Position numbers and translations under genes: made by a program
Origin: Escherichia coli
GTDB lineage: Bacteria > Pseudomonadota > Gammaproteobacteria > Enterobacterales > Enterobacteriaceae
NCBI RefSeq assembly: GCF_030013205.1
Contig: NZ_CP122648.1
Length of the DNA: 64,000 nucleotides
Reading direction: 5' to 3' (one strand)
Shown here: piece by piece, positions 1 through 64,000 of the stretch
Numbering within the stretch: position 1 is the stretch's first letter
How the letters are laid out: every line of letters begins with the position of its first letter
Notes under the pieces: model-generated
What the model saw: the letters and a program-made list of their open reading frames with translations, nothing else
What the model was told of the DNA's origin: nothing
The model's database searches: none

Positions 1-906
1 CGATTCAAAAAGCGGGGACAGAATGATGCATTCCGCTACCCGCAGGGCGTTAAGCTCGATCAGGAAAACAGCCGTATTTTTCTGCCGAAACTGGGCTGGA
101 TGCGCTACCGGAATAGCCGTCAGGTCACGGGTGTTGTGAAAAATGTCACGGTCAGCCAGTCCTGCGGTAAGTGGCACATCAGTATTCAGACAGAAAGTGA
201 AGTATCAACTCCGGTTCACCCTTCAGCATCAATGGTCGGGCTGGATGCTGGCGTGGCTAAACTCGCCACGCTGTCAGATGGCACAGTCTTTGAGCCTGTA
301 AACAGTTTTCAGAAAAAACAGAAGAAGCTGGCGAGACTTCAGCGACAGTTAAGCCGCAAGGTCAAATTCAGCAATAACTGGCAGAAGCAGAAACGCAAAA
401 TACAGCGACTGCATTCCCGTATCGCAAATATCCGCAGGGACTACCTTCATAAAGTCACAACGACCGTCAGCAAAAACCACGCAATGATAGTCATTGAGGA
501 TTTGAAGGTCAGTAACATGTCAAAGTCAGCAGCGGGTACGGTCAGCCAGCCGGGGCGCAATGTCCGGGCAAAATCAGGTTTAAACCGTTCGATACTGGAT
601 CAGGGCTGGTATGAAATGCGCCGCCAGCTTGAGTACAAGCAGCTCTGGCGTGGCGGTCAGGTGCTTGCTGTTCCGCCAGCGTACACAAGCCAGCGTTGCG
701 CGTGCTGTGGTCATACAGCGAAAGAAAATCGCCTGTCACAAAGTAAATTCAGATGCCAGGTATGTGGATATACAGCGAACGCCGATGTAAACGGCGCTCG
801 TAACATTTTAGCGGCGGGGCACGCCGTTCTTGCCTGTGGAGAGATGGTGCAGTCAGGCCGCCCGTTGAAGCAGGAACCCACCGAAATGATTCAGGCGACA
901 GCCTGA
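1..906 (+). CDS. tnpB: IS200/IS605-family TnpB (OrfB) RuvC-like nuclease, 5'-truncated by window edge
   Basis: Frame is open from base 1 to stop at 906; translation shows TnpB hallmarks (IEDLKVSNM RuvC-II segment, C-terminal CxxC...CxxC zinc ribbon followed by DVNGARNI). Recognised by eye, no search run. Confidence 0.85.
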
Positions 907-945
907 ACGTAGCAGGGAGCCTCGTCATTCAGGGCGTGGAGGATG

Positions 946-1338
946 TCAAGCTGATTCATCTATGTCGAGACGAGCAAGGAAATGACGAATTCCTTCGCGT
1001 GACAAAAATTGCGCAACTTTTTCCTGCTCACTGTGAGTCATGTTGTCTATTGCGCTGATGATTTGCCGATAAGCAGGAGTGCGAATCCCCGGTGCGTATT
1101 CGGCAAGGGGTTCTTCGGCTTCCAGAAGCATCGGCGTGTTATGGAAGGCTGGCGTGTTCTGAATAAACTCGCAAACTTGCGTATCGACCAGAATAAGTCT
1201 GGCACGACCGCCTTTCACGCCGGGAAATTTTTCCGTTTTCCAGCCTTTTTCTCTGATCCAACGGTTAACAGTTTGTTTAGCCACACCGAGGCATTCAGCC
1301 AGTTCTTCGGTGGTCATTTTATTGCGTAATCTTTTCAT
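946..1338 (-). CDS. yfeD: YfeD-like small DNA-binding protein (paralog of YfeC)
   Basis: 130 aa ORF; N-terminal HTH-like segment (TTEELAECLGVAKQTVNRWIREKGW) paralogous to the adjacent ORF; matches remembered K-12 yfeD. Confidence 0.8.
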   Translation of the reverse strand: MKRLRNKMTTEELAECLGVAKQTVNRWIREKGWKTEKFPGVKGGRARLILVDTQVCEFIQNTPAFHNTPMLLEAEEPLAEYAPGIRTPAYRQIISAIDNMTHSEQEKVAQFLSREGIRHFLARLDIDESA

Positions 1339-1339
1339 A

Positions 1340-1699
1340 TTATTTGCTATCGCGAATCCCTAAGCGTTGTAACAATCCGATAATCCCTTCCCGCAGAAGC
1401 AAGGATGTAAACTGTTTTTGTTCAACTGGCGTCATCTCTTTCGCCAGTGTCACCAGCAATACTTCAAGCGGCGCATCACCAGAAAGGGCAGGCGCTTCTC
1501 CCTGACCTTCTGGACGTTCAGCATTGCGAATATATTCACGAACCTGTTCATTGACGTGAACCAGTCGGGCTTTGCCACCCTGGACGCCAGGTTTTGGTGA
1601 CGTTGTCCAGCCTTCCTTGCGTACCCATTTATTAATGGTCTGGCGGCTATAGCCGGTCAGTCTGGCAAGTTCATCTGGCGTCATCCTCTCCTTGAACAT
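1340..1699 (-). CDS. yfeC: YfeC-like small DNA-binding protein
   Basis: 119 aa ORF, HTH-like N-terminus (TPDELARLTGYSRQTINKWVRKEGW); tandem with yfeD; start codon may be internal. Confidence 0.8.
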   Translation of the reverse strand: MFKERMTPDELARLTGYSRQTINKWVRKEGWTTSPKPGVQGGKARLVHVNEQVREYIRNAERPEGQGEAPALSGDAPLEVLLVTLAKEMTPVEQKQFTSLLLREGIIGLLQRLGIRDSK

Positions 1700-1860
1700 A
1701 ACAATTCCCTGAATGTATGTGGGTCTATTAGTAGTTCATTTTATAACACCACTTTACAGGAAACCGTGACATGAATAACTACTGAATGCGAGCGGTTTTC
1801 CAAAATTGTTCATTTGCCTGATTTTTCAGCGATTGAAACTACACGTTGCAATTTGCCGTT

Positions 1861-1889
1861 GACACATTCGGGCGGAATTCATATGATGC
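1861..1889 (+). promoter_or_regulatory. Sigma70-type promoter for the tRNA-Ala gene (TTGACA, 17 bp spacer, TATGAT, GC-rich discriminator)
   Basis: ttgaca at 1861-1866 and tatgat at 1884-1889, followed by gccgcccg, about 30 bp upstream of the tRNA 5' end. Confidence 0.5.
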
Positions 1890-1919
1890 CGCCCGTCAAC
1901 TCGACAAGCTTTACGTGAC

Positions 1920-1995
<76 letters not shown>

Positions 1996-2004
1996 AATTT
2001 CCAA

Positions 2005-2031
2005 CCCTCGCTGCAAAGCGGGGGTTTTTTG
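2005..2031 (+). terminator. Rho-independent terminator after tRNA-Ala
   Basis: GC-rich hairpin ccctcgctgcaaagcggggg followed by tttttt. Confidence 0.6.
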
Positions 2032-2202
2032 TCTCTGCTTTTTGCCGCTTTTGTAATACAGTCTACGTCCGGGTTAGCGCCGCCTGGTGAAAGCATCATT
2101 GGATGAAAAATCGGCAACAGGCTGGCCCCTGTTTGCTTCGCGATGCGAATAAACTTATTATTTGTGTGCCTGAAAACCCCGATCAGTGAGAGTAGTGTAC
2201 TC

Positions 2203-4392
2203 ATGTTTGTGGAGCATAACCTGATAAAAAATATCAAGATATTCACACTAGCGTTTACGCTCACCGTGGTACTTATTCAGCTATCCCGTTTTATTTCGCC
2301 ACTTGCCATTATCCATTCCAGTTATATCTTTCTGGCGTGGATGCCACTGTGCGTAATGCTGTCAATCTTGTTTATCTTTGGCTGGCGCGGTGTCGTTCCC
2401 GTTTTATGCGGGATGTTTTGCACCAATCTGTGGAACTTTCATCTCTCTTTTTTACAGACCGCGGTCATGCTCGGCAGCCAGACGTTTGTTGTGTTGTGTG
2501 CCTGCGCAATATTACGCTGGCAGCTGGGGACGCGTTGGCGTTATGGATTGACCAGCCGATATGTCTGGCAACGTCTTTTCTGGCTTGGTTTGGTGACGCC
2601 GATCGGCATCAAATGCAGCATGTATCTTGTGGGGAGCTTTTTTGATTTCCCGCTAAAGATATCCACCTTTTTCGGCGATGCGGATGCCATTTTCACAGTC
2701 GTTGATTTACTAAGCCTTTTCACCGCTGTGCTGATTTACAACATGCTTTTCTACTATCTCACTCGCATGATTGTAAGTCCCCACTTTGCGCAGATATTGT
2801 GGCGCAGGGATATCGCTCCGTCGTTGAGCAAAGAGAAACGCGCATTTACCTTAAGCTGGCTGGCAGCTCTTAGCGTGCTGCTACTTCTGATGTGCACACC
2901 GTATGAGAATGACTTTATTGCCGGTTACCTGGTACCTGTTTTCTTTATCATCTTTACCCTCGGTGTCGGTAAGCTTCGCTATCCGTTTTTAAATCTCACC
3001 TGGGCTGTTTCAACGCTTTGCCTGCTGAACTACAACCAGAACTTTTTGCAAGGGGTACTAACCGAATATTCGCTGGCATTTATTCTCGCGGTGCTGATTT
3101 CCTTTAGTGTTTGCCTGCTCTATATGGTGCGCATTTATCATCGCAGTGAATGGCTTAATCGCCGCTGGCATTTGCAGGCGCTGACCGATCCGTTAACGCT
3201 CCTACCCAACTTTCGTGCGTTAGAACAAGCGCCGGAGCAAGAGGCGGGCAAGAGTTTTTGCTGCCTGCGCATTGATAATCTTGAGTTTATGAGTCGTCAT
3301 TACGGCTTAATGATGCGCGTTCACTGTATCCGATCAATTTACCGTACGCTGCTGCCGTTGATGCAGGAAAACGAAAAGTTGTATCAATTGCCGGGTAGTG
3401 AACTGCTGTTAGTGCTGAGTGGACCGGAAACGGAAGGGCGACTCCAGCATATGGTTAACATCCTGAATAGTCGGCAAATTCACTGGAACAATACCGGGCT
3501 GGATATGGGCTATGGTGCTGCCTGGGGGCGTTTTGATGGAAATCAGGAAACCCTGCAACCCTTGTTGGGGCAGTTAAGCTGGCTGGCGGAGCAATCCTGC
3601 GCACATCACCATGTGCTGGCGCTGGATAGCAGAGAGGAGATGGTTTCCGGGCAGACCACTAAACAGGTGCTATTGCTGAATACCATTCGTACGGCGTTAG
3701 ATCAGGGTGATTTGCTGCTCTACGCCCAGCCAATTCGCAACAAAGAGGGTGAAGGTTATGATGAGATCCTCGCGCGACTGAAATATGACGGCGGCATTAT
3801 GACCCCGGATAAGTTTCTGCCCCTTATTGCTCAGTTTAACCTTAGCGCGCGTTTTGATTTGCAAGTGCTGGAATCCTTGTTGAAGTGGCTGGCAACACAC
3901 CCTTGCGACAAAAAAGGTCCGCGCTTTTCAGTCAATTTAATGCCGCTCACGCTGCTGCAAAAGAATATTGCCGGGCGGATTATTCGTCTGTTTAAGCGTT
4001 ATCACATCTCCCCGCAGGCGGTCATTCTTGAGATCACCGAGGAGCAGGCGTTTTCTAACGCAGAAAGCAGCATGTACAACATCGAGCAACTGCATAAGTT
4101 TGGCTTCCGGATTGCGATTGATGACTTTGGCACCGGCTATGCCAACTACGAACGGTTAAAGCGTTTGCAGGCTGATATCATCAAAATTGATGGTGTCTTT
4201 GTGAAAGATATCGTCACGAATACGCTGGATGCGATGATTGTGAGATCAATTACCGATCTGGCGAAAGCGAAGTCATTGAGTGTGGTCGCGGAGTTTGTCG
4301 AGACGCAACAGCAGCAGGCGCTATTGCATAAGCTCGGGGTGCAATATCTGCAAGGGTATTTGATTGGTCGCCCGCAGCCATTAGCTGATTAA
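2203..4392 (+). CDS. yfeA: Membrane c-di-GMP phosphodiesterase (MASE1 - degenerate GGDEF - EAL), YfeA/PdeA
   Basis: ORF 2143-4392; start placed at internal Met (MFVEHNL) giving 729 aa as remembered for K-12; multi-TM N-terminus, EAL-type C-terminus. Confidence 0.85.
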   Translation: MFVEHNLIKNIKIFTLAFTLTVVLIQLSRFISPLAIIHSSYIFLAWMPLCVMLSILFIFGWRGVVPVLCGMFCTNLWNFHLSFLQTAVMLGSQTFVVLCACAILRWQLGTRWRYGLTSRYVWQRLFWLGLVTPIGIKCSMYLVGSFFDFPLKISTFFGDADAIFTVVDLLSLFTAVLIYNMLFYYLTRMIVSPHFAQILWRRDIAPSLSKEKRAFTLSWLAALSVLLLLMCTPYENDFIAGYLVPVFFIIFTLGVGKLRYPFLNLTWAVSTLCLLNYNQNFLQGVLTEYSLAFILAVLISFSVCLLYMVRIYHRSEWLNRRWHLQALTDPLTLLPNFRALEQAPEQEAGKSFCCLRIDNLEFMSRHYGLMMRVHCIRSIYRTLLPLMQENEKLYQLPGSELLLVLSGPETEGRLQHMVNILNSRQIHWNNTGLDMGYGAAWGRFDGNQETLQPLLGQLSWLAEQSCAHHHVLALDSREEMVSGQTTKQVLLLNTIRTALDQGDLLLYAQPIRNKEGEGYDEILARLKYDGGIMTPDKFLPLIAQFNLSARFDLQVLESLLKWLATHPCDKKGPRFSVNLMPLTLLQKNIAGRIIRLFKRYHISPQAVILEITEEQAFSNAESSMYNIEQLHKFGFRIAIDDFGTGYANYERLKRLQADIIKIDGVFVKDIVTNTLDAMIVRSITDLAKAKSLSVVAEFVETQQQQALLHKLGVQYLQGYLIGRPQPLAD

Positions 4393-4406
4393 CAGGCGTA
4401 AAAAAA

Positions 4407-4430
4407 CCGGGGAATTATCCCCGGCTTTTT
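4407..4430 (+). terminator. Rho-independent terminator of yfeA, immediately abutting the IS200 left end
   Basis: ccgggga-atta-tccccgg hairpin followed by cttttt. Confidence 0.6.
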
Positions 4431-5142
4431 GTGCACAGAAAACCCCCAGCTAGGCTGGGGGTTCCGGAAAGCTTTCAGCTTTGAGCCAGTTATTAAAACC
4501 CCTTTTGATTTGTTAAAACACCTTGCGGTCTGGCAACTGCAAGTGTCAAACAAGAAATCAAAAGGGGGTCCCAATGGGGAACGAAAAGAGCTTAGCGCAC
4601 ACCCGATGGAACTGTAAATATCACATAGTTTTTGCGCCAAAATACCGAAGACAGGTGTTCTACAGAGAGAAGCGTAGAGCAATAGGCAGTATTTTGAGAA
4701 AGCTGTGTGAGTGGAAAAGCGTACGGATTCTGGAAGCTGAATGCTGTGCAGATCATATCCATATGCTTGTGGAGATCCCGCCCAAAATGAGCGTATCCGG
4801 GTTTATGGGATATCTGAAAGGGAAAAGCAGTCTGATGCTTTACGAGCAGTTTGGTGATTTGAAATTCAAATACAGGAACAGGGAGTTCTGGTGCAGAGGG
4901 TACTACGTCGATACAGTGGGTAAGAACACGGCGAAGATACAGGATTACATAAAGCACCAGCTTGAAGAGGATAAAATGGGAGAGCAGTTATCGATTCCCT
5001 ATCCGGGCAGCCCGTTTACGGGCCGTAAGTAACGAAGTTGGATGCAAATGTCAGATCGTGTGCGCCTGTTAGGGCGCGGCTGGTAAGAGAGCCTTATAGG
5101 CGCATTTGAAAAACCTCCGGCTATGCCGGAGGATATTTATTT
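4431..5142 (+). mobile_element. IS200 copy 1 (IS200/IS605 family, tnpA only, ~712 bp)
   Basis: Near-identical (about 5 mismatches) to a second copy at 30213-30923; encodes a 152 aa HuH Y1 transposase; ends with hairpin cctccggctatgccggagg; boundaries +/- 5 bp. Confidence 0.85.
4574..5032 (+). CDS. tnpA: IS200 transposase TnpA (HuH Y1 transposase)
   Basis: MGNEKSLAHTRWNCKYHIVFAPKYRRQ... 152 aa with the conserved HxH motif (ADHIHML); start placed at the internal Met of the listed ORF. Confidence 0.9.
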   Translation: MGNEKSLAHTRWNCKYHIVFAPKYRRQVFYREKRRAIGSILRKLCEWKSVRILEAECCADHIHMLVEIPPKMSVSGFMGYLKGKSSLMLYEQFGDLKFKYRNREFWCRGYYVDTVGKNTAKIQDYIKHQLEEDKMGEQLSIPYPGSPFTGRK

Positions 5143-5152
5143 ATGTATGGTC

Positions 5153-6355
5153 TTACAGCACCAGTGCTGCGATTGACGCAGACAGCACACTCACCAGGGT
5201 AGAGCCGTAAACCAGTTTCAGACCGAAGCGAGAAACCACGTTACCTTGCTCTTCATTCAGGCCTTTAACTGCACCTGCGATAATCCCGATTGAAGAGAAG
5301 TTAGCGAAGGAAACCAGGAACACAGAGATGATGCCTTCAGCACGCGGAGAGAGCGTGGAAGCAATTTTCTGCAGATCCATCATCGCAACGAACTCGTTGG
5401 AAACCAGTTTGGTCGCCATGATACTGCCCACTTGCAGTGCTTCACTGGAAGGAACACCCATCACCCATGCAATCGGATAGAAGATGTAGCCCAGGATGCC
5501 CTGGAAGGAGATGCTGTAGCCAAACCAGCCAGTAACGGTGGCAAACAGTGCGTTCAGCGCGGCGATCAGGGCGATAAAGCCGATCAGCATCGCGGCAACG
5601 ATAATGGCAACTTTGAAACCTGCCAGAATGTATTCACCCAGCATTTCGAAGAAGCTCTGACCTTCGTGCAGGTTGGACATCTGAATGTTTTCTTCACTGG
5701 CATCAACACGGTAAGGGTTGATCAGCGACAGCACGATAAAGGTGCTGAACATGTTCAGTACCAGCGCCGCAACGACATATTTCGGCTCCAGCATGGTCAT
5801 GTATGCACCAACGATGGACATCGACACGGTGGACATCGCCGTTGCTGCCATGGTGTACATACGATTGCGGGAGATTTTGCCGAGGATGTCTTTATAGGCA
5901 ATAAAGTTTTCAGACTGACCCAGAATCAGGGAGCTGACGGCGTTAAAGGATTCCAGTTTGCCCATGCCGTTGACTTTGGAGAGCAGGAAACCAATTGCGC
6001 GGATAATCACCGGCAACACGCGAATGTGCTGGAGAATACCGATCAGTGCAGAGATAAAGACGATTGGGCACAGCACTTTCAGGAAGAAGAATGCCAGGCC
6101 TTGATCATTCATGCTACCAAAGACGAAGTTAGTCCCTTCGTTGGCAAATCCGAGCAGTTTTTCGAACATTTCGGAGAAGCCTTTCACGAAGCCTAAACCA
6201 ACGTCGGAGTTCAGGAAGAACCACGCCAGTAACACTTCGATAACAAGCAGTTGAATAACATAACGGATACGAATTTTTTTGCGGTCGCTGCTTACCAGCA
6301 GTGCGAGAATCGCAACAACGGCAAGTGCCAGTACAAAATGAAGGACGCGGTCCAT
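5153..6355 (-). CDS. nupC: Nucleoside:H+ symporter NupC
   Basis: ORF 5153-6394; start placed at [13 protein letters not shown]... to give 400 aa as remembered for NupC; polytopic membrane protein. Confidence 0.9.
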
Positions 6356-6623
6356 ATTTGCTCCAAATATGAGGCAGGTTAAATTTCCGTGCACATTCTA
6401 TGTAACATGGTTAAGGAAAACGAGATCTGACACACACTATAATGACGTCCTGTGACCAGCTTCAAAAATAGTGAGCTGTCATACATTTCTGCTATGTTGT
6501 GTATGGAAGCTGAAAGTTATGTAAATGTGCTAACATTAAACATAACCATAACATTCAAGTCATCAATCTTTTCGTAGTCATAATCCTGGTCTATCAGAGA
6601 AATCACCACAACCCATTTAAATG

Positions 6624-6678
6624 AATTTGATAATCATTCTCGTTTGGTATAGCATGAAACATAGCAAAGGCTATGTTT
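6624..6678 (+). promoter_or_regulatory. mntH control region: Fur-box-like site (aatttgataatcattctcg) and MntR palindrome (aaacatagcaaaggctatgttt)
   Basis: Fur-like site at 6624-6642; inverted repeat AAACATAGC-N-GCTATGTTT at 6657-6678, 13 bp upstream of the mntH ATG. Confidence 0.6.
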
Positions 6679-6681
6679 TAG

Positions 6682-7929
<1,248 letters not shown>

Positions 7930-8052
7930 TTGAATGAGCGTCGCATCTGGCACTATTGGCGGATGCGGCGTAAAACGCCTTATCCGCCCTACGCGTTAAA
8001 GAGACGGTTTGTAGGCCTGACAAGACGCGCTAGCGTCGCATCAGGCATTGTG
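7930..8052. repeat. REP/BIME-type extragenic palindromic repeats
   Basis: gatgcggcgtaaaacgccttatccgcc and gcctgacaagacgcg...gcgtcgcatcaggc palindromic units between mntH and ypeC. Confidence 0.6.
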
Positions 8053-8070
8053 CTCCATTGGCGAATGTGT

Positions 8071-8397
8071 TTAATGGCGGTGTCCATGTCCGCGGCCTTT
8101 TCCGCGATGATCGTCACGATCGCGCCAGCCTTCACGATAGCCACGCTCATACGCTTTACGCTTATCCCAGCCACGGTGGTAGCCATTATCATGACGCCAC
8201 CAGCGGTTCTTACGCCATTCATAATTGCGATGCCAGTAGTCACGGTCGCGCCAGTGACCACCGTCCCAGTAATTGCCGTAATGATCGCGATCGCCAATTT
8301 GTAATTTGATTGATGGCAGTAGGGTGATTTCACCTGCGTTTGCCGCAAGCGGGGTAAATGCCATCAGGGCGGCCGCCAGAAACAGTGACCTGAACAT
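8071..8397 (-). CDS. ypeC: Secreted low-complexity protein YpeC (R/D/W/H/Y-rich repeats)
   Basis: 108 aa with signal peptide [21 protein letters not shown], then a repetitive charged/aromatic region. Confidence 0.8.
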
Positions 8398-8511
8398 TGT
8401 TATTCTCCTTCACGATCGAAGCCGTCAGCGGCCTGTTAACGCAATATTACGGGGAGGTAAAGCCCCGTATCATCGCCATAACTCTTAAATCATAAAGGAG
8501 AGCATTTTTTG

Positions 8512-9768
8512 CTAAACGTTATCGTGGGGTGGCTGTTGCTTCGGACGATTGACCATCATCATCGGCTTACCTGCTAATAACAGCCATGCCGGAAGCATGA
8601 CGATACAGAGCAGCGGTAGCAATGTGGTATTGGGTACAACGACTGCCGCCATAAAAAGACTTAACCAGCCATCGCGTGTTACCACCAGCACGATGCCGAG
8701 AATAGCGCAGGAAACGGTTATTGCCGCTGGAACGGCGGGAACGTGCTCATGCAGCATCAACCCTAATGCCACGCCGACAAACACTGCCGGGAAGATTCGT
8801 CCACCGCGAAAGCCACTGGCGGCAGCAACGACCAGGGCGGCAAGTTTAATCACCGCCAGCAAAAAGTAATCGCTGGTGCTGAAGGCCTGATTTGCCACCA
8901 TCTGCTGCATCTCATCCAGCCCTTTAAACAGCGAAACTGGTCCACCCATAACCCCCAGAATACCGAGAATAAATCCGCCAATACCCAGCACGAGCACCGG
9001 ATTTTTCATTTGATGCATCATCGCGTGCAACCGTGGTAAGCACCATACGGCGACCATCCCTGCTGCGATGGCAATCGCCGCGACAATTGCACCGCTGAGA
9101 ATATCGGTCATTTCCATTTGTCCGTAATGCGCAATGGGCAGTGAAAAATGGGGATGGAAAAATAATCCGGTAGTAAGTGCACCAGCTGCTGCCGCCATTA
9201 ACGGCGCAAAAAGACGATCCCATAGCGGAACTTCACTACTACCATTTAAGGTTTGCGAAAATATCAACGCCGCCGCAACAGGTGTGCCAAACAGCGCGCC
9301 GATGGTTCCGGCAGAGGCTAAAATAGTCCACTCCATTCGGTTGACGCGCGGTAACAGACGAGCGCCAATGGCAACCGCAAGGGCGATATTGACGGTCATG
9401 ATCGGATGTTCTGGCCCCAGGCTGACGCCACCAGCAAGACCAAGAATTAATGCTACGATAAGTCCTGGTAGCGCAGAGGGCGGAACTGGTGCGCCGATCA
9501 GCGGTTCACAGGCGGGGTCTGGTCCGGCATGACCCTGGCTGAAACGGATAACCAACCCCACTGCAATACCCGTTAGCGTTAATACACCGATGATCCAGAG
9601 AGGTGAATCCTGGGCTATCCCCAGAGTTCCCGGCAGTCGTTGCCAGAGCAAATTCTGTAATACCGAGGCGATTTTCATCACCACAATCAGAATAAGACTG
9701 GACGCAATCCCAATTGCCACGGCGGGGAGCGATAATAACAACATGGTTCTGGCTCGCGGATGGAGCAT
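8512..9768 (-). CDS. yfeO: Putative ion-channel/transport membrane protein YfeO
   Basis: 418 aa highly hydrophobic ORF; matches remembered yfeO between ypeC and glk. Confidence 0.85.
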
Positions 9769-9971
9769 GTTCTATTCCTTATGCGGGGTCAGATACTTAG
9801 TTTGCCCAGCTTGCAAAAAGGCATCGCTGCAATTGGTGCTGAAACGATAAAGTAATTGTGTGACCCAGATCGATATTTACAGGGAGCCTGCCTTTCCGGC
9901 GTTGTTGTTATGCCCCCAGGTATTTACAGTGTGAGAAAGAATTATTTTGACTTTAGCGGAGCAGTTGAAGA

Positions 9972-10937
9972 ATGACAAAGTATGCATTAGTCGGTGATGT
10001 GGGCGGCACCAACGCACGTCTTGCTCTGTGTGATATTGCCAGTGGTGAAATCTCGCAGGCTAAGACCTATTCAGGGCTTGATTACCCCAGCCTCGAAGCG
10101 GTCATTCGCGTTTATCTTGAAGAACATAAGGTCGAGGTGAAAGACGGCTGTATTGCCATCGCTTGCCCAATTACCGGTGACTGGGTGGCAATGACCAACC
10201 ATACCTGGGCGTTCTCAATTGCCGAAATGAAAAAGAATCTCGGTTTTAGCCATCTGGAAATTATTAACGATTTTACCGCTGTATCGATGGCGATCCCGAT
10301 GCTGAAAAAAGAGCATCTGATTCAGTTTGGTGGCGCAGAACCGGTCGAAGGTAAGCCTATTGCGGTTTACGGTGCCGGAACGGGGCTTGGGGTTGCGCAT
10401 CTGGTCCATGTAGATAAGCGTTGGGTAAGCTTGCCAGGCGAAGGCGGTCACGTTGATTTTGCGCCGAATAGTGAAGAAGAGGGCATTATCCTCGAAATAC
10501 TGCGTGCAGAAATTGGTCATGTTTCGGCAGAGCGCGTGCTTTCTGGTCCTGGGCTGGTGAATTTGTATCGCGCGATTGTGAAAGCCGACAACCGCCTGCC
10601 AGAAAATCTCAAGCCAAAAGATATTACCGAACGTGCGCTGGCTGACAGCTGCACCGATTGCCGCCGCGCGTTGTCGCTGTTTTGCGTCATTATGGGCCGT
10701 TTTGGCGGCAATCTGGCGCTCAATCTCGGGACATTTGGCGGCGTGTTTATTGCGGGTGGTATCGTGCCGCGCTTCCTTGAGTTCTTCAAAGCCTCCGGTT
10801 TCCGTGCCGCATTTGAAGATAAAGGGCGCTTTAAAGAATATGTCCATGATATTCCGGTGTATCTCATCGTCCATGACAATCCGGGTCTTCTCGGTTCCGG
10901 TGCACATTTACGCCAGACCTTAGGTCACATTCTGTAA
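9972..10937 (+). CDS. glk: Glucokinase
   Basis: 321 aa, [21 protein letters not shown]... ROK/glucokinase ATP-binding motif. Confidence 0.95.
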
Positions 10938-11155
10938 ATCCTTCCTGTTATATCGGGAGGTAACTCTCCCGATAATCTTTTAAATCATACAGTTAATTCA
11001 ATTTTCCTTTGTGTCCCCTCACAAGGCCGACCTGCGTCACACTTCCGTGCAGCGGGATTAATTCTCCAGTAAATGCATTATTTGTCTGGTAACGGCGATT
11101 TGTTTTGCACGTTCATAATTTCACTCGTCAACTATCACTGAACGAGGAATTAACG

Positions 11156-11482
11156 ATGAGTAAGAAACTGATTGCTTTATGTGCCTGCCCGATGGGTCTG
11201 GCTCACACCTTTATGGCAGCCCAGGCGCTGGAAGAAGCGGCGGTGGAAGCAGGCTATGAAGTGAAAATTGAAACTCAGGGCGCGGACGGCATCCAGAATC
11301 GCCTGACCGCGCAGGATATCGCCGAAGCGACCATCATCATCCACTCCGTGGCGGTTACCCCGGAAGATAACGAACGTTTCGAATCACGCGACGTTTATGA
11401 AATCACTTTGCAGGACGCAATTAAAAACGCTGCGGGCATCATCAAAGAAATCGAAGAGATGATTGCCTCTGAACAACAGTAA
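11156..11482 (+). CDS. fryB: PTS fructose-like EIIB component FryB
   Basis: MSKKLIALCACPMGLAHTFMAAQALE... (Cys phosphorylation site CACPMG); start at the internal Met of ORF 11105-11482. Confidence 0.85.
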   Translation: MSKKLIALCACPMGLAHTFMAAQALEEAAVEAGYEVKIETQGADGIQNRLTAQDIAEATIIIHSVAVTPEDNERFESRDVYEITLQDAIKNAAGIIKEIEEMIASEQQ

Positions 11483-11503
11483 TATTCGACAGGGATAATT
11501 GTT

Positions 11504-12751
11504 ATGGCCATTAAAAAACGCAGTGCAACCGTTGTGCCTGGCGCATCCGGTGCGGCAGCGGCAGTTAAGAATCCGCAGGCCTCTAAAAGCAGCTTCTGGG
11601 GTGAACTCCCGCAGCATGTGATGTCAGGGATTTCACGCATGGTGCCGACCTTAATTATGGGCGGTGTGATCCTCGCTTTCAGCCAGCTGATTGCTTATAG
11701 CTGGCTTAAAATTCCTGCTGATATCGGCATCATGGATGCTCTTAATAGCGGGAAATTCTCCGGTTTCGACCTTTCCTTACTGAAATTTGCCTGGCTGTCG
11801 CAGTCCTTCGGCGGCGTGTTGTTTGGTTTCGCCATTCCGATGTTTGCCGCTTTTGTGGCGAACTCTATCGGCGGCAAACTGGCGTTCCCGGCTGGTTTTA
11901 TTGGCGGCTTGATGTCTACCCAGCCGACGCAACTGCTGAACTTCGATCCCAGCACTATGCAATGGGCGACCTCTTCGCCGGTGCCGTCCACCTTCATTGG
12001 TGCGCTGATTATTTCTATCGTTGCCGGTTACCTTGTGAAATGGATGAACCAGAAAATCCAGTTACCGGATTTCCTGTTAGCGTTCAAAACCACTTTTTTG
12101 CTACCGATTCTTTCCGCCATTTTTGTCATGCTGGCGATGTACTACGTCATCACCCCCTTTGGCGGCTGGATCAACGGCGGTATCCGTACCGTGCTGACTG
12201 CCGCAGGTGAGAAGGGCGCGCTAATGTATGCGATGGGGATCGCCGCGGCGACAGCAATCGACCTTGGTGGCCCGATCAACAAAGCCGCAGGTTTCGTTGC
12301 CTTCAGCTTTACCACGGACCACGTATTACCGGTCACCGCACGTTCTATCGCTATCGTTATTCCGCCGATTGGTCTGGGTCTGGCGACCATTATTGACCGT
12401 CGTTTAACCGGCAAACGCCTGTTCAACGCTCAACTTTATCCGCAGGGTAAGACCGCGATGTTCCTGGCCTTTATGGGGATTAGTGAGGGTGCGATTCCGT
12501 TTGCGCTGGAAAGCCCCATCACCGCCATCCCGTCGTATATGGTCGGCGCGATTGTCGGCTCAACTGCAGCTGTCTGGCTGGGCGCAGTGCAATGGTTCCC
12601 GGAATCCGCTATCTGGGCATGGCCGCTGGTCACTAACCTGGGCGTCTATATGGCGGGGATCGCGCTGGGGGCAGTCATTACTGCGCTGATGGTGGTGTTC
12701 CTGCGTCTGATGATGTTCCGTAAAGGCAAATTGTTAATCGATAGCCTGTAA
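11504..12751 (+). CDS. fryC: PTS fructose-like EIIC component FryC
   Basis: 415 aa polytopic membrane protein directly downstream of fryB. Confidence 0.88.
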
Positions 12752-12765
12752 GAAGGAAAATCCAG

Positions 12766-13851
12766 ATGACATTACTCGCTTCGCTGCGTGACTGGCTTAA
12801 GGCGCAACAACTGGATGCGGTGCTTCTCTCCTCACGGCAGAACAAACAGCCGCATCTGGGGATCTCCACCGGATCAGGCTATGTGGTGATTAGCCGTGAA
12901 AGTGCGCACATTCTGGTGGATTCGCGCTATTACGCGGATGTAGAAGCCCGCACGCAAGGCTACCAGCTGCATTTGCTCGACGCGATGAACACGCTTACCA
13001 CTATCGTCAATCAAATCATTGCCGATGAGCAGTTGCAAACGCTCGGTTTTGAGGGCCAGCAGGTGAGTTGGGGAACCGCGCACCGCTGGCAGTCTGAACT
13101 CAATGCGAAACTGGTTAGCGCCACGCCGGATGTGCTGCGGCAAATCAAAACGCCAGAGGAGGTGGAGAAAATCCGCCTCGCCTGTGGGATTGCCGATCGC
13201 GGTGCTGAGCATATTCGCCGCTTTATTCAGGCGGGGATGAGCGAGCGCGAGATAGCTGCTGAACTGGAGTGGTTTATGCGCCAGCAGGGCGCAGAAAAAG
13301 CCTCTTTCGATACCATTGTCGCCAGTGGCTGGCGTGGGGCGCTGCCGCACGGCAAAGCCAGCGACAAGATTGTTGCAGCGGGCGAGTTTGTCACTCTCGA
13401 TTTCGGTGCGCTGTATCAGGGTTACTGCTCTGATATGACGCGTACCTTGCTTGTGAATGGCGAAGGGGTGAGCGCCGAATTTCACCCGCTGTTTGACGTC
13501 TATCAGATTGTTTTGCAGGCACAGCTCGCAGCAATCTCCTCGATTCGCCCCGGCGTGCGCTGCCAGCAGGTTGACGACGCCGCGCGCCGGGTGATTACCG
13601 AGGCTGGATTTGGCGACTATTTCGGTCATAACACCGGTCATGCCATCGGTATTGAAGTCCATGAAGATCCGCGTTTTTCACCGCGGGACACCACGACGCT
13701 ACAGCCAGGCATGTTACTGACCGTGGAGCCGGGGATTTATTTGCCAGGGCAAGGGGGCGTGCGCATCGAAGATATTGTGCTGGTCACCCCGCAAGGCGCA
13801 GAAGTGCTCTACGCCATGCCGAAAACAGTGTTGCTCACGGGAGAGGCATAA
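12766..13851 (+). CDS. ypdF: Xaa-Pro aminopeptidase YpdF (M24 family)
   Basis: 361 aa, creatinase/prolidase-type fold motifs ([13 protein letters not shown]). Confidence 0.85.
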
Positions 13852-14888
13852 TGGATTTATCGTTATTAAAAGCGTTGAGCGAGGCAGATGCGATCGCCTC
13901 CTCGGAACAGGAAGTGCGGCAGATCCTGCTGGAAGAAGCGGATCGCCTGCAAAAAGAAGTGCGATTTGACGGCCTGGGATCGGTGCTGATCCGCCTCAAT
14001 GAATCGACAGGTCCGAAGGTGATGATCTGTGCGCATATGGATGAAGTGGGATTTATGGTGCGCAGCATCTCCCGCGAAGGGGCGATCGATGTGTTGCCGG
14101 TTGGCAATGTACGCATGGCTGCCCGCCAGCTTCAGTCGGTGCGTATCACTACCCGTGAAGAGTGCAAAATTCCAGGCCTGCTTGACGGCGACCGGCAGGG
14201 GAATGACGTCAGCGCCATGCGCGTGGACATTGGTGCGCGCTCGTATGACGAAGTGATGCAGGCGGGAATTCGTCCAGGCGATCGCGTCACCTTTGATACA
14301 ACTTTTCAGGTTCTCCCTCACCAGCGGGTGATGGGGAAAGCCTTTGATGATCGCCTCGGTTGCTATCTGCTGGTGACGTTACTACGTGAGCTGCACGACG
14401 CCGAACTGCCTGCGGAAGTGTGGCTGGTGGCCAGCTCCAGCGAAGAGGTGGGATTACGCGGCGGGCAAACCGCTACCCGTGCGGTTTCACCGGACGTTGC
14501 GATTGTGCTGGATACCGCCTGCTGGGCGAAAAACTTTGATTATGGCGCGGCTAACCATCGCCAGATTGGTTACGGGCCGATGCTGGTATTAAGCGACAAG
14601 TCGCTGATTGCGCCGCCAAAACTTACCGCGTGGATTGAAACCGTGGCGGCAGAAATTGGCGTGCCGTTACAGGCAGATATGTTCAGCAACGGCGGCACGG
14701 ACGGTGGAGCGGTGCATTTAACAGGCACTGGCGTACCCACAGTGGTGATGGGGCCTGCCACCCGCCACGGACATTGCGCCGCATCGATTGCCGATTGCCG
14801 TGACATTTTGCAGATGCAGCAGCTTTTATCTGCCCTTATTCAACGTCTTACGCGTGAGACGGTTGTTCAACTGACGGATTTCAGATGA
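13851..14888 (+). CDS. ypdE: Aminopeptidase YpdE (M42 family)
   Basis: 345 aa; start overlaps the ypdF stop (ATAATG); M42 peptidase-like. Confidence 0.85.
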
Positions 14889-14912
14889 TCTCCTGATTAA
14901 CCCGGAGCGGTT

Positions 14913-17408
14913 ATGCTAACGATTCAATTTCTCTGTCCTTTGCCTAACGGTATTCATGCTCGTCCGGCGTGGGAACTTAAAGAACAGTGCAGCCAGTGGC
15001 AAAGCGAAATCACTTTTATTAACCATCGCCAGAATGCAAAGGCAGATGCGAAAAGCTCGCTGGCGCTGATTGGCACCGGCACCCTATTTAATGACAGTTG
15101 CAGCCTGAACATTAGCGGCAGCGATGAAGAGCAGGCGCGGCGCGTGCTGGAAGAGTACATCCAGGTGCGCTTTATCGACAGCGACAGCGTCCAGCCAACG
15201 CAGGCAGAACTGACGGCGCATCCGCTGCCGCGTTCATTAAGCCGTCTGAATCCTGATTTACTGTACGGCAATGTGCTGGCAAGCGGCGTCGGCGTGGGTA
15301 CGCTGACCCTGTTACAGAGCGACAGCCTCGACAGTTATCGGGCAATCCCGGCCAGTGCGCAAGATTCCACCCGGCTGGAGCACAGCCTGGCAACGCTTGC
15401 CGAGCAACTGAACCAGCAGCTGCGTGAGCGTGACGGCGAAAGCAAAACTATCCTCAGCGCCCATTTGTCGCTGATTCAGGATGATGAATTTGCAGGCAAT
15501 ATCCGTCGCCTTATGGCAGAACAGCATCAGGGACTGGGGGCGGCGATCATCAGCAATATGGAGCAGGTTTGCGCCAAACTATCTGCTTCTGCCAGCGATT
15601 ATCTGCGCGAGCGGGTCAGCGACATTCGCGATATCAGCGAACAGTTGCTGCATATCACCTGGCCGGAACTGAAGCCGCGCAACAATCTGGTGCTGGAAAA
15701 ACCGACTATTCTGGTGGCCGAGGATTTAACCCCAAGCCAGTTTTTGAGCCTCGATTTAAAAAATCTTGCGGGCATGATTCTGGAGAAAACCGGGCGCACC
15801 TCGCATACCCTGATTCTGGCCCGTGCCTCGGCGATCCCGGTACTGAGTGGCTTGCCGCTGGATGCGATCGCGCGCTATGCCGGGCAACCGGCAGTGCTTG
15901 ACGCCCAGTGCGGCGTGCTGGCGATTAACCCGAATGACGCGGTGAGCGGTTATTATCAGGTTGCGCAGACGCTGGCGGATAAACGTCAGCAGCAGCAGGC
16001 GCAGGCCGCCGCGCAGCTGGCCTATTCCCGTGATAACAAGCGTATTGATATTGCGGCGAATATCGGCACCGCTCTGGAAGCGCCTGGCGCGTTTGCCAAC
16101 GGCGCGGAAGGTGTTGGGCTGTTCCGTACTGAAATGCTCTATATGGATCGCGACAGCGCGCCGGACGAGCAGGAGCAATTTGAAGCCTACCAGCAGGTGC
16201 TACTGGCGGCGGGCGACAAGCCGATTATCTTCCGCACGATGGACATCGGCGGCGATAAAAGCATTCCTTATCTGAATATTCCCCAGGAAGAGAACCCGTT
16301 CCTCGGCTATCGCGCGGTACGTATTTACCCGGAATTTGCGGGCCTGTTCCGCACTCAACTGCGGGCCATTTTGCGCGCCGCCAGTTTCGGCAACGCCCAG
16401 TTGATGATCCCAATGGTTCACAGCCTCGATCAGATCTTATGGGTGAAGGGCGAGATCCAAAAAACGATCGTTGAGCTTAAGCGCGATGGCCTGCGTCATG
16501 CAGAGACGATTACGCTGGGTATCATGGTGGAAGTGCCGTCGGTGTGCTACATCATCGACCACTTCTGCGATGAGGTCGATTTCTTCAGTATCGGTTCTAA
16601 CGATATGACCCAGTATCTGTATGCGGTCGATCGTAATAACCCGCGCGTATCGCCGCTGTATAACCCGATTACGCCATCGTTCCTGCGCATGTTGCAGCAG
16701 ATTATTACCACTGCGCATCAGCGCGGAAAATGGGTAGGTATTTGCGGTGAACTGGGCGGTGAAAGTCGTTATCTGCCGCTACTGCTTGGGCTGGGCCTGG
16801 ACGAGCTGAGTATGAGTAGCCCGCGCATTCCGGCGGTGAAAAGCCAGCTTCGTCAACTGGATAGCGAGGCGTGTCGGGAACTGGCGCGTCAGGCGTGTGA
16901 ATGTCGCAGCGCGCAGGAGATTGAAGCGTTACTCACCGCCTTTACGCCGGAAGAAGACGTTCGCCCGCTGCTGGCGCTGGAGAATATCTTCGTTGATCAG
17001 GCCTTTAGCAATAAAGAGCAGGCGATCCAGTTCCTGTGCGGTAACCTCGGCGTTAACGGGCGCACTGAACATCCGTTCGAGCTGGAAGAGGATGTCTGGC
17101 AACGGGAAGAGATTGTTACCACCGGCGTTGGTTTTGGCGTAGCGATCCCGCACACCAAATCTCAGTGGATCCGTCATTCCAGTATCAGCATTGCCCGGCT
17201 GGTGAAACCGGTTGACTGGCAGTCAGAAATGGGCGAAGTCGAACTGGTGATCATGCTGACGTTGGGTGCTAACGAAGGGATGAACCATGTGAAAGTCTTC
17301 TCGCAGCTGGCGCGCAAACTGGTGAATAAAAACTTCCGCCAGTCCCTGTTCGCCGCGCAAGATGCGCAAAGTATTCTGACGCTGCTGGAAACGGAATTAA
17401 CCTTCTGA
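14913..17408 (+). CDS. fryA: Multiphosphoryl transfer protein FryA (HPr-EI-EIIA fusion)
   Basis: 831 aa; N-terminal HPr-like domain, PEP-utilising enzyme I core, C-terminal EIIA(Fru)-like domain. Confidence 0.9.
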   Translation: MLTIQFLCPLPNGIHARPAWELKEQCSQWQSEITFINHRQNAKADAKSSLALIGTGTLFNDSCSLNISGSDEEQARRVLEEYIQVRFIDSDSVQPTQAELTAHPLPRSLSRLNPDLLYGNVLASGVGVGTLTLLQSDSLDSYRAIPASAQDSTRLEHSLATLAEQLNQQLRERDGESKTILSAHLSLIQDDEFAGNIRRLMAEQHQGLGAAIISNMEQVCAKLSASASDYLRERVSDIRDISEQLLHITWPELKPRNNLVLEKPTILVAEDLTPSQFLSLDLKNLAGMILEKTGRTSHTLILARASAIPVLSGLPLDAIARYAGQPAVLDAQCGVLAINPNDAVSGYYQVAQTLADKRQQQQAQAAAQLAYSRDNKRIDIAANIGTALEAPGAFANGAEGVGLFRTEMLYMDRDSAPDEQEQFEAYQQVLLAAGDKPIIFRTMDIGGDKSIPYLNIPQEENPFLGYRAVRIYPEFAGLFRTQLRAILRAASFGNAQLMIPMVHSLDQILWVKGEIQKTIVELKRDGLRHAETITLGIMVEVPSVCYIIDHFCDEVDFFSIGSNDMTQYLYAVDRNNPRVSPLYNPITPSFLRMLQQIITTAHQRGKWVGICGELGGESRYLPLLLGLGLDELSMSSPRIPAVKSQLRQLDSEACRELARQACECRSAQEIEALLTAFTPEEDVRPLLALENIFVDQAFSNKEQAIQFLCGNLGVNGRTEHPFELEEDVWQREEIVTTGVGFGVAIPHTKSQWIRHSSISIARLVKPVDWQSEMGEVELVIMLTLGANEGMNHVKVFSQLARKLVNKNFRQSLFAAQDAQSILTLLETELTF

Positions 17409-17410
17409 CG

Positions 17411-18268
17411 TTAGCCCTGAAAACGGGCGCTGTGCTCTCCCGGCGTCAGGCCAAACTGACGCCGGAAGACGCGACAAAAATAGTCGCTGTCCGGAAAGCC
17501 GCAACGCTGCGCCACTTCATGAATCGACAGATGATATTTCTGCAAAATCATCCTCGCCTTCGCCATTCGCACCCAACGCACATATTCGATAAAACGCATT
17601 GTTCCATGCTGCGCAAACAGTTTTGACAGATGATTGGGCGTGATATTAAAAAACTGCGCCACGCTCTCGCGGGTGAGCGGCTGGGCATAATTATCCTGAA
17701 CCCAGTTACAAATGCTGTGATAGAGAAAATCGCCGCGCGGCTGCGAATTGCCCGGTGGCATATTCACCACGTTGCGGCAAAGATGCAGCAAACTTAACAC
17801 CAGTGGCTGAATGATATTCTGCTCCAGCGGCGAACGGCTAAGATGGGTGAGGGCGGTAAGCATCGCTTCACCTTCACCGCGTTGCAGGCTGGGAAGCTGG
17901 ATCTGGCGGGCAGGATGCAACAACGACGTGGTACGGCTATCGTAAAACGATAACCCAAGCCAGGTCGGTGCGAACACCAGGCTTAACAGCATCACCGGTT
18001 TGTTGTTGATCGGTAAATTAGCCGCGCGCGCTGGAATAAACAGCATTTCTCCTTCAACCATACGTTGCTGCTTTGCTTCCAGCAGATTGCCGTATTCGCC
18101 GCGCAGCACGATATCCAGACGGGGAAAATCAATACATAAACTGCCCACCGGTAACGAGGCAGGCTGGCTGGCAAACCAGACGCGCCCCAGTAGTTGCGGG
18201 TTAAGCACCGGGCCGCTGAACAGATCGGCGAAAAATTGTTGATCGGCGGGCAAGCCTGGTGCTTTCAT
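17411..18268 (-). CDS. ypdC: AraC-family transcriptional regulator YpdC
   Basis: 285 aa with C-terminal AraC HTH (…ESVAQFFNITPNHLSKLFAQHGTMRFIEYVRWVRMAKARMILQ…). Confidence 0.85.
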   Translation of the reverse strand: MKAPGLPADQQFFADLFSGPVLNPQLLGRVWFASQPASLPVGSLCIDFPRLDIVLRGEYGNLLEAKQQRMVEGEMLFIPARAANLPINNKPVMLLSLVFAPTWLGLSFYDSRTTSLLHPARQIQLPSLQRGEGEAMLTALTHLSRSPLEQNIIQPLVLSLLHLCRNVVNMPPGNSQPRGDFLYHSICNWVQDNYAQPLTRESVAQFFNITPNHLSKLFAQHGTMRFIEYVRWVRMAKARMILQKYHLSIHEVAQRCGFPDSDYFCRVFRRQFGLTPGEHSARFQG

Positions 18269-18280
18269 GAAAGTTCCCGA

Positions 18281-19015
18281 TTAAAGATGCATTAACTGGC
18301 GGAATTCTTTAACTTTGCTGCGGCTGACTGGCACTTCAAAATCCAGATCTTTCAGCCGCAGAATATAGGTGTTATTAAACCACGGTTCGATCTCGCGGAT
18401 TTTGTTCAGATTGACACAAAATGAGCGATGGCAGCGGAAAAAATGCGATGGCGGCAGCTTGCTGCAAAACTCGGTAATGTTCATCGGCATTACGTAGGAT
18501 TCACGCCGCGTATAGACAAAGGTCATTTTCTCGTGCGCTTCGGCGTAATAGATATCGTTAATTGGCGTGACAATGATTCGCTCATCTTTCACCAGATTAA
18601 TGGTGTCATTCTCACGCGTTACCGTCGTGGCAGGCGTACTGCTGGTCTGCTGTTGTTGCCAGGCCGCTTCCAGTTTTTGCAGCATCCCGGTAATGCGTGA
18701 CTCCTGATACGGTTTGAGAATGTAGTCAAACGCTTCCAGTTCAAATGCTTCTACCGCATGTTCTTTCCACGCGGTGATGAACACAATAAACGGTTTATGG
18801 GCGAACTGGCTGATGTTTTGCGCCAGCAACACGCCATCCAGCGACGGAATATTGATATCCAGAAAAATGGCGTCGACGCGGTTATGCTGCAAAAACTTCA
18901 ACACGTCCAGACCGTCGTCAAAGGTGCCGACAATCTCCATCTGGCTGTGCTCTTTAATTAGCCAGCTCAGTTCCTGTTGTGCCAGGAATTCGTCTTCAAC
19001 AATGATGACTTTCAC
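18281..19015 (-). CDS. ypdB: LytTR-family response regulator YpdB
   Basis: Receiver domain plus LytTR domain; ORF extends to 19033, start placed at an internal GTG (MKVIIVEDEF) from memory of K-12. Confidence 0.8.
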   Translation of the reverse strand: MKVIIVEDEFLAQQELSWLIKEHSQMEIVGTFDDGLDVLKFLQHNRVDAIFLDINIPSLDGVLLAQNISQFAHKPFIVFITAWKEHAVEAFELEAFDYILKPYQESRITGMLQKLEAAWQQQQTSSTPATTVTRENDTINLVKDERIIVTPINDIYYAEAHEKMTFVYTRRESYVMPMNITEFCSKLPPSHFFRCHRSFCVNLNKIREIEPWFNNTYILRLKDLDFEVPVSRSKVKEFRQLMHL

Positions 19016-19029
19016 AATATCACTCCGGC

Positions 19030-20727
19030 TCAAAGCAATAACGTAGCCTGTGAGGCGACTGGGGTGCGTTGGTTAGGAATGTAAAACGCAATTTCCGTCC
19101 CCGGTTCCAGGCGGCGGATATGCAGCCCCTCGCCATACAATAACTTCACGCGATGATGGACATTCAGCAGGCCAATTTTATTGCCCGGCATTTCGTTCGC
19201 TTCGACCCGCTCAATCACCTTTGGATCGATGCCGTGCCCGGTATCTCGCACCGCAATACGTACCCGATTACCGCACTCTGCAACGCTGATGGTGACAACG
19301 CCTTTACCTTTGCAAGGCTGGATACCGTGGACAATGGCGTTTTCCACCAACGGCTGGATCAGCAGGCTGGGAATGCAGCAATTCACCTCTTCATCAATAT
19401 CATAGATAACCGTCAGCTTGTCGCCAAAGCGGGCCTGCTCAATGGCAATATAGTCTTTAATTTGATACAGCTCTTTTTTGATATCGATTTGCTCATCGTC
19501 TTTTAATTCAATGTTATAGCGCAGATAACGCGACAGATTAAAGATCAGCTGGCGAGCGGTATCCGGATTCAGACGGATTGACGATGAAATAGCGTTCAAA
19601 GCGTTAAACAGGAAATGGGGATTAATTTTGCTTTGCAGGGCGCGAAGCTCTGCCTTATTTGCCATTTCACGTAGCTGCTCGGCGCGTGAAACCTCCAGTT
19701 GCGTGGAGATGATTTGCGACAGACCGACCGCCATTTCCTGTAATGATGACGTAATCTGATGCGCGTGGCAGTAGTAAATTTTCAGTGTTCCGGTCACAAC
19801 GCCTTTCTCCCACAATGGGATCACCAGCATGGAATGAATCTCTGGTGTGCGGTGGGCTTCATCATTGTTTTTAATGATGATTTTTCCGTAATTCATCGCC
19901 TGTCGGGTAGTCGGGCTAATGAAGTCATCGCCATTCTGATAGTTGTGTTCACCCACGCCAACATAGGCCAGCACATGATCGGTATTGGTAATCGCCACCG
20001 CATCGGCATGAATATCATCGCGGATAATTTCACAAACTTTGCGTAATGACTCGCTATTGACATGGCGAAACAGCGGCAGCGTTTTGTTGGCGATATCCAG
20101 CGCCAGCTTGGCCTGCCGCGCGGCGCTGGCCTCTTTTTCGCCCTCAACGCTTTGCACCAGCAGCACAATAAAGCCGATACAGACGCTACCGAGGATCATC
20201 GGAATCCCGATTTTAGAGACGATATCGATCCCCAACGCGGTAGTTGGTGCCCAGACAATCACCAGAATCATGGTCAACGTTTCACATAACATGCCGCCGA
20301 GAATACCGACGCGCCAGCGCTGTGCTTTGGGGATTTTCAGGTTGATCCAGCCCGATATACAACCCGCCAGAATGCTGGTGATAAAGCAGGGGATCGCCGT
20401 CACGCCGCCGATATCAATTAAATACCGGTGAATACCCGCAATCACGCCGGTAATGATGCCTACCCACGGGCCAAACAGAATCCCGCCTGACATCACCGCG
20501 ATAATACGAACGTTCACCAGCGAGCCTTCTACGGGAACGCCGGACCAGGTGCTGAACAGGGCGAACAGCGAGAAAATGGCGGTAACAGCGAGCAGCTCTT
20601 TTGGGGAGTGCGCCGACTTGTGCAACAGTTCGCGAAACAGGCGGATACGGATGAGAAAGAACAGGCAGATAAGCATTAACGCTGCCCGATCGAAGACCGC
20701 CAGCAGCATGTTGAATATTTCGTGCAC
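19030..20727 (-). CDS. ypdA: Sensor histidine kinase YpdA (5TMR-LYT/GAF/HisKA_3)
   Basis: 565 aa; membrane N-terminus, His kinase motifs ([16 protein letters not shown]). Confidence 0.9.
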
Positions 20728-21103
20728 GGGTGACTCTGAATAAGGATTAAACCTCTATGATAGGTAACCTGAAGGCTGATGACCAGCAGGCCGTTTTTGA
20801 GGAAAAACCACAATTTTAAAAGGGGATTGAAAGATAAATGGTGTATTAGCAATGCATCTCTTGATAATGCACATCTGCTTGGTAAATTTATTGAAATTAT
20901 AATGTTAATAAAATGAGTGGTAATTTTCTTGTTAGCGCAGATAAATTTCCTGTTTTTGAAGTGGCGTTCCTCATTTAAAGCCATTGATAAAAATGTTCTA
21001 AAACGCTGGACAGACAGAAATTAATCAGGCTATTTTCAAAACAGCCACCATCGTGGCAGCGTCGCTCGGACGGTCCGGGCGCTAACGTTAATCTGAGGAA
21101 ATT

Positions 21104-22342
21104 ATGGCTGACACTCGCCCTGAACGTCGCTTTACGCGCATTGATCGTCTCCCGCCCTACGTTTTTAATATTACCGCTGAACTGAAAATGGCTGCGCGTC
21201 GGCGCGGCGAAGATATTATCGATTTCAGTATGGGTAACCCGGACGGTGCGACTCCGCCGCACATCGTCGAAAAATTATGTACGGTGGCCCAGCGCCCGGA
21301 CACGCATGGTTACTCCACTTCACGCGGCATTCCGCGGCTACGTCGCGCCATTTCACACTGGTATCAGGATCGCTACGACGTCGAGATCGACCCGGAATCA
21401 GAAGCCATCGTCACCATTGGTTCGAAAGAGGGACTGGCGCATCTGATGCTGGCGACGCTGGATCATGGTGACACTGTACTGGTGCCTAATCCAAGCTACC
21501 CGATTCATATTTACGGCGCGGTGATTGCCGGGGCGCAGGTACGCTCAGTGCCGCTGGTGGAAGGTGTCGATTTCTTCAACGAACTGGAACGCGCCATTCG
21601 CGAAAGTTATCCGAAACCGAAGATGATGATCCTCGGCTTCCCGTCGAACCCAACCGCGCAATGCGTGGAACTGGAATTCTTTGAGAAGGTTGTGGCGCTG
21701 GCGAAACGATACGATGTGCTGGTGGTCCATGACCTGGCCTATGCCGATATCGTCTACGATGGCTGGAAAGCGCCGTCAATCATGCAGGTGCCGGGTGCAC
21801 GCGATGTGGCGGTCGAGTTCTTTACGCTGTCGAAAAGCTACAACATGGCGGGCTGGCGTATCGGCTTTATGGTTGGCAACAAAACGCTGGTCAGCGCGCT
21901 GGCACGTATTAAAAGCTATCACGATTACGGCACCTTTACGCCGTTGCAGGTGGCAGCGATTGCGGCGCTGGAGGGCGATCAACAGTGCGTGCGCGATATT
22001 GCCGAACAGTACAAACGCCGCCGTGATGTACTGGTTAAAGGGCTGCATGAAGCGGGCTGGATGGTCGAAATGCCGAAGGCTTCGATGTATGTCTGGGCGA
22101 AAATCCCGGAACCGTATGCTGCCATGGGCTCGCTGGAATTTGCCAAGAAGCTGCTGAACGAAGCGAAGGTCTGTGTCTCTCCGGGGATTGGCTTTGGCGA
22201 CTACGGCGACACGCATGTTCGCTTTGCACTGATTGAAAACCGCGACCGTATTCGTCAGGCGATTCGTGGAATTAAAGCGATGTTCCGTGCCGACGGTTTA
22301 CTACCCGCCAGCAGCAAACATATTCACGAAAACGCGGAATAA
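21104..22342 (+). CDS. alaC: Glutamate-pyruvate aminotransferase AlaC (YfdZ)
   Basis: 412 aa, class I PLP aminotransferase motifs (…[16 protein letters not shown]…). Confidence 0.9.
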
Positions 22343-22406
22343 ACACCGTCGTCAGAAATGCAAACAGGAGCCTGATGGCTCCTGTTTTTCGTTTCGCAGT
22401 TTACTT

Positions 22407-22478
22407 TTAGATCATCAGGGCAAAAGTACCGGCCCAAACGATGACCATAAAAGAAATGCCCATAAAGAAATATTTCAC
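22407..22478 (-). CDS. ypdK: Small membrane protein YpdK (23 aa, GTG start)
   Basis: Minus-strand translation gives VKYFFMGISFMVIVWAGTFALMI followed by stop; matches the remembered ypdK small protein. Confidence 0.6.
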   Translation of the reverse strand: MKYFFMGISFMVIVWAGTFALMI

Positions 22479-22833
22479 TTTACATCTCTCCGCGTAATTA
22501 CTGTTACGCCTGAATGACTTCATTACACCTGATACAGTGAGTTGACACCGGGCAAAACGACCTTAAAAGTCCTGTATTTTACCGTGGGCATCACCCCAGA
22601 ATTCTGAGCTAAACTGCTCCAGACGGCGCTAATGTACGCCTAAAACTGAAACGAGACAAGAGGCATTTTCTTATTTACTTTTAGTAACTTACAGGTGTCT
22701 CATATCGGCGACAGTTTAATTTCTGACGGTAATAATTAGAGATTCAGCGAAGGAAAAAACCTTAAGAAAAAAGCCATAAAAACCATGAGGTTATTATGGC
22801 TGATTTGAGGAGGGAAAGAGTAAGAGCAGTTTG

Positions 22834-23754
22834 TTAAATGTATAGCGACGATTCTCCCACCGGGCGCGTTTTAAAGCGACGGTGGATCCAGAGGTACTGC
22901 TCCGGTGCGCGCATGATCTCTTTTTCGATAATCTTGTTCATATAGGCAGCGGCTTGATTTTCATCTGCCGGGTAGCCTTCCATCTCTGGGGTGATGTACA
23001 AACGATATCCGCTGTAATCCGCTTTTCTTACCATCGTTACGGTTAACATGGCTGCGCCAGAGAGACGTGAAAGGACATACGTACCATTGGTTGTGGCGAC
23101 ATTTTCCACCGCAAAGAATGGCGCGAAGGAGCTGCCTTTACGACCATAGTCCTGATCGGGAGCAAACCATACCGCTTCACCTTTCTTCAGTGCACCGACA
23201 ATGCCGCGCAGATTATTTCTGCCGATCATCGCTTTGTTAGAGCGCATGCGCCCACGGGTCTGCACCCATTCCATCAGCTGATTATTATGTGGACGATAGG
23301 TAGCCATCATTGGTTGGCACAGTCCCATCACGCGGCCGCCCAGTTCCAGCGACATAAAATGGACGCCGACAACCATTACGCCGCGATTTTGCATTTGTGC
23401 GCGTTTAAGGTTATCCAACCCTTCAACATCAAACCATTTACGTACGCGACTGTCGGGCCAGAACCACGCCATGCCGGTTTCTACCAGCGCCATGCCGAGT
23501 GAACGAAAGTTTTCGGCAATCATCTTCTCGCGTTCTTCCGCAGAATGCTGTGGGAAACAAAGTTCCAGGTTTTTACGGGCGATAGATTCACGCCGTTTCA
23601 GGAATGGTCGCGCCATTGCGCCAATACGCGTGCCGAGAAAGCAGAGAACAGGATAAGGAAGCTGTACCCAAAGCCAGAGTACACCAAGCCCAAACCACGT
23701 GAGCCAGTAGCGAGGATGCAGAAACTCGCGGGAAAATTTGCATTTTGGAAACAT
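22834..23754 (-). CDS. lpxP: Lipid A palmitoleoyl-ACP acyltransferase LpxP
   Basis: ORF 22834-23820; start placed at MFPKCKFSREFLHPRYWLTWFGLG... (306 aa); LpxL/LpxP acyltransferase family. Confidence 0.88.
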   Translation of the reverse strand: MFPKCKFSREFLHPRYWLTWFGLGVLWLWVQLPYPVLCFLGTRIGAMARPFLKRRESIARKNLELCFPQHSAEEREKMIAENFRSLGMALVETGMAWFWPDSRVRKWFDVEGLDNLKRAQMQNRGVMVVGVHFMSLELGGRVMGLCQPMMATYRPHNNQLMEWVQTRGRMRSNKAMIGRNNLRGIVGALKKGEAVWFAPDQDYGRKGSSFAPFFAVENVATTNGTYVLSRLSGAAMLTVTMVRKADYSGYRLYITPEMEGYPADENQAAAYMNKIIEKEIMRAPEQYLWIHRRFKTRPVGESSLYI

Positions 23755-24106
23755 AGTTACCTTCTGTAGATACGAATTGTTGTATCGCAGAAGATTCCAT
23801 GTCGACAGCGGTACACTCAATTGATTAGGCCATCATGTACGACAATGGTTCCTGTAAAGAGTGTAAAGACTAGTCAGGACATAACCACGAGGAGCATGAA
23901 TGCGGTATCTGTACTTTATCACTCGCTGACTGCTTTCAGCTACTGATTATTAATCGTGCAAAGTAAATATTTTTCCGTACGCAACAGTCTTGCATTTAAC
24001 ATGCTGTTTTCATTGATGCTTAGCAAAAATTGCCAGAGGTTAAGGATTGTCTTACTATTAAAGTGACTGAAGTTACAGGTTTTTTAGCGCGGCAGGAGGT
24101 TGAGCT

Positions 24107-24349
24107 ATGATTTATTTATGGATGTTTCTCGCCCTGTGTATTGTCTGCGTAAGCGGATACATCGGTCAGGTACTGAACGTGGTATCGGCGGTCTCTTCTT
24201 TCTTCGGCATGGTGATCCTCGCTGCACTCATTTATTACTTCACCATGTGGTTAACTGGCGGTAATGAACTGGTGACGGGGATATTTATGTTTCTTGCCCC
24301 GGCTTGTGGCTTGATGATTCGCTTTATGGTGGGATATGGCAGGCGGTAG
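24107..24349 (+). CDS. yfdY: Small inner-membrane protein YfdY
   Basis: 80 aa hydrophobic ORF with RBS ggaggt upstream. Confidence 0.7.
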   Translation: MIYLWMFLALCIVCVSGYIGQVLNVVSAVSSFFGMVILAALIYYFTMWLTGGNELVTGIFMFLAPACGLMIRFMVGYGRR

Positions 24350-24425
24350 TGGGTCAGGATGGCTCATTTGGGCAGGTGTTCACATCAGCATCAGACATGA
24401 TTGTTCACCTGCCGTGTGACAGACG

Positions 24426-24701
24426 CTATCGCACAGGATGGATAAGATAATTCGCCTTTGTCGGAAAAGGGGGCGGAATTTCTTCTGTGAGGTTTAATGG
24501 TGGCGCATCTTCTCTCATTTTTAACAAAATCGCCTGTGATGGCTGAAATTTTGTAGAGTGAGTTGTCGTCATCGCTGACGTTTTTTCCGTCTCTTTATAG
24601 CTCGCCTCACTACCACCACCAGAAATAGAAAATGCAAAAACATTGCATGCCATAATAGAGACCAATAAAAATAAGCTAAAAAGCATTAAGTTTACTTTCA
24701 T
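24426..24701 (-). CDS. ypdI: Putative lipoprotein YpdI
   Basis: 91 aa with signal peptide and lipobox-like …MAC; position matches remembered ypdI. Confidence 0.65.
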   Translation of the reverse strand: MKVNLMLFSLFLLVSIMACNVFAFSISGGGSEASYKETEKTSAMTTTHSTKFQPSQAILLKMREDAPPLNLTEEIPPPFPTKANYLIHPVR

Positions 24702-24996
24702 AGAAAGTTATCCTGAAAATGGTTCACTGAAAACCTACGACGTTATTGCTGTATTTACATATAATTAATCAGTATTTACATCGATATAATAAATGACATC
24801 TCTTTTTGGTATATAAGAATAGTTCTCTGTGACAGGAAGCATATTCCTACAATTGTAAGACTAAAATACTTCTTGCGATAATAACTACAACTGTAAGATA
24901 ACCCTTTCAAAATGACCGTTGCTCTCTGATTTCTCATTTCATGCTCACCCAATATGATGGCGGCGTTTTCTAAAACTGTTAAAGAATGAGGTAAGT

Positions 24997-25629
24997 ATGA
25001 AACGTTTAATTATGGCTACGATGGTCACAGCAATTCTGGCATCTTCAACTGTATGGGCGGCTGATAATGCACCGGTAGCGGCACAACAGCAAACTCAGCA
25101 AGTTCAGCAAACCCAGAAAACGGCAGCAGCAGAGCGTATCTCTGAACAAGGTTTATATGCGATGCGTGACGTGCAGGTAGCGCGCTTGGCTCTGTTTCAT
25201 GGCGATCCGGAAAAGGCAAAAGAACTGACCAATGAAGCTTCAGCTTTGTTGTCAGATGACAGTACCGAATGGGCAAAGTTCGCTAAGCCAGGTAAAAAGA
25301 CCAATGTCAATGATGACCAATATATTGTCATTAATGCATCTGTCGGAATTTCTGAGAGTTATGTAGCGACACCCGAAAAAGAAGCCGCGATAAAAATTGC
25401 CAACGAAAAAATGGCGAAAGGGGATAAAAAGGGCGCAATGGAAGAGCTGCGCCTGGCCGGTGTTGGCGTAATGGAAAACCAATATCTGATGCCGCTCAAA
25501 CAGACTCGTAATGCACTTGCTGATGCGCAGAAACTGCTTGATAAAAAGCAATACTACGAGGCAAACCTGGCGCTTAAAGGTGCGGAAGATGGAATCATCG
25601 TCGATAGCGAAGCACTGTTTGTGAACTAA
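24997..25629 (+). CDS. yfdX: Periplasmic protein YfdX
   Basis: 210 aa with signal peptide [21 protein letters not shown]; EvgA-regulon gene in K-12. Confidence 0.85.
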
Positions 25630-26141
25630 CGCTGACAGGCAGTATATTGAGGTAAAGGATTTAACTCCCTCCAGCCGACAATTTTTTATGACCACAATAC
25701 GACAGGTTGTGGTCATAAAATTATTTGGCGCTCGCGGTTCTATAAACTCGCATTTTATCTTCCTCAAAGTAAACCGCAATAATCCCGTGTCATCACAAAT
25801 CATTTATTATGTTATGTTTTATGGTACGCTTTAAAAGGCGTAATCATACCCTTACTTGTAAATCACCGGCGCTTCTTACAGTTGTAAGAATAACATCACA
25901 AATGTCGCGGCTCTCTCTGATTACCGCGAACCAATATTTATCATATTCTTCTTTTCGTCCTCACTACTTACCATGCAGAAAGGAATTGGAAGTGGCGATG
26001 AAATGATTTTCAGCACTTGATACAGGAATTTAAAAATATCGAGTGCAGCTACGACGATATTTTGCGGATTATTTATAGAGGGCGTTATGCCTTAAATAAA
26101 CGCTAAATTAACATATATTTAATTAACTAATAGGTATTGCT

Positions 26142-27392
26142 ATGTCAACTCCACTTCAAGGAATTAAAGTTCTCGATTTCACCGGTGTGCAATCTGGCCC
26201 ATCTTGTACTCAAATGCTGGCCTGGTTTGGCGCTGACGTCATTAAAATTGAACGTCCCGGCGTTGGTGACGTAACGCGTCACCAGCTGCGAGATATTCCT
26301 GATATCGATGCGCTTTACTTCACCATGCTTAACAGTAACAAACGTTCTATTGAATTAAATACCAAAACAGCGGAAGGCAAAGAGGTAATGGAAAAGCTGA
26401 TCCGCGAAGCTGATATCTTAGTCGAGAACTTTCATCCAGGGGCCATTGATCACATGGGCTTCACCTGGGAGCATATTCAAGAAATCAATCCACGTCTGAT
26501 TTTTGGTTCGATCAAAGGGTTTGATGAGTGTTCGCCTTATGTGAATGTAAAAGCCTATGAAAACGTTGCTCAGGCAGCGGGTGGTGCGGCATCCACTACG
26601 GGTTTTTGGGACGGTCCGCCGCTGGTAAGCGCTGCAGCGTTGGGTGACAGCAACACCGGAATGCATTTACTGATCGGTTTACTTGCTGCTTTGCTGCATC
26701 GCGAAAAAACGGGGCGTGGGCAACGAGTCACCATGTCAATGCAGGATGCCGTATTGAACCTTTGCCGCGTGAAATTACGCGACCAGCAGCGTCTCGATAA
26801 ATTGGGTTATCTGGAAGAATACCCGCAGTATCCGAATGGCACATTTGGTGATGCAGTTCCCCGCGGAGGTAATGCGGGTGGTGGCGGTCAGCCTGGCTGG
26901 ATCCTGAAATGTAAAGGTTGGGAAACCGATCCTAACGCCTATATTTATTTCACTATTCAGGAGCAAAACTGGGAAAACACCTGTAAAGCCATCGGCAAAC
27001 CAGATTGGATTACCGATCCGGCATACAGTACAGCCCATGCCCGACAGCCACATATTTTCGATATTTTTGCTGAAATCGAAAAATACACTGTCACTATTGA
27101 TAAACATGAAGCGGTGGCCTATTTGACTCAGTTTGATATTCCTTGTGCACCGGTTTTAAGTATGAAAGAAATTTCACTTGATCCCTCTTTGCGCCAAAGT
27201 GGCAGTGTTGTTGAAGTGGAACAACCATTGCGTGGAAAATATCTGACAGTTGGTTGTCCAATGAAATTCTCTGCCTTTACGCCGGATATTAAAGCTGCGC
27301 CGCTATTAGGTGAACATACCGCTGCTGTATTGCAGGAGCTGGGTTATAGCGACGATGAAATTGCTGCAATGAAGCAAAACCACGCCATCTGA
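26142..27392 (+). CDS. frc: Formyl-CoA:oxalate CoA-transferase (family III CoA transferase)
   Basis: 416 aa, [40 protein letters not shown]... Confidence 0.92.
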
Positions 27393-27445
27393 TATTAACG
27401 GGGGCTTCTGGCTCCCAATTTATAAAAATTTCGAGGTTATTAATC

Positions 27446-29140
27446 ATGTCAGATCAACTTCAAATGACAGATGGTATGCATATCATCGTTGAAGCATTAA
27501 AACAGAATAATATTGACACTATTTATGGTGTTGTAGGTATTCCTGTGACGGATATGGCACGCCATGCCCAGGCGGAAGGCATTCGTTATATTGGTTTTCG
27601 TCATGAGCAGTCGGCAGGCTATGCCGCTGCGGCAAGCGGTTTTCTTACCCAAAAACCAGGGATCTGCCTGACAGTGTCTGCGCCAGGATTCCTCAATGGT
27701 TTGACCGCATTGGCCAACGCAACGGTAAATGGTTTTCCGATGATCATGATTAGCGGCTCCAGCGACCGCGCGATCGTCGACCTACAGCAAGGTGATTATG
27801 AAGAGCTGGACCAAATGAATGCGGCAAAACCGTATGCCAAAGCAGCATTTCGCGTTAATCAGCCGCAGGATCTTGGCATTGCATTGGCACGCGCTATCCG
27901 GGTCTCAGTATCGGGTCGCCCTGGCGGAGTTTATCTTGATTTGCCTGCAAATGTCCTGGCCGCGACGATGGAAAAAGACGAAGCGTTAACCACGATTGTA
28001 AAAGTTGAAAATCCGTCGCCAGCATTATTGCCATGCCCGAAGTCAGTCGCTAGCGCAATTTCGCTTTTAGCAAAAGCTGAACGACCATTAGTTATCCTTG
28101 GCAAAGGCGCGGCGTATTCACAAGCGGATGAACAGCTTCGTGAATTTATTGAAAGTGCCCAGATTCCATTCCTGCCAATGTCTATGGCGAAAGGGATCCT
28201 CGAAGATACACATCCACTTTCTGCGGCAACTGCGCGTTCGTTTGCCCTGGCAAATGCTGACGTTGTCATGCTTGTTGGTGCACGACTGAATTGGTTACTG
28301 GCACACGGTAAAAAAGGATGGGCGGCAGATACACAGTTTATTCAACTGGATATTGAACCGCAGGAAATTGACAGCAACCGCCCCATTGCTGTGCCAGTCG
28401 TTGGCGATATTGCATCCAGTATGCAAGGTATGCTGGCAGAACTGAAACAAAACACATTTACGACTCCACTGGTATGGCGCGATATTTTAAATATCCACAA
28501 GCAGCAAAATGCACAAAAAATGCATGAAAAATTAAGTACAGATACTCAACCATTAAATTACTTTAATGCATTAAGTGCTGTGCGCGATGTATTGCGCGAG
28601 AACCAGGATATTTATTTAGTTAATGAAGGTGCAAATACCCTGGATAATGCACGAAATATTATTGATATGTATAAACCACGTCGCCGTCTGGATTGTGGAA
28701 CCTGGGGTGTCATGGGCATCGGTATGGGCTATGCCATCGGTGCTAGCGTGACCTCTGGTTCTCCGGTTGTCGCCATTGAAGGTGATAGTGCTTTTGGTTT
28801 CAGTGGGATGGAGATTGAAACGATTTGTCGATATAACCTGCCGGTGACGATCGTTATTTTTAATAATGGCGGCATCTACAGAGGAGACGGTGTTGATCTC
28901 AGTGGCGCTGGTGCACCATCACCAACAGATCTATTGCACCATGCAAGGTATGACAAATTAATGGATGCGTTTCGTGGCGTTGGCTATAACGTCACTACGA
29001 CAGATGAACTTCGTCATGCTTTAACCACCGGTATTCAGTCGCGCAAACCGACCATTATTAATGTGGTCATCGACCCTGCAGCAGGAACTGAAAGTGGCCA
29101 TATTACCAAACTTAACCCAAAACAAGTCGCTGGTAATTAA
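27446..29140 (+). CDS. oxc: Oxalyl-CoA decarboxylase (ThDP-dependent)
   Basis: 564 aa, ThDP-binding motif [31 protein letters not shown]. Confidence 0.92.
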
Positions 29141-29208
29141 ATACTGACATCGTCTCCTCTTGCCAACTCATTATCGATGGTGAGGGGACCCTTATCGGAA
29201 ATACTATT

Positions 29209-30153
29209 ATGCTAACATTTTTTATTGGCGATTTATTGCCTATTATCGTAATCATGCTGTTGGGTTATTTTAGCGGCAGACGAGAAACTTTTTCAGAAGA
29301 TCAAGCCCGGGCATTTAATAAACTGGTATTAAACTACGCTCTTCCTGCGGCCCTATTTGTTTCTATTACCCGGGCAAACAGGGAAATGATTTTTGCGGAC
29401 ACTCGCCTGACCCTTGTATCACTTGTGGTTATTGTCGGATGTTTCTTTTTCTCCTGGTTTGGTTGCTACAAATTTTTTAAACGTACTCATGCAGAAGCAG
29501 CAGTATGTGCATTAATTGCAGGTTCACCTACCATCGGATTCCTGGGATTTGCAGTTCTCGATCCTATTTATGGTGATTCCGTATCAACAGGTTTAGTTGT
29601 AGCAATTATTTCTATTATTGTTAACGCAATTACTATTCCTATTGGTCTGTATTTGCTGAATCCCTCCTCAGGAGCGGATGGTAAGAAGAATAGTAATCTG
29701 AGCGCATTAATTTCTGCGGCAAAGGAGCCAGTAGTATGGGCACCTGTTCTGGCAACGATCCTGGTGTTGGTTGGGGTAAAAATTCCGGCAGCATGGGACC
29801 CAACCTTTAATCTGATTGCGAAGGCTAACTCAGGGGTAGCGGTATTCGCTGCGGGGTTGACTCTGGCTGCACATAAATTCGAGTTCAGTGCCGAAATTGC
29901 TTATAACACCTTCCTGAAGCTAATTCTGATGCCACTGGCGCTGCTTCTCGTTGGTATGGCATGTCATTTGAACAGCGAACATTTGCAGATGATGGTACTG
30001 GCAGGCGCCTTACCGCCGGCATTCTCCGGAATCATTATTGCCAGCCGGTTTAATGTCTACACCCGCACTGGTACAGCGTCACTGGCTGTGAGCGTACTGG
30101 GCTTTGTCGTCACGGCTCCTTTGTGGATTTATGTCAGTCGACTGGTTTCATAA
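29209..30153 (+). CDS. yfdV: AEC-family transporter YfdV
   Basis: 314 aa polytopic membrane protein downstream of oxc. Confidence 0.85.
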
Positions 30154-30181
30154 TTAATCATGTTATTGATTTTACATAAAT

Positions 30182-30212
30182 GCCGAAGTGTCTTTTCACC
30201 TTCGGCTTTTTT
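30182..30212 (+). terminator. Rho-independent terminator of yfdV, immediately abutting the IS200 left end
   Basis: gccgaagtg-tctttt-caccttcggc hairpin followed by tttttt. Confidence 0.6.
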
Positions 30213-30923
30213 GTGCACAGAAAACCCCCAGCTAGGCTGGGGGTTCCGGAAAGCTTTCAGCTTTGAGCCAGTTATTAAAACCCCTTTTGATTTGTTAAAA
30301 CACCTTGCGGTCTGGCAACTGCAAGTGTCAAACAAGAAATCAAAAGGGGGTCCCAATGGGGAACGAAAAGAGCTTAGCGCACACCCGATGGAACTGTAAA
30401 TATCACATAGTTTTTGCGCCAAAATACCGAAGACAAGTGTTCTACAGAGAGAAGCGTAGAGCAATAGGCAGTATTTTGAGAAAGCTGTGTGAGTGGAAAA
30501 GCGTACGGATTCTTGAAGCTGAATGCTGTGCAGATCATATCCATATGCTTGTGGAGATCCCGCCCAAAATGAGCGTATCCGGCTTTATGGGATATCTGAA
30601 AGGGAAAAGCAGTCTGATGCTTTACGAGCAGTTTGGTGATTTGAAATTCAAATACAGGAACAGAGAGTTCTGGTGCAGAGGGTACTACGTCGATACGGTG
30701 GGTAAGAACACGGCGAAGATACAGGATTACATAAAGCACCAGCTTGAAGAGGATAAAATGGGAGAGCAGTTATCGATTCCCTATCCGGGCAGCCCGTTTA
30801 CGGGCCGTAAGTAACGAAGTTGGATGCAAATGTCAGATCGTGTGCGCCTGTTAGGGCGCGGCTGGTAAGAGAGCCTTATAGGCGCATTTGAAAAACCTCC
30901 GGCTATGCCGGAGGATATTTATT
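30213..30923 (+). mobile_element. IS200 copy 2 (same orientation as copy 1)
   Basis: About 99% identical to 4431-5142; same start (gtgcacagaaaaccccc) and end (ggaggatatttatt); flanks differ on both sides. Confidence 0.85.
30356..30814 (+). CDS. tnpA: IS200 transposase TnpA
   Basis: Protein identical to the copy at 4574-5032. Confidence 0.9.
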   Translation: MGNEKSLAHTRWNCKYHIVFAPKYRRQVFYREKRRAIGSILRKLCEWKSVRILEAECCADHIHMLVEIPPKMSVSGFMGYLKGKSSLMLYEQFGDLKFKYRNREFWCRGYYVDTVGKNTAKIQDYIKHQLEEDKMGEQLSIPYPGSPFTGRK

Positions 30924-30937
30924 CAAGGCATAAGCAA

Positions 30938-32083
30938 ATGACAAATAATGAATGCAAAGGGCCGTTTGAAGGCTTATTAGTTATCGATATGACACATGTC
31001 CTTAATGGACCTTTCGGAACTCAACTTCTTTGTAATATGGGCGCAAGGGTAATTAAAGTTGAGCCGCCGGGTCATGGTGATGATACCCGCACATTTGGTC
31101 CCTATGTGGATGGACAGTCACTCTATTACAGTTTTATTAATCATGGCAAAGAGAGTGTGGTTCTTGATTTAAAGAATGATCACGATAAAAGTATATTTAT
31201 AAATATGCTTAAACAAGCTGATGTATTAGCTGAGAATTTTCGCCCAGGTACAATGGAAAAACTGGGGTTTTCATGGGAAACGCTACAAGAAATCAACCCG
31301 CGTCTCATATATGCTTCATCGTCAGGTTTTGGGCATACCGGCCCGCTAAAAGATGCTCCTGCCTACGATACCATCATTCAGGCAATGAGCGGGATAATGA
31401 TGGAAACAGGGTACCCTGATGCTCCGCCAGTGCGCGTGGGTACCTCTCTTGCGGATTTATGTGGCGGTGTCTATTTATTCAGCGGAATAGTGAGTGCACT
31501 TTATGGCCGCGAAAAGAGCCAGAGAGGGGCGCATGTCGATATAGCGATGTTTGATGCCACGCTGAGTTTTCTGGAGCATGGTCTGATGGCATATATTGCG
31601 ACAGGGAAGTCACCACAACGCCTGGGAAATCGCCATCCCTACATGGCACCTTTTGATGTTTTTGATACTCAGGATAAGCCGATTACTATTTGTTGTGGTA
31701 ATGACAAGCTTTTTTCTGCGTTATGCCAGGCACTGGAGCTTACGGAACTGGTTAATGATCCCCGATTTAGCAGCAATATTTTACGCGTACAAAACCAGGC
31801 TATTCTTAAACAATATATTGAGCGAACGTTAAAAACGCAGGCAGCTGAAGTTTGGTTAGCCAAAATACATGAAGTTGGTGTGCCCGTCGCGCCGTTATTA
31901 AGTGTGGCTGAGGCCATTAATTTGCCACAAACTCAGGCGAGAAATATGTTGATTGAAGCCGGGGGAATAATGATGCCAGGTAATCCGATAAAAATCAGCG
32001 GCTGCGCGGACCCGCATGTTATGCCGGGAGCGGCAACGCTCGACCAGCATGGGGAACAAATTCGCCAGGAGTTCTCATCATAA
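30938..32083 (+). CDS. yfdE: Acetyl-CoA:oxalate CoA-transferase YfdE (family III CoA transferase)
   Basis: ORF 30905-32083 runs into the IS end; start placed at MTNNECKGPFEGLLVIDMTHVLNGPFG... (381 aa). Confidence 0.85.
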   Translation: MTNNECKGPFEGLLVIDMTHVLNGPFGTQLLCNMGARVIKVEPPGHGDDTRTFGPYVDGQSLYYSFINHGKESVVLDLKNDHDKSIFINMLKQADVLAENFRPGTMEKLGFSWETLQEINPRLIYASSSGFGHTGPLKDAPAYDTIIQAMSGIMMETGYPDAPPVRVGTSLADLCGGVYLFSGIVSALYGREKSQRGAHVDIAMFDATLSFLEHGLMAYIATGKSPQRLGNRHPYMAPFDVFDTQDKPITICCGNDKLFSALCQALELTELVNDPRFSSNILRVQNQAILKQYIERTLKTQAAEVWLAKIHEVGVPVAPLLSVAEAINLPQTQARNMLIEAGGIMMPGNPIKISGCADPHVMPGAATLDQHGEQIRQEFSS

Positions 32084-32138
32084 ATGTAAGATGTGCTGGT
32101 AAATAGCTCCCACATTTGAATATTGTGGGAGCCGCTAT

Positions 32139-35100
32139 TTAGTCATTTTGTTGACAGAAAACAGCTATCTCCTGGTCCAGCTCTGCAATGTGTTCTTTAA
32201 CAGAGTTCAGCAACTTAAGAATTTCAGGCTTGCTGTCATCTGAAACGGGCGTTATTTCTAACTGATGGCTAAGATTAATCAACTTTTGCAAATTCAGGAT
32301 GTTAGCCGCACCGTGGATGCGATGAATACACTGATGGAAAGTTCTGTTATCGCCAGCTTCTAACGCATGAAACGCAGCGGGTAGATCTTTATGCGTTTCA
32401 TGCTGGAAAGTCATGAGAATCTCCTGCATCAGTTGTAGATCGTTCGCCGTATTATTTTTCAGGGCCTCGATATCAAGGTGGCGATACTGAGGTGCAATAG
32501 GCGCAACCTGGTGTAACTGACTTAAATGTGTTTTCATTACATCCAGGGTCAACGGTTTGAACAAACATAAGTTCATGCCGCAATTTAACCCTTTTTCACG
32601 TTCGTTAGCCTGTGCGTTGGCTGTAAGCCCCCAGATGGGTAAGGAAGAATTTTGCTCACGGAGTTTCCGAGTCAACTCAAAACCATCCATATTCGGCATA
32701 TTAACGTCAGTAATAAGCAGATCATAATGTTGCATACTGACTTTGTGTAGCGCTTGCACACCATCAGTGGCTTCATCAACATCATATCCTAATAGGTTTA
32801 GCTGGCGTTTGAGTAATAGCCTGTTGGTCGGATGATCATCCGCGATTAATATGCTCAACTTTTCAGGGAGTGTCATGGGTTGTTCTGCTTTTGCCTCGAC
32901 AGTCGCCACTTGTTGGGTAATTTCTACCGGGATTGTGATCGTAAATGTCGTTCCTATGCCTGGATGACTTTCTAATGACAAATCGCCCTGCATGTTTTTA
33001 ATTAATTCTTTGCAGATTATTAAGCCTAAACCAGAACCTGTTTGCTGACGACCTGCACTTGTTTGGCTATAACGTTTAAACAGTTGTTGTTGTTCTTCCT
33101 GTGATAATCCACTTCCAGAATCCATAATCGTCATTTTGATTACAGCGTGGTTGTCATCAATGTTAACCAGGGAGGTCGTAATTTTTACTGCACCCTCGGT
33201 GGTAAATTTGAGAGCATTGCTCAGTAAATTAGATAAGACCTGCTTAAACGCCTGAGGGTCGATCTTAACCAGGTAATGTTCAGGAAACGTACTGCTGCAA
33301 CTTAATGCGATCGATTTGCTTGCAGCAATCGCACCGAAAGAGTGACAAGTGTTCTGGACTAAAGTAGGGATGTCGACCCATTGTGGTTGAAGTTGATAGT
33401 TACCCGACTCAATTTTGTCGACATCAAGGATTTCACCAATTAAGCCGAGGAGTGATTGTCCGGTGGCGTAGGCAAGTGAAATCGCCTCCACCCGTTGCTC
33501 CTTGCTAAGACCAGAACCCGACAGAAGTTCCAGGAAGCCCATAATGGAGCTTATTGGTGTTCTTATTTCGTGACTCATTGTTGCCAGAAACTGACTTTTT
33601 GCGACAGTTGCATTGATCGCTTTATTTCTCTCTACTTCGAGAGCGTGAATTAAATCACGCGTCTCGGTAATATCTTGCCAACCACAAATATAAACAGCAT
33701 GATCGCTGGCTGGCAGATTGCATAATGTATGCCAGTGATTAATGCATCTTTTCTCGATGCCATTATCAATTTCAAATACCTGTGTGTATATTGTTCGATT
33801 TTCTTTCGTTTCTGCTGTGACTTCATGCGCATTAGAAAAAACATCTTTAAAGGGTGAGTCACTGTTTTCTAATGGTAACATTGCATTTTTGTAGTAATCC
33901 GCAGTGAAATAATGTTCAAAAGCACTATTATGACTAATGACATTACCTTGCCAGTTTACAACATAAGTTGGATTCGGTAAGGAATCCGAGAGTGCTTTTC
34001 GGAATGATATTTGGTTTTCTAAATCACCCTGAATGACTTTACGACGACGAACTGAGCGTAACAGGTAGAATCCCCATAAAAGGCTACTGCCAACTAATAA
34101 AACGGATAATGTCGTGACAATATAAAATTGCTCGCTATAGAGGTCCCATGTGTCAATGGTCACATTGGGCATTTTAATCCATTTTTCCGTCAGGCGCAGA
34201 ACTTCGCTTGGGGGAATTGCATTCAGTGCTTTATTAATAATATCCTTAAGTTCCGGTTCTCCGCGAGGAAAAGCGAACGAAAGCGATGCATTCGGAACGC
34301 CGGGAATAAGAAAATGATAAAGTTCATTAGGATAGTAATGGTCGATCATGTAACGTGAATTTAACTGTGTCGCGACCAGAGCATCAAGTTCGCCTTCTTT
34401 AACCTTGTGAAATGCAGCGCTTGCGTTATCGACTTTTATCCACTCTACCTCCGGATACATCTCTTTTAATTGCGAATGAAGCTCATAATAATAGGGAATG
34501 GCAACTTTCATTCCTTTTTTTAATGTTTGTTCACTGTCAGGCGCTTTTTGCATGACAAAAACGTAAGGCGTTGTTATGAAGGCTTCAGCAAATAAAACAT
34601 TATTTTCTCTATCTTCACTATAAATAGCGGCGGGCAATATATCCCATCCACCGGGGTTAAGCTGTGTCCCCGCATGAATATTGTGTGAAACGGTGATCGG
34701 AGAAAAATTTAAACCTGTTTGCAAGGTAATAATATTAAGAATATCACCCATCACGCCCCGAACTGAGCCAGTTTCATCTGTCATAGAATAGGGTGGCGAG
34801 TAAGGATTTTCCAGCACCTTTAAATCGGGATGCTGCTTAATCCACTGTTTTTCATGTTCAGTGAGTTCTAATGGTTTGTTCAGAAAGGCCAGGTTTCCTG
34901 TATCAAGCCAATTTTGTGATACTTCATAGCGAACTTCATTTGTTAAAGCATCAACAAATCGATTGAGTACTTCATTAAGAACGACTGAATCTTTTCTGGT
35001 TAAGAAAAAGTTATATTGACGCGGCGAGTTATAATATTTCACTACATTTAAGGAGTGAGTGAAATAGCGGGAAATCATACTGCTGGTAATAATGTTACTA

Positions 35101-35732
35101 CCAATAAAGTAATCATTCTGTCCGGCTGAGACGGATGCTAATGCCTGATATAAATTTGTAAAAGAGATAATTGTTGCTTTTGGAAATGATTGATGAATTA
35201 CCTCATCTGGAGGGTAATTTGCTACCCGAGCAATATTTACTGGTTTTGATGAGGTAAGCGGTCTCATTGAATCGTGAAGGGTGGTGACCAGCGCCGGAAA
35301 GGTAATTATCAGCGGTTTGGTTGCAGCAATGTCATCATTAAGAGGCGGCGAAGCAACTAAATGTGATAACACTATATCGACTTCCCCTTCTGTAAGCGCG
35401 TCCATTGCTTTTTGATGATCTGCGTATTCCCGGAGTGTTAATTTGATATTTAACGCTCTTTTTAAAAGATTTAAATAATCAGCATTAATACCACGAACCC
35501 GTTGCTGCGAATCGGTATGCAACAAAGTAGCCGTTTGGGACTTGTGTACTGCAATCACAAGATTTTTTTTGCTCGCTAACCAACGTAATTCCTTGTTGCT
35601 CAGACGTAGTGGATCAAGCGTGACACGGTTGTTACTACTGATGCCACGATATTCGATGTAATCTTCGTCTGCGAAACTTATGGTCGACCAAAGACCACAA
35701 CAGAGAAGAATAATATAGGGTAAAAACTTCAT
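32139..35732 (-). CDS. evgS: Hybrid sensor histidine kinase EvgS
   Basis: 1197 aa: two periplasmic solute-binding-like domains, HisKA/HATPase, receiver and HPt domains. Confidence 0.93.
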   Translation of the reverse strand: MKFLPYIILLCCGLWSTISFADEDYIEYRGISSNNRVTLDPLRLSNKELRWLASKKNLVIAVHKSQTATLLHTDSQQRVRGINADYLNLLKRALNIKLTLREYADHQKAMDALTEGEVDIVLSHLVASPPLNDDIAATKPLIITFPALVTTLHDSMRPLTSSKPVNIARVANYPPDEVIHQSFPKATIISFTNLYQALASVSAGQNDYFIGSNIITSSMISRYFTHSLNVVKYYNSPRQYNFFLTRKDSVVLNEVLNRFVDALTNEVRYEVSQNWLDTGNLAFLNKPLELTEHEKQWIKQHPDLKVLENPYSPPYSMTDETGSVRGVMGDILNIITLQTGLNFSPITVSHNIHAGTQLNPGGWDILPAAIYSEDRENNVLFAEAFITTPYVFVMQKAPDSEQTLKKGMKVAIPYYYELHSQLKEMYPEVEWIKVDNASAAFHKVKEGELDALVATQLNSRYMIDHYYPNELYHFLIPGVPNASLSFAFPRGEPELKDIINKALNAIPPSEVLRLTEKWIKMPNVTIDTWDLYSEQFYIVTTLSVLLVGSSLLWGFYLLRSVRRRKVIQGDLENQISFRKALSDSLPNPTYVVNWQGNVISHNSAFEHYFTADYYKNAMLPLENSDSPFKDVFSNAHEVTAETKENRTIYTQVFEIDNGIEKRCINHWHTLCNLPASDHAVYICGWQDITETRDLIHALEVERNKAINATVAKSQFLATMSHEIRTPISSIMGFLELLSGSGLSKEQRVEAISLAYATGQSLLGLIGEILDVDKIESGNYQLQPQWVDIPTLVQNTCHSFGAIAASKSIALSCSSTFPEHYLVKIDPQAFKQVLSNLLSNALKFTTEGAVKITTSLVNIDDNHAVIKMTIMDSGSGLSQEEQQQLFKRYSQTSAGRQQTGSGLGLIICKELIKNMQGDLSLESHPGIGTTFTITIPVEITQQVATVEAKAEQPMTLPEKLSILIADDHPTNRLLLKRQLNLLGYDVDEATDGVQALHKVSMQHYDLLITDVNMPNMDGFELTRKLREQNSSLPIWGLTANAQANEREKGLNCGMNLCLFKPLTLDVMKTHLSQLHQVAPIAPQYRHLDIEALKNNTANDLQLMQEILMTFQHETHKDLPAAFHALEAGDNRTFHQCIHRIHGAANILNLQKLINLSHQLEITPVSDDSKPEILKLLNSVKEHIAELDQEIAVFCQQND

Positions 35733-35736
35733 GTGG

Positions 35737-36351
35737 TTAGCCGATTTTGTTACGTTGTGCGAATGTGTAAAGATCCATCAGTGATTTACATTCTAATTTT
35801 TCCATCAGGCGACTTTTATAAGTGCTGACAGTTTTGTTGCTGATGAACATTTTTTCCGCAATGTCATTATTATCCTTGCCATCAAGAATATATCGCATGA
35901 CACTAATTTCTTGTTTCGATAAGGAGTCGAGTTTTTGCTGGTCGGACGTTAAACTTCCAACAAACCGGTTGAGAGAGAAGGGGAAATAGCAGTAGCCATT
36001 TTTTGCAGCTTCAATAGCCGCAATGATATTGTTCATGCCTTCTTTTTTACTCACGAATCCATTAGCGCCAGCATCAGCACAATGTTTCCCGTAAAAATGG
36101 TCATTTTTAGCGGAGACGATAATAATAATTCCGCTATATTGGCGCTTCCTCAGCGTTTCTAACACCTGGATACCGTTAACTCCGGGGATATCGACATCAA
36201 TGATGACGATATCAGGTTTAAGTGTTTCCACCCGCTGAACGGCACTTCCCCCTTCAGTCAACTCCGCTAAGATTTCAATATCGTTTTTGATCAATAAATT
36301 ACGAATTGCTGCGATAGCAAGAGGATGGTCATCAATAATTATTGCGTTCAT
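35737..36351 (-). CDS. evgA: Response regulator EvgA (LuxR/NarL family)
   Basis: 204 aa, MNAIIIDDHPLAIAAIRNLL...; receiver plus LuxR HTH. Confidence 0.93.
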   Translation of the reverse strand: MNAIIIDDHPLAIAAIRNLLIKNDIEILAELTEGGSAVQRVETLKPDIVIIDVDIPGVNGIQVLETLRKRQYSGIIIIVSAKNDHFYGKHCADAGANGFVSKKEGMNNIIAAIEAAKNGYCYFPFSLNRFVGSLTSDQQKLDSLSKQEISVMRYILDGKDNNDIAEKMFISNKTVSTYKSRLMEKLECKSLMDLYTFAQRNKIG

Positions 36352-36766
36352 AGATTATTCCCTTTGCAATGAAGCATCTCCCTTCTCCCTGTAGTAATAC
36401 AGACATAAGGCATCATCTCATTTTCTCAATAAAAATAAGAAAATTTGAGCTTCCTTTAAGATAATTCGACAAGTATACCATATAAATAGTCGGCATGAAT
36501 GAAATGTCAACAATAAAATCAGGGATTGTACCGATGATTTATAGTTTCACATTAGCACTATAAGTCTTCTCACTAATCCTACATGCGTAAGAATTGTATT
36601 GCAAAAGCCACGGTTTAGTCCTCTGTTGTTTTTTTTGCACCTCATTTAAATTAGGCCTCCAACGTTCCTGGGACAATGTGCAACACATGCACTGTGTTTG
36701 ATATGAAGAATGAATACTCTTTTCATTCAATTCATAAATTTCATCTATGCGAAATGAGAGATAATA

Positions 36767-37930
36767 GTGGAACAGATTAATTCAAATAAAAAACATTCTA
36801 ACAGAAGAAAATACTTTTCTTTATTGGCGGTAGTTTTATTTATTGCGTTTTCAGGTGCCTATGCCTATTGGTCAATGGAATTAGAAGACATGATTAGTAC
36901 AGATGATGCCTATGTCACGGGGAATGCAGATCCAATTTCTGCACAAGTTTCAGGCAGCGTCACTGTCGTTAATCATAAAGATACGAACTACGTTCGACAG
37001 GGTGACATTTTAGTCTCACTGGATAAGACTGATGCCACTATCGCACTCAATAAAGCTAAAAATAATCTGGCCAATATTGTTCGGCAAACGAATAAACTGT
37101 ACTTACAGGATAAACAATACAGTGCCGAAGTCGCTTCAGCACGTATTCAGTATCAACAATCTTTAGAAGATTATAACCGTCGTGTACCTTTAGCGAAGCA
37201 GGGGGTTATTTCAAAAGAAACGCTGGAGCATACCAAAGATACGTTAATAAGTAGCAAAGCGGCATTGAATGCCGCTATCCAGGCTTATAAAGCGAATAAA
37301 GCTTTAGTAATGAACACACCATTAAACCGTCAGCCACAAGTCGTTGAAGCGGCGGATGCAACCAAAGAAGCCTGGTTAGCGCTTAAACGTACGGATATTA
37401 AGAGTCCTGTTACCGGCTATATTGCCCAGCGAAGTGTTCAGGTTGGCGAAACAGTGAGTCCCGGACAATCGTTAATGGCTGTTGTACCGGCACGTCAAAT
37501 GTGGGTTAATGCCAACTTTAAAGAAACACAACTCACGGATGTACGGATTGGTCAATCGGTCAATATTATCAGCGATCTTTATGGTGAAAATGTTGTGTTT
37601 CATGGTCGGGTGACAGGGATCAATATGGGAACCGGCAATGCATTCTCCTTATTACCTGCACAAAATGCGACAGGGAACTGGATCAAAATCGTTCAGCGTG
37701 TACCGGTTGAAGTTTCTCTTGATCCAAAAGAACTCATGGAACATCCCTTACGTATTGGTTTATCGATGACAGCAACTATTGATACGAAGAACGAAGACAT
37801 TGCCGAGATGCCTGAGCTGGCTTCAACCGTGACGTCCATGCCTGCTTATACCAGTAAGGCTTTAGTTATCGATACCAGTCCGATAGAAAAAGAAATTAGC
37901 AACATTATTTCGCATAATGGACAACTTTAA
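36767..37930 (+). CDS. emrK: Multidrug efflux membrane-fusion protein EmrK (EmrA paralog)
   Basis: 387 aa HlyD-family periplasmic adaptor, divergent from evgA. Confidence 0.88.
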   Translation: MEQINSNKKHSNRRKYFSLLAVVLFIAFSGAYAYWSMELEDMISTDDAYVTGNADPISAQVSGSVTVVNHKDTNYVRQGDILVSLDKTDATIALNKAKNNLANIVRQTNKLYLQDKQYSAEVASARIQYQQSLEDYNRRVPLAKQGVISKETLEHTKDTLISSKAALNAAIQAYKANKALVMNTPLNRQPQVVEAADATKEAWLALKRTDIKSPVTGYIAQRSVQVGETVSPGQSLMAVVPARQMWVNANFKETQLTDVRIGQSVNIISDLYGENVVFHGRVTGINMGTGNAFSLLPAQNATGNWIKIVQRVPVEVSLDPKELMEHPLRIGLSMTATIDTKNEDIAEMPELASTVTSMPAYTSKALVIDTSPIEKEISNIISHNGQL

Positions 37931-39468
37931 TGGCAATCACTAAATCAACTCCGGCACCATTAACCGGTGGGACGTTATGGTGCGTCACTATTGCATTGTC
38001 ATTAGCGACGTTTATGCAAATGTTGGATTCCACTATTTCTAACGTCGCAATACCGACAATATCTGGCTTTCTGGGAGCATCAACAGACGAAGGCACCTGG
38101 GTTATCACTTCGTTTGGCGTAGCAAATGCCATTGCGATCCCTGTTACCGGCAGGCTGGCACAAAGAATAGGCGAATTAAGATTATTTTTACTTTCAGTAA
38201 CCTTTTTTTCGCTATCTTCATTAATGTGTAGCCTATCGACCAATCTTGATGTGCTGATATTTTTTAGAGTCGTTCAGGGGTTAATGGCGGGGCCGTTAAT
38301 TCCACTGTCACAGAGTTTATTATTAAGGAATTATCCGCCAGAAAAAAGAACATTTGCTCTGGCATTATGGTCAATGACCGTAATTATCGCGCCGATATGT
38401 GGGCCGATATTGGGTGGCTACATTTGCGATAACTTTAGCTGGGGTTGGATATTTTTAATCAATGTCCCAATGGGGATTATCGTCCTGACATTATGCTTAA
38501 CCTTACTTAAAGGAAGAGAAACTGAGACTTCACCGGTCAAAATGAATCTACCAGGACTGACCCTGTTAGTGCTCGGTGTTGGTGGCTTGCAAATTATGCT
38601 CGATAAAGGGCGCGATCTGGATTGGTTCAACTCGAGTACAATAATAATACTAACAGTAGTGTCAGTTATTTCTCTGATCTCTTTAGTCATTTGGGAGTCG
38701 ACCTCAGAGAACTCGATTCTTGACCTCAGTTTGTTTAAGTCCCGTAATTTCACCATTGGTATTGTGAGTATCACATGCGCGTATTTATTTTACTCTGGGG
38801 CAATAGTCCTTATGCCGCAATTACTCCAGGAAACGATGGGGTATAATGCGATATGGGCCGGACTTGCCTATGCGCCCATCGGCATCATGCCGCTATTAAT
38901 ATCGCCTTTGATAGGACGTTATGGCAACAAAATTGATATGCGGTTGTTGGTGACATTTAGTTTTTTAATGTATGCGGTTTGCTATTACTGGCGTTCTGTG
39001 ACATTTATGCCAACGATTGATTTTACAGGCATCATTTTGCCACAGTTTTTCCAGGGATTCGCCGTCGCCTGTTTCTTTTTACCCTTAACAACGATTTCGT
39101 TTTCAGGTTTGCCAGATAATAAATTTGCCAATGCCTCGAGTATGAGTAATTTTTTTCGTACCTTGTCAGGATCAGTTGGTACGTCGTTGACAATGACGCT
39201 GTGGGGACGACGCGAATCGTTACACCATAGTCAGTTGACAGCAACCATCGATCAATTAAACCCCGTGTTTAATTCATCGTCACAAATTATGGATAAATAC
39301 TATGGTTCGCTTTCAGGGGTTCTTAATGAAATTAATAATGAAATAACTCAGCAGTCACTTTCAATTTCTGCAAATGAGATTTTCCGTATGGCGGCTATTG
39401 CTTTTATCTTACTTACAGTTTTGGTTTGGTTTGCGAAACCGCCGTTTACAGCGAAAGGCGTTGGGTGA
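37930..39468 (+). CDS. emrY: MFS multidrug efflux pump EmrY (EmrB paralog)
   Basis: 512 aa 14-TM MFS transporter; start overlaps the emrK stop. Confidence 0.9.
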   Translation: MAITKSTPAPLTGGTLWCVTIALSLATFMQMLDSTISNVAIPTISGFLGASTDEGTWVITSFGVANAIAIPVTGRLAQRIGELRLFLLSVTFFSLSSLMCSLSTNLDVLIFFRVVQGLMAGPLIPLSQSLLLRNYPPEKRTFALALWSMTVIIAPICGPILGGYICDNFSWGWIFLINVPMGIIVLTLCLTLLKGRETETSPVKMNLPGLTLLVLGVGGLQIMLDKGRDLDWFNSSTIIILTVVSVISLISLVIWESTSENSILDLSLFKSRNFTIGIVSITCAYLFYSGAIVLMPQLLQETMGYNAIWAGLAYAPIGIMPLLISPLIGRYGNKIDMRLLVTFSFLMYAVCYYWRSVTFMPTIDFTGIILPQFFQGFAVACFFLPLTTISFSGLPDNKFANASSMSNFFRTLSGSVGTSLTMTLWGRRESLHHSQLTATIDQLNPVFNSSSQIMDKYYGSLSGVLNEINNEITQQSLSISANEIFRMAAIAFILLTVLVWFAKPPFTAKGVG

Positions 39469-39575
39469 TGATAAAAGGAGGGGGTTATAGCAGGTAAGAC
39501 CAGGGACCTTAAGTCTGCGCCATCGGCAGCATCGCTCACCCAGGGAAAGGATGGCGATGCTGAATTGAAAATTAA

Positions 39576-40904
39576 TTAGCGGCCTTTTGCCAGATATTGC
39601 TCCATCTCTTCTTCCGGCACCATTCCACCTCCCGTCGCCCACACCAGATGAGTGGCATTACGCAGTTGTTCTGCGCTGAAACCGTGCATCTGTTGGTAAC
39701 TTACTGATGCGCACACGCGCTGAGGCCCGGCCATACCCGCCAGTGCCGAAGGTTCAAGACGAATGCCTTCTTCCTGCGCCAGCCAGCCAAGCATGTCATA
39801 CATGGTTTGATCGCTAAGGGTATAGAAGCCATCCAGTAGACGCTCCATTGCCCGCCCGACAAAGCCTGATGCGCGACTAACTGCAAGGCCATCCGCTGCG
39901 GTAAGGTTGTCGATACCAATATCCTGAACAGAAATCTGATCGTGTAATCCAGTATGGACGCCTAACAACATACAAGGGGAGTGCGTTGGTTCGGCAAAAA
40001 AGCAGTGAACATGATCGCCAAACGCCAGTTTAAGTCCGAATGCGACGCCACCAGGACCACCGCCAACACCACACGGCAGATAGACAAACAGAGGGTTATC
40101 AGCATCGACGATACGACCTTGCTCGGCAAATTGCGCTTTAAGACGCTGGCCTGCGACGGAGTACCCAAGGAACAACGTGCGGGAATTCTCGTCATCAATA
40201 AAGAAACAGTTCGGGTCAGACTGCGCTGCTTTACGTCCTTCCTCGACGGCAACACCATAATCTTGCTCATATTCCACGACCGTAACGCCATGGCTGCGCA
40301 GTTTCGCTTTTTTCCACGCCCGGGCATCAGCAGACATATGCACTGTCACCTTAAAGCCAATGCGGGCGCTCATAATGCCGATTGATAACCCCAGATTTCC
40401 GGTTGAGCCCACAGCAATGCTGTATTGACTAAAGAACTGTTTAAACTCCGGAGACAGTAGTTTGCTGTAGTCATCTTCAGGCGTCAGCAACCCCGCTTCC
40501 AGAGCCAGTTTTTCTGCGTGTGCCAGGACTTCATAAATCCCGCCGCGTGCTTTTATGGAGCCGGAAATGGGTAAATGGCTATCTTTTTTCAGTAGCAGTT
40601 GCCCGCTGATCGGTTGTTGATATTCCTTTTCCAGCCGTTTTTGCATAGCCGGAATGGCAACCAGTTCTGATTCAATAATCCCCCCAGTGGCAGCAGTTTC
40701 AGGAAATGCTTTTGCCAGATAGGGTGCAAAACGAGATAAGCGCGCATGGGCGTCCTGAACATCCTGTTCGGTCAGGCCAACATAAGGTAAACCTTCAGCC
40801 AATGAGGTCGTGCCAGGATTAAACCAGGTGGTTTCTTGAAGAGCAACCAGATCCTTTACCAACGGATACTGGGCGATGAGCGAATTCATTTTAGCGTTTT
40901 CCAT
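39576..40904 (-). CDS. dsdA: D-serine dehydratase (PLP-dependent)
   Basis: 442 aa, [31 protein letters not shown]... Confidence 0.93.
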
Positions 40905-40921
40905 AGTACGTCTCTTTGCGC

Positions 40922-41140
40922 TTAGATGATAAATGACAGCAGGAATGTGCCCGCCAGAGCGACGACTGAAGCGATAAATGTCGCTGTCGTATAGTATTTA
41001 AATGTTTCATTGAGCGTAGCGCCGCAATATTGCTTCACCAGCCAGAAAAGCGAGTCCGTAACGATCGTGCAGCCAATTGCACTTGAACCGATATCAATCG
41101 TAAAAATTTCCGGGCTGATGTCGGGATACAGCGCCAGCAC
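40922..41140 (-). pseudogene. dsdX: dsdX 3' fragment (D-serine permease, GntP family), truncated by the csc insertion
   Basis: Only about 72 C-terminal codons (…[60 protein letters not shown]) remain; sequence upstream switches abruptly to the cscR region. Confidence 0.75.
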
Positions 41141-41382
41141 AATGATCCATATTTATATTTTCTTCTCCAGATTGGCGATGCCAGTTGGCATGTTTTACCT
41201 ACTTGCCTACATGGTTACTCGTTGGCAAGAACAGAGGCGGAATTGGGTACAATTGTCCGGGAATTATTGTTATTTTTTATTGTATTGCCGTGTCGGGTGA
41301 TAGGGCGTCGAGAATATCGTTGGATCTCGCCAGTGACGTCTGTTTCTGCTACAGTGCCCGTTTTACGGCAAACGGCTTGGGT

Positions 41383-42378
41383 ATGGCTTCATTAAAGGAT
41401 GTCGCACGCCTGGCGGGAGTGTCGATGATGACAGTCTCCCGGGTGATGCATAATGCAGAATCTGTGCGTCCTGCAACGCGTAACCGCGTATTGCAGGCAA
41501 TCCAGACCCTGAATTATGTTCCTGATCTTTCCGCCCGTAAGATGCGCGCTCAAGGACGTAAGCCGTCGACTCTCGCCGTGCTGGCGCAGGACACGGCCAC
41601 CACTCCTTTCTCTGTTGATATTCTGCTTGCCATTGAGCAAACCGCCAGCGAGTTTGGCTGGAATAGTTTTTTAATCAATATTTTTTCTGAAGATGACGCT
41701 GCCCGCGCGGCACGTCAGCTGCTTGCCCACCGTCCGGATGGCATTATCTATACTACAATGGGGCTGCGACATATCACGCTGCCTGAGTCTCTGTATGGTG
41801 AAAATATTGTATTGGCGAACTGTGTGGCGGATGACCCAGCGTTACCCAGTTATATCCCTGATGATTACACTGCACAATATGAATCAACACAGCATTTGCT
41901 CGCGGCGGGCTATCGTCAACCGTTATGCTTCTGGCTACCGGAAAGTGCGTTGGCAACAGGGTATCGTCGGCAGGGATTTGAGCAGGCCTGGCGTGATGCT
42001 GGACGAGATCTGGCTGAGGTGAAACAATTTCACATGGCAACAGGTGATGATCACTACACCGATCTCGCAAGTTTACTCAATGCCCACTTCAAATCGGGCA
42101 AACCAGATTTTGATGTTCTGATATGTGGTAACGATCGCGCAGCCTTTGTGGCTTATCAGGTTCTTTTGGCGAAGGGGGTACGTATCCCGCAGGATGTCGC
42201 CGTAATGGGCTTTGATAATCTGGTTGGCGTCGGGCATCTGTTTTTACCGCCGCTGACCACAATTCAGCTTCCACATGACATTATCGGGCGGGAAGCTGCA
42301 TTGCATATTATTGAAGATCGTGAAGGGGGAAGAGTGACGCGGATCCCTTGCCCGCTGTTGATCCGTTGTTCCACCTGA
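41383..42378 (+). CDS. cscR: Sucrose operon repressor CscR (LacI family)
   Basis: MASLKDVARLAGVSMMTVSRVMHNAESVRPATRNRVLQAIQTLNYVPDLSARKMRA... HTH plus periplasmic-binding-like domain; start placed at the internal Met (331 aa). Confidence 0.85.
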   Translation: MASLKDVARLAGVSMMTVSRVMHNAESVRPATRNRVLQAIQTLNYVPDLSARKMRAQGRKPSTLAVLAQDTATTPFSVDILLAIEQTASEFGWNSFLINIFSEDDAARAARQLLAHRPDGIIYTTMGLRHITLPESLYGENIVLANCVADDPALPSYIPDDYTAQYESTQHLLAAGYRQPLCFWLPESALATGYRRQGFEQAWRDAGRDLAEVKQFHMATGDDHYTDLASLLNAHFKSGKPDFDVLICGNDRAAFVAYQVLLAKGVRIPQDVAVMGFDNLVGVGHLFLPPLTTIQLPHDIIGREAALHIIEDREGGRVTRIPCPLLIRCST

Positions 42379-42385
42379 TATTATG

Positions 42386-43819
42386 TTAACCCAGTTGCCA
42401 GAGTGCTCCATGTTGCAGCACAGCCACTCCGTGGGAGGCATAGAGCGACAGTTCCCGTTCTTCTGGCTGCGGATATATTCGGCTACTCATCACCGCCTCC
42501 CCGTCGTTAATAAATACTTCCACGGATGATGTATCGATAAATATCCTTAGGGCGAGCATGTCACCCTGCGGGAGGGGAATACTACGGTAGCCATCTAAAT
42601 TCTCGTGTGGGTAATACCGCCACAAAACAAGTCGCTCAGATTGGTTATCAATATACAGCCGCATTCCAGTGCCGAGCTGTAATCCGTAATGTTCGGCATC
42701 ACTGTTCTTCAGCGCCCACTGCAACTGAATCTCAACTGCTTGCGCGTTTTCCTGCAAAACATATTTATTGCTGATTGTGCGGGGAGAGATAGATTGATGC
42801 TGCTGGCGTAACGACTCAGCTTCGTGTACCGGGCGTTGTAGAAGTTTGCCATTGCTCTCTGATAGCTCGCGCGCCAGCGTCATGCAGCCTGCCCAGCCTT
42901 CACGTTTTGAGGGCATTGGCGATTCCCACATATCCATCCAGCCGATAACAATACGCCGACCATCCTTCGCTAAAAAGCTTTGTGGTGCATAAAAGTCATG
43001 CCCGTTATCAAGTTCAGTAAAATGCCCGGATTGTGCAAAAAGTCGTCCTGGCGACCACATTCCGGGTATTACGCCACTTTGAAAGCGATTTCGGTAACTG
43101 TATCCCTCGGCATTCATTCCCTGCGGGGAAAACATCAGATAATGCTGATCGCCAAGGCTGAAAAAGTCCGGACATTCCCACATATAGCTTTCACCCGCAT
43201 CAGCGTGGGCCAGTACGCGATCGAAGGTCCATTCACGCAATGAACTGCCGCGATAAAGCAGGATCTGCCCCGTGTTGCCTGGATCTTTCGCCCCGACAAC
43301 CATCCACCATGTGTCGGCTTCACGCCACACTTTAGGATCGCGGAAGTGCATGATTCCTTCTGGTGGAGTGAGGATCACACCCTGTTTCTCGAAATGAATA
43401 CCATCCCGACTGGTAGCCAGACATTGTACTTCGCGAATTGCATCGTCATTACCTGCACCATCGAGCCAGACGTGTCCGGTGTAGATAAGTGAGAGGACAC
43501 CATTGTCATCGACAGCACTACCTGAAAAACACCCGTCTTTGTCATTCTCGTCTCCTGGCGCTAGCGCAATAGGCTCATGCTGCCAGTGGATCATATCGTC
43601 GCTGGTGGCATGTCCCCAGTGCATTGGCCCCCAGTGTTCGCTCATCGGGTGATGTTGATAAAACGCGTGATAACGATCGTTAAACCAGATCAGGCCGTTT
43701 GGATCGTTCATCCACCCGGCAGGAGGCGCGAGGTGAAAATGGGGATAGAAAGTGTTACCTCGGCGCTCGTGAAGTTTTGCTAGTGCGTTTTGCGCCGCAT
43801 GTAATCGAGATTGCGTCAT
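42386..43819 (-). CDS. cscA: Sucrose-6-phosphate hydrolase / invertase CscA (GH32)
   Basis: GH32 motifs (HLAPPAGWMNDPNG; FRDP; WECPD). Confidence 0.88.
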   Translation of the reverse strand: MTQSRLHAAQNALAKLHERRGNTFYPHFHLAPPAGWMNDPNGLIWFNDRYHAFYQHHPMSEHWGPMHWGHATSDDMIHWQHEPIALAPGDENDKDGCFSGSAVDDNGVLSLIYTGHVWLDGAGNDDAIREVQCLATSRDGIHFEKQGVILTPPEGIMHFRDPKVWREADTWWMVVGAKDPGNTGQILLYRGSSLREWTFDRVLAHADAGESYMWECPDFFSLGDQHYLMFSPQGMNAEGYSYRNRFQSGVIPGMWSPGRLFAQSGHFTELDNGHDFYAPQSFLAKDGRRIVIGWMDMWESPMPSKREGWAGCMTLARELSESNGKLLQRPVHEAESLRQQHQSISPRTISNKYVLQENAQAVEIQLQWALKNSDAEHYGLQLGTGMRLYIDNQSERLVLWRYYPHENLDGYRSIPLPQGDMLALRIFIDTSSVEVFINDGEAVMSSRIYPQPEERELSLYASHGVAVLQHGALWQLG

Positions 43820-44034
43820 TTTTATCATCCTGGTTAAGCAAATTTGGTGAATTGTTAACGTTAACTTTTATAAAAATAAAGTCCCTTACTTTCATAAATG
43901 CGATGAATATCACAAATGTTAACGTTAACTATGACGTTTTGTGATCGAATATGCATGTTTTAGTAAATCCATGACGATTTTGCGAAAAAGAGGTTTATCA
44001 CTATGCGTAAGTCAGATGAATTTAAGGGAAAAAA

Positions 44035-44958
44035 ATGTCAGCCAAAGTATGGGTTTTAGGGGATGCGGTCGTAGATCTCTTGCCAGAATCAGACGGGCGG
44101 CTACTGCCTTGTCCTGGCGGCGCGCCAGCTAACGTTGCGGTGGGAATCGCCAGATTAGGCGGAACAAGTGGGTTTATAGGTCGGGTCGGTGATGATCCTT
44201 TTGGTGCGTTAATGCAAAGAACGCTGCTAACTGAGGGTGTCGATATCACGTATCTGAAGCAAGATGAATGGCACCGGACATCCACGGTGCTTGTCGATCT
44301 GAACGATCAAGGAGAACGTTCATTTACGTTTATGGTCCGCCCCAGTGCCGATCTTTTTTTAGAGACGACAGACTTGCCCTGCTGGCGACATGGCGAATGG
44401 TTACATCTCTGTTCAATTGCGTTGTCTGCCGAGCCTTCGCGTACCAGCGCATTTACTGCGATGACGGCGATCCGGCATGCCGGAGGTTTTGTCAGCTTCG
44501 ATCCCAATATTCGTGAAGATCTATGGCAAGACGAGCATTTGTTCCGCTTGTGTTTGCGGCAGGCGCTACAACTGGCGGATGTCGTCAAGCTCTCGGAAGA
44601 AGAATGGCGACTTATCAGTGGAAAAACACAGAACGATCGGGATATATGCGCGCTGGCAAAAGAGTATGAGATCGCCATGCTGTTGGTGACTAAAGGTGCA
44701 GAAGGGGTGGTGGTCTGTTATCGAGGACAAGTTCACCATTTTGCTGGAATGTCTGTGAATTGTGTCGATAGCACTGGGGCGGGAGATGCGTTCGTTGCCG
44801 GGTTACTCACAGGTCTGTCCTCTACGGGATTATCTACAGATGAGAGAGAAATGCGACGAATTATCAATCTCGCTCAACGTTGCGGAGCGCTTGCAGTAAC
44901 AGCGAAAGGGGCAATGACAGCGCTGCCATGTCGACAAGAACTGGAAGGTGAGAAGTAA
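44035..44958 (+). CDS. cscK: Fructokinase CscK (PfkB/ribokinase family)
   Basis: 307 aa, MSAKVWVLGDAVVDLLPE...; DTTGAGDAF-type motif (DSTGAGDAFVAG). Confidence 0.88.
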   Translation: MSAKVWVLGDAVVDLLPESDGRLLPCPGGAPANVAVGIARLGGTSGFIGRVGDDPFGALMQRTLLTEGVDITYLKQDEWHRTSTVLVDLNDQGERSFTFMVRPSADLFLETTDLPCWRHGEWLHLCSIALSAEPSRTSAFTAMTAIRHAGGFVSFDPNIREDLWQDEHLFRLCLRQALQLADVVKLSEEEWRLISGKTQNDRDICALAKEYEIAMLLVTKGAEGVVVCYRGQVHHFAGMSVNCVDSTGAGDAFVAGLLTGLSSTGLSTDEREMRRIINLAQRCGALAVTAKGAMTALPCRQELEGEK

Positions 44959-45019
44959 ACGGCGAGGCCGCTCTTATCTCTAAATAGGACATGAATTTTT
45001 TAACGACAGGCAGGTAATT

Positions 45020-46267
45020 ATGGCACTGAATATTCCATTCAGAAATGCGTACTATCGTTTTGCATCCAGTTACTCATTTCTCTTTTTTATTTCCTGGTCG
45101 CTGTGGTGGTCGTTATACGCTATTTGGCTGAAAGGACATCTAGGATTAACAGGGACGGAATTAGGTACACTTTATTCGGTCAACCAGTTTACCAGCATTC
45201 TATTTATGATGTTCTACGGCATCGTTCAGGATAAACTCGGTCTGAAGAAACCGCTCATCTGGTGTATGAGTTTCATTCTGGTCTTGACCGGACCGTTTAT
45301 GATTTACGTTTATGAACCGTTACTGCAAAGCAATTTTTCTGTAGGTCTAATTCTGGGGGCGCTCTTTTTTGGCCTGGGGTATCTGGCGGGATGCGGTTTG
45401 CTTGACAGCTTCACCGAAAAAATGGCGCGAAATTTTCATTTCGAATATGGAACAGCGCGCGCCTGGGGATCTTTTGGCTATGCTATTGGCGCGTTCTTTG
45501 CCGGTATATTTTTTAGTATCAGTCCCCATATCAACTTCTGGTTGGTCTCGCTATTTGGCGCTGTATTTATGATGATCAACATGCGTTTTAAAGATAAGGA
45601 TCACCAGTGCATAGCGGCGGATGCGGGAGGGGTAAAAAAAGAGGATTTTATCGCAGTTTTCAAGGATCGAAACTTCTGGGTTTTTGTCATATTTATTGTG
45701 GGGACGTGGTCTTTCTATAACATTTTTGATCAACAACTCTTTCCTGTCTTTTATGCAGGTTTATTCGAATCACACGATGTAGGAACGCGCCTGTATGGTT
45801 ATCTCAACTCATTCCAGGTGGTACTCGAAGCGCTGTGCATGGCGATTATTCCTTTCTTTGTGAATCGGGTAGGGCCAAAAAATGCATTACTTATCGGTGT
45901 TGTGATTATGGCGTTGCGTATCCTTTCCTGCGCGTTGTTCGTTAACCCCTGGATTATTTCATTAGTGAAGCTGTTACATGCCATTGAGGTTCCACTTTGT
46001 GTCATATCCGTCTTCAAATACAGCGTGGCAAACTTTGATAAGCGCCTGTCGTCGACGATCTTTCTGATTGGTTTTCAAATTGCCAGTTCGCTTGGGATTG
46101 TGCTGCTTTCAACGCCGACTGGGATACTCTTTGACCACGCAGGCTACCAGACAGTTTTCTTCGCAATTTCGGGTATTGTCTGCCTGATGTTGCTATTTGG
46201 CATTTTCTTCCTGAGTAAAAAACGCGAGCAAATAGTTATGGAAACGCCTGTACCTTCAGCAATATAG
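45020..46267 (+). CDS. cscB: Sucrose:H+ symporter CscB (oligosaccharide:H+ symporter MFS)
   Basis: 415 aa 12-TM MFS, LacY-like. Confidence 0.88.
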   Translation: MALNIPFRNAYYRFASSYSFLFFISWSLWWSLYAIWLKGHLGLTGTELGTLYSVNQFTSILFMMFYGIVQDKLGLKKPLIWCMSFILVLTGPFMIYVYEPLLQSNFSVGLILGALFFGLGYLAGCGLLDSFTEKMARNFHFEYGTARAWGSFGYAIGAFFAGIFFSISPHINFWLVSLFGAVFMMINMRFKDKDHQCIAADAGGVKKEDFIAVFKDRNFWVFVIFIVGTWSFYNIFDQQLFPVFYAGLFESHDVGTRLYGYLNSFQVVLEALCMAIIPFFVNRVGPKNALLIGVVIMALRILSCALFVNPWIISLVKLLHAIEVPLCVISVFKYSVANFDKRLSSTIFLIGFQIASSLGIVLLSTPTGILFDHAGYQTVFFAISGIVCLMLLFGIFFLSKKREQIVMETPVPSAI

Positions 46268-46708
46268 ACGTAAACTTTTTCCGGTTGTTGTCGATATTTC
46301 CATATCCCTCAACCGGAAAATAATAATACAAAAATGCTTAGCCCAACTAATAATCACCTAATCCAAACGCCTCATTCATGTTCTGGTACAGTCGCTCAAA
46401 TGTACTCCGGATACGCGGTTCGCTGATTTCCAGGACATTGTCGTCATTCAGCGACCTGTCCCGAGTATCACGGGCCTGCGAATTCATCAAGGAATGCATT
46501 GCAGAGTGAAGTATCGAGTCACGCCATATTTCGCTATCAGGATTCTGTATGATGGTTACATCGCCCGGCCCAGGGCTGTTTAGTCATCAGCGCTTTCTGA
46601 CAGTGCTGAGATTTCAACCTGTTGCAGTAAAAATGAGTAGATATAGGGCAAGTGTGCTGCCAAACCCATCTTTTACGGGGTGAAGGTAGATATTGTTAGA
46701 AGGGTATC

Positions 46709-46723
46709 TGGTGTCCCCTGCAG
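46709..46723 (-). repeat. att-core repeat: copy of the argW tRNA 3' end (reverse complement of CTGCAGGGGACACCA)
   Basis: tggtgtcccctgcag with no tRNA body attached; a second degenerate copy lies at 59970-59988. Confidence 0.6.
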
Positions 46724-46796
46724 ACATCTACTTGAAGCGGCAGGGGATTGATTGGAATGGTGTTTTTTAGGTGTGAGAAATATTTTACCCGCTATT

Positions 46797-46997
46797 TTAC
46801 CCATTGGCGCGGCTTAAGAGCTTATTTTTGAATTCACAATGGTCACGATATAACCATCTTGCTCGCCCGTGGATAACTTTGGCTTTTGGCAGGTCGCCGG
46901 ACTTAATCCGGTCGTAGATGAAGGTTTTACCAAAGCCAGTATCAGCCATGATGAATTTCAAATCAACCAGGGAATCAGGCTGTAGTTCGTGTTGCAT
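46797..46997 (-). CDS. AlpA/Vis-family phage transcriptional regulator / excisionase-like protein
   Basis: 66 aa with the AlpA-type motif …TGFGKTFIYDRIKSGDLPKAKVIHGRARWLYRDHCEF…. Confidence 0.65.
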   Translation of the reverse strand: MQHELQPDSLVDLKFIMADTGFGKTFIYDRIKSGDLPKAKVIHGRARWLYRDHCEFKNKLLSRANG

Positions 46998-47344
46998 GAG
47001 TGCTATCTCCGAATAGGGAATCGAACCTGCAAATCAGGCAAGAAAAAACCGCCATCAGGCGGTTTGGTGTTCTTTCAGTTCTTCAATTCGAATATTGGTT
47101 ACGTCTGCATGCGCTATCTGCGCCCATATCATCCAGTGGTTATAGCAGTCGTTGATGTCCTCTGCTTCGATAAGGAGAAGAAATTCCCAATTACTCAAGA
47201 GCTATACGAGCGACTGGAAAGCGTCATCCATGATTACGATGGTGAAATCAGTTTATGCGAGGCGATTGGCACACTTGAATTGCTGAAGCAGTCATTGATT
47301 GAAGGCGCGAAAGAGTCCTTAGCCTGAAATAACAACTAAGTGAG

Positions 47345-47818
47345 ATGAATATGGCAGCACCAAAGGGCAACCGATTTTGGGAGGCCCGCAGTAGTCATGG
47401 GCGAAATCCTAAATTCGAATCGCCTGAGGCGCTGTGGGCTGCTTGTTGTGAATACTTCGAGTGGGTAGAAGCTAACCCGCTATGGGAGATGAAGGCATTC
47501 TCGTATCAGGGTGAAGTGATACAAGAGCCTATCGCCAAGATGCGAGCGATGACCATTATCCAAACCGTATGCCTGTTGGTAGCGGTAATCAGTTGGCGAA
47601 GTGGAACGGTTGGAGTTACTTCCAGCGAAAGGAACCTTGCGATAACGGGAGCGAATAATGCCGATTCAGCAACTTCCGCTCATGAAAGGTGTCGGAAAAG
47701 ACTTCCGAAACGCCGACTATATCGACTATCTGCCAGTGAATATGTTGGCTACACCCAAAGAAATCCTGAACAGCAGCGGATATCTTCGCTCATTCCCGGG
47801 CATTGCCAAACGTTCTGA
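47345..47818 (+). pseudogene. P22 gene 3-like small terminase, N-terminal ~70 codons only, fused to unrelated out-of-frame sequence
   Basis: [69 protein letters not shown] then diverges; overlaps the start of the gp10-like gene. Confidence 0.6.
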
Positions 47819-58650: not shown

Positions 58651-59808
58651 TCACTCCACCTTTTCATCAATCCAGTCCGCCCACCACTGCATCATCTCCC
58701 GGCGCTTATCGAGATACTGAGCATGGTTGTAAATCCCGCGCACAGATCCGCCGTTGGCATGTGCCAGTTGCACTTCAATAGCATCAGCAGGCCATTCGTG
58801 CTCGTTCATAATCGTGCTGAATTCATGCCTGAATCCGTGACCGCTTTCCAGACCTTCATAGCCGATTTGTTTGATCACAAGCAGTACAGCGTTCTCGCAG
58901 ATTGGCTTCTTCTTATCGTTGCGCCCGGCAAAAACAAACTCTGATACTGGTTTAGTGATTGAGCTTAGTGTAGTGAGAAGTTCAACCACCTGGTCTGACA
59001 TCGGGACAACATGAATTTTGCGTCCCTTCATCACACTGGCGTCGATGGTGATAATCCTGTTTTCAAAATCGACGTTCTTCCATAGCATGGAACGAAGCTC
59101 TTTTGTTCTTAGGGCTGTGTAGCGTAAAACTTTGGTCGCAATGAGCGATACGATACTTCCTGAAAATGTTGCAAGTGCTTTGTTGAATGCCGGGATCTGG
59201 TCGGCAGGTAAAAACGGGAAGTTCTTCTTGCGGTATCCCTTCATGGCGTCAGCAAGGTCAGGTGCCGGGTTATATTTAGCCCTACCAGTAACAATAGCGT
59301 AACGGAAAACCTCGCCGCATCTTCTGCGTGCTTTGTTGGCTCGCTCCATTGCACCGCGATCTTCAAATCTGCGGATTACTTCCAGAAGTTGCATCGGCTC
59401 AATATCCTGAATTTCAAGGCCGCCGATGATAGGTAAAATGTCGTCATCAAACATTTTTGCAAGTTCATTTGCATAGCCTACTGACCAGACTTGCTTCTTG
59501 TGCTCGTACCATTCCTTGTAAATGGCGCTAAAGGAATTGTTGTTAGACGAAGCCTTTTTCGCCTTTACCGGATCGATGCCAACCGAGATGTCTTTCCTCG
59601 CAGTCCATGCTTTATCCCTTGCCTCTTGCAAAGTCATAAGCGGATATTTTCCGACGGTCAGGATTTTCTCCTTACCGTCAATCTTGTAGCGAAGCTGCCA
59701 TACCTTTTTCCCTGATACAGGGACATAAAGATACAGGCCATTACCATCGAGTAGGCGGTATGGTTTTTCTTTCGGCTTTGCTGCTTCAATCTGCTTAACG
59801 GTGAGCAT
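58651..59808 (-). CDS. intS: P4-type tyrosine integrase (IntS-like, N-terminal DUF4102 arm-binding domain)
   Basis: MLTVKQIEAAKPKEKPYRLLDGNGLYLYVPVSGKKVWQLRYKIDGKEKILTVGKYP…; catalytic R…HxxR…Y region near the C-terminus; start at internal Met of ORF 58651-59844. Confidence 0.88.
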   Translation of the reverse strand: MLTVKQIEAAKPKEKPYRLLDGNGLYLYVPVSGKKVWQLRYKIDGKEKILTVGKYPLMTLQEARDKAWTARKDISVGIDPVKAKKASSNNNSFSAIYKEWYEHKKQVWSVGYANELAKMFDDDILPIIGGLEIQDIEPMQLLEVIRRFEDRGAMERANKARRRCGEVFRYAIVTGRAKYNPAPDLADAMKGYRKKNFPFLPADQIPAFNKALATFSGSIVSLIATKVLRYTALRTKELRSMLWKNVDFENRIITIDASVMKGRKIHVVPMSDQVVELLTTLSSITKPVSEFVFAGRNDKKKPICENAVLLVIKQIGYEGLESGHGFRHEFSTIMNEHEWPADAIEVQLAHANGGSVRGIYNHAQYLDKRREMMQWWADWIDEKVE

Positions 59809-59969
59809 GGGTAAAAATCCGGTGGGTAAAATTATTTTATCCACTTTTTACCCGTCATGGAGTGCGGCTGTCAACGATCTGACGCGAACCATGACGAACC
59901 GTGAATATACGGAAGGCTTGATATTCAGGGTATTTTGCGGACTGGTACGGATGGGAGCGAACTGATAAA

Positions 59970-59988
59970 TGGTGTCCCTGCAGAAATC
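59970..59988 (-). repeat. Degenerate att-core repeat derived from the argW 3' end
   Basis: tggtgtccctgcagaaatc versus the reverse complement of the argW 3' end tggtgtcccctgcaggaatc (one deletion, one mismatch); no tRNA body. Confidence 0.5.
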
Positions 59989-60205
59989 ATCTTAATTATT
60001 ATCATATTGATTTATATGTTATTTATTTTAGCCATCTTGTTTTTGTACCCGTTTTGTACCCGTTTTATTCTATTCCCAATTTAAACTTCGATTCTGGAAA
60101 GGTGAGTAGGGGAGGTTATCATTTTATGTATCATTGTTGTAGACACAGAATAATTACTCGCCTATCCTCACTGTATACACACCATAGATACAGGAGTTAA
60201 CCCAC

Positions 60206-60454
60206 ATGCGCACACAGGTTGTATTGCAAAAATGGGGTAACAGCATTGCCCTTCGACTAACGGGAAACCTTAAAACCGTTCCGGGTTTTTCAGTGGGTGA
60301 TATCGTCAACGTTGAAATTAGTGAAAAAGGGCTTTTTGTAGAAAAGCCTGCACGCCGTCGCCTGAGTGAAGCCGAACTACTCGCCGGGATAACGCCAGTT
60401 ACAGCGCACGCTGACGAAATTGCCACCCCATTCAATGAGGAGGTTGATTACTGA
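60206..60454 (+). CDS. MazE/PemI-like antitoxin (AbrB/SpoVT-type swapped-hairpin)
   Basis: 82 aa, MRTQVVLQKWGNSIALRLTGNLKTVPGFSVGDIVNVEISEKGLFVEKP…; RBS aggag; stop overlaps the toxin start (TGATG). Confidence 0.75.
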   Translation: MRTQVVLQKWGNSIALRLTGNLKTVPGFSVGDIVNVEISEKGLFVEKPARRRLSEAELLAGITPVTAHADEIATPFNEEVDY

Positions 60455-60798
60455 TGTTTGTACCTAAGCGTGGTGATATTTGCTGGCTGGATTTTGAGCC
60501 GCAGAAAGGAAAAGAGATCGGAAAGTATCGCCCGGCACTCATACTATCCCATGAGCAATATAACCGACTCACCGGGCTTGTCATATGCTGCCCCATAAGT
60601 ACGAGCATACGAAATGCTCCCACAGAAGTTCCGGTAACAAATCTGGACGCCCCCAGCGTGGTAGCAACCACACTCATTCAAACCCTTGACTGGCGTCAGC
60701 GGAAAGCGCGCTTAATCACAGAGGCAGAAGATGGGGTATTTAATGATGTGCTTGAAAGAGTCATTACTCTGATTGGTGGAGAGCATCTGCTTAAGTAA
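60454..60798 (+). CDS. MazF/PemK-family endoribonuclease toxin
   Basis: 114 aa, MFVPKRGDICWLDFEPQKGKEIGKYRPALILSHEQYNRLTGLVICCPISTS…; translationally coupled to the upstream antitoxin. Confidence 0.75.
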   Translation: MFVPKRGDICWLDFEPQKGKEIGKYRPALILSHEQYNRLTGLVICCPISTSIRNAPTEVPVTNLDAPSVVATTLIQTLDWRQRKARLITEAEDGVFNDVLERVITLIGGEHLLK

Positions 60799-60841
60799 AA
60801 GGAGGGCTGAGAAGCCCTCAACGTTACCGGAAATTTCCTTG

Positions 60842-62113
60842 CTATTCTTTCCAGTCAATCCCATCCAGTAAGCACCCTGCCTCATATTGCCCCACCACCC
60901 AGTCAAGGTTACAGGACTCATAGAACGCGAGGCGATTATACTGAGGCTCGTTTTTTACCAGGCCACGAACGGAACCACGCTGCCAGTACAGACACAGATT
61001 GGCAAGAGGTGTGATCAATACAGCATTGTCCGGGAAAAATGGAACGGTCACAGCCGGGAGATTCCCCAGAACGGGATTTTTAATGATTTCCTCGTTAAGC
61101 AAAATTTCCTGATTCATCTGCGATGGATCAAGACGGTTTATCAAAGGCCATTGTTTACGGACCAGCGTATTGTGACTGCATACGGCCACAATGCCTTCCT
61201 GCCACTGTTCATCAATCATGGATTGCCAGGCATCCAGAACGAGCGCATCTATCGTATGGTGTGTACCGCGTATATTACTTTTCGGTGATGAGACAGAAAG
61301 GCCGCTGATAACCCTTCCCGCCGCTTCATTTCGAAACTTCTGCAACCAGCCCACGCCGCAATCGTCACGCCCCGGATATGTTCCGGGATCTGATACATCG
61401 GCATAGTGCGTACCGTTAAAACCAATCTGAATCAAATCCAGCCATTTCTGGCGTTCAAAAGCAGCCCGGGCGCTTCCTTCAAGACCGTTTGCGGATGCGT
61501 GAGCATCAACATTGTCGTAGTTCAGCGCAAAATCAAAATTAACCTGCTCGCAGCGGTAGCCCCTTGAAACCAGTGAATGCGCCTGTAGTGGCGAGCGGCG
61601 CTCGTGAGGTGGCGATGTACGTGCTAACGGCCCCGAAGCGTCTACCAGCACAACCTGACCTGATATATCCGTAACAGGCACGGGAGTTATTTCAGCAAGG
61701 AAATTTGCCTGCCATCCACTGGCAAGCGTTGCACTCTGGCGGGGGACGGGTTCAACTTCTGACGAATAGCGCGCAGTGTCACCGGAAAAGTGCAAATCCT
61801 TCGGATGCTTTCCGGTTATCGACTCGATAGCGCAATTGAAAACCATCTGAGACTGTTGATTTCGTTGTGATACAACAGAATCAGCAGTGCAATTATAACG
61901 CTCAATGCCGTCGTTATTACCCCCACCGCTTGCAGTATGCAGGGTGTGAAGCTCAAGCTCACGCTCCAGTTTTTGATATTCATTGTCCAGCGCGCGACGC
62001 GTCTCATCGCTTATGCTTGCTGTGTTTGCTTTCAGGCGATTCCGGGACATTAATCCCCTGAGTCGGCTCACTATATCAGCGCCGTGCAAATGTGGAGTAT
62101 TCAGACCGCCCAT
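60842..62113 (-). CDS. P2-family major capsid protein-like (GpN-like), tentative
   Basis: Segments (…CEQVNFDF…, …IGFNG…GVGWLQKFRNEA…, …LGNLPAVTVPFFPDNAVLITPLANL…YESCNLDWVVGQYEAGCL…) resemble remembered P2 GpN; start placed at the Met whose ATG overlaps the upstream gene's stop; listed ORF extends to 62254. Confidence 0.5.
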   Translation of the reverse strand: MGGLNTPHLHGADIVSRLRGLMSRNRLKANTASISDETRRALDNEYQKLERELELHTLHTASGGGNNDGIERYNCTADSVVSQRNQQSQMVFNCAIESITGKHPKDLHFSGDTARYSSEVEPVPRQSATLASGWQANFLAEITPVPVTDISGQVVLVDASGPLARTSPPHERRSPLQAHSLVSRGYRCEQVNFDFALNYDNVDAHASANGLEGSARAAFERQKWLDLIQIGFNGTHYADVSDPGTYPGRDDCGVGWLQKFRNEAAGRVISGLSVSSPKSNIRGTHHTIDALVLDAWQSMIDEQWQEGIVAVCSHNTLVRKQWPLINRLDPSQMNQEILLNEEIIKNPVLGNLPAVTVPFFPDNAVLITPLANLCLYWQRGSVRGLVKNEPQYNRLAFYESCNLDWVVGQYEAGCLLDGIDWKE

Positions 62114-62823
62114 TACTGCCACCCCCGGCAGAGTTCTCTGCCCTCCGCAAGGTCGCGCATTTTTTCTGGATTCTGTCGCGCCGCGCTCCATTGTACAGGT
62201 GAAGGGGCGCTCCTGATTGCGCAGCTTACTGAATCCGGGAGTTTCTCCGGGCAATAACGCAGCGGGCTGGAGGTGTCGCTTTCGGTATCGTTAATCCGGC
62301 CGCGAATCATCCCGACACTTTCAGCAGTATCTGCCGCTTTCAGTGTTTCGCATATTTTCTTTTCTGCGTTATACAGCGGCTGGCCAAGTAGCTCACATAA
62401 ACCACGAATCAATAACAGAACAGGGGTCAGCTCGTTAATCAGTTCGGGAAGTGCTTTTGCAAATATCTCTGCCCGCAACTTATTATCAATGCTTTCGTAA
62501 GCACAACCAGCCTCTGCCGCGTTATAACGACACTCCAGTAGCCTGATGCGCGCTTCATCATGCAATACCCGCAGACGCTCAAGATTTTCTCGCGCCACAC
62601 CCGCCTGAATGGATAATTTCGCGGAGGCTTCCGTTTTTACGCCCAGCGCAGACAGGATTGAGTTCTGCCAGTCACGATCGAGAGATTCCAGCTCCCCTTT
62701 CGTCTGTTCGATAGTCGCTTCCAGATTGGTGATTAATGATTCCTGTTCACTGAGTTTTGCCATGGCTGTATCAAACTGTGCTTTACATACCTGATGTTCG
62801 GCGCTTGCCTGAGTTATATCCAT
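62113..62823 (-). CDS. Coiled-coil phage morphogenesis protein (scaffold/Sid-like), tentative
   Basis: 236 aa, helical N-terminus; immediately upstream of and translationally coupled (ATGA) to the capsid-like gene. Confidence 0.35.
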   Translation of the reverse strand: MDITQASAEHQVCKAQFDTAMAKLSEQESLITNLEATIEQTKGELESLDRDWQNSILSALGVKTEASAKLSIQAGVARENLERLRVLHDEARIRLLECRYNAAEAGCAYESIDNKLRAEIFAKALPELINELTPVLLLIRGLCELLGQPLYNAEKKICETLKAADTAESVGMIRGRINDTESDTSSPLRYCPEKLPDSVSCAIRSAPSPVQWSAARQNPEKMRDLAEGRELCRGWQ

Positions 62824-62949
62824 TATTTGCTCCTGTAATACATTTTTTTACTTACGCCGATTTTTTCCATATTGCGTAATACATTCCAGCCGATTTTGTT
62901 CTCGTAATACGCTCACAATACTGTTGTATTACGCTTTCTTATATCGCGG
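62824..62949. promoter_or_regulatory. Divergent intergenic control region with repeated GTAATACATT / CGTAATAC motifs
   Basis: gtaatacatt at 62835-62844 and 62876-62885; cgtaatac at 62903-62910; gtattacg at 62926-62933; gccgatttt repeated twice. Confidence 0.5.
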
Positions 62950-63222
62950 GTGTTAAATCCCGGCATAAACAATCAGGGAGGCAACACGATGAAAAAACAA
63001 AAGAAAATGCGATGCGTATTACGCTGTATTCGTATCCCGCACGAAATCGACCATAAAATAAATCAGATATGTGAGGACAGAGAGATGAACTACTCCCAGT
63101 GCGTCAGAATGTTTATCAGTCAGGGAATTAAGGCCGGGGAAAAGCAGGAAGAAGACCACAACGGGCGCAATGTAGCGGGGGATGTGTGGGCCTGGGCAAA
63201 TGACCAGAACCACACGACGTAA
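62950..63222 (+). CDS. Small ribbon-helix-helix-like DNA-binding protein, tentative
   Basis: …MRCVLRCIRIPHEIDHKINQICEDREMNYSQCVRMFISQGIKAG… fits a beta-strand then helix-helix RHH pattern; true start may be the Met at 62989. Confidence 0.4.
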   Translation: MLNPGINNQGGNTMKKQKKMRCVLRCIRIPHEIDHKINQICEDREMNYSQCVRMFISQGIKAGEKQEEDHNGRNVAGDVWAWANDQNHTT

Positions 63223-63272
63223 TACAGAAATAACGCAGCCGGTCACACTCGCTGGCTGTGTTATACAAATCA

Positions 63273-63455
63273 CTATGAAGTTTTCGACTTCCTGCGCTTA
63301 GTAATGCGTACAAACGACTCAAGCGTACAAAAACAAGCCCCACACTCAATATTGTTGCACTGGTAATACGTTCTGTAGATGTTTTGTTCGTGTTCTTCCA
63401 ACGAACGACCACGGGTGCGAGCTGAAGCGCCACAGGCCGGGCAAGGGAAAGACAT
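63273..63455 (-). CDS. ogr: Ogr/Delta-family zinc-finger late-gene activator
   Basis: 60 aa, CPACG…YYQCNNIECGACFCTLESFVR matches the Ogr C2C2 pattern. Confidence 0.7.
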   Translation of the reverse strand: MSFPCPACGASARTRGRSLEEHEQNIYRTYYQCNNIECGACFCTLESFVRITKRRKSKTS

Positions 63456-63745
63456 ATCGCGCTCCTCTTACTGGCGTGAAATTTAACCTATTATATCTTC
63501 CGTTGCCTCCTCTGGCTGTATCAAATAAATCCGCGATGGTCGCTGCGTATTACGCGCAGACACACCGTTCCCATGCTCACTCCTCACATTCCCCGTATCA
63601 ATTCTCTCTTGCCGTAAGAACGGCTCTGGCTGGCGATAAAACTAACCCGGTCAGGCATTCCCGCAGTCTTTAGCGAAAGATGTAATTTACCCCCTGAAAC
63701 GCGGGCTGTTCCCCCGTCACCTGCGCGCGAAAAACTCACCGTTTT

Positions 63746-63844
63746 TTGTGCACGCACGAAATCGCCCTCCGGGCGCGCCAGTACCGGGCCGGATGGGCAA
63801 AAAGTTACTCTAAAAAATTGTGCAAATTTGTGCACTTTTGTGCA
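63746..63844. repeat. Phased TTGTGCA direct repeats (4 copies, last 3 spaced 10 bp)
   Basis: ttgtgca at 63746-63752, 63818-63824, 63828-63834 and 63838-63844. Confidence 0.5.
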
Positions 63845-64000
63845 GATGAACAACAGCGTCAAAAAGAGTGCTTTTGAGAGATTTTTTATGGCAACTGCGC
63901 CGCGTGTATTACGTTTTTACCATCCCCGCCGCGCATGTACATACTTCATTTTTCTGCCAAACAACAGGGCAACTCCCCGTGACTGACAGCCCCAAAAAAT

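Follow-up and report, generated by a model that had tools for sequence, protein, structure and literature searches.

An IS609 element between gltX and yfeD of Escherichia coli with an intact tnpB and a conserved, putative ωRNA scaffold at its right end

Elements of the IS200/IS605 family are excised as single-stranded DNA by a Y1 transposase, TnpA, and the transposases of this family bind subterminal hairpins. At the donor site, once emptied, a complex of TnpB and an ωRNA recognizes TTAT plus the sequence matched by the guide and cleaves the DNA, after which recombination with the sister copy restores the element. Nuclease-dead exapted relatives of TnpB are known. The ISDra2 guide RNA contains a pseudoknot in which a loop within the 'AAG' motif's Gly codon pairs with the bases immediately 5' of the guide (PMC10097598). 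An IS609-type orthologue has been purified with its ωRNA (PMC12781874, Nucleic Acids Res 2026); the protein came from a metagenomic contig (94.279, percent identity, versus IS609) and was used with the TTAT target motif, a 20-nt guide and a 206-nt 'IS609 ωRNA scaffold' that ends in GGAGGAUGUCAA and is homologous to positions 744-949 of the window, by which we mean the whole 64,000-nucleotide stretch of E. coli DNA analyzed here. That study compared trans-cleavage only, and another orthologue proved the most active and was preferred. RAGATH-18 RNAs form the guide-RNA core of IS607 (serine-recombinase) TnpBs and lie wholly outside the tnpB coding sequence (PMC11061315, Cell Res 2024). In K-12 mutation-accumulation lines, IS609 contributed 0 of 758 new insertions, and a literature search on insQ/TnpB in E. 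coli returned nothing relevant.

Positions 1-949 of the window are the right-hand 949 bp of IS609, a 1748-bp member of the IS200/IS605 family. The reference was the K-12 RefSeq feature labeled 'insertion sequence:IS609' (1748 bp), and identity to this K-12 copy is ~98% (98.1% over query 46-1800); copies at further E. coli sites show ~98% identity over the whole element as well. The best explanation of the locus, to which we assign a probability of about 0.9, is that IS609 inserted 3' of TTAT between gltX and yfeD and encodes an intact tnpB together with an ωRNA scaffold at 803-949. The computed part of this explanation comprises the identity of the element, its ends, the target motif, the catalytic residues and a conserved + strand RNA structure; transcription and processing of the ωRNA, the length of the guide and nuclease activity are what we infer.

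Window positions 1-1400 are 100% identical in 17 complete E. coli genomes, mostly pig-derived, and one of these, NZ_CP062203.1 (hereafter L001; window position equals L001 position minus 6000), has gltX on the left, a divergent tnpA pseudogene at 5265-5690 and tnpB at 5698-6906. The sequence-only reading had attributed TnpB to an IS200/IS605 element whose left end and tnpA lay outside the window. Both statements are borne out: extension leftward through the identical genomes recovers the whole of tnpB, the divergent tnpA and a left end at L001 5202, and the element, ~98% identical to the annotated K-12 copy, is IS609. The features of the family are all present, namely a Y1 (HUH) tnpA, a fixed tetranucleotide target, subterminal hairpins and near-identity to IS609. 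The gltX/yfeD site is filled in 501 of 5426 complete E. coli genomes and contiguously empty in 4811, while each genome matching the window lineage carries a single IS609 copy. IS609 and its TnpB are an already known, catalogued and ordinary element, and PGAP annotates the yfeD-site insertion in hundreds of genomes.

The ends were defined by comparing seven independent sites: gltX/yfeD, yajI, yeaR/yeaQ, ydcL/ydcO, yfaY/yfaV, yedK and a TetR gene. All seven read TTAT, then CCGGTGCG...GGAGGATGTCAA, then unrelated flank, and in its longer form the left terminus that follows TTAT is CCGGTGCGCC at 7/7 sites. Because these boundaries are shared by all seven sites, the right end is placed at window 949 and the left end at L001 5202, giving a length of 1748 bp. 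The 3' tail GGAGGATGTCAA occupies 938-949 on the + strand, with the boundary between 949 and 950; it terminates nearly all of 31 relatives, two of which differ by 1-2 bases, and unrelated flank follows in every one. No further copy of this tail was found within the 64-kb window. The target is TTAT on the 5' side of the element, and the seven sites show neither target duplication nor terminal inverted repeats. These insertion sites agree with the TTAT motif used for the IS609-type TnpB in PMC12781874. The consensus subterminal hairpins are CCCCGTCC-TTCA-GGGCGGGG on the left and CCACGTCC-TTCA-GGGCGTGG on the right.

The empty site reads TTTAT followed by G/TCTGATTC (TTTAT-GCTG in K-12 and TTTAT-TCTG in strain 7/2, the hyphen marking the insertion point); in full, the K-12 site is ccgTTTTTTATTTAT followed by GCTGATTC, and that of strain 7/2 is ...ATTTAT followed by TCTGATTCATCTATG. 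Other filled alleles, such as that of O157:H7, have a left flank exactly equal to the empty-site flank, and the window lineage carries a small T-run variant there. The assignment of about 800-945 to an ωRNA and right end in the sequence-only reading was essentially right, in that a structured RNA spans 803-949, but the right end lies at 949 and not at ~945, as seen at the seven sites and in the 31 relatives.

On its right side the element reaches into a host gene. The yfeD ORF lies on the minus strand at 946-1338, followed by yfeC and one tRNA-Ala. Insertion took place inside the last codon of yfeD, and the final TCAA of IS609 supplies the wobble base of the Ala codon and the TGA stop (946-948, minus strand; TCA on +). 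Since Ala codon and stop are restored by these bases, the YfeD protein is unchanged from K-12. The stop codons of tnpB and yfeD are 39 bp apart, matching the distance of about 40 bp noted earlier, but the element itself overlaps the yfeD stop. In three of the seven cases the insertion lies at the extreme 3' terminus of a convergent gene, whose TGA is formed by the TCA of GTCAA (window 946-950 for yfeD, L005 2152-2155 for K-12 ydcO and L008 2149-2152 for yedK). The insertion also parts yfeD from a bidirectional terminator that it shared with gltX.

Further into the window, one tRNA-Ala(GGC) gene is located at 1920-1995; K-12 (alaX, alaW) has a tandem pair spaced by ~40 bp, as does K_EC180, a strain that matches window 1-1400 at every base. 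Recombination between the repeats probably removed one copy. A 169-aa ORF at window ~4523-5032 (+), between pdeA and nupC, corresponds in position to an intact IS200C tnpA at L001 10689-11147, and thus a second transposase gene of the IS200/IS605 family would lie ~3.6 kb from the right end of IS609.

The 3' 302 codons and the stop of tnpB (insQ) occupy 1-906 on the + strand, where frame 1 is open throughout up to the TGA at 904-906. The full gene encodes 402 aa and starts 302 nt left of the window. The end at 906 had been read correctly from the sequence alone, but the apparent loss of its 5' part merely reflects where the window begins, the 402-aa gene being complete in the 17 identical genomes. 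The protein matches, in order, the Pfam families HTH_OrfB_IS605, OrfB_IS605 (1.1e-34) and Cas12f1-like_TNB (2.3e-24), scores 387.9 bits against NCBIfam guided_TnpB (cut-off 100), and matches the ISDra2 TnpB structures 8EXA/8H1J over residues 3-372 with an E-value of 1.7e-56. Alignment with ISDra2 TnpB places RuvC residues D183 (244-246), E267 (496-498) and D363 (784-786), all on the + strand, opposite D191, E278 and D361, respectively. The RuvC motifs, in which the sequence-only reading had considered inactivating mutations, are therefore conserved at all three catalytic positions. The four cysteines of the CxxC...CxxC zinc finger (C334, C337, C353 and C356; 697-708 and 754-765, +) are present as well. 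Judged by its sequence, this is an intact gene for an RNA-guided endonuclease, a genuine TnpB that would be active as a nuclease.

An open tnpB of 402 aa is found in 11 of 11 sampled copies, with pairwise dN/dS of 0.11-0.47. The window tnpB carries no private substitution, every residue being found in at least one other E. coli-type copy; some yfeD-site copies in other genomes have a frameshifted tnpB. In synonymous distance, the window gene is separated by a dS of 0.023 from the copies at yeaR and yajI but by 0.054 from that of O157:H7, which shares its yfeD site, a pattern that hints at recombination or conversion among IS609 copies or among strains. Among relatives, a dip in synonymous differences is present at window 418-507 (tnpB codons 241-270), with 0.21-0.25 versus ~0.4-0.5 elsewhere; it surrounds RuvC motif II, far upstream of the ωRNA, and codon bias, an internal promoter, an RNA element or chance are possible causes.

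The divergent tnpA ORF (L001 5205-5690) matches the full Pfam Y1_Tnp profile (1.3e-38), contains the motifs HVHLL and SPGYF, and matches the IS608 and ISDra2 TnpA structures at ~1e-17 to 1e-18. In the window lineage it is a pseudogene with an in-frame TGA at codon 96 (L001 5403-5405). The identical TGA (GVSGR*LRRD) is shared by copies at three different sites, those of the window lineage at yfeD, of K-12 at ydcO and at yedK, but codon 96 of the O157:H7 copy, also inserted at yfeD, encodes Leu. The sharing suggests that copies underwent gene conversion, that a defective one was mobilized in trans or that the mutation recurred. The tnpA frame of IS609 has no stop inside the element and continues via the left-end hairpin into the flank (L001 5202-5264 onward), so the C-terminus of TnpA differs at every site. 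PGAP calls tnpA a pseudogene in every copy examined, all with a 'missing C-terminus', and 8 of 14 have an internal stop or frameshift.

The putative ωRNA scaffold is 147 nt long (803-949, +), covers the entire non-coding right end plus the final 34 codons of tnpB, and its 3' end coincides with the element boundary at 949. A scan of one genome per species yielded 63 loci, of which 31 distinct sequences align to window 740-949, and the structure was derived from RNAalifold and explicit pair counts. Standard pairs fill 95% of pair cells in the 31 relatives, and 17 pairs show two-sided changes, rising to 27-28 when more distant relatives are added. This covariation was matched by none of 500 shuffles, and slid controls gave 36-49% pairing. 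Conserved G-U pairs are abundant (for example, U-G in 32/32 and in 31/32 sequences), and the structure is assigned to the + strand, that of tnpB, because of them. Across 16 full-length relatives, synonymous differences fall from ~0.4-0.5 over tnpB to 0.21 at codons 371-390 and 0.12 at codons 381-400, while amino-acid differences increase over the same last ~30 codons, a combination that is the signature of an overlapping constraint on the nucleic acid.

An independent covariance model, R1, was built from 24 relatives with all Escherichia and Citrobacter copies left out. Its single match in the 64-kb window is the full-length 803-949 segment on the + strand (149.9 bits, E 8e-36), a result that answers the proposal of a covariance-model search in the sequence-only reading; the RNA candidate exceeds chance, since this independent model matches only 803-949. 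R1 also recovers distant relatives in Photorhabdus, Klebsiella, Cupriavidus and Conchiformibius. From this comparative evidence, 803-949 can be described as a conserved structured RNA and a predicted ωRNA scaffold, which would be transcribed and bound by TnpB. Folding of the 147-nt window sequence alone is no better than that of shuffles (z -1.3), and its minimum free energy structure disagrees with the comparative structure in the middle region; covariation is relied on because the single-sequence fold cannot be distinguished from shuffles. In an Rfam scan at a permissive E-value no family reached threshold and no ωRNA family was matched. Membership in RAGATH-18 was rejected, the match reaching 25.4 bits against a gathering threshold of 44.9 (E 0.08) and having 17 nt in place of the 44 positions at the center of the model. 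A promoter and terminator scan found no σ70-like promoter on the + strand in or upstream of the region.

The comparative structure contains seven local helices, all on the + strand. Helix 1 (811-816/822-827) carries the loop GGGCA (817-821), and its closing pair 816:822, with both bases at codon wobble positions, occurs as G-C (16 sequences) or A-U (14). Helices 2 (833-837/870-874) and 3 (841-848/857-863) are the outer and inner parts of a two-part stem-loop, 833-874, the outer part resembling RAGATH-18 below threshold and the inner part showing compensatory changes. Helices 4 (881-882/915-916), 5 (886-888/908-910) and 6 (892-895/902-905) build the stem-loop 881-916, which has a fold z-score of -3.8 and holds the tnpB stop codon; pair 886:910 alternates between A-U (16 sequences) and G-C (12). 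Helix 7 (919-925/934-940) is the terminal hairpin, 919-940, which covaries in relatives and is at once the last stem of the ωRNA and the subterminal hairpin of the right end.

Two arrangements are available to the tail. In a candidate pseudoknot the loop GGGCA (817-821) faces the tail UGUCA (944-948), with 818-821 and 944-947 being 99.2% paired; in the nested alternative proposed by RNAalifold, 803-808 with 941-946 is 97-99% paired, and compensation is present. The two are mutually exclusive, and the nested pairing accounts for the alignment just as well as the pseudoknot. Among distant relatives, two (L054 and L036) favor the pseudoknot, one (L050) favors the nested helix and one, Conchiformibius L057, supports both, its pseudoknot being compensated as GGAAG with CUUC. 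The predicted guide of 16-20 nt, GCTGATTCATCTATGTCGAG, lies at 950-969 (+) in the host DNA next to the element, antisense to the end of the yfeD coding sequence, and in the empty site this sequence directly follows TTAT; it was predicted from the right-end boundary and from the 16-nt (ISDra2) and 20-nt (IS609) guides in use. A terminator-like hairpin with a T-run is found at window 997-1014 (+), 48 nt past the right end and inside yfeD in antisense orientation, and could be the end of read-through transcripts carrying the guide.

These features lead us to propose a model whereby the ωRNA would derive from the tnpB transcript or from read-through, with a 3' guide taken from the flank at 950 to ~965-969, GCTGATTCATCTATGT.... 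The predicted target of the TnpB-ωRNA complex would be TTAT joined to GCTGATTCATCTATGT, a combination that exists only at the emptied donor site, where a cut would favor restoration of the element by recombination. The element is predicted not to target itself because the guide match in the filled locus is preceded by GTCAA and not by TTAT.

The state of the present copy has to be weighed against this model. Relative to K-12, its terminal hairpin carries T919G, A922T and C926A; T922 and T937 are mismatched, two of the seven pairs are broken and the loop is enlarged. The folding energy of the hairpin as RNA is -7.3 kcal/mol, no better than shuffles, versus -15.4 in K-12 and -17.7 in Pantoea, and as DNA it is -1.7 versus -7.7 kcal/mol for consensus copies (z -3.1). 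The left-end hairpin has a G-to-C change in the window lineage (A in K-12, G in most copies), and the covariance-model score is the lowest of ten E. coli copies (149.9 versus 157-167.5 bits). With its tnpA stop and its mutated left- and right-end hairpins, the IS609 copy in this strain is almost certainly immobile. Formation of a TnpB-ωRNA complex is uncertain in this copy, whose guide RNA has perhaps lost its function, at odds somewhat short of even. The locus could then be a dead relic, in which tnpB is open, the ωRNA no longer folds or binds, tnpA is dead and the only effect is on the 3' end of yfeD. The damage to both hairpins, the TGA at tnpA codon 96, the presence of IS609 as a sole copy in the matching genomes and its inactivity in K-12 are what such a relic would show. 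On the other hand, tnpB is intact and free of private substitutions, of the seven local helices six remain intact here, as do both candidate tail pairings, and the CCTCGTCA hairpin variant also occurs at the yeaR site (L004), so it may have been mobile or is tolerated. We consider a dead relic a substantial possibility, if a little less probable than its opposite.

The conserved pairing might also represent single-stranded DNA signals for TnpA, that is, a recognition hairpin and guide sequences for the cleavage sites, and not an RNA. The hairpin at 919-940 does resemble the left-end hairpin, with the same TTCA loop, it covaries, consensus copies of it fold as DNA with the energy and z-score given above, and hairpins of this kind are bound by IS200/IS605 transposases. 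The covariation, however, extends ~140 nt into the coding region and includes six further helices for which TnpA biology has no need, the conserved G-U pairs would be weak as DNA and become C-A on the opposite strand, and the ISDra2 and IS609-type scaffolds from the same position are published guide RNAs; moreover, the terminal hairpin can carry both roles. A purely DNA-level origin of the pairing is thus very improbable. Hardly more credible is the retention of tnpB for a role independent of TnpA, whether by domestication or for strain-to-strain homing, with a yfeD-antisense guide or read-through RNA as a possible regulator. The contrast between the 11 intact tnpB genes under dN/dS of 0.11-0.47 and a tnpA flagged as a pseudogene in every copy would fit such a role, as would the three sites where the element lies at the 3' end of a convergent gene and supplies its stop codon. 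Yet the RuvC site is intact, unlike that of the nuclease-dead exapted relatives, some yfeD-site copies have a frameshifted tnpB, and a low dN/dS is also expected from the recent spread of an active master copy. That selection keeps the TnpB-ωRNA pair despite the broken tnpA, through homing or a host effect at convergent 3' ends, with the two tail pairings acting as a switch between mRNA and guide RNA, is a speculation that we would call unlikely, if marginally less so. The preferred reading remains an IS609 insertion with an intact tnpB and a conserved ωRNA scaffold.

Beyond correct annotation the significance of this locus is small, as the element, its TnpB, the IS609-type scaffold and the target motif were already known. 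The analysis gives a comparative structure for an ωRNA subgroup that has no Rfam family and exact coordinates for the right end, the ωRNA scaffold and the predicted guide. It also documents an effect on a host gene, IS609 having replaced the stop codon and the shared terminator of yfeD.

The closest known system is the K-12 copy of IS609 (insQ b1432, tnpA pseudogene yncK b4578; RefSeq mobile element 1503161-1504908), which is the same element, ~98% identical over 1755 nt. Like the window copy, it is 1748 bp long, has the ends CCGGTGCG...GGAGGATGTCAA, a TTAT target and a TGA at tnpA codon 96, and supplies the stop of its convergent neighbor, ydcO. It differs in its site, ydcL/ydcO versus gltX/yfeD, in a right-end hairpin without T919G, A922T and C926A, and in the left stem, which has A where the window copy has C. 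The scaffold of PMC12781874 has the terminal hairpin CCCCGUCC/GGGCGGGG, unlike the window copy. ISDra2 TnpB of Deinococcus radiodurans (PDB 8EXA, 8H1J, 8BF8) is a full-length homologue in which the D-E-D triad and zinc finger are conserved (E 1.7e-56). In both elements the guide RNA shares sequence with the 3' end of tnpB and with the right end, and a terminal hairpin with a UUYA loop precedes a ...UCAA tail. The putative pseudoknot partner of IS609, a predicted and not a solved pairing, falls in the 'AAG' motif, in the same Gly codon as in ISDra2. ISDra2 recognizes TTGAT instead of TTAT, and its scaffold of 116 nt has four stems, whereas that of IS609 measures ~140-147 nt and includes the extra stem-loop 881-916. 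RAGATH-18 (Rfam RF03064; PMC11061315) is, like the putative IS609 RNA, a guide scaffold for TnpB nucleases, and window 833-876 matches its outer stem and the conserved GGAG...GAAGCAGGAA bases; the relation is one of resemblance, not membership.

Follow-up and report, generated by a model that had tools for sequence, protein, structure and literature searches.

A complete copy of the insertion sequence IS200C separates yfdV from yfdE in the 64,000-nucleotide stretch of Escherichia coli DNA analysed here (the window). The element sits directly behind the T-run of a native hairpin that resembles an intrinsic terminator, and a spacer of exactly 14 nt separates its right end from the yfdE ATG (30938-30940). 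We consider it probable that this insertion on the native yfdV hairpin causes a further polar loss of yfdE expression and brings no new promoter. The gene order yfdX-frc-oxc-yfdV-[IS200]-yfdE, followed by the convergent evgS-evgA, was confirmed by the Pfam domains of all five products, by RefSeq and by synteny with K-12. The yfdXWUVE operon has been described previously (PMC3720670). The features of the region are as follows.

29209-30153, plus strand: yfdV, transporter of 314 amino acids (ORF; Pfam Mem_trans, E 2.4e-80; RefSeq)
30181-30212, plus strand: native intrinsic-terminator-like hairpin of yfdV, target of the insertion (GCCGAAG..CTTCGGC + TTTTTT, identical in K-12)
30213-30923, plus strand: IS200C insertion sequence, 711 bp (+/-2 nt), from the empty-site alignment with K-12
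30219-30224, plus strand: A-rich motif AGAAAA, candidate guide sequence, directly 5' of the left-end hairpin (palindrome)
30223-30245, plus strand: left-end hairpin, perfect over 10 bp, presumed TnpA recognition hairpin (palindrome, fold, STnc490 positions 1-23)
30277-30366, minus strand: predicted art200 antisense sRNA of about 90 nt, transferred from the published starts at IS nt 153/154 (PMC4513863)
30281-30349, plus strand: 5'UTR stem-loop that sequesters the Shine-Dalgarno (SD) site (palindrome; fold -36.7 kcal/mol, z -4.1; STnc490; PMC4513863)
30356-30814, plus strand: tnpA, intact, Y1 (HUH) transposase of 152 amino acids (Pfam Y1_Tnp, E 3.8e-38; WP_000526135.1)
30843-30886, plus strand: inner right-end hairpin (palindrome; fold -27 kcal/mol, z -4.1)
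30888-30923, plus strand: terminal right-end module of an A-tract, an 8-bp GC hairpin (30896-30914) and the tail ATATTTATT (terminator scan, fold)
30924-30937, plus strand: native yfdE leader of 14 nt, SD sequence AAGG at 30925-30928, same as K-12
30938-32083, plus strand: yfdE, 381 amino acids, intact in the window (Pfam CoA_transf_3, E 2e-114; annotation)

Insertion point of IS200C

Alignment of the window with the K-12 empty site placed the insert at 30213-30923. The empty site of K-12 MG1655 reads ...GCCGAAGTGTCTTTTCACCTTCGGCTTTTTT joined to CAAGGCATAAGCAAATG (yfdE), and at the same point the window reads ...CTTCGGCTTTTTT, then the element GTGCACAG...GGATATTTATT, then CAAGGCATAAGCAAATG. 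As TT closes the left flank and the IS alike, the boundary can be placed only to within 2 nt. The target site was not duplicated: TTTTTT is followed by CAAGG in K-12, and by the IS and then CAAGG in the window. The ribosome binding site and the start codon of yfdE were kept despite the insertion. This comparison bears out the preliminary description, which had named an IS200 between yfdV and yfdE at a spacing of 14 bp; the interval that it gave, 30213-30940, comprises the IS, the 14-nt spacer and the ATG. It had also stated that the element brings its own terminal hairpins, and these were located at both the left and the right end.

An in-frame ATG at 30905 lengthens the yfdE ORF into the IS. 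It was rejected as the start of an N-terminal extension of YfdE, as it has no SD sequence and lies within a hairpin, and the RefSeq start is 30938 in the intact genes.

Structure and class of the element

The element is an intact member of the IS200 group of the IS200/IS605 family and is already known: annotated IS200C copies are 100% identical to the region, and in 17 complete genomes the RefSeq annotation has a transposase of the IS200C family at the yfdV-yfdE junction. tnpA is the sole annotated gene in the 711-bp insert, tnpB/insQ is absent, and the remaining ORFs within the IS are overlapping or antisense frames that are unannotated in RefSeq. The Y1_Tnp match spans profile positions 2-121 of 121. 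Using phmmer, TnpA matched 2EC2 (4e-23) and the IS608 transposase 2A6M (4e-19). In these matches the HIH motif and the tyrosine of YxxxQ align; 2F4F and 2XM3 are further PDB relatives.

Terminal inverted repeats are absent (the ends read GTGCAC... and ...TTTATT), and subterminal hairpins are found at both ends instead. The left-end hairpin and the 5'UTR stem-loop match the published positions nt 12-34 and 69-138 (PMC4513863), and the hairpin at nt 12-34 is a published bidirectional terminator (PMC4513863, PMC5435999). Rfam family RF01405 (STnc490) was matched over its full length (146.4 bits, E 3.5e-31; gathering score 56). A chance match is of no concern because of this score and the 100% identity to annotated IS200C copies. 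At the other end, the terminal module is terminator-like on both strands in the terminator scan and resembles the hairpin and T-tract of the target. Weak Rfam matches to Mu-gpT-DE (32412-32464), to STnc490 on the minus strand (30147-30245) and to LSU_trypano_mito were far under their gathering scores and were discarded as chance.

A second IS200C copy lies in the window at 4431-5141. The two copies have five differences, which leave the encoded protein unchanged.

The native hairpin between yfdV and yfdE

The hairpin left of the element, GCCGAAG(UG)...(CAC)CUUCGGC followed by UUUUUU, folds with -16.2 kcal/mol (z -4.3). In IS-free strains 14 nt lie between the end of the hairpin with its T6 and the yfdE ATG, and the 100-bp empty site with both intact is present in 5377 of 5426 complete E. 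coli genomes. Owing to its bulged stem and long loop, this hairpin escaped a simple terminator scanner. It is not part of the element, as it occurs at the K-12 empty site and the sequence differs at every other IS200 locus. Nor is it a REP element: matches at other loci do not begin until some 20 nt ahead of the IS (query position 28-30), and they reflect similar terminator tails beside other IS200 copies.

As this terminator-like hairpin is already at the E. coli junction, yfdXWUVE is probably not uniformly transcribed. In K-12 at pH 5.8, yfdX, frc, yfdV and oxc were all among the top 20 induced genes, with Ribo-seq log2FC of 4.3-4.9, while yfdE was outside the top 20 (<3.33; Table 1 of PMC10746267). 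The absence of yfdE fits a pre-existing attenuator. No yfd genes were found in supplements of the same acid-stress paper. A yfdV 3' end was absent from the searchable supplement of a K-12 Term-seq study (PMC7815308), although this operon shows hardly any expression at neutral pH; the supplement does list a plus-strand 3' end antisense to yfdE at 2488340.

Terminators as targets of IS200

The choice of a terminator is the rule for this element. The left end of E. coli IS200 lies behind the T-run of a hairpin at all five sites examined, where five independent copies (yfdV, pdeA, amtB, exbD and ydgA) each adjoin a different terminator's T-run; four of these sites are between convergent genes. We then compared 118 distinct left flanks drawn from Yersinia, Vibrio, Mailhella, Bacillota and other genomes. 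A hairpin with a T-tract was present in 101 of them (86%) compared with 36 of 3000 random windows (1.2%), and positions -6, -5, -4, -2 and -1 were T in 96-116 of the 118. A hairpin plus T-tract is a general target rule of IS200, and an IS200 copy is a highly specific marker of an intrinsic terminator. The rule helps to predict landing sites, and whether the outcome is harmless or polar.

On this basis the insertion may be described as follows. The single-gene IS200C, mobilised by its Y1/HUH transposase via single-stranded DNA, probably entered the T-tract at the end of the yfdV hairpin in a forerunner of an E. coli lineage associated with pigs (O139:H1, ETEC). The T-run of a GC-rich hairpin is its normal target, with the left end adjoining the T-run in one orientation. 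The terminator-like hairpin chosen in this case lies within the EvgA-controlled yfdX-frc-oxc-yfdV-yfdE gene set, 14 nt 5' of yfdE. GC skew is positive on the plus strand, which places the top strand of the element on the lagging-strand template, as expected for the family.

Two likely causes of the preference may be suggested. One is that the A-rich sequence by the left-end hairpin pairs with the T-run. AGAAAA is complementary to the flanking T-run, and GAA at IS nt 8-10 is near-invariant (113-118 of 118 copies per position); by analogy with IS608 it is a candidate guide. The other is that the terminator would be similar to the element's own right end. Tandem copies in Y. pestis (L075 and L122) were inserted directly behind the terminal right-end module.

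We tentatively extend this to the whole group, as a possibility that we would not yet favour. IS200-group transposases might recognise an entire terminator on single-stranded DNA, a GC hairpin and a T-tract at fixed spacing that mimic the right end, a plain T-rich tetranucleotide being insufficient. They would then be 'terminator hunters' across phyla, and where the terminator is internal to an operon such an insertion might work as an additional, heritable attenuator, shutting down the distal gene and exposing it to decay.

Carriers and history of the insertion

The insertion was found in 17 of 5426 complete E. coli genomes. All 17 carriers are from swine or wild boar, being O139:H1 and ETEC from Europe, Korea and Japan. 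Its practical value is small. It is a clean lineage marker for this internationally spread porcine clone. The carrier genomes have 19-33 places with IS200.

The junctions are 100% identical in 14 genomes and 99.4% identical in 3 more. yfdE is intact and 100% conserved in 14 of the 17 (France, Belgium and Korea), so that decay is not obvious. In the other three, the Japanese isolates EC556, EC571 and EC581, yfdE has a frameshift at 31257, where an A5 run is shortened to A4. The frameshift may be an example of decay of the distal gene in a Japanese sub-lineage; it could also be a systematic sequencing error, as it lies in this A5 run and is common to three closely related assemblies.

The copy in the EC556 clade raises the question of whether the site was used twice, the three Japanese genomes having received a separate IS200C allele at the same nucleotide. 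Their copy has 5 differences from the window copy within 262 bp, compared with only 2 in the 8 kb upstream, and at these five sites it matches the pdeA-nupC allele exactly. These genomes also have about 33 IS200 places as against 19-23 in the other carriers, and the site and orientation specificity of IS200 makes re-use of the same nucleotide conceivable. However, the two groups have identical junctions, near-identical flanks and the same yfdE allele, while the closest IS-free genomes differ from the carriers at 3 yfdE sites. One gene-conversion tract between IS copies accounts for the five clustered changes in a single event, and an IS of any kind at this place in only 17 of 5426 genomes argues against a frequent hotspot. 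Two independent insertions are for these reasons doubtful.

Predicted effect on yfdE expression

Behind the native hairpin, IS200C would add two more stops in series, one at the left-end hairpin and one at the right-end hairpin, which has a T-rich tail. All upstream sequence is displaced 711 bp from yfdE. The left-end hairpin terminates about 85% of impinging transcripts in Salmonella (PMC5435999); the Salmonella literature is the source of this figure, and the present sequence is not, because in the sense direction the hairpin is trailed by UU only. When the IS right end and the native yfdV 3' region were scanned, no promoter-like site matching at least 9 of 12 positions was found upstream of yfdE, which would therefore depend on read-through. 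We infer that the left-end terminator and the terminator-like hairpin at the right end probably impose extra polarity on yfdE. Under acid induction its transcription would be further reduced, frc, oxc and yfdV would be unaffected, and no new promoter would arise. It had been suggested in the preliminary description that the IS may decouple yfdE from read-through transcription. That the added hairpins block read-through is plausible, but the separation probably predates the IS: with hairpin and T6 present in IS-free strains, the element would add to an existing attenuation point and not be its origin.

The insertion might instead be a neutral passenger, its location due to target preference only and yfdE expression essentially unchanged, either by efficient read-through of all three hairpins or because yfdE was already expressed too low to matter. 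IS200 usually lands at terminators with little harm, as at the four convergent sites above. YfdE is an acetyl-CoA:oxalate CoA-transferase, and its role in oxalate-induced acid tolerance was reported as only secondary (PMC3720670); the identical, intact yfdE of the 14 carriers also agrees with a neutral insertion. On the other hand, the left-end hairpin is a documented strong terminator, and IS200, found originally as a polar insertion, is classically polar (PMC4513863). Only 14 nt of native sequence are left before yfdE, so there is no proximal native promoter, and strong purifying selection on yfdE across E. coli (dN/dS 0.06; PMC5706723) argues that its expression matters. We regard an unchanged yfdE as unlikely. 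Whether YfdE, with its 'priming' part in oxalate catabolism, matters in the pig gut is the question for which these strains are a natural experiment.

Activation, by read-through from the tnpA promoter or by a weak hybrid promoter at the right end, would make yfdE constitutive and EvgA-independent. tnpA and yfdE are co-directional, the in-frame ATG at 30905 carries the yfdE ORF into the IS, and a -35-like TTGAAA (30888) is followed after 17 nt by GAGGAT, with a start that would fall just 5' of the yfdE SD sequence. Yet this best outward sigma-70-like match has 8 of 12 positions, which is under the scanner threshold and not commoner than in shuffled sequence, and it is buried in a stable hairpin, so that an outward promoter in the right end was rejected as the main effect. 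The tnpA promoter is intrinsically weak (PMC4513863) and tnpA is repressed at several levels (PMC4513863, PMC5435999), the right-end hairpin and T-rich tail should halt its transcripts, and an outward promoter is not described for IS200 in these two papers. A new promoter for yfdE, the other effect that had been proposed, is accordingly very improbable.

Comparison with known systems

Like IS200 from Salmonella enterica, IS200C belongs to a length class of 707-711 bp and has a single tnpA for a 152-amino-acid Y1 transposase. Both have the same left-end terminator hairpin, SD-sequestering stem-loop, art200 region and right-end hairpins, without inverted repeats or duplication. There are no structural differences; it is the location that is peculiar, a terminator-like hairpin before a co-directional gene of the same regulon and not the end of a transcription unit. 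In hisD984::IS200, the founding polar insertion of Salmonella, IS200 likewise separates a promoter from the genes distal to it, and the polarity was ascribed to the hairpins (PMC4513863). That insertion interrupts a coding sequence, whereas the copy before yfdE is intergenic, leaves the SD sequence as well as the start codon in place and stands behind an existing terminator-like hairpin.

IS1541 of Yersinia pestis and Y. pseudotuberculosis has the same left-end hairpin sequence and is placed behind a hairpin and T-run in about 55 Y. pestis flanks. Its insertion in the pheL-pheA attenuator is also at a terminator directly upstream of a structural gene (PMC3082878). It differs in host and IS variant, including the first 10 nt (GTGCCCAGAA versus GTGCACAGAA), and the pheA attenuator is a regulated terminator while no regulation is known for the yfdV hairpin.

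IS608 from Helicobacter pylori and ISDra2 are the mechanistic paradigm. They have in common with IS200C the Y1/HUH transposase (2A6M and 2XM3 are sequence relatives), the subterminal hairpins, insertion on the 3' side of a short, specific target that adjoins the left end, and a bias to the lagging-strand template, here seen as GC skew. On the 5' side of each hairpin foot there is a candidate guide motif, and by this likeness guide pairing may be expected for IS200C. The target of IS608 is the plain tetranucleotide TTAC. IS608 carries tnpB, whereas IS200C has none and targets a T-run joined to a hairpin. Group IIC bacterial introns also insert just past the stem-loop of Rho-independent terminators, which limits damage to the host (PMC7923331); their mechanism, by ribozyme and reverse transcriptase, is entirely different, and the likeness to IS200C is in niche only.

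Insertion of IS200C between yfdV and yfdE

Window positions 30100-31000 were aligned to the yfdV-yfdE junction of E. coli K-12 MG1655, whose empty site (the IS-free junction) reads ...GCCGAAGTGTCTTTTCACCTTCGGCTTTTTT|CAAGGCATAAGCAAATG. The window has K-12-identical left and right flanks with 711 bp between them, GTGCACAGAAAACCCCC...GGAGGATATTTATT, which places the insert at 30213-30923. This boundary is uncertain by up to 2 nt because the left flank ends in TT and so does the IS, and no target duplication was found at the insert in the comparison with the K-12 empty site. As the preliminary description had it, exactly 14 bp separate the IS200 from the start codon of yfdE; the interval given there, 30213-30940, comprises the IS, the 14-nt leader and the ATG. 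The neighbouring genes were also correctly named, since both the Pfam domains (YfdX; CoA_transf_3 for frc; three TPP-enzyme domains for oxc; Mem_trans for yfdV; CoA_transf_3 for the yfdE product, E 2e-114) and the RefSeq gene order (yfdX, frc, oxc, yfdV, yfdE, then convergent evgS-evgA) agree.

Features of the two IS200C sites in the window
29209-30153, yfdV
59 nt, native intergenic DNA between yfdV and the insert
30213-30923, IS200C insert, 711 bp
30223-30245, left-end hairpin, perfect 10-bp
30281-30349, long stem-loop burying the tnpA SD
30356-30814, tnpA (transposase gene), 152-aa product, sole protein of the insert
30843-30886 and 30896-30914, right-end hairpins
14 nt, native leader between the insert and the yfdE ATG
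30938, ATG of yfdE
4431-5141 (+), second intact IS200C, directly 3' of the pdeA terminator T-run, convergent with nupC

The insert is a complete IS200C, already annotated in public records, and has all the defining features of the IS200 group that are open to in silico testing. Its transposase covers the whole Pfam Y1_Tnp profile (E 3.8e-38). In addition it matches solved transposases of IS200-like elements, IS608 and ISDra2; the HUH motif (HIH) aligns between them, as does the YxxxQ motif with the catalytic tyrosine. A full-length hit to Rfam STnc490 covers the left end, at 146 bits (gathering score 56). The left-end hairpin and the stem-loop correspond to the published IS200 map, which has a terminator hairpin at nt 12-34, a 5'UTR stem-loop at nt 69-138, a tnpA start at about nt 40, and art200, on the antisense strand, from nt 153/154 (PMC4513863). 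The last right-end hairpin (30896-30914), with an A-tract on one side and ATATTTATT on the other, was terminator-like on both strands in a terminator scan. The Rfam STnc490 hit, at 30223-30346 (+), is on the sense strand (tnpA 5'UTR), whereas published work presents STnc490/art200 as antisense RNA of the left-end region, so Rfam and the published sRNA apparently disagree on the strand.

A native terminator-like hairpin as insertion target

The 32 nt to the left of the IS (30181-30212) are a GC-rich hairpin followed by TTTTTT (-16.2 kcal/mol, z -4.3), whose predicted fold has the shape of an intrinsic terminator. This hairpin is host DNA: it also stands at the K-12 empty site, where 14 nt separate its end from the yfdE ATG, and 5377 of 5426 complete E. 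coli genomes have the 100-bp empty site unbroken. The insertion point is exactly 3' of the last T of its T-run, and chance does not explain this placement. In E. coli, four further copies of IS200, following pdeA (in the window), amtB, exbD and ydgA, each adjoin the T-run of a different hairpin in like orientation.

A search for the left-end hairpin in one genome per species gave 120 loci, including Yersinia pestis IS1541 (an IS200-group element), Vibrio, Brenneria, Dickeya and several gut MAGs. A perfect-stem hairpin whose T-rich tail runs up to IS nt 1 was present in 101 of the 118 distinct left flanks (86%), against 36 of 3000 random windows (1.2%) drawn from the same loci; the 17 flanks failing the test had mostly bulged hairpins. 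T occupied positions -6, -5, -4, -2 and -1 in 96-116 of the 118 flanks. At two loci of Y. pestis NCTC5923 (L075, L122), IS1541/IS200 copies stand in tandem, the second directly 3' of the right-end hairpin and ATATTTATT of the first, so the IS200 right end (hairpin plus TTTATT) is itself an acceptable target. The rule is not new, since a statistical analysis in a preprint already reported the terminator-like signal 5' of ISs to be at its strongest in the case of IS200/IS605 (10.1101/2025.07.22.666184), though it is striking at nucleotide resolution.

The exact 23-nt left-end hairpin also occurred, frequently at contig ends, in very distant taxa (L010-L072), namely MAGs of Oxalobacter, Mailhella, Bacillota, Peptococcaceae, Saccharibacteria and Elusimicrobiaceae, and in Vibrio ruber, which points to either wide horizontal spread or some mis-binned contigs. 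The first 10 nt of the IS vary among variants (GTGAAACGAA, GTATAGAGAA, GGTTAAAAGAA).

In IS608, the paradigm of the family, each hairpin is preceded on its 5' side by a short guide sequence, and these guides base-pair with the cleavage sites. A-tracts lie 5' of both hairpin feet of the yfdE-site copy: AGAAAA (30219-30224, left) is complementary to the flanking T-run and GAAAAA (30890-30895, right) to the terminal TTTATT, and GAA at IS nt 8-10 is near-invariant among variants differing at nt 3-7. Guide pairing of the IS608 type by these A-tracts would yield a T-run target. Because the association with a hairpin is strict, the data suggest that the stem of the terminator, too, is read by the transposase, mimicking the IS right end. 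It is a tentative idea, and on balance an unlikely one, that IS200-group transposases recognise whole terminators in this way and so can silence distal genes of operons with internal terminators. The GC skew of the window's + strand is positive, which places the IS top strand on the lagging-strand template, as expected for the IS200/IS605 family.

Distribution and possible allele exchange

Of 5426 complete E. coli genomes, 17 had the left junction. The hosts of all 17 were swine or wild boar, and the strains, O139:H1 and ETEC, were isolated in France, Belgium, South Korea and Japan. Fourteen carriers are 100% identical to the window over the IS and yfdE; the nearest IS-free genomes have 3 differing sites in yfdE, and CFSAN018748 (swine, Denmark) has a plain empty site.

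The two IS200C copies of the window differ at five sites (IS nt 224, 302, 371, 452 and 485; 30436, 30514, 30583, 30664 and 30697 in the yfdE-site copy), which leave the transposase protein accession unchanged. In the Japanese carriers EC556, EC571 and EC581 (L006, L008, L009) the IS at the yfdE site agrees with the pdeA-nupC copy at all five, within host DNA almost identical to the window. Their copy may be a second insertion at the same nucleotide; one gene-conversion tract between IS200 copies is the simplest explanation. These three genomes also have in common a 1-bp deletion in yfdE (A5 to A4, placed at 31257 in the run at window 31253-31257), and RefSeq flags the gene as frameshifted. The frameshift deserves attention because purifying selection on yfdE is strong elsewhere, with a dN/dS of 0.06 (PMC5706723). 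Lying in a homopolymer, the change could be a shared sequencing artefact from a systematic error; it also fits relaxed selection following silencing, that is, real pseudogenisation downstream of the IS.

Consequences for yfdE expression

The native SD of yfdE (AAGG, 30925-30928), its start codon and the native terminator-like hairpin with its T6 are kept after the insertion, and all sequence 5' of the insertion is shifted 711 bp from the gene. Transcription into yfdE now has to cross three hairpins, compared with one in IS-free strains. In published work the IS200 left-end hairpin acts as a terminator in both directions and halts about 85% of the transcripts that run into it (PMC5435999); the promoter of tnpA is described as weak, and IS200 first came to light as a polar insertion (PMC4513863). 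A promoter scan of the IS right end and the yfdV 3' region found no + strand site scoring at least 9/12. The best candidates scored 8/12, one being TTGAAA-17-GAGGAT within the right-end hairpin. Therefore yfdE is most likely transcribed by read-through from upstream promoters that EvgA activates (PMC3720670).

In K-12 at pH 5.8, the 20 genes with the strongest induction include yfdX, frc, yfdV and oxc (Ribo-seq log2FC 4.28-4.89) and leave out yfdE (PMC10746267), so the log2FC of yfdE is below 3.33. This pattern is indirect support for attenuation of yfdE by the native hairpin already. Our best estimate is that the IS causes a further, several-fold polar drop of yfdE, leaves frc, oxc and yfdV unaffected and brings no new promoter. 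The proposal that the insertion decouples yfdE is thus reasonable and needs restating: the IS would reinforce a probable pre-existing attenuation point, which is itself the reason for its landing there. At four of the five E. coli sites examined the flanking genes are convergent; only at yfdE is the terminator directly followed by a co-directional gene, an unusual setting. IS1541 in the pheL-pheA attenuator of Yersinia is a comparable case (PMC3082878). Overall, the insertion is an ordinary event of an already-known kind, with a modest predicted regulatory consequence.

An ATG at 30905, within the right-end hairpin and in frame with yfdE, lengthens the ORF by 11 codons (30905-30937). PGAP begins the EC581 yfdE pseudogene at this ATG, which lacks an SD and is unlikely to be used. 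The supplementary table of a 3'-end-mapping study lists an RNA 3' end antisense to yfdE at K-12 NC_000913.3 2488340 (+) (PMC7815308), possibly reflecting read-through from evgS into convergent yfdE.

Other features of the window

The 3' region described covers 39.5-64 kb.

~1-900, insQ/TnpB gene, at the window start
1920-1995, tRNA-Ala(GGC), single copy in the window
~41.4-46.3 kb, csc sucrose-utilisation cluster, adjoined by a truncated dsdX
~46-56 kb, prophage remnants with IS1, gtr-type O-antigen modification genes and intS
~60.2-60.8 kb, MazEF-like toxin-antitoxin pair
up to the window end (64 kb), P2-like phage genes

The otherwise nearly identical K_EC180 chromosome has two tandem tRNA-Ala(GGC) genes, 115 bp apart. 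Relative to the window it has single-base deletions at 36043, 37201 and 38961 (evgA, emrK and emrY), genes that RefSeq flags as frameshifted in K_EC180; these are probably assembly errors, since the three ORFs are intact in the window.

Follow-up and report, generated by a model that had tools for sequence, protein, structure and literature searches.

The replacement of dsdC and most of dsdX by the csc sucrose genes has been published in identical form for E. coli W (PMC3032704) and EHEC EDL933 (PMC7486766), and it is also found in commensal collections. In E. coli W (ATCC 9637), the order at 2,658,309-2,663,194 of NC_017635.1 is torI, cscB, cscK, cscA, cscR, a 219-nt dsdX remnant, dsdA, emrY and emrK. 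In EHEC O157:H7 EDL933, csc likewise takes the place of dsdC and the 5' part of dsdX, giving cscBKAR, a truncated dsdX and a silent dsdA; in EHEC, the combination of csc and dsd traits has been associated with restriction to niches outside the urinary tract, which is rich in D-serine (PMC7486766). K-12 and UPEC strains carry the dsdCXA locus at the same chromosomal site. The scr PTS regulon of Klebsiella and some B2 E. coli resembles csc in serving sucrose use and in containing a LacI-type repressor, a GH32 hydrolase and a fructokinase; however, scr includes the PTS EII ScrA and the porin ScrY and hydrolyzes sucrose-6-phosphate, and growth on sucrose is fast with scr and slow with csc (PMC11251922). 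The phylogroup distribution of csc is treated in the same study (PMC11251922).

We compared these systems with the window, i.e., the whole stretch of 64,000 nucleotides analysed here. On the basis of sequence comparison, the locus is very probably the chromosomal regulon for non-PTS sucrose catabolism in E. coli, csc, in its standard form and at the canonical location. The sequence-only reading had placed csc where dsdX and dsdC would be expected, and gene identities, order and orientation agreed with that reading when verified against K-12 and E. coli W. Homology to K-12 stopped at 41139/41140 of the window and resumed exactly at 46709 in megablast and MAFFT alignments; the K-12 counterpart of the island is a 2368-bp segment comprising dsdC, the dsdC-dsdX intergenic region and nt 1-1120 of dsdX. 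The island is flanked by the 3' 219 nt of dsdX on one side and by the att core of an argW-integrated prophage on the other, so that it lies between a truncated dsdX beside dsdA and the argW-linked variable/prophage region. Compared with the dsdCXA locus of K-12 and UPEC, the window lacks dsdC, the dsdC-dsdX promoter region and dsdX codons 1-373, whereas dsdA and the last 72 dsdX codons are orthologous at approximately 97.5% DNA identity. As approximately half of the complete E. coli genomes carry cscRAKB here, the arrangement is an ordinary one that is already known. The finding helps in annotating strains and predicting their phenotypes and adds little as a discovery.

Table 1. Features of the csc island and its flanks, in window coordinates.
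Feature	Position	Strand	Description	Evidence
dsdA	39576-40904	-	D-serine ammonia-lyase; 442 aa, full length	TIGR02035, 808 bits (cut-off 368), profile 1-431/431
dsdX remnant (pseudogene)	40922-41140	-	last 72 codons and stop; N-terminal 373 codons missing	
csc island	41141-46708		approximately 5.57 kb: cscR, cscA, cscK, cscB and DUF4942 fragment	breakpoints against K-12 by megablast and MAFFT
cscR	41383-42378	+	LacI-family repressor of csc regulon; 331 aa	PF00356 and PF00532, both full length
cscA	42386-43819	-	GH32 sucrose hydrolase (invertase); 477 aa	TIGR01322, 478 bits; GH32 N and C domains
putative CscR operator 1	43854-43865		perfect 12-bp palindrome GTTAACGTTAAC	repeat search; identical in W
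CRP-like site	43899-43914		TGCGA-N6-TCACA, between the two putative operators	read from sequence; identical in W
putative CscR operator 2	43918-43929		perfect 12-bp palindrome GTTAACGTTAAC	repeat search; identical in W
cscK	44035-44958	+	pfkB-family fructokinase; 307 aa	NF006957 equivalog, 506 bits (cut-off 450)
cscB	45020-46267	+	sucrose:H+ symporter, LacY family; 415 aa	PF01306, 644 bits, full length
DUF4942 fragment	46347-46499	-	50 codons, between cscB and att core	PF13708, E = 8e-6, profile 18-62/190
prophage att core	46709-46723	-	TGGTGTCCCCTGCAG; reverse complement of argW 3' end; right boundary of variable segment	
torI	46797-46997	-	excisionase, TorR inhibitor of argW-integrated prophage	RefSeq annotation in ETEC1748 and W

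The four csc ORFs were uninterrupted by frameshifts, stops or IS insertions. The suggested alignment with the csc locus of E. coli W was run, and the four proteins were 98.7-99.5% identical to their W counterparts over a colinear stretch: 328/331 residues for CscR, 471/477 for CscA, 301/304 for CscK and 413/415 for CscB. The differences thus number three in CscR (including D312G and N34D, the latter near the DNA-binding domain), six in CscA, three in CscK and two in CscB; in addition, CscK is three residues longer at its C-terminus in the window (307 aa) than in W (304 aa). The GH32 motifs WMNDPNG, RDP and ECP were readable in CscA. The proposed orientation, with cscA divergent from cscKB, was borne out by coordinates and strands: cscA diverges from the cscKB operon, cscR lies downstream of and convergent with cscA, and W has matching order and spacing. 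The longest ORF at cscA is 480 aa and begins three codons upstream of the RefSeq start used in ETEC1748 and W. At cscR, the longest ORF has a TTG start and 397 codons, overextending the 331-aa gene.

Beyond the csc genes, the segment torI-csc-dsdX'-dsdA-emrYK-evgAS is colinear between W and the window over 16.1 kb at 97.5% identity (approximately 2.5% DNA divergence), with both breakpoints identical. The window differs from W in a 12-nt indel upstream of cscR, in a dsdX-remnant allele with a cluster of five substitutions and in the prophage past torI. Thirteen primers from the published work on the csc regulon of W (PMC3938415) aligned at their expected sites in the window, with zero or one mismatch each. 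The EDL933 locus has a geometry like that of the window, with cscA, antisense cscR, the dsdX remnant and dsdA read along one strand; O157:H7 genomes carry an island 98.5% identical to this one and have the junction in common with it, but the window belongs to a different lineage (porcine ETEC, O139:H1). The scr regulon differs from the locus described here, which has a LacY-type symporter and neither a PTS nor a porin gene. The names given by RefSeq PGAP in many records are generic ('MFS transporter', 'aminoimidazole riboside kinase' and 'LacI family regulator'), as would be expected if the ORFs were only generic LacI, GH32, pfkB and LacY-family paralogs, or were decayed as in Shigella. We give next to no credence to this reading, which was refuted by the comparisons with W and by newer annotations: the ORFs are almost identical to the experimentally characterized W genes, order, spacing and operators agree, the reading frames are undamaged, and newer RefSeq records name cscR, cscA, cscK and cscB in a genome with 99.6% identity across the whole island (with CscR as 'sucrose operon repressor CscR'). 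The possibility, raised by the sequence-only reading itself, that the ORFs are not csc homologs therefore did not hold for any of the four.

The 215-bp region between cscA and cscKB contains two perfect 12-bp palindromes, 64 bp apart, and a CRP-like site. A passage of PMC11251922, citing Jahreis 2002, describes a pair of 12-bp inverted repeats in the cscA-cscK interval as putative operators, and the source also reports a Crp-cAMP site adjoining the cscA -35 region. This reported site probably corresponds to bases 43899-43914 here. Only two positions of the 215-bp region differed from W, neither of them in the putative operators or the CRP-like site. A generic sigma-70 scan of the cscA-cscK region found no promoter-like site; CRP-dependent promoters fit the consensus poorly.

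By analogy with what has been published for W, EC3132 and EHEC, CscB would import sucrose together with a proton, CscA would split it into glucose and fructose, and CscK would phosphorylate the fructose. CscR, bound to the two GTTAACGTTAAC palindromes, would keep cscA and cscKB repressed until sucrose reaches a high level, and csc expression would also require cAMP-CRP. As coding and regulatory sequences are wild type and W-like, we expect growth on sucrose to be regulated and typically slow or dependent on high sucrose concentrations. The simple Suc+ phenotype predicted earlier is therefore too strong, although sucrose use itself is still the likely outcome. Among csc+ scr- isolates, 23/29 grew slowly or very slowly on sucrose and 5/29 did not grow; four of these five had no visible csc defect (PMC11251922), indicating that an intact locus does not guarantee growth. 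In W, derepression of csc needs more than 1% sucrose (PMC3938415). These observations are also what would be seen if csc were intact but phenotypically cryptic, owing to overly tight CscR repression or to factors outside the locus. In the window, CscR and the operators are wild type, and so is CscB at L51, C327, Q353, L363 and F371, the residues at which mutation permits growth on low sucrose (PMC3938415). However, the regulatory region and the proteins are close to those of W, which grows well on 2% sucrose (PMC3032704), and we consider a cryptic locus possible but doubtful. Regulated sucrose use, probably slow and confined to high concentrations, remains the predicted phenotype.

On the dsd side, the sequence-only reading had described an intact dsdA beside the last 72 or so codons of dsdX, and both descriptions proved correct. 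DsdA matched TIGR02035 from end to end and was identical to K-12 DsdA at 435/442 residues. The remnant matched the DsdX profile at positions 374-445/445 only and corresponded to residues 374-445 of K-12 DsdX at 91.7% identity in tblastn; in both ETEC1748 and W, RefSeq labels the matching stretch a partial DsdX. No match to dsdC was found in the whole 64-kb window (best tblastn E = 0.54). Hence, of a dsdCXA detoxification locus, the window holds intact dsdA and neither dsdC nor full-length dsdX (445 aa). Because DsdC and the DsdC-dependent dsdXA promoter are lost, dsdA should be nearly silent, and we expect the strain to be sensitive to D-serine and incapable of using it. The same replacement leaves dsdA silent in EHEC EDL933 (PMC7486766). 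The earlier prediction of impaired D-serine uptake and regulation thus stands for regulation, where loss of DsdC would silence dsdA and make D-serine toxic; it does not stand for uptake as the main defect. Other transporters, CycA among them, have been implicated in D-serine uptake (PMC7486766). The D-serine phenotype we predict is inhibition and no catabolism.

D-serine catabolism could nevertheless be kept by a second complete dsdCXA copy elsewhere, as reported for K1 strains. Some genomes, e.g., UTI89, show two places matching dsdC-dsdX; a few strains have both loci entire, and dsdC is often kept alongside csc (PMC11251922). Matches to the window reached 99.9-100% in porcine ETEC and O139:H1 strains, and the closest complete genome was that of the porcine ETEC strain ETEC1748, with one mismatch in 30.2 kb and none in a further 6.2 kb. 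No dsdC or dsdX 5' sequence was found elsewhere in this near-identical published genome. A chimeric query, consisting of 2.6 kb of window sequence and 1.5 kb of the K-12 dsdC-dsdX 5' region, matched ETEC1748 and 10 clone-mates at a single place and with its prophage part only; a query with the dsdX 3' end and dsdA 5' end likewise matched a single place in all of them. On plasmids, dsdC-dsdX gave no match in the whole genome collection. The complete dsdX-dsdC copy elsewhere, which the sequence-only reading had allowed for, was thus searched for, and ETEC1748 has no second copy; we regard such a copy as extremely unlikely, and loss of D-serine catabolism remains the preferred reading.

A related question is whether the intact dsdA is a relic. 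The dN/dS of dsdA was approximately 0.10 against both K-12 and W, a value that fits ongoing selection as well as recent recombination; W and K-12 dsdA are identical at the nucleotide level, which points to recombination. It is conceivable, but in our judgment very unlikely, that dsdA is under purifying selection in the porcine ETEC/O139 lineage because it can still be expressed, either because transcription induced by sucrose at the cscA promoter reads through antisense cscR or because small deletions of cscR recur. The geometry along one strand, with cscA, cscR, dsdX' and dsdA in line, is what lets dsdA be switched on again from the cscA promoter after deletions in the cscR region, a route shown in EHEC; wild-type read-through into dsdA was low in an EHEC reporter (PMC7486766). 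If such expression took place, D-serine detoxification would be coupled to sucrose availability.

At the right boundary, the ETEC1748 annotation gives the DUF4942 fragment as a DUF4942 protein, and the stretch is also present in W. The 15-bp att core is identical to K-12 'pawZ', where cryptic prophage CPS-53 ends in the K-12 annotation. ARAGORN and Rfam found no argW in the window, where only att-core remnants were seen. The first conserved gene past the island was torI, in a region of 97.9% DNA identity to K-12.

Finally, we counted the alleles among 5426 complete E. coli genomes. The csc island, scored as present if at least 80% of its sequence was found, occurred in 2645/5426, the junction type of the window in 2661/5426, and dsdC with the 5' part of dsdX in 2698/5426; the island and dsdC/dsdX-5' counts together amount to 98.5% of the genomes. 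These counts put numbers on the frequency of the csc and dsdCX alleles and on their near mutual exclusion, confirming published conclusions and not extending them. As the junction is common to essentially all csc+ genomes, it points to one ancestral replacement, which would later have been passed on by vertical descent and through homologous recombination at this hotspot. O157:H7 strain TR01 has a rare junction at which another 45 nt of dsdX are retained, and only two records matched this junction at >=99%. O157:H7 was rejected as a second junction class, as other O157:H7 genomes carry the junction of the window and W.

The sequence-only reading had placed the sucrose regulon csc at 40922-46267 in place of dsdX and dsdC, and this observation is confirmed. 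The ORF map and family scans bore out its coordinates and description, except that the longest-ORF starts lay too far upstream, by 3 codons for cscA and 66 codons for cscR, when compared with the RefSeq annotation of E. coli W and of the porcine ETEC genome ETEC1748 (NZ_CP122719.1). DsdA is intact (808 bits against an equivalog cut-off of 368) and is identical to K-12 DsdA at 435/442 residues. Of the 445 positions in the DsdX model, the dsdX remnant covers only 374-445, corresponding to residues 374-445 of K-12 DsdX with no other part matched. DsdC had no match across the whole 64 kb window (best E = 0.54). The cscR, cscA, cscK and cscB assignments held on domain matches and near-identity to the W proteins, with cscA divergent from cscKB as described.

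Features of the csc-dsd locus and the adjoining prophage
Feature	Coordinates	Strand	Description
dsdA	39576-40904	-	442 aa; D-serine ammonia-lyase equivalog, full-length match
dsdX remnant	40922-41140	-	72-codon ORF, 17 nt upstream of dsdA
cscR	41383-42378	+	331 aa; LacI HTH and Peripla_BP_1 sugar-binding domain
cscA	42386-43819	-	477 aa; GH32 N and C domains
Putative CscR operator palindromes GTTAACGTTAAC	43854-43865, 43918-43929		perfect 12-bp, 64 bp apart (repeat search)
CRP-like site TGCGA-N6-TCACA	43899-43914		between both palindromes
cscK	44035-44958	+	307 aa; fructokinase equivalog, 506 bits (cut-off 450)
cscB	45020-46267	+	415 aa; LacY_symp, 644 bits
DUF4942 fragment	46347-46499	-	50 codons; within the island besides the four csc genes
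Truncated small-terminase, gp4, tail and acyltransferase genes	within 46797-59808		ETEC1748 annotation
P22-like ejection-protein genes	within 46797-59808		ETEC1748 annotation
IS1	53750-54447		inside degraded prophage; ETEC1748 annotation
gtrA/DUF2142/glycosyltransferase O-antigen modification module	55862-58500		ETEC1748 annotation

Homology to K-12 MG1655, assessed using MAFFT and megablast, stops at 41139/41140 (dsdX nt 1120/1121) and restarts at 46709. Approximately 5.57 kb (41141-46708, the island) thus stands where K-12 carries 2368 bp, namely dsdC, the dsdC-dsdX intergenic region and dsdX nt 1-1120. On the right the island stops exactly at the outer edge of TGGTGTCCCCTGCAG, a sequence that reverse-complements the 3' end of argW; the K-12 annotation names it pawZ, located at the end of cryptic prophage CPS-53. 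Past this att core lies torI, followed by a degraded prophage extending to intS.

The alignment with W (NC_017635.1) showed the same order, torI, cscB, cscK, cscA, cscR, a 219-nt dsdX remnant, dsdA, emrY and emrK, and was colinear (97.5% identity, three small gaps) over 16.1 kb from torI to yfdE. Identity to the W proteins was 413/415 for CscB, 301/304 for CscK, 471/477 for CscA and 328/331 for CscR, and 13 primers taken from published work on the W csc regulon (PMC3938415) matched at their expected positions with 0-1 mismatch. At its C-terminus, CscK extends 3 codons beyond the W protein (44950-44958), and the window has 12 nt more than W upstream of cscR (41310-41321), which are shared by O157:H7 strain TR01. 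Close to where the dsdX remnant breaks off (about 41090-41140), five substitutions in ~50 nt distinguish the window from W, O157:H7 and K-12; 147 records matched a 181-nt junction probe that includes them at at least 99%. Drift in a pseudogene or a small patch of recombination may explain this cluster.

A complete dsdX-dsdC copy elsewhere would speak against loss of these genes, and the window alone cannot answer this question. We used ETEC1748, which differs from the window by 1 mismatch in 30,201 nt and none in a further 6,196 nt. A query of dsdA 5' plus dsdX 3' matched one place in ETEC1748; of the 27 other best-matching genomes, 26 likewise gave one place only. A chimeric query, joining 2.6 kb of lineage-specific window sequence to 1.5 kb of K-12 dsdC-dsdX 5', matched a single place in ETEC1748 and 10 clone-mates, through its prophage part, with no dsdC-dsdX 5' match. 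As both queries found only one place in ETEC1748, no second dsdCX copy was found in this near-identical genome, and the interpretation that csc stands in place of dsdCX is supported.

For csc+ E. coli this is a well-known, textbook arrangement, found in about half of sequenced strains. Among 5426 complete E. coli genomes, the island was present in 2645 (at least 80% coverage), the exact dsdX/csc junction in 2661 (181-nt probe, at least 80%) and K-12 dsdC with the dsdX 5' part in 2698 (at least 80%; plasmid copies, 0). The csc and dsdCX counts sum to 98.5% of genomes, indicating that the species is split almost completely between the two alleles. The published csc frequency (35-37% of isolates, with csc near-universal in B1, D and E and absent from phylogroups A and F) and the reported near mutual exclusivity of csc and dsdCX (PMC11251922) are in line with these counts. 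That csc genomes share a single junction points to one ancestral replacement, which would have spread by descent and homologous recombination. TR01 has a variant junction (L005:1495-1540, its locus) with 45 nt more dsdX, a 264-nt remnant; this junction is rare (2 records at at least 99%), other O157:H7 genomes share the junction of the window and W, and the TR01 variant may be a gene-conversion patch. The 1329-nt dsdA of W (L003:23661-24989, csc allele) and of K-12 (L002:15203-16531, dsdCX allele) are nucleotide-identical, while the adjacent emrY differs at 8 sites, consistent with recent homologous exchange at a recombination hotspot.

The csc parts are observed in the window; how they act comes from published work, and we infer that this carries over to this strain. 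CscB would import sucrose by proton symport, CscA would hydrolyse it and CscK would phosphorylate the fructose; CscR would repress the divergent cscA and cscKB promoters, which would need cAMP-CRP (PMC3938415, PMC11251922). Just two positions distinguish the 215-bp cscA-cscK intergenic region, which holds both palindromes and the CRP-like site, from its W counterpart. Following Jahreis et al. 2002, PMC11251922 describes a pair of 12-bp inverted repeats in the cscA-cscK gap, on either side of the cscA promoter, as putative CscR operators, with a Crp-cAMP site adjacent. The W regulon is derepressed only above ~1% sucrose, and mutation at CscB L51, C327, Q353, L363 or F371 permits low-sucrose growth (PMC3938415); all five residues are wild type in the window and CscR is full length. 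Of 29 csc+ scr- isolates in a commensal collection, 23 showed slow or very slow growth on sucrose and 5 showed none, 4 of these 5 having no obvious locus defect (PMC11251922). Given the high-sucrose need of W and this slow or absent growth, the predicted Suc+ phenotype is better read as growth that is probably slow and dependent on high sucrose.

The predicted impairment of D-serine uptake and regulation stood for regulation, which would be the main defect; impaired uptake would be secondary. In EDL933, DsdC loss renders the D-serine system non-functional and D-serine toxic, and CycA and SstT are other transporters implicated in uptake (PMC7486766), suggesting that the defect here would lie mainly in dsdA regulation. 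Deletions that take out cscR were shown to restore dsdA activity by fusing the gene to the cscA promoter (PMC7486766); the window has the geometry for this too, since the - strand reads in turn through cscA, antisense cscR, the dsdX remnant and dsdA.

The torI-intS prophage (46797-59808) is heavily degraded in the ETEC1748 annotation. No argW gene was found within the window using ARAGORN and Rfam, which returned a sole tRNA; an argW remnant, the last ~20 nt (59969-59988), adjoins intS (58651-59808), where the att core reads CTGCAGGGACACCA, one G short. A further integrated element (60206-64000) carries a MazE/PemK toxin-antitoxin pair, a P2-family capsid gene, an ogr/Delta gene and a second integrase. 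Together with the remnant, this element suggests tandem integration, and several elements seem to lie in tandem at argW. The tRNA found is tRNA-Ala(GGC) (1920-1995), between yfeC and pdeA, a region that in K-12 presumably holds two tandem tRNA-Ala genes (alaX, alaW). STnc490 RNA occurs twice (4441-4564 and 30223-30346, 146.4 bits each), marking IS200C insertions in the pdeA/nupC and yfdV/yfdE gaps; K-12 and W lack the latter copy. An insQ/TnpB-type gene occupies the window start (1-906).

Follow-up and report, generated by a model that had tools for sequence, protein, structure and literature searches.

The 64,000 nucleotides of E. coli DNA analysed here, referred to throughout as the window, contain the csc sucrose cluster and, to its right, a prophage integrated at the tRNA gene argW; between the two lies a short open frame on the minus strand. 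The features on which the argument depends are listed below from left to right.

45020..46267, plus strand: the sucrose permease gene cscB, left neighbour of the fragment and convergent with it (ORF list, annotated record)
46268..46363, no strand: spacer from the cscB stop to the fragment, with an 11-bp perfect inverted repeat (46277-46287 / 46310-46320)
46347..46499, minus strand: 50-aa ORF starting with ATG and including a non-native TAG stop (46347-46349); in the ORF list, and in RefSeq as WP_001316510.1, "DUF4942 domain-containing protein"
46350..46583, minus strand: the open frame noted earlier, 78 codons, whose first start is the ATG at 46499 (translation and ORF list)
46364..46555, minus strand: DUF4942 segment B, equivalent to gene nt 254-445 (codons 85-149) of a 281-codon relative, 75% DNA identity
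46556..46644, minus strand: DUF4942 segment A, equivalent to gene nt 110-198 (codons 37-66), in another frame than segment B and with two TAA stops
46645..46708, no strand: spacer of ~64-66 nt from the fragment to the att core, present in csc-positive genomes only
46709..46723, minus strand: att core TGGTGTCCCCTGCAG; its reverse complement forms the last 15 nt of argW (by identity to argW of the prophage-free strain L002); attR of the torI-bearing prophage
46797..46997, minus strand: torI, the excisionase gene of an argW-integrating prophage of the Sf6/HK620/KplE1 type, the right neighbour within the prophage (ORF list, annotation)

The record NZ_CP062203.1, which matches the 531-nt query (46270-46800) with 100% identity, carries dsdA, dsdX' (dsdX without its N-terminus), cscR, cscA, cscK, cscB, the fragment, torI and a degraded P22/Sf6-like prophage. 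The replacement of dsdC and part of dsdX by csc at the argW hotspot has been described (PMC3032704, PMC4366372, PMC11251922), and these papers cite Jahreis et al. 2002 and Moritz and Welch 2006 for the argW-dsdCXA/cscRAKB variable region; the window has the same arrangement, with csc in place of dsdC and part of dsdX beside argW. A DUF4942 fragment between cscB and argW receives no mention in the three papers. On the far side of the csc genes, dsdA (39576-40904, minus strand) is an uninterrupted ORF of 442 aa in the window, and in K_EC180, 100% identical at 46270-46800, it is annotated as frameshifted; this discrepancy reflects a true difference between strains or else an error of sequencing in the K_EC180 record.

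Translation of 46347-46700 returned exactly the peptide of the first-pass annotation (ending in SEIWRDSILHSAMHSLMNSQARDTRDRSLNDDNVLEISEPRIRSTFERLYQNMNEAFGLGDY and a stop), in which a minus-strand frame of about 70 codons had been seen to run without a start until an internal Met; no ATG, GTG or TTG precedes the ATG at 46499 within the 78 codons, as judged from the translation and the ORF list. The frame placed earlier at 46330-46560 is therefore real, but its right limit was set too short, as it stays open to 46583, and DUF4942-like DNA continues still further right, to ~46644, in another frame (blastn and local alignment). Length is no evidence in itself that such a frame was ever a gene: stop-to-stop frames of at least 78 codons number 200 in the window, where mononucleotide shuffles yield 110 +/- 7. 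This commonness is what speaks for a random frame with spurious similarity, a reading to which we give practically no credence: the Pfam score lies above the gathering threshold, intact DUF4942 genes match the fragment with E values of 3e-15 (tblastn) and 6e-36 (blastn), and a second, colinear DNA segment matches them with E 5e-11. A chance frame is thus refuted by the homology statistics, and it is homology to DUF4942, not length, that sets this frame above chance. The earlier proposal of a gene remnant in place of a random frame was borne out by Pfam (PF13708), BLASTP, tblastn and blastn alike.

The 78-aa frame matches PF13708 (DUF4942) with 38.3 bits (E 1.5e-9; gathering score 25 bits) over profile positions 5-62 of 190, and the 50-aa ORF, with 26.1 bits, also exceeds the gathering score. 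Only 58 of the 190 profile positions are kept, so that the fragment has no complete DUF4942 domain, nor does it have an intact DUF4942 frame with a start and a native stop. In BLASTP, the frame is 51% identical to residues 76-151 of a 280-aa full-length DUF4942 protein (E 7e-21). The intact relatives consulted were WP_001280481.1 (280 aa) and WP_001280435.1 (281 aa); the domain scan, made on the 280-aa protein, placed the domain at residues 87-276 (profile positions 1-190). Records of a plasmid collection contain DUF4942 genes with 49-53% protein and 72-75% DNA identity to the fragment (tblastn, blastn). With the 78-aa query, a word-indexed search of 5.8 billion protein clusters returned the same short relics and no intact relative, and an exhaustive HMMER search of 1.84 billion representatives gave no intact relative above ~53% identity. 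Because the best intact relative is only ~53% identical, these databases offer no orthologue from which the original gene could be reconstructed.

The comparison with intact genes shows the fragment to be an internal piece, extending from codon ~37 to codon ~149 of ~281, with the first ~36 and the last ~130 codons gone. It had been taken for the C-terminal remnant of a gene. This cannot be upheld, since the frame corresponds to profile positions 5-62 of 190 and to residues 76-151 of 280, with ~130 C-terminal residues absent; both gene ends are missing, and the stop after GLGDY (46347-46349) is not the native one. Segment A, invisible to BLASTP, was found at the DNA level only, where blastn placed it in line with segment B at 74% identity over 88 nt (E 5e-11). 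In its own frame it reads IYSFLLQQVEISALSESADD, a stop, TALGRAM and a second stop, against I(D/N)TLIRQLAEISAMTESIGGKTALDWAMK in the intact protein. Between the two segments, gene nt 199-253 are absent (blastn and local alignment), and this loss of 55 nt shifts the frame. It is flanked by the short direct repeats GCGATGAAA and GCAATGAAA, each of which encodes Ala-Met-Lys; such an arrangement is the signature of slippage or of a short-homology deletion. Compared with the intact genes, the fragment thus combines the loss of both ends with an internal deletion and stops, and possesses neither a start nor a native stop.

For the spacers 46268-46363 and 46645-46708, no significant similarity emerged from a comparison with intact genes and the DNA flanking these (sensitive blastn, tblastx) or with Pfam at E <= 10, and the second of them has no Pfam match in any frame. 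This 46645-46708 spacer may represent the attL-proximal arm of a lost island. Scans of 46000-47200 revealed no Rfam family and no excess of promoters or terminators within the fragment interval.

Intact DUF4942 genes have a characteristic setting. At both of the two loci examined, such a gene is the last one of an island of the CP4/P4-integrase type, in which the module order is DUF932, antirestriction, RadC, DUF987, CbeA/CbtA, DUF5983, DUF957 and DUF4942; it is transcribed outward, and the core genes follow directly (infA at one locus, mug at the other). The Shigella SRL PAI has the same module, with orf56 = L0010 as DUF4942 (PMC6980539). The proteins of these CP4/P4 islands (WP_001280481.1, WP_001280435.1, SRL PAI orf56/L0010) share 51% amino acid and ~75% DNA identity with the part retained in the window. 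No solved structure matched the intact relative in a PDB sequence search, and neither the fragment nor the intact relative had a match in NCBIfam or PADLOC. PHROG profiles were hit by the intact protein only: three of the families have no known function, and one is labelled "DNA methyltransferase", the DUF4942 domain being one part of its longer profile.

Unlike the genes in these islands, the fragment has no DUF5983, DUF957 or CbtA/CbeA genes upstream: the att core is 66 nt away, and comparison with the DUF957 gene gave only a 21-nt insignificant match (E 0.088). At the same time, it lies at a tRNA attachment site, on the argW strand downstream of the argW 3' end, and points away from the tRNA. 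Intact examples face outward at the end of the island in the same manner, and the orientation therefore suggests that the fragment occupies the place of an island-terminal DUF4942 gene.

The prophage on the right can be separated from this history. K-12-type genomes and free phages of the Sf6/HK620 type align to the window only from 46709 rightwards; therefore, 46709-46723 is the attR core of the prophage, and the DNA left of the core is not phage DNA. Prophage-free strains (L002, L008, L010, L011) carry the fragment with identical boundaries, 66 nt from an intact argW, in the order dsdA-dsdX'-cscR-cscA-cscK-cscB-fragment-argW-yfdC. The first-pass annotation had the acquisition of csc and prophage DNA destroy the gene; as far as the prophage is concerned, this is contradicted, since strains with an empty argW carry the same fragment and the prophage hence had no part in the breakage. 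In K-12-type strains, dsdC ends 95 nt from the core and there is no fragment. The core occurs as a single copy in the 64-kb window, and since no second one is present, attL and argW lie beyond 64000.

These observations also bear on the idea of a resident gene that was broken when csc and the prophage arrived and of which the frame would be the C-terminal remnant. This idea agrees with the facts that the fragment is a gene remnant, lies between cscB and the prophage att core and is strictly linked to csc; but the match covers the first third of the DUF4942 domain and ends at a non-native stop, prophage-free strains have an identical fragment, and phage homology begins only at 46709, so that this idea must be regarded as very improbable.

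Some further observations concern the prophage itself, which looks degraded from 46709 to ~49100 and beyond. In the record identical over 46270-46800, torI is very soon followed by a partial gene for the terminase small subunit, a partial gp4, and then genes for packaged-DNA stabilisation and the tail. In the window, the argW 3' sequence is split: its last 15 nt form the att core, and the next 16 nt (GGAATCGAACCTGCAA, plus strand) are found at 47017-47032, 293 nt deeper in the prophage and just upstream of torI, with the excisionase gene sitting between two consecutive pieces of tRNA sequence. In a K-12-type genome, this 16-mer precedes torI by 20 nt. The block 46709-47106 is present whole in free Sf6/HK620-like phages and therefore belongs to the attP-xis module of that phage family. 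An Rfam match to the sRNA STnc130 at 46947-47074 (plus strand) stayed below threshold, with 30.6 bits and E 0.025 where the gathering score is 55; it overlaps a hairpin resembling a bidirectional terminator (47046-47065).

On the left side, the fragment is tied to csc. The interval 46270-46723 is present, at a coverage of at least 80%, in 2619 of 5426 complete E. coli genomes, and a probe joining the cscB 3' end to the fragment (45970-46660) also finds 2619 genomes at this coverage (2646 with any match); none of the matches listed is a genome with the fragment only. The fragment is thus apparently always joined to cscB, the identity of the two sets of genomes being taken from their equal counts. 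The few genomes that depart from this linkage are secondary losses. In ETEC L7_E1373, ISEc46 replaces the fragment, with the junction at 46344/46345. The corresponding segment of that strain (L003 6076-8121, NZ_LR882990.1) has ISEc46 (IS200/IS605, tnpA and TnpB) and an N-terminal integrase remnant in place of the fragment and the spacer up to argW, and its similarity to the window stops at 46344, 3 nt short of the stop codon of the fragment.

A degenerate cscB C-terminal pattern, applied across genome contigs in the search for csc outside E. coli, led to one locus, in Escherichia sp. MOD1-EC7003 (L012, NZ_PTRE01000132.1), where csc is 95.3% identical over window 41273-46296 in another context. 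As read from the sequence, an ORF for an lpxP-like acyltransferase lies on the cscR side, and an IS66-type element lies 30 nt past the cscB stop, within the loop of the 46277-46320 inverted repeat. It follows from this context that csc moves as a unit, from ~41273 to at least 46296; and since csc homology reaches 46296 and DUF4942 homology ends at 46364, the csc/fragment junction falls within 46297-46363.

This mobility, with csc standing beside an lpxP-like gene in MOD1-EC7003, is one reason to consider that the junction of fragment and cscB already existed in a donor, from which a single block came in by recombination at argW and took the place of dsdC-dsdX'. No case of the fragment without cscB is seen, and divergence from K-12-type strains starts exactly at the att core, as if everything from the core to dsdX' were foreign. 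However, no donor was found, and in the only non-E. coli csc locus recovered, the IS66-type element cuts the flank 30 nt past cscB, which leaves this locus silent on a linked fragment. We regard such a joint import as possible though not favoured; it is a variant of the explanation preferred here and not a true alternative to it, the DUF4942 fragment being dead in either case. Returning to the explanation preferred here, in which csc arrived in an event of its own, the earlier proposal that csc acquisition destroyed the gene is plausible as regards the 3' truncation, which the strict csc linkage and the presence of dsdC at this place in K-12 would fit; no longer version was found from which the event could be reconstructed, and no genome with a longer or intact DUF4942 copy at argW was encountered.

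The allelic variation of the fragment in E. coli is informative as to its present state. Both truncations and the 55-nt deletion are present in each of seven alleles, among them that of L007 at 92% identity; being common to all seven, these changes are older than the diversification of csc in E. coli. The fragment has a mean pairwise divergence of 5.1%, compared with 5.9-9.1% for the flanking spacers and 2.1% for cscB; the highest value, ~9%, belongs to the 46645-46708 spacer. Lineage-specific indels of 6 nt and 2 nt are seen among the alleles; L007, L010 and L011 have in-frame stops within the 78-codon frame, and P0021/P0026 represent a variant with a 6-codon deletion. The main frame is open for all 78 codons in the window allele and in several others, and the start codons vary by allele, the called products having 44 to 85 aa or being missing altogether. 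The dN/dS ratio, obtained from seven alleles and few sites, was 0.49 for the fragment versus 0.06 for cscB, with similar dS (0.084 versus 0.079). The value of 0.49 instead of 1.0 is formally compatible with weak residual constraint on the fragment. No conserved start and stop under purifying selection, as expected of a functional small gene, could be recognized. To judge from the sequences, the fragment behaves as a pseudogene fragment and appears to decay neutrally, and the annotated ORFs of 50-73 aa would be by-products of the surviving frame rather than a protein-coding gene.

Could the short ORF (50-73 aa, depending on the allele) nevertheless be a functional small protein, or have been exapted, for instance into an RNA element lying downstream of argW/torI? 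PGAP calls a CDS here in many genomes, the frame is open in several alleles, and dN/dS lies below 1. Against this stand the change of start from allele to allele, with no start before codon 29 of the frame in the window allele, the stops in L007, L010 and L011, the 6-codon deletion in P0021/P0026, and an inconsistent annotation that leaves many genomes without any feature; moreover, what is left amounts to 58 of 190 domain positions, and neither an Rfam match nor a promoter or terminator signal accompanies it. Such a function is accordingly highly unlikely. A related conjecture, to which an equally slight probability is attached, is that the 50-78-codon frame, comprising the first third of DUF4942, might be expressed by read-through from argW/torI and kept as a small protein or RNA tied to the argW hotspot or to csc expression; were this true, read-through expression could account for the survival of an open frame in several lineages and for a dN/dS below 1.

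By far the most probable explanation sees in the frame an internal, non-functional piece of a DUF4942 (PF13708) gene, a relic of an old argW island that is decaying neutrally. According to this explanation, an old island of the CP4 type would have been located at argW; a deletion would then have removed the DNA from ~66 nt inside the argW-proximal end of the island to codon ~37 of the DUF4942 gene, and a separate event would have put csc in place of dsdC and the 5' part of dsdX, taking away the 3' half of the DUF4942 gene and the end of the island. In this reconstruction, the deletion and the csc replacement could have occurred in either order. The remnant would subsequently have decayed through the slippage-type deletion of 55 nt, stops, and lineage-specific nonsense mutations and indels, and the present prophage would have come later, inserting at the argW core and leaving the fragment untouched. 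The case for an island at argW is drawn from the orientation of the fragment, its position and the habits of the family.

With regard to annotation, the 50-aa ORF is identical to the CDS WP_001316510.1 annotated in NZ_CP062203.1. RefSeq WP_001316510.1 and its siblings (P0003, P0005, P0012 and others; 44-85 aa) come from the same locus, the other alleles being 85-98% identical; they are presented as protein-coding, whereas the evidence gathered here is that of a pseudogene fragment. Across RefSeq genomes, the relic at 46347-46583 appears as a "DUF4942 domain-containing protein" with varied starts, as a "hypothetical protein" or without a feature. In thousands of E. coli genomes it bears the first of these names from RefSeq/PGAP, and it should be given as a pseudogene or as no feature. 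The fragment is an ordinary pseudogene of a known family in a well-known variable region, already contained in RefSeq, and carries little biological weight. It can nevertheless be used as a stable marker of the cscB-argW junction, showing that the right-hand junction is one and the same in all csc loci of E. coli. Additionally, it suggests that a CP4-type island was present at argW before or alongside csc, which would add an extra step to the history of the argW-dsd/csc hotspot.

Follow-up and report, generated by a model that had tools for sequence, protein, structure and literature searches.

A predicted MazEF-type toxin-antitoxin cassette as the terminal module of a P4-related satellite at argW in Escherichia coli

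The DNA analyzed here is a 64-kb stretch of an Escherichia coli genome (the window), in which two short genes, encoding proteins of 82 and 114 residues, lie between a degenerate att repeat and a capsid-like gene read from the opposite strand. This arrangement had been put forward in a first-pass annotation of the sequence and is borne out by our analysis (Table 1). The two products are named by PGAP as a member of the AbrB/MazE/SpoVT family and as a "type II toxin-antitoxin system PemK/MazF family toxin," respectively. The genes overlap by a single base, such that the stop codon of the antitoxin gene and the start codon of the toxin gene form TGATG (the A is common to both), and this overlap, also recorded previously, is identical in all of the homologous loci that we examined. 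Downstream, a GC-rich hairpin begins 4 nt past the stop codon of the toxin gene and 23 nt past that of the capsid-like gene, and it is predicted to be a terminator common to these two convergent genes. Salmonella cassettes keep the hairpin by means of compensatory changes, including one cassette that is not located beside a capsid gene. The whole cassette, consisting of promoter and operators, two genes and terminator, spans ~700 bp (roughly 60122-60820).

Table 1. Features of the toxin-antitoxin locus and its immediate surroundings, in window coordinates.
Feature	Position	Strand	Remarks
Outer satellite att repeat (degenerate argW 3' end)	59970-59988		Compared with argW (L001, 27033-27052)
Distal operator-like imperfect inverted repeat, GTATC-N9-GACAC	60128-60146	+	Overlaps the putative -35 element
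Putative sigma-70 promoter	60140-60168	+	-35 TAGACA (60140-60145), 17-nt spacer, -10 TATCCT (60163-60168); consensus scan
Proximal operator-like repeat, GTATA-N9-GATAC	60173-60191	+	Contains the palindrome TGTATACA annotated earlier; inside CTGTAT-N11-ATACAG
Antitoxin Shine-Dalgarno sequence, AGGAG	60192-60196	+	9 nt 5' of the antitoxin ATG
MazE-family antitoxin gene	60206-60454	+	82 aa
Toxin Shine-Dalgarno sequence, GAGGAGG	60437-60443	+	Within the antitoxin gene, 10 nt 5' of the toxin ATG
PemK/MazF-family toxin gene, putative endoribonuclease	60454-60798	+	114 aa; endoribonuclease assigned by family
GC-rich hairpin, GAGGGC-tgagaa-GCCCTC	60802-60819		Terminator scan; T-run on the minus strand
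P2 gpN-type capsid-like gene	60842-62110	-	PHROG major head protein, 4.7e-76; TIGR01551, 3e-38, below cutoff

Sequence profiles and a structural model agree in assigning the 114-residue protein unambiguously to the PemK/MazF family, as had been proposed. The profile search suggested as a check gave a significant and near full-length match to Pfam PF02452 (E = 4.7e-25, residues 5-105 on model positions 1-107 of 109), and the MazF-like PHROG was matched at 3.3e-27. The closest solved structures are a Klebsiella TA toxin, Deinococcus radiodurans MazF and E. coli MazF, with E-values of 1e-20 to 1e-16. An AlphaFold (AF2) model built from 14 input sequences (pLDDT 90.3, pTM 0.84) has the SH3-like beta-barrel fold of MazF/Kid, and when it was compared with the PDB by Foldseek the best 50 matches were all MazF-type toxins (TM 0.77-0.95), with values of 0.82-0.92 for E. 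coli MazF. A gap-free alignment to the latter over ~85 residues places R26 on R29 and S49 on T52, two residues that we take to have catalytic roles in the E. coli enzyme. R26 does not vary within the subfamily, and the Ser/Thr position (S49) hardly does (at least 90%). Serine in place of T52 would be a conservative change.

The first-pass annotation had also remarked that the proteins differ from those of the K-12 MazEF and ChpBIK systems, and the scores agree with this. The toxin is 31% identical to K-12 MazF and reaches only 92.1 bits against the NCBIfam MazF equivalog model NF007386 (cutoff 120) and 50.4 bits against the ChpB equivalog model NF007320 (cutoff 129). Because it falls below both equivalog cutoffs, the toxin represents a separate subfamily and is an orthologue of neither K-12 MazF nor ChpBK.

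The MazE-family membership proposed for the antitoxin is supported by homology to solved MazE proteins, whereas the Pfam search that was to verify it, using the single sequence, returned PF04014 (MazE_antitoxin) only at a non-significant E-value of 9.4. When the same model was run across 10 subfamily antitoxins, one matched at E<=0.001 and five at E<=0.1, and a Vibrio antitoxin of the subfamily matches Pfam MazE directly. A phmmer search of the PDB recovered D. radiodurans MazE (7d2n_E, 8.7e-5) and E. coli MazE (1mvf_D, 3.3e-4), and a ten-sequence subfamily profile reached the latter at 1.1e-10 (positions 6-70 on 5-70); the match to NCBIfam MazE (3.5e-4) is below cutoff. On these comparisons we regard the antitoxin as homologous to MazE. 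Its AF2 monomer model has a pLDDT of only 55.8, which is to be expected because antitoxins of the MazE type are obligate intertwined dimers with a disordered tail. The C-terminal tail is acidic (HADEIATPFNEEVDY), as would suit direct neutralization of the toxin by a labile antitoxin, and in one Salmonella copy the DNA-binding half of the antitoxin has been lost, leaving the acidic tail alone as a 40-aa ORF, while the satellite genes have been kept.

Upstream of the antitoxin ribosome-binding site a perfect palindrome had been pointed out, and it is indeed present (TGTATACA at 60172-60179, within CTGTAT-N11-ATACAG at 60171-60193). By itself, an 8-bp palindrome or a repeat with 6-bp arms is statistically unremarkable. 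When the 130 nt located 5' of the antitoxin gene were aligned for ten loci, an imperfect inverted repeat of 19 bp with the form GTATM-N9-GAYAC was seen to recur. Three of these loci are from Salmonella and two are satellite sites of E. coli, and Brenneria, Photorhabdus, Yersinia, Vibrio and an E. coli plasmid contributed one apiece. The annotated palindrome is thus refined to the proximal of two operator-like sites, since the longer repeat that contains it recurs at the distal position. The 64-kb window has two such sites, both of them at this locus, where 0.22 would be expected by chance, and across 87 loci (952 kb) there is one off-target site with all of the others lying in 13 loci at 20-80 bp upstream of the antitoxin start, although these counts are partly circular because the pattern was derived from the same sequences. 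The positional exclusivity of the repeat upstream of the predicted antitoxin genes is strong. Equivalent sites are located 5' of the homologues in Salmonella, Brenneria, Photorhabdus and Yersinia, and the TAGACA hexamer together with a T-A-N3-T hexamer at 17-nt spacing is conserved in the Salmonella and plasmid homologues. The two operator-like repeats would therefore bracket the promoter in the way that is expected of an autoregulated type II TA promoter.

The TA pair forms the outermost module of a P4-related satellite of ~11 kb that is integrated at argW. The window is 100% identical to the genome of E. coli K_EC180, a swine isolate, in which an intact tRNA-Arg gene, argW, is seen just past the right end of the window. 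The degenerate att repeat noted earlier is confirmed by this comparison, as its 19 nt (TGGTGTCCCTGCAGAAATC) match the 3' end of argW (TGGTGTCCCCTGCAGGAATC) except for one deletion and one mismatch; ARAGORN predicts no tRNA at these positions. The same repeat also abuts an intS prophage remnant, and beyond it lies a second element with intS, gtrA, further O-antigen modification genes and P22-like remnants. Starting from argW, the order of the satellite is a P4-type integrase, an AlpA/Vis-like regulator, an Icd-like gene, small ORFs, a toprim primase, an Ogr/Delta zinc-finger gene, a gene encoding 236 residues, the gpN-type capsid-like gene, the TA pair and the att repeat. The match to the PHROG major head protein family (Table 1) identifies the capsid-like neighbor as a genuine homologue of P2 gpN.

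The core set of P4-like satellites consists of int, alpA, epsilon, alpha, sid, delta and psu. The integrase of the satellite is 52% identical to P4 Int, a Vis/AlpA-like protein (34%) and an Ogr/Delta protein (39%) are present as well, and the primase is weakly similar to alpha. No homologues of Sid and Psu were found in the satellite. It does carry a P4-type C4 antisense RNA and isrK, and its Salmonella relatives carry a gene with a Derepression domain (epsilon-like). A search of the whole satellite for the P2/P4 cos 19-mer, with up to three mismatches allowed, found none. The satellite is best described as a distant P4-related element with a gpN homologue in the late-gene position.

How firmly the TA pair is tied to this element can be judged from its distribution. 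The capsid-like gene is present in 56 of 5,426 complete E. coli genomes, and in all but one of these carriers (55/56) it forms a contiguous 2.1-kb block with the TA pair and its promoter at 96-100% identity. The block occupies two integration sites in E. coli, argW and hpt-gcd, and the hpt-gcd copy has a different integrase. Homology between the two types of site starts near 60122, and the TA promoter thus marks the limit of what is conserved in the element. The pair had previously been described as the terminal cargo of a phage-related island, and this is correct in that it is terminal and located next to the att repeat, but it does not behave as swappable cargo and instead forms a fixed block with the capsid-like gene. 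The idea of a variable hotspot was pursued by means of near and distant DNA searches for other cargo beside the capsid-like gene in the 5,426 E. coli genomes, and none was found.

In Salmonella enterica the TA pair again converges on a neighboring capsid-like gene, here only 50% identical to that of E. coli, with toxins that are 79-84% and antitoxins that are ~71% identical between the two species. In the more distant satellites of Izhakiella and Ca. Erwinia dacicola, the capsid-like proteins show 43-47% identity, the capsid-like gene runs straight into an integrase gene, and there is no TA pair, the site being empty. Hence, at the level of the satellite family the TA pair is accessory. The TA subfamily is also found outside of satellites, as isolated cassettes on the chromosomes of Photorhabdus, Yersinia and Brenneria, in a cassette array in Vibrio, and on plasmids of Vibrio and Aeromonas. 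The nearest non-satellite relatives of the pair are on large E. coli plasmids and on those of Vibrio and Aeromonas; 15 E. coli plasmids encode a toxin that is 94% identical and located beside mobA and a relaxase gene, and the E. coli plasmid and satellite copies are 76% identical as DNA compared with 94% for the toxin protein. The subfamily is widespread in Gammaproteobacteria, with 1,230 relatives at E<=1e-5 in one search, and in deposited phage genomes no close relative was found, the best toxin match being 44% identical. Comparisons between copies gave pS values of 0.70-0.90, at which synonymous sites are saturated, and pN values of 0.04-0.27, showing that purifying selection acts on both genes. 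Neither ORF is disrupted in any of the copies sampled.

The locus resembles E. coli K-12 MazE/MazF (PDB 1ub4, 5ck9) in having the antitoxin gene first, in the predicted toxin fold, in retaining the catalytic arginine and in the palindromic, operator-like sites in its promoter. It differs from K-12 MazEF in the replacement of T52 by serine, in its operator sequence, in lacking a downstream mazG and in its location, which is a phage satellite and not the relA locus. Together with the 31% identity and the scores below the equivalog cutoffs, the differences in operator and context mean that the pair is not orthologous to E. coli MazEF. The best-scoring solved relatives of both proteins are D. radiodurans MazEF (PDB 7d28/7d2n; toxin 2.6e-19) and a TA complex of Klebsiella pneumoniae (PDB 7bye; toxin 9.1e-20), with an E-value of 8.7e-5 for the antitoxin, although the identity is ~35-40% and these systems are found in unrelated hosts and genomic settings. 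Kis/Kid (PemI/PemK) of plasmids R1/R100 and ChpBI/ChpBK belong to the same superfamily (PF02452) but are far less similar to the pair (Kid, 9.6e-7; ChpB, 50 bits against a cutoff of 129). Plasmid addiction by Kis/Kid is the model for the retention hypothesis considered below, and the nearest non-satellite relatives of the pair are likewise plasmid-borne. Type II TA systems that penalize the loss of excisable chromosomal elements include mosAT of SXT and sgiAT of SGI1, where the concept is the same but both the toxin families and the types of element are different.

We propose that the locus is a functional TA module of the MazEF type, and we regard this as very probable given the sequence features described above. 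The two genes would be co-transcribed from the sigma-70 promoter and are probably translationally coupled. From the same features we infer the RNase activity of the toxin and its specificity, its neutralization, the binding of DNA, the lability of the antitoxin and the biological role of the pair, as follows. The toxin would be a dimeric, ribosome-independent and sequence-specific endoribonuclease of the MazF type that arrests growth by cutting RNA. The N-terminal half of the antitoxin would dimerize and bind both of the GTATM-N9-GAYAC repeats, at the -35 element and at the transcription start, and so repress the operon, while the acidic C-terminal tail (HADEIATPFNEEVDY) would cover the RNA-binding groove of the toxin. 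The antitoxin is presumed to be protease-labile, and for that reason loss of the operon or shut-off of its expression would release the toxin.

In terms of physiology, the main selected role of such a module may be addiction of the cell to the satellite, in either its integrated or its plasmid state, with phage exclusion as a plausible extra effect. Four considerations favor retention: the closest relatives of the pair are found in plasmid-addiction settings, its occupancy is fixed and not variable as in defense hotspots, the cassette forms the extreme end of an excisable element, and that element carries replication functions. Against the argument from occupancy, the E. coli copies are all 96-100% identical, and so their invariance could merely reflect recent spread. 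Retention of the satellite as the primary role is a proposal that we hold tentatively, stopping a little short of calling it probable. As a compromise grade for the joint statement that the locus is a working MazEF cassette with satellite retention as its main role, we consider it moderately probable.

The foremost alternative is that the primary role of the pair is abortive infection, in which an infecting phage would deplete the labile antitoxin, by host transcription shut-off or by other means, and the RNase would halt translation before the phage cycle is completed, thereby protecting sister cells that carry the satellite. One point in its favor is the location of the pair. When the satellite is circular, the pair would separate the end of the late-gene region from attP/int, a position that is the counterpart of the psu-int hotspot of P4, where many defense systems are held (Rousset et al., 2022; PMC9122126). 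The gop-beta-cII genes of P4 itself behave like a TA pair and protect against phage (PMC9122126), exclusion of phage P1 by chromosomal MazEF has been reported, and the Gp4.5 protein of phage T7 inhibits the activation through Lon that many TA systems use (PMC7438911). That the pair is accessory at the family level, being absent from the satellites of Izhakiella and Ca. Erwinia dacicola, is also in keeping with a role in defense. As a counterpoint to retention, the mirroring of the P4 psu-int defense hotspot would allow defense to be the primary role.

The likeness to psu-int cargo has its limits, however. Both are small accessory modules located 3' of the satellite late genes and near the int/att module, but the satellite described here lacks psu and sid, the orientation of its integrase with respect to the cargo is different, the search for a P2-type cos 19-mer was negative, its occupancy in E. 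coli is invariant and the proteins have no homology to Gop or Beta. In the absence of psu and with invariant occupancy in E. coli, the pair cannot strictly be counted among the cargo of the P4 psu-int hotspot, and its position between the gpN-like gene and the outer att repeat may be considered only analogous. The 56 E. coli genomes provide no occupancy variation to set beside the >300 arrangements at the P4 hotspot, and the nearest relatives of the pair are in classic plasmid-addiction settings. In the portion of the supplements to the P4/P2 hotspot survey that was covered (Rousset et al., 2022), neither WP accession is listed and the pair is absent among the PemK/MazF/AbrB entries; that survey was anchored on Psu (PMC9122126) and would for this reason have missed the satellite. 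A literature search found no mention of the toxin accession, WP_000497967. PADLOC gave no meaningful match when run on both proteins and two neighboring genes, and this counts only weakly against defense because simple MazEF pairs are poorly covered by its models. We view abortive infection as the primary role as possible but rather unlikely, and between maintenance and abortive infection, the two roles suggested in the first-pass annotation, the evidence leans slightly toward maintenance. Retention, defense and a role in the satellite life cycle are not mutually exclusive.

Two further readings connect the pair to the biology of the satellite itself. One is that it is an obligate, co-evolving part of an undescribed family of P4-related satellites that have their own gpN-type capsid gene in place of sid and psu. 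This seems improbable to us, but if it is true then activation of a MazF-type RNase upon infection or induction of the helper would be part of how the satellite exploits or blocks its helper phage, a role that goes beyond generic addiction or defense. The other, which we rate as more doubtful still, is that the pair is activated when the helper phage is induced or infects and serves to bias expression toward satellite transcripts or to time the exploitation of the helper, which would set it apart from a generic module of either addiction or defense. Points in favor of such a life-cycle role are that the linkage to the capsid-like gene persists even though the capsid proteins are just 50% identical, that the convergent terminator that the pair has in common with the capsid-like gene is conserved with compensatory changes, and that the toxin (79%) is more conserved than the capsid-like protein. 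Against it stand the occurrence of the same cassette outside of satellites, on the chromosomes of Photorhabdus, Yersinia and Brenneria and on plasmids, the existence of related satellites that have no such pair, and the Salmonella copy that retains its satellite genes despite the truncated antitoxin. Nor is any k-mer specifically avoided on the satellite sense strand, as a MazF cleavage motif might be, where the only signal was a generic depletion of TAG/CTA in what is a low-power test.

The remaining reading, in which the pair is a degenerating or inactive relic that no longer has a function, could draw upon the serine at the position of MazF T52 and upon an antitoxin that has diverged enough to be missed by Pfam, but it is scarcely credible and is rejected in view of the strong purifying selection and intact ORFs in all sampled copies, the invariant catalytic arginine, and the conservation of the operators, ribosome-binding sites, overlap and terminator.

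As a TA pair, the one described here adds little, since it is an ordinary divergent member of the MazEF family that had already been named by PGAP, and it belongs to a subfamily with hundreds of gammaproteobacterial relatives. The value of the pair is modest and is one of context, as a clean natural example in which phage satellites of both Escherichia and Salmonella have a TA cassette fixed as their terminal module and conjugative plasmids carry near-identical toxins, and the satellite that carries it is a more unusual object than the pair itself. The conserved two-site operator-like region provides a defined target for studies of autoregulation in this subfamily. Moreover, with a satellite-fixed cassette on the one hand and near-identical plasmid toxins on the other, the question of addiction versus defense becomes directly testable in a mobile element of only ~11 kb.

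Two elements lie in tandem at argW, the tRNA-Arg gene, and the satellite is the one that adjoins the intact tRNA, with the second element, an intS prophage remnant, on the far side of the degenerate argW repeat. The remnant carries gtrA, a DUF2142 gene and a glycosyltransferase gene (O-antigen modification), together with P22-like structural pseudogenes and one IS1. The satellite is P4-related: its integrase has 52% identity to P4 Int and it also encodes an AlpA/Vis-like regulator, Ogr/Delta, the C4 antisense RNA and isrK. The genes sid and psu are absent from the satellite and their place is occupied by a homologue of the P2 gpN-type major capsid protein, which has about 35% identity to the capsids of true P2-like phages and an extra N-terminal extension. 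An unannotated, coiled-coil-like protein of 236 aa is encoded ahead of it. About 1% of complete E. coli genomes carry a satellite with the capsid-like gene, others lie in Salmonella, Izhakiella and Ca. Erwinia, and we found no description of P4-type satellites bearing a capsid gene in the literature checked.

Coordinates of the features at argW in the window and in L001, an annotated locus of E. coli K_EC180 that reaches past the right end of the window (the window is 100% identical to K_EC180)
Feature	Window	L001
Tandem elements at argW	56800-59988 and past 64000	11900-27107
Satellite, whole element		16021-27052
Capsid-like gene and gene for 236-aa protein	60842-62823 (-)	

The 8-mer GTATTACG is present in seven copies, on both strands, within ~1 kb around the satellite ogr/Delta gene (window 62875-63913) and once in the remaining 63 kb. 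The expectation for the window as a whole is 1.27 copies. The clustered copies may be regulator or late-promoter sites. In the annotation of K_EC180 (L001 19324-20023) ogr/Delta overlaps an internal second 'phage integrase' gene and both are short, whereas in ETEC6334 (L003 17124-19493) both genes are full length and ~1.2 kb separates the two, which suggests that the satellite copy in the window has undergone a deletion.

Relatives of the toxin-antitoxin pair are found in other genera. In one Salmonella enterica satellite (L006 7274-8001) the 5' half of the mazE-like gene is gone and relB/parE genes stand in its place. The part that is left, upstream of an intact toxin gene, is a 40-aa ORF for the C-terminal toxin-binding tail alone. 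Yersinia has a stand-alone pair of the same subfamily between mlaA and fadL (L012/L013 5631-6417), and since in E. coli this chromosomal neighbourhood is where the satellite and argW lie, the Yersinia copy may be the relic of an older island.

Follow-up and report, generated by a model that had tools for sequence, protein, structure and literature searches.

Why should an 11-nt sequence be repeated exactly, unit against unit, close to the end of a mobile element in Escherichia coli? The duplication lies at 60041-60066 of the window, by which we mean the whole 64,000-nt stretch of DNA analysed here (contig NZ_CP122648.1), and reads TTTTGTACCCG twice, followed by TTTT. The original prediction had placed it at an island boundary, immediately inside a degenerate att repeat and upstream of a toxin-antitoxin operon, and had offered three explanations: an integrase arm-site, an IHF-type site or a product of replication slippage. 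We argue that the first of these is very probably right, with a probability of about 0.85: the two units would be adjacent arm-type sites to which a P4-family tyrosine integrase binds with its N-terminal arm-binding domain, and they would belong to the attachment site of a satellite, on its integrase-distal arm. This reading draws on the arm-binding domain of the integrase, the location of the pair in element-derived DNA, the presence of the motif on both arms, its co-variation with the integrase and a position that matches that of the corresponding repeats in phage P4. Sites of this kind are already known for P4-family integrases, and the pair is a further, ordinary case, which in itself matters little; the layout to which it belongs is of wider use.

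An exact tandem duplication at the end of an element

Direct reading of the sequence and Tandem Repeats Finder both confirmed the duplication, the program reporting an array at 60041-60066 with a period of 11, 2.4 copies, 100% matches and the consensus TTTTGTACCCG. With a score of 52 it shares the top rank among the 16 arrays that the program found in the window, and our own scan of the 64 kb for exact tandem duplications, with units of 8-30 nt, returned this one alone. A chance test on all units of at least 8 nt was dropped as uninformative, since the ~1.2-1.3 exact duplications expected per window are nearly all 8-mers, which dominate the expectation. The run-length argument used instead, calculated with a match probability of 0.251, puts the chance of a run of 15 period-matched bases at ~1.4e-3 per window (periods 8-30) and at ~4e-5 for the local AT-rich 217 bp. 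The duplication is real, but its non-randomness by itself is silent on function.

Copy 1 reads TTTTGTACCCG on the plus strand and CGGGTACAAAA in the orientation of the satellite integrase. The repeat starts 52 nt from the core copy at 59970-59988 and is thus not immediately inside the att repeat; it bears no likeness to the argW core in sequence and sits in element-derived DNA, the same 52 nt from the junction. It does lie upstream of the toxin-antitoxin operon, 140 nt from the mazE start codon (60206) and on the same strand as mazE, and it is outside the mobile mazEF cassette, which begins at 60122 (Table 1).

Table 1. Coordinates of the repeat and of the attachment-site and gene features around it in the window; a dot stands for features given without a strand.
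Feature	Position	Strand	Basis or remark
Integrase-distal end of the IntS prophage	46709..46806	.	Core copy, spacer, pair, torI
intS, integrase of the KplE1/CPS-53-like prophage remnant; not cognate to the repeat	58651..59811	-	
IntS integrase-proximal arm-type sites, GGGTAAAA three times, overlapping the intS start/promoter	59809..59853	.	
Core copy: degenerate argW 3' end TGGTGTCCC-TGCAGAAATC; junction of IntS prophage and satellite; core of the satellite attR	59970..59988	-	Megablast, four-copy alignment
Spacer between core and arm pair, 52 nt, 83% AT	59989..60040	.	Contains the IHF-like match
Candidate arm-type site, copy 1 of the integrase-distal pair	60041..60051	.	Same 10-mer inverted 18 nt upstream of the satellite int start codon
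Candidate arm-type site, copy 2 of the integrase-distal pair	60052..60062	.	Kept in four E. coli copies and in Rahnella L004
TTTT, start of a third period and T-rich flank of the site	60063..60066	.	2.4 copies
Promoter/operator region of the mazEF cassette; travels with mazEF, not in the att arm	60122..60205	+	37-genome boundary
mazE-like (60206-60454) and mazF/PemK-like (60454-60798) genes, toxin-antitoxin cargo	60206..60798	+	Toxin PF02452, E = 4e-25
Satellite body within the window: P2-family capsid homologue, 236-aa ORF, Ogr/Delta zinc-finger gene	60842..64000	-	

The repeat belongs to a P4-family satellite in argW

To which element does the repeat belong? By megablast, window positions 59850-59988 match the argW-intS junction of ~1900 E. 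coli genomes, and this homology ends at 59988. The DNA to the right is a different element, found at full length in only 10-19 E. coli genomes. One of its copies, in NZ_CP062203 (locus L001), is 100% identical to the window and could be followed beyond the window's right end, where the element runs to a 420-aa integrase and an intact tRNA-Arg. The order there is mazEF, a P2-family capsid homologue, Ogr/Delta, a toprim primase, an Icd-like gene, a Vis/AlpA-like gene, the 420-aa tyrosine integrase and tRNA-Arg, the true argW gene lying at L001 31133-31207. The repeat therefore belongs to a P4-family satellite of ~11 kb that starts at 59989 and occupies argW in tandem with a KplE1/CPS-53-like prophage remnant, with its integrase ~10.8 kb away from the repeat. 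The earlier placement at an element end stands, but the element concerned is the satellite to the right of 59988 and not the IntS element to the left, and the P4-family satellite itself had gone unrecognised. The annotation corrected in this way, a P4-family satellite beside a KplE1-like remnant in a tandem argW array, also fixes the true end of the satellite.

The core copy itself departs from argW in two ways, by a G>A change and by the lack of one C. All four copies examined share the G>A change, which is probably a heterology brought by the satellite attP. The missing C is not seen in strain E94, which has CCCC (core comparison including L085 and L086).

Matching sites lie beside the satellite integrase

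The satellite integrase carries, besides its central and catalytic domains, the arm-binding domain PF13356 (Arm-DNA-bind_3; E = 1.9e-25, residues 3-86). If the pair serves this domain, matching sites may be looked for near the other att copy, as the original prediction had proposed, and this search was positive. The exact 10-mer TTTGTACCCG occurs three times in the 40 kb of L001: in the two units of the pair and in one inverted copy at L001 30972-30981, 18 nt upstream of the int start codon. Just past the inverted copy follow two degenerate direct copies, ATACCCGTTTTTATACCCA, with a period of 12, all three sites falling within L001 30972-31022. The motif is thus found on both arms and in both orientations around the satellite core.

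Comparison with homologous island ends, the other check that had been suggested, found the pair in every homologous end examined. Both units are kept in the four aligned E. coli copies, which are 92.6-100% identical to the window over the stretch with a mean column identity of 96%; the copy in L002 has one A>G change in copy 2, and the most variable stretch of the alignment lies immediately on the core side of the pair. This conservation within E. coli is consistent with arm-type sites, although by itself it is weak evidence. Together, the matching copies on both arms and at homologous ends argue for the arm-site option among the three first considered, as far as sequence comparison can.

The pair follows the integrase module

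Does the repeat travel with the integrase or with the neighbouring cargo? A set of 37 E. coli genomes matches only window positions 60122-60205, the stretch upstream of mazEF, with 94-98% identity there. The one of the 37 that was examined, L003, has the same satellite backbone and mazEF at the 5' end of hpt, with an integrase that is only 24% identical. Its distal pair, ATTGATACAC-CG-ATTGATACAC, replaces the TTTTGTACCCG pair and is likewise 52 nt from the core, and its proximal arm carries the same unit as ATTGATACAC-GC-ATTGATACAC. The opposite case is provided by Rahnella L004, where a 65% identical integrase and a reverse-transcriptase cargo go with the same CGGGTACAAAA pair amid unrelated flanks. 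Since the same mazEF with a different integrase has a different pair, and a related integrase with other cargo has the same pair, the repeat follows the integrase module and not the toxin-antitoxin cassette.

The integrase module holds a second candidate ligand, however. A Vis/AlpA-like protein is encoded next to the satellite int, and its gene, too, differs between L001 and L003 along with the integrase, so that co-variation alone cannot separate integrase sites from excisionase sites. The pair could then be bound by this putative recombination directionality factor, which would bend attR in excision. The spacing of the pair would suit such a role, since an excisionase typically binds direct repeats separated by about one helical turn (PMC7498355). 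We nevertheless regard binding by the excisionase as quite improbable, because the motif occurs on both arms and in both orientations, a signature of integrase arm sites, whereas the sites of recombination directionality factors are usually confined to one arm. In KplE1, moreover, the excisionase TorI uses GTTCG-type sites, all of them on attL (PMC2951348), whereas IntS uses TAAA sites, which resemble the satellite motif. The equivalent repeats of P4 are annotated as arm repeats, and the proximal arm contains a better candidate for an excisionase site than the pair, a conserved TTCGAT box. Arm-type sites for the integrase thus remain our preferred reading of the pair.

The neighbouring prophage has an end of the same geometry

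The prophage remnant to the left offers an internal control within the window. It belongs to the KplE1/CPS-53 type, as also seen from the gtrA-like and glycosyltransferase genes to the left of intS, and it uses the same argW site, in tandem with the satellite. IntS is a heterobivalent integrase with the same domain set as the satellite integrase, though the two are only 33% identical. In KplE1, TAAA is common to the P' arm-type sites, which are located on attL and overlap PintS (PMC2951348); the IntS arm-type sites (TAAA) and the TorI sites (GTTCG type) had both been characterised before that study tested them by mutagenesis (PMC2951348). At the distal end of the prophage in the window, a core copy at 46709-46728 (TGGTGTCCCCTGCAGACATC) is followed by a 54-nt spacer and by the pair ATTTTACCCGCT ATTTTACCCATT, which has a period of 12, occupies 46783-46806 and adjoins torI. 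This end mirrors the geometry of the satellite end, the shared distal layout being core, 54 nt and pair in the prophage. The arm motifs are similar as well (TTTTACCC in KplE1, TTT(T)GTACCC in the satellite). Differences lie in the proximal arm, where IntS has one direct and two inverted sites, and in the distal period of 12.

Given the shared argW core, the near-identical motifs (TTTGTACCC in comparison with TTTTACCC) and the same geometry, might the two integrases recognise each other's arms? IntS could in that case mobilise or lock the satellite, or recombination between the prophage attR at 46709 and the satellite attL at argW could excise both elements as a composite. We consider such cross-recognition unlikely. 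The 11-nt period of the satellite pair might tune cross-talk of this sort between IntS and the satellite.

The region between intS and the core copy (59856-59969) also holds a separate 10-nt tandem array at 59885-59904, CGAACCATGA twice. Read on the intS strand as GGTTCG...GGTTCG, the array is the counterpart of the TorI binding-site block known from KplE1 attL.

One layout with different sites in different integrase subfamilies

How general is the arrangement? A scan with the satellite integrase, limited to one genome per species, yielded 80 loci with 52-65% identity. In the 76 of these 80 that could be scored, the integrase-proximal arm has a fixed order: site, site, (G/A)(G/C)TTCGAT, inverted site, ribosome-binding site and ATG. 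The spacing of the proximal sites is 12 nt in all but two of the scored loci, while their sequence switches by subfamily (GGGTAYAAA; GCGGGTAYA; GAGTATA; TGATGGTAT; TTGGTAAA; GGGGTCAA). Distal ends were captured far more rarely, because most elements exceed the 10-kb flank that was searched; a candidate pair was found there in only 4/76 related loci. One of these four, that of L007, was rejected, having a spacing of 16 and no core after it and lying apparently inside coding-like sequence. Captured distal ends (L004, L071, L033 and L003) all have the cognate pair 52-56 nt from the core. The pairs read CGGGTACAAAA-G-CGGGTACAAAA with a period of 12 in Rahnella L004, GTTGGTAAA twice with a period of 14 in L071, and TGATGGTATCAA TGATGGTATCAT with a period of 12 in L033. 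Apart from two single cross-class hits, matches of the distal 9-mers were essentially confined to the proximal arm of the same class, and control flanks over all loci gave only 2 chance pairs. Altogether, six motif classes were seen, and in six integrase subfamilies, phage P4 included, the core is followed by a mostly AT-rich spacer of ~52-56 nt and two adjacent sites.

The reference point for this layout is P4, whose integrase is of the same family and 53% identical to that of the satellite; our comparison draws on GenBank annotation and on secondary statements. The P4 record NC_001609 annotates an 'attP arm sequence repeat', with one copy inverted at the int start and a period-12 pair on the proximal arm. 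From the P4 core at 4078-4097, another period-12 pair, GGGGGCACAAAA GGGGGCATATTT, begins 53 nt away, close to the 52-nt spacing in the satellite. The two elements thus share a core formed by a tRNA 3' end, an AT-rich spacer and a distal direct pair in the same orientation relative to int. They differ in the target (argW in the satellite, leuX in P4), in the site motif (CGGGTACAAA in comparison with GGGGGCAYA), in the period (11 and 12) and in what lies beyond the distal arm, namely the mazEF cargo in the satellite and the crr replication region in P4. The arm sequence repeats of P4 attP reportedly go back to Pierson and Kahn in 1987 (J Mol Biol 196:487). P4 Int also regulates its own expression by binding DNA directly near its promoter (PMC2951348).

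Against this background, the spacing of the window pair is atypical: its period is 11, whereas L071 has 14 and a period of 12 is found in nearly all proximal pairs as well as in P4, L003, L004 and L033. The window pair has one spacer base fewer than that of Rahnella L004, and the two sites therefore look like a perfect tandem duplication. Replication slippage, the third of the explanations first offered, deserves a closer look at this point. Could the pair be a neutral, functionless duplication in an AT-rich intergenic stretch? The units are 100% identical and stand perfectly head to tail, and a period of 11 in place of the 12 found elsewhere suggests at least one slippage or deletion event. 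As an account of the pair as a whole, slippage is nonetheless highly unlikely. All four of the diverged E. coli copies that were examined carry the pair, as does Rahnella with its unrelated flanks, the pair has matching copies at the int-proximal arm ~10.8 kb away, and pairs of other sequences occupy the corresponding position in five further integrase subfamilies, including P4. Slippage may account for the narrower matter of a period of 11 where 12 is usual; the units themselves are better read as arm-type sites.

The attachment-site layout of the P4 family is therefore rigid, with three proximal sites, the core, a spacer of ~53 nt and the distal pair, and the site sequence switches cleanly between integrase subfamilies. 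Automated delimitation of satellites and islands could build on such a pattern, which could also help to derive a recognition code for the Arm-DNA-bind_3 domain.

The TTCGAT box of the proximal arm merits a remark of its own. In the form (G/A)(G/C)TTCGAT(A/T), it stands between the second direct and the inverted arm sites in 75/80 P4-family integrase loci, ~25-35 nt upstream of the int start in L004-L083 and in the region of 31010-31017 in L001. It stays constant while the arm motif changes by subfamily, and its sequence is similar to the tRNA T-loop as well as to the GTTCG sites of TorI, the excisionase of KplE1. The box may be an excisionase site or a promoter element. Its occurrence beside the distal pairs is inconsistent, and the distal module therefore does not include it.

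A putative control region within the mazEF cassette

The position of the repeat, 140 nt upstream of mazE on the same strand, invites the thought that it is an operator or another upstream element controlling the mazEF operon. The boundary of the cassette makes this very doubtful: the homology of the 37 genomes that share only the promoter starts at 60122 and leaves the repeat out, and L003 has at the equivalent position a different repeat, tied to a different integrase. Promoter-like hexamers at 60140-60168 lie inside the cassette, as do the repeats TGTAGACAC and TGTATACAC (60139-60178), which are themselves candidate operators. The whole cassette (window 60122-60798), 84 nt of promoter region included, has its counterpart in L003 at 14001-14677. 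The pair is thus best assigned to the attachment site and not to mazEF.

A possible role of the pair in recombination

If the two units are arm-type sites, how would they act? In the circular form of the element, the predicted order would be int, three sites (one inverted, two direct with a period of 12), a spacer of ~110 nt, the core formed by the argW 3' end, the 52-nt AT-rich spacer with an IHF-like site, the pair and mazEF. To judge from lambda, KplE1 and P4, the integrase protomers would be expected to contact an arm site through the N-terminal domain and a core site through the C-terminal domains. The arm could be bent back towards the core by a host protein bound in the spacer of 83% AT, and in this way the pair would assist intasome assembly, in integration from the circular form and, when placed in attR as in the window, in excision.

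The bending protein may be IHF, to judge from a 12/13 match, AATCAATATGATA, on the minus strand of the spacer at 60000-60012; a match at equal offset and on the same strand is present in L002, L004 and P4. That the repeat itself is the IHF site, as the original prediction had also considered, we all but discount, in spite of the AT-rich context, the use of IHF by related systems (PMC7286903) and the excision of KplE1 in vitro with IHF (PMC2951348, PMC3509656): no match to the IHF consensus WATCAANNNNTTR lies in or overlaps 60041-60066, a perfect match is absent from the vicinity of the repeat, and the 12/13 sequence in the spacer is the sole IHF-like one.

The same principle is familiar from lambda Int, whose N-terminal domain binds arm sites distinct from the core (P1, P2 and P'1-P'3, with the IHF sites H1, H2 and H'; the principle is summarised in PMC2951348). 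Adjacent arm sites in lambda, too, are about one helical turn apart, and a site for the bending protein lies between arm and core. Lambda and the satellite have unrelated arm-domain families and arm motifs, and their sites are arranged differently and in different numbers, so that the likeness is one of mechanism only.

Cargo and gene content of the satellite

Finally, we would like to describe some features of the satellites that lie outside the attachment site. Comparison of L003 with the satellite of the window provides an example of the exchange of cargo, or of the integrase module, between satellites. In Rahnella L004, the position of mazEF is taken at 18904-20895 by a reverse transcriptase (RVT_1, E = 1e-20) and a 337-aa partner ORF, which are probably a retron-like or Abi-like defence cargo.

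The window's satellite differs from P4 in gene order, has neither sid nor psu annotated and encodes a P2-type capsid homologue. This homologue (60842-62113, minus strand) has 423 aa with ~120 extra N-terminal residues and matches PF05125 with E = 5e-73. The 236-aa ORF next to it (62113-62823, minus strand) is without any family match, and the Ogr/Delta zinc-finger gene lies at 63273-63455, also on the minus strand. A satellite that carries its own P2-type capsid gene may merit separate study. A second integrase-like ORF adjoins the primase gene at L001 23497-24123, the window ending at the equivalent of L001 24151. It encodes 208 aa in K_EC180, the strain identical to the window, in comparison with ~334 aa in L002 and L003, and is therefore truncated in that strain.

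Follow-up and report, generated by a model that had tools for sequence, protein, structure and literature searches.

Within a 64,000-nucleotide stretch of Escherichia coli strain ETEC1748 (contig NZ_CP122648.1; hereafter the window), four genes encode an Ogr/Delta-type activator, a small protein with a ribbon-helix-helix (RHH) likeness, a Sid-like protein and a capsid-like protein, and are followed by a toxin-antitoxin pair and the end of an integrated element (Table 1). The same four genes are given by the RefSeq annotation of an identical record (NZ_CP122719.1). A sequence-only reading of the window had recognised capsid-like and scaffold-like genes beside an Ogr-like activator, in an arrangement that fits neither P2 nor P4, and had proposed either a heavily deleted P2-like prophage or an element of satellite type with a capsid gene of its own. 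The arrangement was described correctly, and the toxin-antitoxin pair and island edge which it placed next to the capsid-like gene proved to be a MazE/MazF pair and a partial tRNA-Arg copy.

Table 1. Features of the late module and its surroundings, in window coordinates
Feature	Position	Strand	Basis
Satellite end	59970..59988		Partial copy TGGTGTCCCTGCAGAAATC of the tRNA-Arg (argW) 3' end
MazE-like antitoxin	60206-60454	+	PF02452 E 4e-25 and phrog_4324, for the MazE/MazF pair
MazF/PemK toxin	60454-60798	+	PF02452 E 4e-25 and phrog_4324, for the MazE/MazF pair
GpN-like capsid protein, 423 aa	60842..62113	-	PF05125, HK97 fold, PDB match
Sid-like protein, 236 aa, predicted external size-determining scaffold	62113..62823	-	Profile and fold comparison
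Divergent promoter region, Sid-like/RHH-like	62824..62988		GTATTAC repeats and imperfect Ogr-type dyad
Conserved small protein, 77 aa	62989..63222	+	Weak RHH matches
Ogr/Delta-type zinc-finger late-gene activator, 60 aa, single domain	63273..63455	-	PF04606 E 3e-11
Cos-like packaging site, P88 type	63685..63850		Family conservation and match to P88 non-coding stretch

The capsid-like assignment, made at first from motifs, was borne out by a match to the Pfam family PF05125 (Phage_cap_P2; E 7e-73, 246 bits), by 34 % identity to P2 GpN over GpN residues 3-340, and by a predicted structural model that matches gpN of the P4 procapsid better than any other PDB entry (7jw1_B, E 8e-28). Fold comparison places the protein in the P2 GpN family with an HK97 fold, and its identity as a capsid protein is firmly supported by these sequence and model comparisons. 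The protein shares 35 % identity with the capsid of P88, the predicted helper, and 34 to 39 % with every phage capsid in the collection, while its score against the equivalog TIGR01551 (131.6 bits) lies below the cut-off of 219.65, with P2 GpN reaching 315.5. It comprises an N-terminal helical hairpin (approximately residues 11-60), a disordered linker (61-83) and a complete HK97-fold body, with the N-terminal extension accounting for approximately 85 aa beyond the P2 GpN-type body. No homologue of the hairpin was found in comparisons against GpO of P2, GpO of P88 and the PDB. Residues invariant in the P2 family are retained. The gpN loop touched by P4 Sid comprises residues 183-224 (PMC7552001); this Sid-contact loop is shortened in the satellite capsids and carries a clade-specific motif (SGLSVSS), an alteration in sequence that fits co-evolution with a cognate Sid. 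Satellite and phage capsids are separated by a gap in bit score (at least 268 versus at most 206) and by a neighbour-joining split found in 200/200 bootstraps, and the mean identity of satellite to phage capsids is 37 %, compared to 58 % among the phage capsids themselves. The dN/dS values of the capsid-like gene range from 0.08 to 0.19.

The start codon of the capsid-like gene (ATG) and the stop codon of the gene preceding it overlap as ATGA, and the two genes are translationally coupled. The all-helical product of this upstream gene is, on profile and fold-model comparison, a distant homologue of the external scaffold Sid of P4, a relationship visible only by these means and too diverged for BLAST. 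The scaffold part of the earlier assignment is retained, as an external scaffold, while a scaffold of the GpO type is not; as an internal scaffold/protease (PF05929) the protein has no Pfam match, and its hhalign comparison with P2 GpO gave an E of 0.71. Direct homology to Psu was likewise rejected (hhalign E 0.41, with a fold match weaker than that to Sid). A word-seeded homologue search returned near-identical E. coli proteins only, and an exhaustive profile search recovered a small family of approximately twenty representatives. For the Sid-like gene, dN/dS values of 0.13 to 0.36 were obtained.

Of the two genes noted just upstream as Ogr-like and RHH, the first assignment holds and the second is weak. 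The Ogr-like protein falls in phrog_603, the family of P4 Delta (P4 Delta match 6e-67). The 77-aa gene has the same position and orientation in 7/7 loci compared, and an RHH_5 match occurs in 3/7 family members (best E 0.0025), from which sequence similarity the product is probably a ribbon-helix-helix regulator. The divergent promoter region contains, approximately 85 nt before the ATG of the Sid-like gene, an imperfect dyad, TGT-N12-AGA, with one mismatch (62917-62900, minus strand). The perfect Ogr dyad, TGT-N12-ACA, is absent from the promoter of the window itself, and is found at the equivalent place in the relatives L008 and L010.

When the sequence was extended past the end of the window, a complete ordinary P2-like prophage, the outcome weighed against the satellite in the sequence-only reading, was not seen; a satellite of 12.7 kb, reaching from tRNA-Arg (argW) beyond the window to position 59970, was found instead. 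The partial tRNA-Arg copy forms the junction of the satellite with a CPS-53-type prophage remnant, the intact tRNA-Arg lies 12.7 kb from it, and in other argW-integrated copies similarity begins exactly at the partial copy. Adjoining the intact tRNA-Arg, outside the window, is a gene for a 420-aa integrase (29352-30614 in locus L001; domains Arm-DNA-bind_3, Phage_int_M and Phage_integrase) with 52.5 % identity to P4 Int. The element also encodes AlpA (PF05930, E 5.5e-17; 36 % identity to P4 ORF88) and, again outside the window, an immunity region with a C4-type antisense RNA (Rfam C4, RF01695; 79.7 bits versus a gathering score of 45), an isrK match (52.1 bits) and an Icd-like ORF. The primase-helicase is an 889-aa protein with zinc ribbon, Toprim and P-loop, for which the similarity to P4 alpha is restricted to a local BLAST match (E 6e-4); Zn_Ribbon_Prim, Toprim_3 and DUF927 domains are present in relatives, and D5_N/Pox_D5 in P4 alpha.

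Moura de Sousa and Rocha define P4-like elements by seven components, namely Int, Psu, Delta, Sid, AlpA, Epsilon and Alpha. Int, Delta/Ogr, Sid and AlpA are present here, as are two additional hallmarks, a cos shared with the helper (of P88 type) and the C4-type antisense-RNA immunity region, while Psu, the decoration and polarity-suppression protein, and Epsilon, which derepresses the helper, were not found in this copy. No protein of the element matches PF07455, to which P4 Psu matches at 1e-88, nor did tblastn with P4 Psu find anything; the gene 3' of the Sid-like gene is the capsid paralogue. A 99-aa protein at the position expected for epsilon has no PF25738 match in this copy and resembles neither P4 epsilon nor the epsilon-family protein encoded by relative L013, with PF25738 proteins being present in relatives L012 and L013. 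The four genes can be viewed with high confidence as the head-morphogenesis (late) module of an integrative phage satellite of 12.7 kb that is related to P4 and belongs to a separate lineage; this confidence applies to a satellite of this kind, and the structural role of the capsid paralogue is graded separately below. Of the two origins proposed earlier, the satellite-type element with its own capsid gene is thus upheld, by the P4-type maintenance genes and by the lack of any other P2 structural gene. Portal, terminase, protease and tail genes are not annotated in the 12.7-kb element, and tblastn with the portal, large terminase and GpO of P2 and P88, and with GpM and GpL of P2, gave no match. 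Portal, terminase, GpO, head-completion and tail genes are likewise absent around the capsid gene in all relatives. These absences bear on whether the element could be a fully capsid-forming satellite of the cf-PICI type, making complete heads of its own and taking only tails from its helper. Such satellites exist in E. coli according to the literature, the capsid of one of them (EcCI2) is among the structure matches, and the element does encode a scaffold-type protein alongside its capsid protein. However, that match extends to no more than the general fold (E 9e-9, 13 % identity), a portal, prohead protease, head-tail connector and small terminase are encoded nowhere in the 12.7 kb, and the cos is that of the helper, which makes this explanation barely credible.

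Comparison of genome neighbourhoods revealed the gene order Ogr, 77-aa RHH-like gene, approximately 240-aa Sid-like gene and capsid-like gene in five genera (Escherichia, Salmonella, Klebsiella, Erwinia and Pectobacterium), with 42 to 51 % identity between the module proteins and those of the other genera and other E. coli lineages. Integration at argW and integration at hpt/gcd are both seen, and the integrases differ between the two sites. Among 5426 complete E. coli genomes, 55-56 (~1 %) contain the module in intact form, its genes being intact in 55/56 E. coli copies, and many of the carriers were isolated from pigs and cattle. Four IMG/VR contigs also carry the element, their identifiers suggesting isolate genomes rather than viromes. 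A decayed P2-like prophage, of which the capsid and Ogr genes were left over beside a P4-like island, would be in keeping with the P2-family nature of both genes and with the degraded prophage in the neighbouring DNA. That remnant is, however, of the unrelated P22/CPS-53 type and lies beyond the attachment-site remnant, the satellite capsid clade is not nested within the phage capsids, and the four-gene order recurs in the five genera without any other P2 gene. The recurrence at different integration sites, together with the purifying selection on intact genes, argues that the module is not a decayed P2 prophage, and the heavily deleted prophage offered in the earlier reading is rejected as highly improbable.

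A search of the element with a P2/P4 cos 19-mer, allowing up to three mismatches, gave no match, and blastn of the P4 cos junction found nothing; another cos was therefore sought. A non-coding stretch of approximately 160 bp is 70-80 % conserved in 7/7 divergent family loci, with flanks that cannot be aligned, and is ~80 % identical to non-coding DNA approximately 300 nt past the portal gene in P88 and its relatives, including a perfect block of 44 nt. Its core, GGCTGTTCCCCCGTCACC (63704-63721), aligns on the P2/P4 cohesive-end sequence. There are four copies of the motif TTGTGCA, of which three are spaced 10 bp apart (63818-63844), and these phased repeats look like putative terminase-binding sites. 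If the stretch is cos, the virion DNA termini of P88 would fall in GGTGACGGGGGAACAGCC. As the element has a cos of P88 type, and no P2/P4 cos, its helper is predicted from sequence to be P88-like (Xuanwuvirus, P2 family) rather than P2. Among the first 80 viral contigs with the 22-mer core, a P88-like portal gene is present as well on 71, and the stretch examined on the other nine showed neither a portal nor a terminase nor a capsid; there were no satellites among the 80, which are helper-type phage fragments, and one exact terminus shared by contig ends near the core was not found. This last result would be compatible with the conserved element being a shared regulatory region, small RNA or replication origin, with the satellite moving by other means, as would the predicted nature of the cohesive ends and the annotation of short ORFs across the stretch in some records. 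This alternative is nevertheless improbable, as the stretch lies just past the portal gene, where P2 has its cos, the core matches the P2/P4 cohesive-end sequence and flanks base for base, and the phased repeats resemble terminase-binding sites. An Rfam scan covering the stretch found no RNA family, and an iteron-like candidate origin is situated outside it.

An extra place for a chimeric query, which is taken to be a P88-like portal gene, was found in 37/56 satellite genomes (ETEC1748 counted by inference), compared to 19 % of other genomes (odds ratio 8.1, Fisher p 5e-14, a statistic that ignores clonal relatedness). The portal is lacking in the other 19/56 carriers. The size of the element is 35.6 % of that of P88 (35.8 kb), while the P4/P2 ratio is 34.6 %, and a genome of ~12 kb fits the small capsids of P4 (PMC9122126).

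In the mechanism favoured here, lytic growth of a P88-like helper would allow the helper Ogr and/or the Ogr-like protein of the satellite to turn on the Sid-like/capsid-like operon. The satellite capsid protein would then build small shells of roughly T=4 size, either the whole shell or specific positions such as the pentons, around which the cognate Sid-like protein would form an external cage. The helper would provide the portal, GpO protease/scaffold, terminase, head-completion proteins and tails, and its terminase would recognise the P88-type cos and package the 12.7-kb genome. The N-terminal extension of the capsid protein is probably a built-in, delta-like assembly domain that would be removed at maturation, this role being a guess. 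Compatibility with the portal, protease and head-completion proteins of the helper is assumed, at a capsid identity to the helper of only 35 %. Support for this reading comes from sequence, structure models and genome statistics, with particles, packaging and transfer being predictions. Counting against it are the imperfect Ogr dyad of its own promoter, the undetected epsilon of this copy and the carriers without a P88-like portal, and the viral-contig collections gave no sign of packaging.

On these data, the balance tips slightly towards the capsid paralogue being a structural part of the small capsids of the satellite. It may alternatively serve interference only, with or without the Sid-like protein, as a dominant-negative 'poison' subunit that co-assembles with or titrates helper head proteins and blocks the helper, to the benefit of the host or the satellite, and is not a building block of the satellite-carrying particle. 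Satellites often disturb the assembly of helper capsids, a context in which capsid homologues have also been considered (PMC8569155, PMC6092414); the protein is far from every phage capsid and below the equivalog cut-off, as expected after a change of function, and its gene adjoins slots with defence-type cargo. Nevertheless, the whole HK97 body and the P2-family-invariant residues have been kept under strong purifying selection, the gene is coupled to a homologue of Sid, the known role of which is the building of small shells, and an element with a genome of T=4 size and a cos of the helper type would need small capsids anyway. Interference and structural use are, moreover, compatible, as Ccm does both. 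An exclusively interfering role is thus considered rather unlikely. Within the structural reading, a more far-reaching version can be put forward tentatively, in which the satellite would make the entire small shell from its GpN paralogue, with its own Sid as the cage and the hairpin as a built-in delta-like scaffold or portal adaptor, and the helper would contribute no more than the portal, protease, terminase, head-completion proteins and tails.

The element resembles P4 in its size of ~12 kb, tRNA integration by a P4-type integrase, AlpA, C4-type RNA with an Icd-like ORF, zinc-ribbon/Toprim primase-helicase, Ogr/Delta activator, Sid homologue, cos copied from the helper and variable slots with defence or toxin-antitoxin cargo. 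It differs from P4 in that it lacks Psu and carries a GpN-type capsid gene, which is stated to be absent from P4 (PMC9122126). Furthermore, its late module is at the end farthest from the integrase, its Delta gene lies upstream of Sid with the divergent RHH-like gene between them and encodes a single domain of 60 aa rather than the two domains of P4 Delta, its primase has a different helicase part with marginal BLAST similarity, its cos is of P88 rather than P2 type, and epsilon is not detectable in this copy. Compared to the GpN proteins of P2, 186, P88 and phiRSA1, the satellite capsid belongs to the same Pfam family, has the same HK97 fold, aligns over the whole body and shares the family-invariant residues, but has the extra N-terminal hairpin and linker, no C-terminal tail and a shortened sir-loop region, forms a separate, fully supported clade, and is encoded outside any head operon with GpO and terminase.

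A satellite-encoded capsid homologue is also known in SaPIbov5, where Ccm is located at the pentons of small capsids (PMC8569155). Both are diverged homologues of an HK97-fold helper capsid in elements with a helper-type cos site, through which SaPIbov5 is packaged (PMC8569155), while the Staphylococcus aureus lineage, host and helper family of SaPIbov5 are unrelated to those of the present element. Ccm has been linked to small-capsid formation (PMC8569155), as is predicted for the present protein, which may form pentons, whole shells or neither. Ccm works without an external scaffold, whereas the capsid homologue here is coupled to a Sid homologue. The cf-PICIs and the Gram-negative PICIs EcCICFT073 and PmCI172, the last of which makes small capsids (PMC6092414), are similarly chromosomal islands of Gram-negative bacteria, with integrase, AlpA, primase and a capsid homologue. 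The cf-PICIs have a full head set (portal, protease, connectors and small terminase), whereas only a capsid and an external scaffold are encoded here, the capsid is of the P2 family, and regulation is by Ogr/Delta. A P4-like element with a capsid gene is not described in the openly accessible literature or in the accessible parts of P4-like surveys, including PMC8628076. While the kinds of component are already known, a P4-like satellite of P88-type helpers with its own capsid paralogue and its own Sid appears to be new.

P4 is the textbook satellite without structural genes of its own, reshaping the capsid of its helper through Sid. The lineage described here retains Sid and Delta, lacks Psu, has gained a private, long-diverged capsid paralogue and is tuned to a different helper genus by its P88-type cos. 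Should the paralogue have a structural role, capsid piracy and capsid autonomy would mark the two ends of a continuum within one satellite lineage, and the Sid-like and GpN-like proteins would provide a compact two-gene system in which to study how an external scaffold sets shell size. Were it to make up the whole shell, the element would represent a living intermediate between capsid-stealing (P4) and capsid-forming (cf-PICI) satellites, and Sid-type external scaffolds could co-evolve with a private capsid instead of that of the helper. The module genes currently carry labels such as 'P2 family phage major capsid protein' and 'hypothetical protein'; with such generic labels, and a Sid and primase too diverged for BLAST, these elements may be missed, and prophage and satellite finders may misfile them as prophage remnants. 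The variant carries toxin-antitoxin or defence cargo: the MazE/MazF pair occupies a slot of variable content, flanked by the capsid-like gene and the attachment site, and the same slot in relatives holds Hok, UDG, or a restriction-modification system together with GmrSD.

The window matches the chromosome of the pig isolate Escherichia coli ETEC1748 (NZ_CP122719.1) at 100 % identity. The genes between 60842 and 63455 were called identically in the ORF listing and the RefSeq annotation, and the MazEF pair and tRNA-Arg copy are present, in agreement with the layout described in the sequence-only reading.

Coordinates of the features of the capsid-like locus (window positions)
Feature	Position	Strand	Source	Remark
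Capsid-like gene (423 aa)	60842-62113	-	ORF listing, RefSeq	
Sid-like gene (236 aa)	62113-62823	-		stop codon overlaps the ATG of the 423-aa gene
77-aa gene	62989-63222	+	ORF listing, RefSeq	opposite strand to its neighbours
Ogr-like gene (60 aa)	63273-63455	-	ORF listing, RefSeq	
MazE/MazF pair	60206-60798			just below the four genes
tRNA-Arg 3' end, partial copy	59970-59988			

The island continues past the window end. A non-coding stretch is followed by a second tyrosine recombinase, a primase-helicase of 889 aa with zinc ribbon and Toprim, and several small ORFs. Next come an Icd-like ORF, which overlaps isrK and an antisense RNA of the C4 type (79.7 bits in Rfam), then AlpA, an integrase (52 % identity to P4 Int) and tRNA-Arg. 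From this tRNA-Arg to the partial tRNA copy the island spans about 12.7 kb, which is 35.6 % of the genome length of the predicted helper phage P88, while P4 has 34.6 % of the length of P2. When P2, P88 and P4 proteins were used as tblastn queries against the element, only the capsid, integrase and AlpA gave matches, along with a marginal match for the primase. The portal, terminase and GpO of P2 and P88, and GpM and GpL of P2, found no match in the element, nor did P4 Sid, Psu, Delta, epsilon and cII. As judged from these comparisons, the backbone is that of a P4-style satellite, not of a prophage. The gene content contradicts the alternatives of a deleted prophage or of a fully capsid-forming island. 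Directly after the window end, an AT-rich stretch adjoining the primase-helicase (22190-22540 of L001, the ETEC1748 stretch running past the window, in which position 22151 corresponds to window position 64000) is packed with GGTTACA/TGTAACC iteron-like repeats, is bracketed by an inverted repeat (GGGGTGCGGAAACGGGTTACAAAGGTTACA...) and is likely to represent the satellite replication origin. The second recombinase (approximately 330 aa; Int_N and Phage_integrase domains, Xer-like; L001 22782-23783, outside the window) is encoded directly after the primase, as it is in the related loci L002, L003, L006, L010 and L014, and is absent from L008, L012 and L013; one possible role is to resolve multimers of a plasmid form.

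The 423-aa protein matches the Pfam family Phage_cap_P2 (E = 7e-73) and, in PHROG, the family of major head proteins (5e-76), while BLASTP aligned its residues 86-419 with residues 3-340 of P2 GpN (34 % identity). It thus comprises a full GpN-type protein with approximately 85 extra N-terminal residues. The AlphaFold model (mean pLDDT 76) contains an HK97 body, and its top PDB matches are the gpN chain 7jw1_B of the P4 procapsid (E = 8e-28) and the capsid of phiRSA1, a P2-like phage. The earlier capsid assignment is upheld by the Phage_cap_P2 match, the HK97 body and gpN as best PDB match. In the model, residues 11-29 and 36-60 of the N-terminal extension pair as a helical hairpin (pLDDT 73-90), and residues 61-83 form a disordered linker. 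No relative of the hairpin could be detected in GpO or the PDB. The length of the linker between the hairpin and the capsid body is highly variable over the capsid-like clade. In some E. coli variants (L014 10001-11425; P0009, P0010 and P0013) it is enlarged by tandem repeats rich in Ser and Ala (SSARTASS.HSE.GEFS...), so that the proteins reach 451-497 aa.

Identity of the 423-aa protein to any record in the phage collection does not exceed 39 %, with 35 % to the capsid of P88. Its close relatives in a large protein database, which are 360-497 aa long and 42-51 % identical to it, stand apart as a group: they scored 268-927 bits, and ordinary P2-family capsids at most 206 bits. The group is drawn from Escherichia, Salmonella, Klebsiella, Erwinia, Pectobacterium and Symbiopectobacterium. 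Neighbour-joining on the core alignment split satellite from phage capsids in 200/200 bootstraps, with a mean identity of 37 % between the two groups and 58 % among the phage capsids, which derive from both beta- and gammaproteobacteria. Against the NCBI equivalog model TIGR01551 (cut-off 219.65), the 423-aa protein reached 131.6 bits and P2 GpN 315.5 bits. Furthermore, the region equivalent to the sir loop of P2 GpN (residues 183-224), which is contacted by P4 Sid (PMC7552001), is several residues shorter in the satellite group and carries its own conserved motif. To judge by these sequence comparisons, the gene does not belong with the ordinary phage capsid genes.

No Pfam family was matched by the 236-aa protein, which had been described as scaffold-like. 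An internal scaffold of the GpO type was rejected, with no similarity to GpO found. Six of eight members of its family match phrog_6165 (best E = 4.6e-5). Despite its 'Psu-like' label this represents the Sid family, since P4 Sid matches it over its full length at 6e-116. An alignment of the equivalents from seven divergent loci was matched to P4 Sid by hhalign (E = 0.002), colinear over 106 columns and with a DW...GV motif in common. AlphaFold gave an all-helical model with high confidence (pLDDT 92.8), and Sid in the P4 procapsid ranked first when this model was compared by Foldseek against 350,542 PDB chains. The family is small: when 1.8 billion representatives were searched exhaustively with its profile, only about 20 members were found at E < 1e-10. 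It was concluded that the protein is a distant Sid homologue, and hence a scaffold of the external and not of the internal kind; the scaffold call stands in this form only.

Of 5426 complete E. coli genomes, 56 carry the capsid/Sid-like pair (95-100 % identity), and in 55 of these it is intact. It is inserted at argW and also, with a different integrase, between hpt and gcd. Gene order is constant in Klebsiella, Salmonella, Erwinia, Pectobacterium and other E. coli lineages. The integrase comes first, then AlpA, small ORFs, the primase and a variable slot. Ogr/Delta is next, with a gene of approximately 77 aa on the opposite strand and one of approximately 240 aa behind it, and the capsid-like gene precedes a second variable slot, after which host genes follow. 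The dN/dS values are 0.08-0.19 for the capsid-like and 0.13-0.36 for the Sid-like gene. A decaying prophage remnant is excluded by this conservation, the several insertion sites and the dN/dS values. Of the two alternatives raised previously, the satellite carrying its own capsid gene is thus retained, on its P4-style backbone, and the deleted P2-like prophage is discarded on gene content and conservation. The variable slots carry toxin-antitoxin systems (MazEF, HicAB, Hok), AIPR, UDG, or restriction-modification with GmrSD, and two of the relatives encode a PF25738 (epsilon-family) protein. MazEF follows the capsid-like gene in both E. coli and Salmonella (L008 11450-12033), in opposite orientations relative to that gene, which suggests independent acquisition or inversion within the slot.

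The 60-aa protein consists of one Ogr/Delta zinc-finger domain. The classical Ogr/Delta site of P2 late promoters is a TGT-N12-ACA dyad, and perfect dyads of this form lie upstream of the Sid-like gene in the relatives L008 and L010, while the window copy has TGT-N12-AGA at the same position, together with GTATTAC repeats. We infer that the Ogr protein of the satellite or of the helper would activate the Sid-like/capsid-like module. The divergent 77-aa gene is conserved in all loci and is weakly RHH-like. The Sid-like/RHH-like promoter region (62828-62935, minus strand) contains several copies of GTATTAC, one of them inverted, and the motif is twice paired with AAAATCGGC. At the equivalent position in L008, the Salmonella relative, TGTATTAC repeats are present. 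Such repeats are possibly operator sites for the RHH-like protein.

The P2/P4 cohesive-end sequence was not found in the element. DNA comparison of divergent family loci revealed a single non-coding block of approximately 150 bp conserved in all (63685-63850), 250-400 bp from ogr, which in the phage collection has approximately 80 % identity to a non-coding stretch in P88 and related Peduoviridae, including Xuanwuvirus and phages of Klebsiella, Enterobacter and Citrobacter. In P88 this stretch follows the portal gene at a distance of approximately 300 nt, which is where cos is located in P2. Satellite and P88 have a perfect 44-nt stretch in common, the core of which, GCGCGCAGGTGACGGGGGAACAGC-CCGCG, aligns on the P4 junction GCGGGCG/GGCGAGGCGGGGAAAGCAC/CGCG. 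The predicted site of the termini is GGTGACGGGGGAACAGCC. The core is flanked by four copies of TTGTGCA within 100 bp (63746-63844), three at exact 10-bp spacing (63818, 63828 and 63838). This heptamer occurs at chance frequency over the whole window, and the repeats, conserved in P88 and all family members, are candidate terminase (cosB-like) binding sites. Among 80 viral contigs read with the 22-mer core, 71 have a P88-type portal gene (68-100 % identical) nearby, and the remaining nine had no head gene detected in the available stretch. On the basis of its conservation, the P88 match beside the portal gene, the P4-junction alignment and the portal-bearing contigs, the block is read as a putative P88-type cos. 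Co-occurrence was queried with a chimera of the satellite gene pair and part of the P88 portal gene. An extra match, presumably a P88-like portal gene, was found in 37/56 satellite-bearing genomes versus 19 % of other genomes (odds ratio 8.1; Fisher p = 5e-14), many of the strains being clonally related; ETEC1748 has two matches to the query. P88 (L015) itself encodes a PF25738 'derepression' protein of the P4 epsilon family (11551-11781; E = 1e-7), which is unexpected for a helper and worth a look with regard to satellite-helper or phage-phage conflict.

The best-supported reading is that the module plays the role of P4 sid, with a private capsid protein. A Sid-like cage and the GpN paralogue would direct the assembly of small shells, which would be completed by the portal, protease, terminase and tails of the helper and filled via the P88-type cos. 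The paralogue may form the whole shell or occupy only some positions; Ccm of SaPIbov5 sits at the pentons (PMC8569155). The main rival to this small-shell reading is that the capsid paralogue acts in interference only. Satellites with capsid homologues are already known, including those with Ccm (PMC8569155), PmCI172 and EcCICFT073 (PMC6092414) and the cf-PICIs, while P4-like satellites have been well surveyed and, in the surveys consulted, are described as being without capsid genes (PMC9122126). No description of a P4-like satellite with a capsid gene in this arrangement was found in the literature consulted, which lay mostly outside subscription journals. The module is of clear interest for the phage-satellite and capsid-assembly fields, and is directly testable with P88 as helper.

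Beyond the partial tRNA copy, the satellite has a tandem neighbour at argW, a degraded CPS-53/KpLE1-type (P22-like) prophage (52584-59844). This remnant encodes IntS and, in unusual order, an O-antigen modification set made up of GtrA, a DUF2142 membrane protein and a glycosyltransferase; its terminase and gp4 genes are truncated. Its tailspike is split by IS1 (53750-54447) into a head-binding domain (53065-53422) and the remainder (54489-55790). Furthermore, dsdX is truncated, and a sucrose utilisation cluster comprising a LacI-family regulator, cscA, a kinase and an MFS transporter is located between dsdA and the prophage remnant (40922-46267).
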